A DNA stretch of 15,961 nucleotides from Bdellovibrionales bacterium (lineage in GTDB: Bacteria; Bdellovibrionota; Bdellovibrionia; Bdellovibrionales; UBA1609), in contig JBFWVI010000060.1 of the NCBI GenBank assembly GCA_050246815.1, positions 1 through 15,961 of the forward strand. The letters are read 5' to 3'. The number at the start of each line of letters is the position of its first letter. Position 1 is the first letter of the stretch. Below, one piece after another: positions 1 through 15,961 of the stretch. The notes beneath the pieces are model-generated. The model ran no database searches and was not told the origin of the DNA. It was given only the letters and a program-made list of their open reading frames with translations. The translations under genes and the position numbers were made by a program.

Positions 1-1694
1 GTACCCAGAACTGTCAGCAGGATTTCAGACCCTACGTCACCGGCCGTGAACTCTTCTGGTATGCCGTTACTAGAAAGCGAAAGCACCGTGTAGTACTCGC
101 TCGTGGCCGCGTCCACTGCCGTGGCGCGCGCATAATGCAAACCCATGTTGGCCTCTGCTCCGCCACCCGCAAGCGTCAGACTTTGCGTGCCCCAACCATA
201 ATGCTCAAGCGCACCGCACCCACCCGTGCAACTGGAGGCAATCGGCTCTCCAATATAAACTTTTTGGCCGTTCTTCATGCCATACGCGCAAACCGCAAAT
301 TGATAGTTGTAATAATTGTTGTTGCTCAAAGGCGTCTGGGTAGAAGAAGTAAAACTATAAAGACCCGAACTCGTCGTGACACTGCCTAAGACGCTGTAAC
401 CTTGATCCATGTAGTAGCCGCAGCTGTCATCACGGCCGCCCCCAGTGGTGGAGCCGCTGGTCGAAATTTTATAAAGCACATCCGCACCTGTGACTTCCGA
501 ACCACTAGCAAAAGGGGCCGCACCGTTTAAGTACGCCCACTTCAATTGCATCATTGGCACCGAACCGCCCTGATAATTCACGCTCAAATAGCCGCCGTGA
601 TTTGCAAAAGGTTCAACCAAACGAAATGGTGGGCGCATACCCGCAAAAGACTCTTCGCCTTCGTTGGCCATCCGATGATGATAAAAAGACAACTGCGTAC
701 CTGTGGTGGGATCGCAGTTCAGATTGGTCGCCCAACCACTATATGTTGCGGCGAAACCGCCAGCACTTGGATACAATCCGACACCCGGTCCAGCCGACAT
801 GGCATAAGCCAAGGGCGAGCTCAAAGTTGTATTGGCATAGACGCCATACCAACCGGGCATACCTTCTGTGTAGCTGCTTGCATAGCAAACTTGGTAAGGC
901 GCGAAGCTTGCGGGACCATTGGCGTCTTTGAAAAATCCCAAATAATAGGCGCCTGAAACGCGTGGCCGCACCTGAGTCACACTATTTTTTTCCTCGCGCT
1001 CATAGTAGCTGGCAGAGTCCATACGCAGCACGTGGTTACCCGTAGCCAGAGCTGGATGACCGATCGTCAAACCACTAAAGATGGTAATCCCAGATTCAAT
1101 CATCACATGAGTCATCGCGATATTATCGAGCACCAAAGTGTTGAACCAACCCGAAACCATATTGTTTTTGGTGACGGCCATACGAGGTTTTGTCAAATCT
1201 GGTGGTTGGAAGTAAGTGACCATCGTGCCGGTGGGACCTGACGTCGAGGAGTTAAAGTAGCGGCCCGCCACCCGCCCCTCTTTGGTCGCGGTGCCGGCCG
1301 GTGTTGCGGTTAGGTTCACCAATGTGGTGCCTTTATTCACCGTGACCAAAGCATCACCGTAAGTCAGCAAAAATGAGGCTCCGGCTGCCGTGTCAAAAAC
1401 ACCCATAAATTGAATTAAAATTCCAGGACCCGACGGAACATTAGGCACCACCAAATCAACCGGTGTGCCCCACGGCACGGGATTGCTATCAAACTCAAAT
1501 TCACGCACGATAGCTGGGCGACCAGGCACTTGAATATTCACGACTGCAAAAGTCAGCATGTCGCCGGCCGCAAGACTTGAACTTGAACCATTAAAAGGGA
1601 TGACCAATCGGACTTTTTCGCCGTCGGTGGCGCGCGTGCAGCTCACGCTTAAAATCGACAAGCCCAAAGCCAGAATCATCTTGTTCAACCGCAT
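1..1694 (-). CDS. Large putative lipoprotein of unknown function (partial, >564 aa, 3' end beyond left edge)
   Basis: Manual translation from ATG at 1694 stays open to position 1: MRLNKMILALGLSILSVS|CTRATDGEKVRLVIPFNG...EGRVAGRYFNSSTSGPTG...GDVGSEILLTVLG. Basic N-terminus, hydrophobic stretch and Cys19 form a slightly non-canonical lipobox. SD-like AAGGGGAG lies 7 nt upstream. Gly/Ser/Thr/aromatic-rich composition. Absent from the ORF track because no stop codon lies in the window. Confidence 0.85.
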   Translation of the reverse strand, partial: MRLNKMILALGLSILSVSCTRATDGEKVRLVIPFNGSSSSLAAGDMLTFAVVNIQVPGRPAIVREFEFDSNPVPWGTPVDLVVPNVPSGPGILIQFMGVFDTAAGASFLLTYGDALVTVNKGTTLVNLTATPAGTATKEGRVAGRYFNSSTSGPTGTMVTYFQPPDLTKPRMAVTKNNMVSGWFNTLVLDNIAMTHVMIESGITIFSGLTIGHPALATGNHVLRMDSASYYEREEKNSVTQVRPRVSGAYYLGFFKDANGPASFAPYQVCYASSYTEGMPGWYGVYANTTLSSPLAYAMSAGPGVGLYPSAGGFAATYSGWATNLNCDPTTGTQLSFYHHRMANEGEESFAGMRPPFRLVEPFANHGGYLSVNYQGGSVPMMQLKWAYLNGAAPFASGSEVTGADVLYKISTSGSTTGGGRDDSCGYYMDQGYSVLGSVTTSSGLYSFTSSTQTPLSNNNYYNYQFAVCAYGMKNGQKVYIGEPIASSCTGGCGALEHYGWGTQSLTLAGGGAEANMGLHYARATAVDAATSEYYTVLSLSSNGIPEEFTAGDVGSEILLTVLG

Positions 1695-1733
1695 ACGTTC
1701 TCCCCTTGAATCAACCGAACTGATCCACTCTAT

Positions 1734-1760
1734 TTTTCGGCCTTTTTAAGGGGCGACCTA
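1734..1760 (-). promoter_or_regulatory. Putative sigma-28 (FliA)-type promoter for the lipoprotein gene
   Basis: Minus strand reads TAGG-N15-GCCGAAAA versus consensus TAAA-N15-GCCGATAA. Spacing is exact and the -10 ends about 40 nt upstream of the ATG at 1694. Confidence 0.45.
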
Positions 1761-1806
1761 AGTCTTCGATCGCCTTAGATTGAGAAAATGGGAGGGGTTT
1801 AATGTG

Positions 1807-1833
1807 GGCGTTTTACTTTGAAGCAAATCCGCC
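1807..1833 (-). terminator. Imperfect stem-loop just downstream of the HTH gene stop
   Basis: Minus strand GGCG-GA-TTTGCT-TCAA-AGTAAA-A-CGCC can fold with one G:U pair and an internal loop. There is no U-tract, so it is at most a weak terminator or stabilising hairpin. Confidence 0.25.
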
Positions 1834-1838
1834 TCAAA

Positions 1839-2435
1839 TCAAAACAACTGTCGCAACACTAAAATAATCAAGGCGATTGAGTTGATTAAAAGCACCAGCT
1901 TCCACCCCACACCAATCACCATTTGGCGCTCCAGATCACCAGCAAGACGGCGATTTTCATCCTGCAAACGTTGCAGTTTCAAAGGAATTTCAGGATCTAT
2001 TTCGACAGGCTTGTGTGAGGGGACAGTTTTTTTCAATTTTTGCTCTAAATCCCGACACCAACGATCCATATTGGGGTCAGGCTCGCGCTTTAAAATAAGC
2101 TCCCTCCACTGTGACCAAGCCGGATCCTTGGTTTCAAGGGTTAAATACCACTGCAAAGACCGAACAACATGGGGCGGAACCTTGGCTTCATCCCTTGTCC
2201 ATCTGGTCCAAGCAGAAGGATCCACCAACAAAAGCTGACAGATTTTGCGCTGACTTAGTCCGAGAGTTTTTCTAGCCCCTTCTAGCCCCCCAATTTGACG
2301 CAAAATCACTCGGGCTTCGGATTCATAACGCAAACGTAGTGCTGTTTTGTGCCGGCCTGGAGCCCTCTCTAGAAACTCCAGTTCACGAATTGATGGCGGA
2401 ACCGTCGACGATGGTAAATCAAGTTGTGTATCCAT
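1839..2435 (-). CDS. XRE/Cro-like helix-turn-helix protein with coiled coil and C-terminal transmembrane anchor (~198 aa; start uncertain, 2435 or 2462)
   Basis: LEGARKTLGLSQRKICQLLLVDPSAWTRW fits an XRE HTH pattern. LKLQRLQDENRRLAGDLERQ is heptad-like. The C-terminus GWKLVLLINSIALIILVLRQLF is hydrophobic. The track extension to 2675 runs through AT-rich DNA and does not look protein-like. Confidence 0.75.
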   Translation of the reverse strand: MDTQLDLPSSTVPPSIRELEFLERAPGRHKTALRLRYESEARVILRQIGGLEGARKTLGLSQRKICQLLLVDPSAWTRWTRDEAKVPPHVVRSLQWYLTLETKDPAWSQWRELILKREPDPNMDRWCRDLEQKLKKTVPSHKPVEIDPEIPLKLQRLQDENRRLAGDLERQMVIGVGWKLVLLINSIALIILVLRQLF

Positions 2436-2498
2436 CCCTCGATGGTGAGCCACCGACGCCATCCGGTCAACTGGACCATGTGAAATAAGTTCCAAACA

Positions 2499-2533
2499 TT
2501 GTGTTTTACAATAATATTCGATGTAAAATACAA
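2499..2533. repeat. 12-bp inverted repeat (11/12 match) with 11-bp spacer; candidate operator or recombinase-binding site
   Basis: TTGTGTTTTACA (2499-2510), ATAATATTCGA, TGTAAAATACAA (2522-2533), within the HTH/recombinase divergent spacer. Confidence 0.5.
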
Positions 2534-2560
2534 CATAACGGTCATTCGGAACATTTTCTG

Positions 2561-2685
2561 AATCAGCTCGAATTAAACCCATCCCCCGACACCCAACTTT
2601 ACGAACTAGACTCAAGCTTTTAGTTATAAGTTTTAGTATTAAATTGTTGATTTTATGAATAATTTTGTGCTTCAATTAGCTCGAA
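2561..2685. repeat. 12-bp direct repeat (11/12 match), 113 bp apart
   Basis: AATCAGCTCGAA at 2561-2572 and AATTAGCTCGAA at 2674-2685 bracket a very AT-rich part of the spacer. Confidence 0.35.
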
Positions 2686-2781
2686 ACGGAGGATTTAAGT
2701 CTTTGACGCTAAGTGCCAAGTAATGACTCATTGTATATAAATATAAATTATTTATCATTAGCGACTTTGACTGATCGCATC

Positions 2782-3309
2782 ATGAGCAAGCAAAAACGTT
2801 ACTCTCTTAACCGCAATAAATATCTATTGGATCCAGAATATGAACGGCTCGACACAATCATCAAGTCGTTCATTGATCGCGATCCCCGCAACTGCCTGCT
2901 GATCACTTTGGCCCTACAGACTGGGGCCCGCGCCCAAGAGCTTCTCAATTTGGAGGCCACGGACTTGAATGATTTTGAACGCTCTCTTTTTATTCGCGGG
3001 ATTAAGGGCTCCAACGATCGCGAATTGCCTTTGCGGCCAGCCCTTTTTGATCAACTCAAAAGACAGCTTCCGGCCGCCGGCAAACTTTTTCCGATCAGTT
3101 ATCACCGCTTGTATCAGATCTGGAATATGTACCGCCCCGTGCCCAAGAAATTTCACTCGCTTCGCCATACATTTGCAATCAGGCTTTATCGCAAAACTAA
3201 GGACATTCGTCTGGTCCAGGTGGCGTTGGGCCACCGCAACATCACCAACACCATGATCTATGCGGATTACCTCTATAGCCAACAAGAGTTGCGTAAGCTG
3301 ATTCTGTAA
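2782..3309 (+). CDS. Tyrosine recombinase/integrase, catalytic domain only (~175 aa)
   Basis: Complete catalytic set: TGAR (Arg 2929), IKGS (Lys), HSLRH (His 3154, Arg 3163), LGH (His 3232) and TMIY (Tyr 3259). Likely start is ATG 2782 (MSKQKRYSLN); the track's GTG 2713 lies in AT-rich DNA. No room for an N-terminal core-binding domain. Confidence 0.92.
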   Translation: MSKQKRYSLNRNKYLLDPEYERLDTIIKSFIDRDPRNCLLITLALQTGARAQELLNLEATDLNDFERSLFIRGIKGSNDRELPLRPALFDQLKRQLPAAGKLFPISYHRLYQIWNMYRPVPKKFHSLRHTFAIRLYRKTKDIRLVQVALGHRNITNTMIYADYLYSQQELRKLIL

Positions 3310-3384
3310 TTGTTTTTGAGGGTTACGCTGGCTTAAGCTGTTACGTGGATCGGGCTAGACCTCTCGCCAGGGAAGGAGTTGAGA

Positions 3385-4068
3385 GTGCGCTTTTTATCTC
3401 TCATTATATATGGACTGTATTGGGCAGGTGATATGGCCGGGGCGCAGACACCCAGCCAAGTGTACGACCTACCTAAAGTGGTGGCTGTGCAAAACCGAGC
3501 TTTTCAGGTTCCGCGCGAATTTGCACTTCAGCTGGGGTACTTGCCGTCGGATGCCTTCAATAAAGGCTATGCCATTGGCGGCGCCTACACCCACTTCTTC
3601 AATGATTATTTTGGCTGGGAAGTGCTCAACGCAAGCTATGTGATCAACAGCGAGACCAATCTAAAAAAGGACCTTTTGGGCTGTTGCTCGGTCGACGTTG
3701 AAAACGTGGGTTTTGGCGGCGCCCTGGACTATATCGAATGGTACGCCCTGACCAGTGTGGTCTACACCCCGCTTTACACCAAGTCTTTGCTATTCAATAA
3801 AAAAATCGTGCACGGTGAGATCAGCTTTTTAGGCGGCGCAGGGGGTGTGAAATTTCATGAGACTGGCATGCGCTCGCTTGTCTCACTTGGTTTTTACGTG
3901 CGCTTTTTCTTGCGGCCCGAACGATCCTGGAAATTTGAATTCCGCGATCACATCTATTTTGAAAAATCTTTGGGTGCGGTGAACGCCATGGCACTCATGC
4001 TCAGCTATAGCTTTCACTTTGGCACCGATAAAAAAGTCCGCCCCGACCAGGAGAGCGATGAACTTTAG
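3385..4068 (+). CDS. Outer-membrane beta-barrel protein, myxobacterial/Bdellovibrio GltA/GltB/GltH-like family
   Basis: Signal-peptide-like N-terminus. VVAVQNR...EFALQLGYLPSDAFNKGYAIGGAYTHFFNDYFGWEV and YTPLYTKSLLF resemble this family. Alternating strands run through to LSYSFHF. SD GGAAGGAG (3371-3378) is 6 nt from GTG 3385, which favours that start over TTG 3379. Confidence 0.8.
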   Translation: MRFLSLIIYGLYWAGDMAGAQTPSQVYDLPKVVAVQNRAFQVPREFALQLGYLPSDAFNKGYAIGGAYTHFFNDYFGWEVLNASYVINSETNLKKDLLGCCSVDVENVGFGGALDYIEWYALTSVVYTPLYTKSLLFNKKIVHGEISFLGGAGGVKFHETGMRSLVSLGFYVRFFLRPERSWKFEFRDHIYFEKSLGAVNAMALMLSYSFHFGTDKKVRPDQESDEL

Positions 4069-5569
4069 CCGCGGGATTTATTTCATTTTGTTTTTTTTAA
4101 GCCTTTGGGCGGTGGCGCAAACCACCGAACTCAGTGGCAACTTTGCGCCAAAGACTGAAAAGCCTTTTGCTTATCGTCCTACGGATCCTTTATTTTGGGG
4201 CAAAATTGAAACTCTTCTGGCGGCCGCCGATTTTTCTTCTGTGGTCATCGAAGGCGCCAATCAAACCAAGCGATCCAACGAAAGCTCAGCAGATGGCGCC
4301 GAAGGCCGCTTGGCCACCGCGATGGGATTAAGCCGCAAAGGCCTGACTTTCGGTGCCACTTTGCTTTTGATTGATTTGGCAAAATCACGCTCAGGCACCA
4401 GCGTGGGCGAAGCCGCACTTTATGAACTTCAGCAGCTGACTTTGGCCCACAATTACGATCGCGACAACGTGGATGCGCTGATGAATTCCAACGAATTCGG
4501 CCCGCTTCACCCCGATATTCAGAGTTTTGTTTCGTTTTATCGCTATCTTTATAATCTGCGCTACGGTTTTAATCGGTGGGCTGAGACACAAAAAGTTTTA
4601 ATCAAAAAAGATTCTCCTTCGGACTTTGAGCTTCGCTATTGGACTGCCATCGGTGACGTGGCACGCAACAAAACGGACAAAGCCCAGGCCATCTTGAAAG
4701 AAATCTATGCCTCACCCCTAGCGCCGACTCGGGTGAAACAGCGGACTCAAGTGCAGTTGGCGCGCTTGGCTTTTGAGCGCGGACAATTCAACGAAGCCCA
4801 TGAGCTTTACCACTCTTTGCCCGAGTTTGGTGTTCGCGAAAAAGGCCGCATGCTGCTTGAAACCGCCTGGACTAAATACTACCTAAAAAGTTATGACAAA
4901 GCCCTAGGGCTATTGAACGCTTTGCGCGCCCCTTATTTCGCACAATCCTTAACACCCGAACGTTATGTCTTGGAAATCCTGATTTATCGCGACCTTTGTC
5001 AATACGATGCCGTTGAGAGTGCCGTTAAAAAATTCAAAGCCGCCTTTCGCAACTCTTTCCGCGCCATTCGTCAAAGGGCGCAGCTGCGCCAAGATACGGC
5101 CTTGGTCAATTTGGCTCTTATGGATTTAGACCTGCAAGACAAGGCCAACTTGATCGATCAGTTACGCCGCGAACGTGAAGAGCTGCTGCGATCCGGCTGG
5201 AAGGGACTCGCCTTTTACAAAGCCATGAACGATGAGTATTTGCGGCGCGATCGAACTCTAAGACGCGAACTGGATCTGCAACTTGAACCGCGAACCCGCG
5301 AAATCGCCGAATCATTTTTGGATACCGAAGAACAAATTCAGTTCCTGGATTACACCTCAAAGCTAGATGCACTTCGCATCGTTCGTGACGGGGAGGATCG
5401 CGATTATCAATCCGCTCCGATTTCATATCTGACGTTCGAATCCATTTATTGGCCGGTCGAGGATGAATTTTGGTGGGATGAATTTAAATTTTATAAAGTC
5501 CTGATCTCAAGCCAATGCAAGCAATCTAAATCACGCAAAGAAGAAAAAATGGAGCGAGAATTCGAATGA
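4058..5569 (+). CDS. gltC: GltC-like periplasmic TPR protein (~503 aa)
   Basis: Signal peptide (GIYFILFFLSLWAVAQ) and TPR helices. GltC-like segments LLETAWTKYYLKSYDKALGLLNALRAPYF...PERYVL...IYRDLCQYD and C-terminal YWPVEDEFWWDEFKFYKVLISSQC. ATG 4058 has a GGAG upstream and overlaps the barrel gene end. Confidence 0.75.
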   Translation: MNFSRGIYFILFFLSLWAVAQTTELSGNFAPKTEKPFAYRPTDPLFWGKIETLLAAADFSSVVIEGANQTKRSNESSADGAEGRLATAMGLSRKGLTFGATLLLIDLAKSRSGTSVGEAALYELQQLTLAHNYDRDNVDALMNSNEFGPLHPDIQSFVSFYRYLYNLRYGFNRWAETQKVLIKKDSPSDFELRYWTAIGDVARNKTDKAQAILKEIYASPLAPTRVKQRTQVQLARLAFERGQFNEAHELYHSLPEFGVREKGRMLLETAWTKYYLKSYDKALGLLNALRAPYFAQSLTPERYVLEILIYRDLCQYDAVESAVKKFKAAFRNSFRAIRQRAQLRQDTALVNLALMDLDLQDKANLIDQLRREREELLRSGWKGLAFYKAMNDEYLRRDRTLRRELDLQLEPRTREIAESFLDTEEQIQFLDYTSKLDALRIVRDGEDRDYQSAPISYLTFESIYWPVEDEFWWDEFKFYKVLISSQCKQSKSRKEEKMEREFE

Positions 5570-8500
5570 GACGGTGCTGGACCGCCCTCTTTTTCTTTGC
5601 CTTTCAAGCGGGCGCACAAGTGGCCGACGGCATAAGCCTAGAGCAAATGCGTCGAGACTTGGTCAAGCTTGATCGCAGCATCATGGAGACCAAAGACAAA
5701 ATTAAACTGGTCAAGGATGCGCGCTTTCTGCCTGACCTGTATTTTGCCTTAAGCGAATTTCTGGTCGACAAAAGTCGCTATATGTACGCCGTCAAAGTGG
5801 CTGAAAACCCCAAAACACCACCCGACGAATTGGACTTCACCGCCGAAAAGCGCCCAAAGCTTGAAGCTATCCAAGTCTACGAAACCATCATCGAGAAATT
5901 CCCAAAACTCGAAGAACGCGACAAAGCCGTGTTTTATCGCGCCCACGAGCTGCGCGAATTGGGAAGAACCGAAGATATGCTGAAGGCCTATCAACAGCTC
6001 TCAGTTGAATACCCAAACTCGGTCTATTGGACTGAAAGCCAAATCATCATCGGTGACTATCTATTCGAAGAGAAAAAAGATATGGACGCCGCCATGATCG
6101 TTTATCAAAAAATTCTGCAACGCCCACCAGGCCCCTTTACACCTCTGGCCAATTACAAAATAGGTTGGGTGCACGTCAATAAATCGCAGTTCGGTGATGC
6201 CGTGCTGGCCTATGAACGAGTTTTAATTCAAAACCAAGACGTGGATTTGGCTAAACTTCCCGCCGCTTACCGCAAAACCGACGTGCGCCGCGAAGCCTTG
6301 ATCGCTCTGGTGTGGCCGCTGTCGGAGCTGGATCCTAAAAAATTGGTGGGCCTTGCCAGTCGGCAGCGCAATTTGCTGGAGTACTTTTACACTCTGGCGC
6401 CAGACAAAATGAGTTACGAAAAGGTGCTTGCCCGCCTTGGTAAACGCCTGGAGCTTAAAAAACGGCACGTGGAAGCCACAAAAGTCTATTTCGAACTTCT
6501 GCGCATCACTTTGGATATGAAAGATCGTTTGGATGCAAGCGAACGCCTTTATGTCAGCATGAAAAATACGCAAAAAAATTGGCCCGTGCGAGGTTTGGTC
6601 CAAGAAACGGCCAAAACCCTGACTCTGGTCGAAGGCTCGCATGCCTTAAGTGATGCCGAACGTAAAAAGGCACTGTTTAACCTTGAAATATTCGCGCGCG
6701 ATGTGGCCACTCGCCAAAATAAACGAGCAAAGCAAACTCGCGCTAAAGAGGATTGGGACTGGACCATTCGCGATTACAATTTATATTTATCCCTGTTCCC
6801 GCAGAGCAAATATTTTCGGGCCATTAAGTTGAACTTAGCTGAAAGCTATTTCAATGCTGGGTATCCAGTTGAGGCCGGCCGCGAGTATGAATGGCTGGCC
6901 AAACACAGCAAAGGCGGAAAAAAGGAAAAAACATACTATGACTCTACGCTACAGTCCTATATCGCCGCCATTCGTCAGCAAAGCTCACTTTCGCGCCTAC
7001 AGCTAACAGAAGCTCGCCATGGTTTGCGCGAAGCCGGACGAAGTTTTATGGCGACTTACCCCACAGATCGTGCCAATTCGGATATCTTGTTCAATATTGG
7101 CCAAACATTTTACGACGAACGCCGCTTCCCTCAGGCCGTCACTGCCTTCAAGGAATATTTGAGCAAGTATCCCGGCGGTCCCAAAGCCTCTGTTAGTGCC
7201 AACCTGATTTTGGATGCCCACAACCAACGGGAAGATTACAAGGCCATAATCACCGATGGACGCGGTTTTTTAAACAATCCTAAAATCAAAGATCTCACCC
7301 TGCGCCGGCAAGTTCGCGAAATCGTGCAGCAGGCCGAAATGCGGGCCGTGCAAGTGGCAGCCGGTGACTTCTCCACTCCGGACTACGCAGCGAACCTTTT
7401 AAAACTGGCGCGAAAGTACAAAGGCTCAAGCTTGGGTGATCAAGCCCTGTACGAAGCTTTTACGGCTTTAAAAGCCAAAAAAGATCCCAAAGCCTATGAT
7501 TCAGGCGAACAGCTTTTAATGCAACATCGTGCCTCTAAATACGCATTAGAAGTCACCACCGTCATGGGTCAAATGGCCTTGGCAAGCGCCGACTTCAGGC
7601 GAGCGGCCTTGTATTTCGAAATTTTCAACGATCGCTATGGCAATCGACCAGAAGCCAAGGAATTTTTAAGCAATGCCGCCAAAATGCGTGAATTAATGGG
7701 CGATTACAAAATCGCCGCCAACGATTACAAAAAATTAGGCGACAATTTAAGTGCCGCACGCATGGACTTTTTATCGCGTGACTGGTCGGCACTCTTGCGC
7801 TCAGCCCCCTCGGCCGGGGGTATATACGCCTCTTACTATGAAGGTTTAGCCCAATATCGCTTGCGTGGCATCGGCCAAGCTCGCGCCGCTTTGGAGCGCG
7901 CCAGCCAAATGGGCAATGATTTTACCGAGCAAGAAATGGCCGCCCATTCTCTTTACCTGCTGTCGATGGCCGCCATGGAAAACTACAAAGCCATTCAAAT
8001 GAGCGAAGGGGCTGAAGCCAAGGCGGTCAATGACAAGGCGGCGCGCCTGAAAGCGCTTGAAGCACAACTCAACCGCGTGATTCATTTTGGCAATGGCCGA
8101 TGGACCATCGCCGCACTTTATAGTCTGGGACAAACCAACACCGAGTTTGCACGCTTCATTCGCAGTGCACCCACACCGAAAAATCTAAGTTCACAACAAA
8201 TGGCGCAGTATCGAAAAATTCTCGAACAACAAGCCTCGCAATATGAAAACAATGCGAAAAGACACTTCCAACAATGCCTCGGGAGCGCTGAAAAATTTGA
8301 AGTTTTAACTCGTTTCACGGCTGGTTGCCAATCGGCAGGTAAAATCGAAGTCGACGAAGCCAAGGAGGTCATGATCAGCGCACGGGCAGCTGACAGCACC
8401 CCTCCTGCCAGTGTGGCTTTGCGACGGCAGCTCCTCGACCAGCCCCGCAACACTGCACTCTTCTTGCAATTGGCAAATATCCACATAAAGGCTAAGGATT

Positions 8501-8793
8501 ACGCCATGACCGAACTGATCTTGAATCGAGCACTTGAAATTGAACCCAACAGCGCCGCTCTAATGGCAGATGTCGGCGTGATCAATCTGTATAAGCGCGA
8601 CTACGTCAGCGCCAAAGCCTGGTTTGAAAAGGCCTTGGCCAAAGACCCCAAAAACGCCTTGGCCCTTCGCGGAATGGCCGGACTATTCAGACAGTTCCGC
8701 TTCCCGACCAAATACCAGCAGTATGCCACGAAAGCCAAAGCCGCTGGACCCGCCAAAGGCCTCACCCACCCCATGGTCCTTGGGGCAGATTAG
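5566..8793 (+). CDS. gltD: GltD/AgmU-like large TPR protein (1075 aa) with extra C-terminal GltE/AglT-like TPR tail
   Basis: Signal peptide. AgmU-type repeats (FPKLEERDKAVFYRAHE, YPNSVYWTESQIIIGDYLFE, ANYKIGWVHVN, WTIAALYSLGQ...FIRSAPTPKNL). ATGA overlap with the gltC-like stop. Located upstream of a gltG-like gene. Confidence 0.7.
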   Translation: MRRCWTALFFFAFQAGAQVADGISLEQMRRDLVKLDRSIMETKDKIKLVKDARFLPDLYFALSEFLVDKSRYMYAVKVAENPKTPPDELDFTAEKRPKLEAIQVYETIIEKFPKLEERDKAVFYRAHELRELGRTEDMLKAYQQLSVEYPNSVYWTESQIIIGDYLFEEKKDMDAAMIVYQKILQRPPGPFTPLANYKIGWVHVNKSQFGDAVLAYERVLIQNQDVDLAKLPAAYRKTDVRREALIALVWPLSELDPKKLVGLASRQRNLLEYFYTLAPDKMSYEKVLARLGKRLELKKRHVEATKVYFELLRITLDMKDRLDASERLYVSMKNTQKNWPVRGLVQETAKTLTLVEGSHALSDAERKKALFNLEIFARDVATRQNKRAKQTRAKEDWDWTIRDYNLYLSLFPQSKYFRAIKLNLAESYFNAGYPVEAGREYEWLAKHSKGGKKEKTYYDSTLQSYIAAIRQQSSLSRLQLTEARHGLREAGRSFMATYPTDRANSDILFNIGQTFYDERRFPQAVTAFKEYLSKYPGGPKASVSANLILDAHNQREDYKAIITDGRGFLNNPKIKDLTLRRQVREIVQQAEMRAVQVAAGDFSTPDYAANLLKLARKYKGSSLGDQALYEAFTALKAKKDPKAYDSGEQLLMQHRASKYALEVTTVMGQMALASADFRRAALYFEIFNDRYGNRPEAKEFLSNAAKMRELMGDYKIAANDYKKLGDNLSAARMDFLSRDWSALLRSAPSAGGIYASYYEGLAQYRLRGIGQARAALERASQMGNDFTEQEMAAHSLYLLSMAAMENYKAIQMSEGAEAKAVNDKAARLKALEAQLNRVIHFGNGRWTIAALYSLGQTNTEFARFIRSAPTPKNLSSQQMAQYRKILEQQASQYENNAKRHFQQCLGSAEKFEVLTRFTAGCQSAGKIEVDEAKEVMISARAADSTPPASVALRRQLLDQPRNTALFLQLANIHIKAKDYAMTELILNRALEIEPNSAALMADVGVINLYKRDYVSAKAWFEKALAKDPKNALALRGMAGLFRQFRFPTKYQQYATKAKAAGPAKGLTHPMVLGAD

Positions 8794-8805
8794 CAATCTC
8801 TGCTC

Positions 8806-8832
8806 TCGAGTCTTGGCGCTTTTTTCCGAAAA
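8806..8832 (+). promoter_or_regulatory. Putative internal sigma-28-type promoter upstream of the gltG-like gene
   Basis: TCGAGTCT-N11-TCCGAAAA versus extended consensus TAAAGTTT-N11-GCCGATAA. It lies in the 53-bp gap ahead of SD GAGG and ATG 8847; the implied leader would be very short. Confidence 0.3.
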
Positions 8833-8846
8833 GATAACGAGGTCCT

Positions 8847-10826
8847 ATGACATTTGAAAAACTTAGGCTCGACCAGCCCTTTCACTTGCAAGTGATGGAA
8901 AACGGCAACCTGGTTTTCGAGCACACTTTTTTAGAAGCCCCGATCACGATCGGCCGCAGCGTTTCGTGCAGTGTACCTTTGACCAAGTACAACTGGATTT
9001 CGCGTCAGCATTTTCAAGTGGCCATGGTTGATGGCCGATGGGTCGCCACCGATTTGAATAGCGCCAACGGCATGATGTACAACGGCCAAGCTCACAGCCA
9101 GTTGGTTCTGGAATCCGGTATGGTGCTTGAAGTGGGCCCACTTCAATTTCGATTCGAATTTTCCACCTTGCACCAAAAACCCGAGGCACAAACTTTGCGT
9201 TCGCATGAAAGTGCTTACCCAACTTTAAACAACGCAGTTAAGCCTCATGTGCCGCCAGCCGTACACGCGCCTAGGGCGGCCTTCGCACCGCCGCGTCCGG
9301 TGAATTTCAGAAATGTGCGTGGTCTTAAGTTAAGCCCGGCTTGGTTTGAAAAAAGCCCCGAACACAGTCGCATTCTTAAACGCGAAAGTGGCTGCGCCGC
9401 CTTGTCGCTAAACACCATCTCGCCGCAAGTCGCGCGAGCGCCGGCGCAAACACGAGTGTTCGAAGTTTTTTTAACTTGGAAGGACCAGGTTTATGACTCA
9501 AGACTTTATTTCGCAGGCGACAATATCAGCATTGGCACTGATACCGATGATCTGTATGCACCAAACTTAAAGGGCTCATTTTTGCTTGGTCGATTTGATG
9601 GCCAGCACGCCGACATTTATTTAAGCAAGGGGGCCATGGGCACTGTTTACCGCGGCAATCAGCGCCAGAACACTCTTGAGCAGCTGTTAACTGGAGAATT
9701 GATCCCCCGTCGTGGCAAAGGTTATTCGCTTTCTCTAAGTCCTAGCGATCGTTGTGAAATCGAATTAGGCTCCAATTTAAAATTGCACGCCCGTTATGCA
9801 ACTGCACCACGTCAACTTTCGAAAACTTTGGCCCGCGAACCTGATCACCTGATGCGCAAATCCCTGACATACTCAGGATCTGTGCACTTGGCGTTTTTAC
9901 TTTTTGCTCTTTTGATGGCTCCGGCGCAAACCATTCCGAAAGTGAAACACTTACCCCCACGTGTGGCAAAACTTCTGACTCCCAAGGAAGCACCGGTTGA
10001 AACTCCAAAACCCAAAGAGGCCGCCCCACCACCTGAACCTCTGAAGCAGGCCAAAGAAGAGCCACCTAAAAAACGAATCGAGCCCAAACGCCCACGACCA
10101 CAACCCAAAAAAGTTGTGATCCGCACCAACGAGAAAATGAAAGTGATCAATCGGCTGCCCAAAGTTGCCATTCAAAAAACCGTTGACGCGGCCAAACCTC
10201 CGCCGGACATCAGGCAGCTGGGTGCCTTGGCGGCCCTGGGCGCTTTGGGCACACCAACCGTAAGCGACACCAAAAATCTGCCCGTTGCCATCAATGTCAA
10301 CGCCAATGCGGGTGGGCAAACTTCGCTCTCCACCACCGGCGTGATCGGCGCGCTGAAAGCCAAAGGCGGCAAACTAGCCGCAGGCGGATCCCCTGGAGTT
10401 AAAACCACAGGTAAAGGTTTTGGCTCAGGCAGTGAGTATGGAGTGCAGGGACTCAAGGGAGTGGCTGGCAATCGCGGCATCGCGGCCGCCGTGATCGGCT
10501 CGCCCAAACTGATGACGATTGACCGCACCGAAGGGCTCACGCAAAAACAGGTGATGGACGTGGTCAAGCAGCATGTCGGTAAAATTCAGCAATGTTACGA
10601 ACGCTCGCTTCTTTCAAAGCCGAATCTGGCTGGGCGAGTCGAATATGAATGGGAAATCAGCCCCGTTGGCTTGGTCAAATGGATCAAGGTTAAGCGCAGT
10701 GATCTTTCTGAAGCGGACATCTTGAATAATTGCATTTCCGCCATCTTCAGGAAGATGAAATTTCCTGTCGCCAGCAATGGCGAAACAACCAAACCCACCA
10801 TTGGTTTCCCTTTCGGCAGATTGTGA
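8847..10826 (+). CDS. gltG: GltG/PglI-like protein: FHA domain, TM helix, Pro/Gly-rich linker, AgmX/PglI (TonB_C-like) C-terminal domain
   Basis: FHA motifs IGRS...ISRQH...DLNSANG. TM SGSVHLAFLLFALLM carries the TonB/TolA-type S-x3-H (9873-9887). PKEAPVETPKPKEAAPPPEP linker. C-terminus VVKQHVGKIQQCYERSL...LAGRVEYEWEI...NCISAIFRKMKFP...FPF. Confidence 0.85.
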   Translation: MTFEKLRLDQPFHLQVMENGNLVFEHTFLEAPITIGRSVSCSVPLTKYNWISRQHFQVAMVDGRWVATDLNSANGMMYNGQAHSQLVLESGMVLEVGPLQFRFEFSTLHQKPEAQTLRSHESAYPTLNNAVKPHVPPAVHAPRAAFAPPRPVNFRNVRGLKLSPAWFEKSPEHSRILKRESGCAALSLNTISPQVARAPAQTRVFEVFLTWKDQVYDSRLYFAGDNISIGTDTDDLYAPNLKGSFLLGRFDGQHADIYLSKGAMGTVYRGNQRQNTLEQLLTGELIPRRGKGYSLSLSPSDRCEIELGSNLKLHARYATAPRQLSKTLAREPDHLMRKSLTYSGSVHLAFLLFALLMAPAQTIPKVKHLPPRVAKLLTPKEAPVETPKPKEAAPPPEPLKQAKEEPPKKRIEPKRPRPQPKKVVIRTNEKMKVINRLPKVAIQKTVDAAKPPPDIRQLGALAALGALGTPTVSDTKNLPVAINVNANAGGQTSLSTTGVIGALKAKGGKLAAGGSPGVKTTGKGFGSGSEYGVQGLKGVAGNRGIAAAVIGSPKLMTIDRTEGLTQKQVMDVVKQHVGKIQQCYERSLLSKPNLAGRVEYEWEISPVGLVKWIKVKRSDLSEADILNNCISAIFRKMKFPVASNGETTKPTIGFPFGRL

Positions 10827-10905
10827 CCATTGAACACAGTCGTTTTACTCGCAGAGTCAAGATTACCGCTGGACTAAATTATGAGACCCGCCGCACAATA
10901 TTCCA

Positions 10906-11334
10906 ATGTCGCGATCAAAACGTAAATTAAAAAATTTAATCCTAAGACCCTATTTGCAATTTGGTATCATTTTGCAGGTCGTATCATTGGTGTTGACCTC
11001 TTGTGGCGCGACATTGGCATTTTCGTGGCTATTTTTCTACAGAAACCGTCTGGCACTAATTATTCAAGCTGAAGGTGGAAATGAGAATTGGTATCTTTAT
11101 GTGGTAACTGGGGCGACCCTCATTGTCATAGGAATCATTTCAATTTTCGTCACGCTTTTAATCACCCACCGCATAGTTGGCCCCATGGTCGCCATACATA
11201 GACAGCTAGATTCACTTATCGACGGAGACTTTAGCAACGAAGTACGGCTTAGAAAACATGATGAATTTGCGGACGTAGCTGAAAAGGTGAATTTACTGAC
11301 GCGCAAGTTGCGTGGACAGGGCAAAACCGACTAG
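10906..11334 (+). CDS. Small two-TM membrane protein with a C-terminal HAMP domain and no output domain
   Basis: Two hydrophobic helices followed by THRIVGPMVAIHRQLDSLIDGDFSNEVRLRKHDEFADVAEKVNLL (HAMP pattern P...GD...DE...N). The protein ends about 10 aa later. Confidence 0.75.
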   Translation: MSRSKRKLKNLILRPYLQFGIILQVVSLVLTSCGATLAFSWLFFYRNRLALIIQAEGGNENWYLYVVTGATLIVIGIISIFVTLLITHRIVGPMVAIHRQLDSLIDGDFSNEVRLRKHDEFADVAEKVNLLTRKLRGQGKTD

Positions 11335-11382
11335 TACGCCTGCTGTAGTTCCGGATGGGAACAAAAATGATCAGCTTTATAA

Positions 11383-12789
11383 TTAATCTAGATGTGACTC
11401 CAGTTTTTTTATTTTCTTTCTGAACCTGTCTTGGCGATCGGCTAAGTCTTGGGTTGCCGAAACCAAAGGCGCTATTAGCTGAGCGTAAGACACCGTGCAA
11501 TACTCTGTAGCACAATTCACTGCCGCGCTCAGCTCAGGAACAGAAGCAATTTCTTGGGCAATTAAGCCAACCTGCCGCTTATCGGGCATTTTAATAAGCC
11601 GATAGGTGTAGGCGTTTATGGACTTAAACTGCGTCGCCTTAAACGATAAGGGCGCAATCGCTGCCTTAAGTCGCCGATCTGAAAGATTTTGCCATGCCGA
11701 CGTACCCCCGGCCGTACCATTCACCCAAAAGGCATAATCATTGGCAGGGCGCGCATCGTCACCACCAATGCGCACATCAGTTCGACTCACGCCCCCAGAA
11801 ATCATGTGGTCAATAATAAAAGTGCTTGCAACGTTACTGCCGCCAAGCTCGAGAGTTTGGTTGCTGTTAGTTGGGCGAAAGCTCCAAGCTGAAGTCGCAC
11901 TACTTAGGTTTAAGAAACTTGTGCCGTCTGTACTTTTGATGGCGAAGCGATAAGGAGTGACTTCATTCAAAGCATACCCAACAGTAAGTTGGCGGCTGTC
12001 AGACAATAGGGTTACTGGTGGAAAAGCCGAATTTGTGTTGAAGACATAACGATGGTTTTCAGGAATGACAAACATGGCTGAGGGACCTCCTGAATTAATC
12101 GACATCGTGATGCCACCACTACCTTCAAGACTACCGAAAATGACAGAATTTCGACTTCCACTCGATGTGTCGCGGACTTCAAAGGTGGCGCTGGGATCGT
12201 CAGATTGAATCCCTACACTTCCTGTCTGGCGAAAAATCTGGTTGCCGCTCAACATACGCCATTGATTTTGATCAAAATTAACAGCGATACAGCTGGTGAG
12301 TCGACCTAAGTTATTGATCTCAACAGAAACCACTCGGTTTCGCGTCCATGTCTTAAGTTGTCCATCGACAATTTTCTGCATATCCACGGTCAGGGTTGAA
12401 ACCCCATCAAGGGCACCTGCTGAAGACGGGATAAAGCCGCTCATCCGGATTGCAGCGATCGAAATTGTTCCACGACCATAGTTCGCGTTTGGATTCGCAA
12501 CTATGGTCTCAAAAATTGCTGAATTATCTGGCTTACGTAAAATAGTACGAGTCAGAGCTTGAGTACGAAGGTCCTCAGGCCCACCAACCCAGTTTTGGTT
12601 GCAGCGGCTATTTTCTGCCAAAAAATGGCCAATCGCTCCTACAACGTTATCCACATCTTCGGCGTAAGAAGTATTAACCAAATTTGATCTTAATTTTGGT
12701 AACAGCTGCAATGATCCCGCCAAAAGAACCATGACAATTAAGCTAATCGTCAAAATCAACGCAATAGATGAAACCCCCCTATTCTTCAT
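11383..12789 (-). CDS. PilX/GspK-like prepilin (no E5) fused to tail-fibre-like body and peptidase S74 chaperone (~468 aa)
   Basis: Start ATG 12789 with AAGGA 8 nt upstream. Leader MKNRG|VSSIALILTISLIVMVLLAG. Cys pair NSRCN...LTSCI. GSVGIQ fibre motif. FWVNGTAGGTSAWQNL-SDRRLK (11665-11682), GLIAQE, and a terminal coiled coil. Confidence 0.8.
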   Translation of the reverse strand: MKNRGVSSIALILTISLIVMVLLAGSLQLLPKLRSNLVNTSYAEDVDNVVGAIGHFLAENSRCNQNWVGGPEDLRTQALTRTILRKPDNSAIFETIVANPNANYGRGTISIAAIRMSGFIPSSAGALDGVSTLTVDMQKIVDGQLKTWTRNRVVSVEINNLGRLTSCIAVNFDQNQWRMLSGNQIFRQTGSVGIQSDDPSATFEVRDTSSGSRNSVIFGSLEGSGGITMSINSGGPSAMFVIPENHRYVFNTNSAFPPVTLLSDSRQLTVGYALNEVTPYRFAIKSTDGTSFLNLSSATSAWSFRPTNSNQTLELGGSNVASTFIIDHMISGGVSRTDVRIGGDDARPANDYAFWVNGTAGGTSAWQNLSDRRLKAAIAPLSFKATQFKSINAYTYRLIKMPDKRQVGLIAQEIASVPELSAAVNCATEYCTVSYAQLIAPLVSATQDLADRQDRFRKKIKKLESHLD

Positions 12790-14170
12790 CGGCGACATCC
12801 TTTTTCTTTGTACAAGCTTTGAGCTGGGGTGTTGTTTTACAAATTTTACTCTTGAGTTGCTCAAAGTCTCTTTGCTGCGCTTCGACCTCTACACTCAACT
12901 GCTGCAAACTTTTGGCAAGGGCCGGAATAATCTCGGAATAACGAATACTTTTGTATGGACCAATCTGGCCTGCGATCGGTTCAAATTCCTTAGGGATATC
13001 TTGAGCAATAAAACCCAGCTGAGTTTCCGCTGATTGGCGCATAATATAGGACACCGGTCTAAGCAGGCGCAATTCATTCAATCCTATTTCAAGATCTGAA
13101 ACATCGGTCTTCAAGCGCGCGTCCGAGGCAACCATCCACGGGGTGAGCCCACCCGCCTTTCCCGCCACGTAAAACTTCATGCCCGCAGCTGAGCCGCCAA
13201 CCGCAAAGTTACTGCGCACGTGGATCCCACGCACATCCGATTGACCCGAGATTCGTAGCCCATTTAACTTTTGATCACCAACGGAACCCAAGCCGCGAGT
13301 AACGTCAAACTCCCAAGCACGGTTTAAAGTCCCCGTTTCAAATTTCATCAAGGGCAAGGTACTAACGCCATCATCACAAATATTCAGGGCTCCATACGCA
13401 AAATTCGTGCAGAAACCAGTCCCGAGGGGGCCATAATTCAAGTAAAAGTCGTTTAAGAAAGACATGCCCTCGTTGTTATTGGATACAATATTGATCATAT
13501 TCCCAGATGGAGAAATTCTCCAGCCAGGAGGACCAGAGTTATTCTCGTATATAAGATTAAAGTCTCCGTTGACCGCCAAAGAATACGGGGGTTCAGGCAA
13601 TTGGCCGACCCCTACGTTTTGCGCCATTGAAAAAAGACTGTTCACATTGTTACTCCAAAGACTGCTTTGATCCGTTATACCACTGCAGCTGATAATATCG
13701 AACGTAGCCGGAGCAACAACCACTAGCAGGGGCAGTTGATCACGCCTTATATTTCCAGGCGGATATTCGACCTCCATTTCAAGAATCGCTAAGCCGGTCA
13801 GATTAGGTGCAGGTACATTACTAAATGCATTAAATCCAAATAATCGAATGCCATTAAATTGGACGGGACCTGGCTGGTTCCCGAAATTATCGACAAGCAC
13901 TTGAACGTCGTTACTATCCAAAATATCGGCCGCAATTTTATTGATAGATGGATTTAAACTCAGATTTGCAAAATTTTTATTGCATTGCGCCTCAACAGAA
14001 AAAAATTGTCGCATTTCAAAAATGCGATTTCTCAAAATAGTAAATTGATTTTCGGCTTTCATTTGATTGTAGAAGATGCCGCTCACATTTAATACGCCAA
14101 ATATGCCAGCTGCAACCAAAGCAATCGAAACTAGAATTTCAATTAAAGTAAACCCCCTCCGGTCACTCAT
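12779..14170 (-). CDS. Type IV prepilin-like N-terminus fused to tail-fibre-like body and peptidase S74 chaperone (~463 aa)
   Basis: Start ATG 14170 with GAGG 6 nt upstream, overlapping the upstream stop by 8 nt. Leader MSDRRG|FTLIEILVSIALV. Cys pair EAQCN...IISCS. NVGVG motif. FYVAGKAGGLTPWMVA-SDARLK (13109-13126), LRPVSY, GFIAQD, coiled coil and ICKTTPQLKAC. Confidence 0.88.
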   Translation of the reverse strand: MSDRRGFTLIEILVSIALVAAGIFGVLNVSGIFYNQMKAENQFTILRNRIFEMRQFFSVEAQCNKNFANLSLNPSINKIAADILDSNDVQVLVDNFGNQPGPVQFNGIRLFGFNAFSNVPAPNLTGLAILEMEVEYPPGNIRRDQLPLLVVVAPATFDIISCSGITDQSSLWSNNVNSLFSMAQNVGVGQLPEPPYSLAVNGDFNLIYENNSGPPGWRISPSGNMINIVSNNNEGMSFLNDFYLNYGPLGTGFCTNFAYGALNICDDGVSTLPLMKFETGTLNRAWEFDVTRGLGSVGDQKLNGLRISGQSDVRGIHVRSNFAVGGSAAGMKFYVAGKAGGLTPWMVASDARLKTDVSDLEIGLNELRLLRPVSYIMRQSAETQLGFIAQDIPKEFEPIAGQIGPYKSIRYSEIIPALAKSLQQLSVEVEAQQRDFEQLKSKICKTTPQLKACTKKKDVADEE

Positions 14171-15536
14171 GACAGGCCTCATGATTTGGACTTTCAAGGC
14201 AAAGGGAGCTTATGAATTCATCGAATTCAGACTCGACCTTCCTCTGAGCTTGGTGAAGCTCTTTGATTGCATCAATCATTACCGCAGTCAGGGCATCGAT
14301 CTGGATTTTTTTATAACTACCATTCTGATCCACAATTTCGGGCAAGATCTTCTCGACTTCTTGCGCAATGAATCCATAACGAATAATGTTTTTTGGATCG
14401 GAATAATACCGATAACTGACTGGGCGCAACTTTTTGATTATTTTTAAGGGATCTTGAATTTGTCTAATATCTTTCTTCAAACGCAGATCGGACGCCACAA
14501 TCCAGCCTGTTGTCCCGCCCGCAGTACCATCAACAAAAAAATTATTCGTCCCAGCAGAACTGACATCGTCACCAACCAGCACTTGGGGATAGATCACAAG
14601 ATTGGTAGGCCCGTCTGCGACTAAATAATTATGTCTTAGGCGCAAGTCATTTCCAGACACAATAAATGACCACCGATTTGAATCACCATGATTAAGATGA
14701 AGAGCCGATTGATCATCGACGTCTTGCCTAAGATCTGCCACTGCGCTGTAAGGCGGAGCCAAATGAATGCCAAGACGTCCGCTGCTCACACCAAAAGTCG
14801 GGCGTACCGACGTGCCAAATAGAAGATCGGCGTTATTGGTTGTACGAAATATTTTATCCGTATTGTTGGTCTCAAGTATCAATTGTGGTCCACCTGAAGT
14901 CCCAAATAAAACAGGTAGTCGCCCCACATCCAACGGCGCCGTAGGCATGTTGACACCTATACCTACGGCCTTGGGCGAGTAAATATCATTTGGATCGCTC
15001 TGAGAGTATTGCCAGAGATCAAACGGAGAGCTGCCACACTTAGTAATAGCCTGATCGGTAATATTGCGGGTCACAAGCACTATGGAATTTCTTTGAACAG
15101 TGACATCCCGGCCCATTTGACTGTCCCAGCGGGACAAATCCAGTTGTATTTGCAGAAAACCCCGTTCGGATGGGGCAGCAGCGTCTAAAGGCCGAAAGTC
15201 GGTCAGCCGTATGGCGCTGAAGCGAACACTATTCTGGCCCACAATTCGGTCAACTTCAAATTGCCGCAATCCGTCTGGATTTAAGAGAAAATTTAAATTG
15301 ACCGGAAAGGCCGCGGTTACGGTCGTTCTTAGCGCCGAAGTACAATTATTGGTATTCGAGATAAAATGTATAAATTCACGATAAAGCTCCTCGGCTGCAT
15401 TTTGGCTTTCTGCAGACTGGCTTAGTTTGGTCGAATCAACGGCGAAGGTGGCAATAACAACGGTCAGCAGCCCAACGATGAGGGCTGATAAAGCGAGCTC
15501 TACAATGGTAAACCCGTTTTTTTTGTTTCTAAACAT
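14163..15536 (-). CDS. Type IV prepilin-like N-terminus fused to tail-fibre-like body and peptidase S74 chaperone (~457 aa)
   Basis: Leader MFRNKKNG|FTIVELALSALIVGLL (ATG 15536; GTG 15545 is an alternative). Cys pair TNNCT...ITKCG. AVGIG...PTAPLDV fibre motif. FFVDGTAGGTTGWIVA-SDLRLK (14475-14492), LRPVSY, YGFIAQEVEKILPEIV, and LCLESPNHEAC. Confidence 0.88.
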   Translation of the reverse strand: MFRNKKNGFTIVELALSALIVGLLTVVIATFAVDSTKLSQSAESQNAAEELYREFIHFISNTNNCTSALRTTVTAAFPVNLNFLLNPDGLRQFEVDRIVGQNSVRFSAIRLTDFRPLDAAAPSERGFLQIQLDLSRWDSQMGRDVTVQRNSIVLVTRNITDQAITKCGSSPFDLWQYSQSDPNDIYSPKAVGIGVNMPTAPLDVGRLPVLFGTSGGPQLILETNNTDKIFRTTNNADLLFGTSVRPTFGVSSGRLGIHLAPPYSAVADLRQDVDDQSALHLNHGDSNRWSFIVSGNDLRLRHNYLVADGPTNLVIYPQVLVGDDVSSAGTNNFFVDGTAGGTTGWIVASDLRLKKDIRQIQDPLKIIKKLRPVSYRYYSDPKNIIRYGFIAQEVEKILPEIVDQNGSYKKIQIDALTAVMIDAIKELHQAQRKVESEFDEFISSLCLESPNHEACHE

Positions 15537-15841
15537 CCATCCCACGCACTACGGCCTAAATTGTCTAATATTTTTTGTACGACCTCACCAAATTATTACA
15601 ATTTTCAATTATGATCATACTAATTGGCTCAAAATAGGATTGTCGTGGCAATTAACACTCATCAGAGCCCCCTCGTCGCAGACAGACGCTCACAATCGAT
15701 TCGTAGAAAATACGGCGCTCTACTTTAGAACTTTACCCAAAACCCTATATAGCCATTGGTCCAGTTGTGATTATGAAGCTAGCTCGATGGTTTTGAATCA
15801 ACATAAAATAGATGTACAGGTCACTGGGGAGATCAAAACTT
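15537..15841. promoter_or_regulatory. Divergent intergenic/promoter region between the pilin-fibre operon and the aglR-like gene
   Basis: About 305 bp, AT-richer, between two divergent starts. Contains the palindrome TATGATCATA (15610-15619) overlapping CAATTA...TAATTG (15606-15626). Confidence 0.55.
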
Positions 15842-15961
15842 ATGTTACAAAAGCTGCTTCAACACTACAACGAAGGCGGATTTTTCATGCACTTGATTCT
15901 GCTCACTTCGTTTGTGGGTATAGGAATCATCATTGAACGCATGAAGGTGTTGTCAGCCGCC
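15842..15961 (+). CDS. MotA/TolQ/ExbB proton-channel family protein, AglR-like (partial, first 40 codons)
   Basis: Manual translation from ATG 15842: MLQKLLQHYNEGGFFMHLILLTSFVGIGIIIERMKVLSAA. This is the GG..M..I...S......IIER N-terminal TM1 pattern of the family. SD GGGGAG at 15826-15831. Not in the ORF track because it runs off the edge. Confidence 0.8.
   Translation, partial: MLQKLLQHYNEGGFFMHLILLTSFVGIGIIIERMKVLSAA

Follow-up and report, generated by a model that had tools for sequence, protein, structure and literature searches.

Three overlapping pilin-S74 genes of a Bdellovibrionales bacterium and a proposed mixed fiber at the pilus tip

Three overlapping minus-strand genes of a Bdellovibrionales bacterium each encode a prepilin leader, a pilin head, a fiber segment, and an intact S74 intramolecular chaperone (SDxRLK). 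Do their products, A, B, and C, form three separate fibers or a single one? We consider it likely, with appreciable room for doubt, that they co-assemble 1:1:1 as one triple-stranded, phage-like fiber capping a type IV filament, a reading drawn from sequence comparisons.

Architecture and surroundings of the locus

The window analyzed is the whole stretch of 15,961 nucleotides (UBA1609; assembly GCA_050246815.1, contig JBFWVI010000060.1, positions 1 to 15,961), and its host is probably a predator. The locus (11383 to 15536) contains the following features.

14163 to 15536, minus strand: gene A, 457 aa; class III leader MFRNKKNG, cleavage after Gly
14490 to 14492, minus strand: catalytic Ser codon of A (SDLRLK), predicted self-cleavage site
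12779 to 14170, minus strand: gene B, 463 aa; leader MSDRRG, mature N terminus FTLIE (nt 14152)
13124 to 13126, minus strand: catalytic Ser codon of B (SDARLK)
11383 to 12789, minus strand: gene C, 468 aa; leader MKNRG, mature N terminus VSSIA (nt 12774), without Glu5
11680 to 11682, minus strand: catalytic Ser codon of C (SDRRLK)

Mature A begins with FTIVE at nt 15512; its head extends to Cys159 and is followed by a fiber (residues ∼160 to 340), Ser341 and Lys346, and a C-terminal coiled coil. The heads of B and C extend to Cys156 and Cys162, followed by fiber and S74 domains with Ser343 and Ser365. The mature chains have 340, 342, and 364 residues ahead of the catalytic Ser, the C fiber exceeds those of A and B by 16 to 21 residues, and the two head Cys lie at 57/57/58 and 159/156/162. 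Adjacent genes overlap by 8 nt (A stop and B start) and by 11 nt (B stop and C start); both lengths depend on which start is taken for B and for C, here the likeliest among several in-frame candidates. The N termini, overlaps, Ser distances, and second Cys positions given in the initial annotation are borne out by the sequence. That annotation placed the feature at 11680 to 15536; the three genes are real, but the left edge is the Ser codon of C, which extends to 11383.

Type IV pilins are defined by a hydrophilic leader ending in Gly or Ala and the 20 to 25 hydrophobic residues after it, often with Glu5 (PMC10191384). A class III leader and hydrophobic stretch of this kind are present in A, B, and C. 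Pfam N_methyl passed its cutoff in B, fell below it in A, and did not match C, and TIGR02532 was over cutoff in B; C matched the pilin-family profile (E 1e-19), a value that is not independent because C is in the seed. In the AlphaFold monomer of A, the head has a type IV pilin fold, in which a long alpha1 helix packs against an antiparallel beta-sheet, with a helix (9 to 59) and then a beta-meander (pLDDT 80 to 93).

The other end of each chain has the features of a Peptidase S74 chaperone: a C-terminal PF13884 domain, an SDxxxK Ser-Lys dyad, and a terminal coiled coil. Pfam S74 was over cutoff in A, B, and C, which are the only three PF13884 matches genome-wide; the dyad Ser and Lys were invariant across 48 aligned sequences, and self-cleavage, which in S74 chaperones depends on trimerization, is predicted before the Ser of each chain. 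The S74 domain of A was modeled with a pLDDT of about 90 and aligned with the MyRF ICA (Z 9.2, rmsd 3.1, 109 aligned), and Foldseek matches covered the S74 domain only. MYRF ICA and the phage proteins K1F endosialidase and T5 L-fiber have this fold and its Ser-Lys motif in common with A (Z scores in the group, 9.2, 7.6, and 6.8) but differ in having no pilin fusion. S74 phage tail fibers and spikes, such as K1F endosialidase and the T5 L-fiber, and MYRF are homotrimers. A heterotrimeric precedent for MYRF was not found in the MYRF paper searched, and no argument here rests on such a precedent; literature searches found no heterotrimeric S74 fiber in print.

The fiber segment was poorly modeled as a monomer, being unfolded at a pLDDT of about 30, a low confidence that may stem from the 24-sequence alignment. 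Its profile matches were phage fibers and Bd2133, as well as 8OND and 8OJN. One further profile search was dominated by giant fiber-repeat proteins and added little.

The pilin-S74 architecture is already known: Dataset S1 of Raynaud et al. (2021, PMC8179133) contains 29 modular pilins (IPR012902-IPR030392) with an N-terminal methylation motif and an S74 domain. In the portion of that paper used here, S74 is viewed as a grafted peptidase activity, and a fiber, a trimer chaperone role, gene triplets, and a heterotrimer go unmentioned. The MAT S74 subfamily of B. bacteriovorus, with a trimeric beta-helical fiber, an SDxxxK S74 end, and a VGIGxxxP-type loop motif (Caulton et al. 2024, PMC10769870), shares the S74 end with A, B, and C and may resemble them in fiber and loop motif, and the profile match to the MAT protein Bd2133 had an E value of 1.2e-11. 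However, MATs, typically about 1,000 aa long, are described as symmetric trimers whose chains have a signal peptide as well as an N-terminal domain of 130 aa that is conserved and beta-rich (PMC10769870), and the prepilin leader and pilin head set A, B, and C apart from that description; "pilin" and "hetero" have 0 occurrences in the main text of the MAT paper.

The genome encodes a prepilin peptidase, four secretins, a PilA-like pilin, and assembly ATPases, as well as a GspG-K operon and Tad-like pilins, and pilus machinery genes are absent next to the locus. The neighbors are gliding-motility-like genes, no phage genes flank the locus within the window, and the sole recombinase is 8 kb away; a prophage origin is therefore unsupported. 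A promoter and terminator scan gave chance-level results, and a PilY1 search gave no match, with no match anywhere for its positive control either. The prepilin-like N terminus could instead serve merely to hold the chain in the membrane or to get it exported, as in a type II secretion pseudopilus, with the fiber not carried on an extended pilus. The nonadjacent pilus genes, GspG-K operon, Tad-like pilins, and secretins fit this view, as do the nearest folds to the A head, GspI-type pseudopilins at middling Z scores of 5.5 to 5.8 (XcpV, Z 5.8, rmsd 3.5, 86 aligned). We nevertheless consider it very improbable, given a full pilin head whose two Cys are nearly invariant throughout the pilin-S74 family and a one-or-three gene pattern, described below, that tracks this head.

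Gene number, ancestry, and chain length in relatives

No close orthologues were found; the best nonself matches spanned the S74 part, and 2 of 119 (P0013 and P0024) seemed pilin-led. The survey set, from 53 genomes of relatives, held 68 pilin-S74 gene runs: 49 single genes, 5 pairs, 12 triplets, 2 of size 3+3, and none of 4 or 5. The initial annotation had itself stated that homologues commonly single or paired without the E5 pattern would refute its proposal, and as a general rule the proposal fails on these counts. Counted per genome, there were 5 pairs (12.5 expected under a geometric model) against 9 triplets plus 2 sextets (4.8 expected). The p value was 0.001, or 0.014 for the strict all-S74 set, with kin genomes that are not independent; a plain 11-against-5 test gave p 0.105. 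Among control non-pilin S74 genes at the same loci, runs of size 1/2/3/4/5 numbered 64/5/0/1/1, with no triplets (Fisher p 0.012). Same-family pilins without S74 gave 22/1/8/1 runs of size 1/2/3/4, often with unmatched lengths, and a second count gave 18/3/1 runs of size 1/2/3. There were exceptions: the L035 triplet has S74 in one of its three genes, and one L181 member is without the S74 core. Literature searches found no description of this one-or-three pattern. Because relatives occur mostly alone or in threes, A, B, and C likely weave one mixed fiber; against this, the 5 pairs are unexplained by a strict 1:1:1 rule, and singles are the majority.

Triplet genes formed their own clade in 7 of 8 triplet genomes, the L069 triplet not being a clade. 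The window's A/B/C clade had an SH-aLRT of 91.7; a FastTree tree did not group the three genes. In 3 genomes with several triplets, genes clustered by position (support 0.97 to 1.0), which makes the triplet itself the duplicated unit. The trees indicate that triplets arose from singles repeatedly and were then re-duplicated as three-gene units.

Members of a triplet have matched chain lengths despite 17 to 78% identity. The range of mature-start-to-Ser lengths inside triplets had a median of 24, compared with 217 for random singles, and was 45 or less in 11 of 13; the 2 poorly matched triplets had ranges of 117 and 73. At 15 to 25% identity, the corresponding median length differences were 23.5 (8 pairs) and 146 (492 pairs). 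When three single-gene homologues are drawn at random, their range is 24 residues or less in 0.7% of draws, placing the length matching of A, B, and C beyond chance.

These data bear on an alternative in which each tip pilin trimerizes independently with itself (AAA, BBB, and CCC) and can cap a pilus on its own, so that the locus would offer a small tandem set of alternative adhesins, much as MAT arrays do. Every chain has a complete S74 domain with an intact dyad, pairs exist, and the 49 single runs must self-trimerize if trimeric at all. CofB is a homotrimeric tip initiator (PMC6048534); the folding of trimers is thus compatible with pilus assembly even without a heterotrimer. Independent homotrimers would leave unexplained the excess of 3 and 3+3 over 2, 4, and 5, absent in non-pilin S74 controls, the position-wise conservation through re-duplication, and the matched lengths at low identity where related singles vary freely, and we regard them as unlikely.

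Position 5 and coiled-coil charges

The main argument first offered for a heterotrimer was the order E5, E5, no E5. In the 13 all-S74 triplets, the position-5 residues were EEA, DEE, EQE (twice), EEE, SSS (three times), ASS, QQM (twice), EME, and AGA, so that E/E/non-E occurred once and E5 was wholly absent from 7. Draws made at the E5 frequency of singles would give this order 14% of the time. Five of the 13 triplets, from 4 of 8 genomes, had exactly one non-E member, close to the 43% that chance would yield. With order unconserved and counts near chance, we rejected an E5-order rule for triplets; the conserved GspIJK/PilVWX order, with the last-encoded subunit lacking Glu5, was found among these 13 triplets in that of the window alone.

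Nor did the proposed likeness to distinct I/J/K or V/W/X subunits hold. The A, B, and C heads are equal-sized paralogues of one family and one clade, not three distinct families (I, J, and K), and no NCBIfam equivalog was over cutoff for any of them. GspI/J/K, PilA/B/C of S. sanguinis, and KilL/M/N are likewise three different minor pilins from one cluster, with a cap lacking Glu5 (PMC10191384, PMC12075869). Those are distinct conserved subunit types, whereas A, B, and C are one-family paralogues with equal heads, a repeated origin, and no fixed E5 order, and each would supply one third of the proposed fiber. The heterotrimeric 1:1:1 fiber itself retains the support of triplet excess, unit duplication, and length matching, against the E5 order and the single state of most homologues.

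In alignments, self-complementary coiled-coil g-e' charge pairs averaged +0.74 in 47 singles versus −0.02 in 8 triplet lineages, and best-order hetero charge scores reached only +0.33. Low scores were also seen for pair members (0.10) and for single genes akin to two of the triplet lineages (0), and lineage may thus account for the coiled-coil signal. That no strong hetero-specific charge code was found suits another reading, in which the pilin heads alone fix the number three, as priming positions, and fiber chains are chosen loosely, giving homo- and heterotrimer mixtures such as AAB and ABC. Pilins of this family that lack S74 likewise occur mostly as 1 or 3, often at unmatched lengths, and pairs could make 2:1 trimers. 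Yet at 21 to 27% mutual identity interdigitated fibers would be unlikely to accept arbitrary partners, and position-specific orthology favors fixed roles; loose choice therefore seems rather improbable to us.

Proposed assembly and evolution of the tip fiber

In the favored 1:1:1 arrangement, each chain would be anchored in the inner membrane via its pilin helix and lose its leader to prepilin peptidase. In the periplasm, the three S74 domains would come together to fix the register and zip up the fiber segments, and would then cut themselves off before the Ser. The pilin helices would then occupy the top three filament positions, with the E5-less C possibly uppermost, and major pilins joining from below would push the fiber out via a secretin to bind prey or a surface. 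Such a fiber-capped filament would serve as tip adhesin and primer. C is the longest chain, though the cap subunit nearest the fiber would be expected to be the shortest, which argues against this arrangement. If it is correct, predators gain a pilus-tip route to display phage-like receptor-binding fibers, with a bearing on prey recognition.

Single-gene relatives are best modeled, by analogy with CofB and TcpB, as homotrimeric three-chain pilus-tip fibers in which one chain would fill all three tip positions. Triplets would be repeated local triplications specialized by position, and the one-or-three pattern would be a genomic readout of a three-position tip. It is about as likely as not that local triplications, repeated and independent, have turned a homotrimeric pilus-tip fiber of Bdellovibrio-type bacteria into an obligate heterotrimer, with S74 domains selecting chains as collagen propeptides do and yielding an asymmetric prey-binding tip. 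If true, at least seven apparently independent homomer-to-heteromer transitions would form a natural test set for the evolution of asymmetric complexes.

CofB and TcpB were not among the listed matches of the profile and structure searches. In the parts of the sources used here, CofB (ETEC CFA/III) and TcpB (V. cholerae TCP) resemble the proposed assembly as tip initiators with three pilin heads and intertwined C-terminal beta domains (PMC6048534, PMC8179133), and are described as type IVb homotrimers with a beta-repeat and an H-type lectin domain and without a self-cleaving chaperone. A, B, and C, which are not lectin trimers of this kind, differ in their short leaders, phage-type fiber, S74 domain, and three different chains.

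Architecture and setting of the A-B-C genes

The initial annotation described three overlapping genes (here A, B, and C) with characteristic mature N-termini, overlaps, and Ser and Cys positions; re-derived from the translations, this feature is real, and all three genes lie on the minus strand. Each gene encodes a prepilin leader ending in Gly, a pilin head, a fibre, and an S74 chaperone with the serine motif SDxRLK (residues are numbered on the mature chain).

Features of the window (coordinates, strand, description)
15536-14163, minus: gene A, 457 aa; mature N-terminus FTIVE; Ser341; Cys 57/159
14170-12779, minus: gene B, 463 aa; mature N-terminus FTLIE; Ser343; Cys 57/156
12789-11383, minus: gene C, 468 aa; mature N-terminus VSSIA; Ser365; Cys 58/162
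3379-11334, plus: operon resembling Myxococcus gliding-motility genes, converging on the triplet
2713-3309, plus: short tyrosine recombinase, 198 aa, catalytic domain only
1839-2675, divergent from the recombinase: HTH-like gene
3-1694, minus: lipoprotein-like ORF, at least 564 aa, running off the contig end

Genes A and B overlap by 8 nt and B and C by 11 nt; the second Cys lies 182, 187, and 203 residues from the Ser in A, B, and C, respectively, C being the longest chain. All three score above the Pfam S74 cut-off and share 21-27% mutual identity (aligned pilin and S74 columns); the genome, which is 99% complete, has no other PF13884 match. The gliding-like operon encodes an outer-membrane beta-barrel (TIGR04565), a GltC-like protein, a large TPR protein, a GltG-like FHA/AgmX protein, and a HAMP protein. 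No Pfam or NCBIfam match was found for the lipoprotein-like ORF.

An AlphaFold2 monomer of A, built on a 24-sequence alignment, is confident for the pilin head (pLDDT 80-93) and for the S74 domain with its terminal helix; in the middle, residues 199-348 are unfolded (pLDDT about 30). The S74 part of the model matched MyRF ICA (Z 9.2, rmsd 3.1, 109 aligned) and the chaperones of K1F (Z 7.6) and the T5 L-fibre (Z 6.8), and the pilin head gave only middling matches to GspI-type pseudopilins (Z 5.5-5.8). Queried against the PDB, the family profile matched the distal subunit of a phage long tail fibre (E 2.5e-20) as well as Bd2133 (E 1.2e-11). The genome encodes a prepilin peptidase, four secretins, a PilA-like pilin, assembly ATPases, a GspG-K operon, and Tad-like pilins; none of the pilus or secretion machinery genes found adjoins the triplet. 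That the pilin part instead has a non-pilus anchor or export role strikes us as very improbable. The same genome holds two three-pilin clusters without S74, which read E/E/non-E (contig C8, 8637-12135) and non-E/E/E (contig C1, 24895-27868) at mature residue 5.

Run sizes among relatives

Because no close orthologue of A, B, or C was found in the protein collection, PF13884 was searched in relatives, across the phylum (401 genomes, best 150 matches) and in three families with complete lists. From the latter we fetched nearly every match whose open frame was about 280-1050 aa long, apart from several small non-pilin paralogues of one genome (G017). Twenty further loci were picked from the best 150 phylum-wide matches, 40 regions were added from the best 150 pilin-profile matches (some chosen for tandem appearance), and two short loci were also included; the pilin and S74 profiles derive from this same set. 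Many genomes of one genus in the same order carry 12-15 S74 genes, and 13 are reported for B. bacteriovorus (PMC10769870). This likeness, together with the gliding-like operon beside the triplet, points to Bdellovibrionota as the source lineage.

Among large pilins, 68 runs with at least one S74 gene were found in 53 genomes: 49 singles (one of them, L101, is in fact at least two genes truncated at a contig end), 5 pairs, 12 triplets, and 2 sextets, with no run of 4 or 5. Each sextet falls into two sets of three (3+3), separated by a gap. S74 is present in all three genes of 9 of the 12 triplets; of the others, L035 has a single S74 gene, and L188 and L181 have two each, the remaining gene being truncated at a contig end in L188 and without an S74 core in L181. 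This L181 gene, the first of its triplet (7080-8186), keeps its pilin head and terminal coiled coil and has no distal fibre or S74 core in frame, through either real deletion or assembly collapse. Tallied per genome (37 singles, 5 pairs, 9 triplets, 2 sextets), the runs depart from a geometric duplication model, under which there should be 12.5 pairs and 4.8 triplets (p 0.001, or 0.014 with all-S74 triplets only), and a plain 11-vs-5 test gave p 0.105; these values overstate significance because kin are not independent.

The control, S74 genes of these loci that are not pilins (short, size-biased windows), formed 64 singles, 5 pairs, no triplets, and one run each of 4 and 5 (Fisher p 0.012 versus pilin-S74 runs, one N-gap artefact dropped). 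Same-family pilins without S74 gave 22, 1, 8, and 1 runs of size 1 to 4, and a further 20 regions gave 18, 3, and 1 runs of size 1 to 3. Since these pilins also favour one or three, the number three follows the pilin head. One array of five non-pilin S74 fibre genes (L073; lengths 1011/949/965 and 1135/1140) may combine a MAT-type triplet with a pair. In a length-matched pilin-fibre triplet (L168, 550/536/536) and in another pilin-fibre gene (L093, 4918-7008), the C-terminal domain is of a different kind, not S74.

Descent, length matching, and a predicted heterotrimeric fibre

By IQ-TREE (pilin and S74 columns), triplet genes form their own clade in 7 of 8 genomes (SH-aLRT 91.7 for the window, only 54 for locus L057), often beside a single-gene relative; the L069 triplet is the exception, and an earlier FastTree run placed A apart from B and C. 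Three genomes carry several triplets (4, 2, and 2); in these, genes cluster according to their place in the triplet (support 0.97-1.0), so divergence of the three preceded their duplication as a block.

The mature start-to-Ser distance varies within all-S74 triplets by a median of 24 residues (≤45 in 11 of 13; outliers 73 and 117), versus 217 when three of 48 singles are drawn at random. At 15-25% identity, the median length difference is 23.5 for within-triplet pairs (n=8) and 146 for single-single pairs (n=492). Of the five gene pairs, three are closely matched in this distance (differing by 8, 10, and 16) and the other two differ more (43, 275).

Published work describes S74 domains as trimerising, registering three chains, and self-cleaving (PMC10769870), and type IV filament tips as three pilins, homotrimeric in CofB (PMC6048534) and heterotrimeric in GspIJK, PilABC, and KilLMN (PMC8179133, PMC12075869). 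A pilin-S74 fusion would join these two three-fold rules. Single genes would then probably yield homotrimeric tip fibres, and triplets, A/B/C included, 1:1:1 fibres by predicted co-assembly. That A, B, and C form three separate homotrimers is unlikely, and that their chains mix loosely in the fibre is more doubtful still.

Parts of this system are known already: Raynaud 2021 (PMC8179133) catalogues the pilin-S74 combination, in 29 proteins, as a peptidase module, and Caulton 2024 (PMC10769870) lists further fibre architectures in supplementary tables. Those tables aside, our mostly open-access literature search found no description of pilin-S74 triplets or heterotrimeric S74 fibres; the recurrent one-or-three organisation, with its likely heterotrimeric fibre, is likely new.

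Position 5 and the terminal coiled coil

The initial annotation had derived a heterotrimeric fibre from an E5/E5/no-E5 order and matched lengths. Such a fibre is plausible from run sizes and lengths, but not for the E5 reason: position 5 in triplets reads EEA (window), DEE, EQE (twice), EEE, SSS (three times), ASS, QQM (twice), EME, and AGA, and the order does not generalise. Glu5 is present in 33 of 48 singles. The C product may cap the tip complex here, because capping by a subunit without Glu5 is the textbook rule (PMC10191384); however, C exceeds the other two chains in length, and chance alone would give a single non-E member among three in 43% of cases. One clade (L022-L026 and L034) has the S74 motif SSRxxKK instead of SDxRLK and includes four triplets in one genome, with Glu5 in none of those 12 genes.

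In the terminal coiled coil, g-e' charge pairs point to self-pairing among singles (mean +0.74; 64% score positive; n=47). Triplet lineages show no such preference (mean -0.02, n=8; rank test p 0.007), and singles related to two of these lineages score 0. The best hetero order in triplets scores only +0.33, and pair members 0.10. These charges weakly support a lost selection for homotrimers, not a hetero code.

One pilin-S74 protein from the collection search (P0013) carries a precomputed match to PF04917, which we take to be the N-terminal family of shufflon PilV; this hints at a connection with plasmid type IVb tip adhesins.
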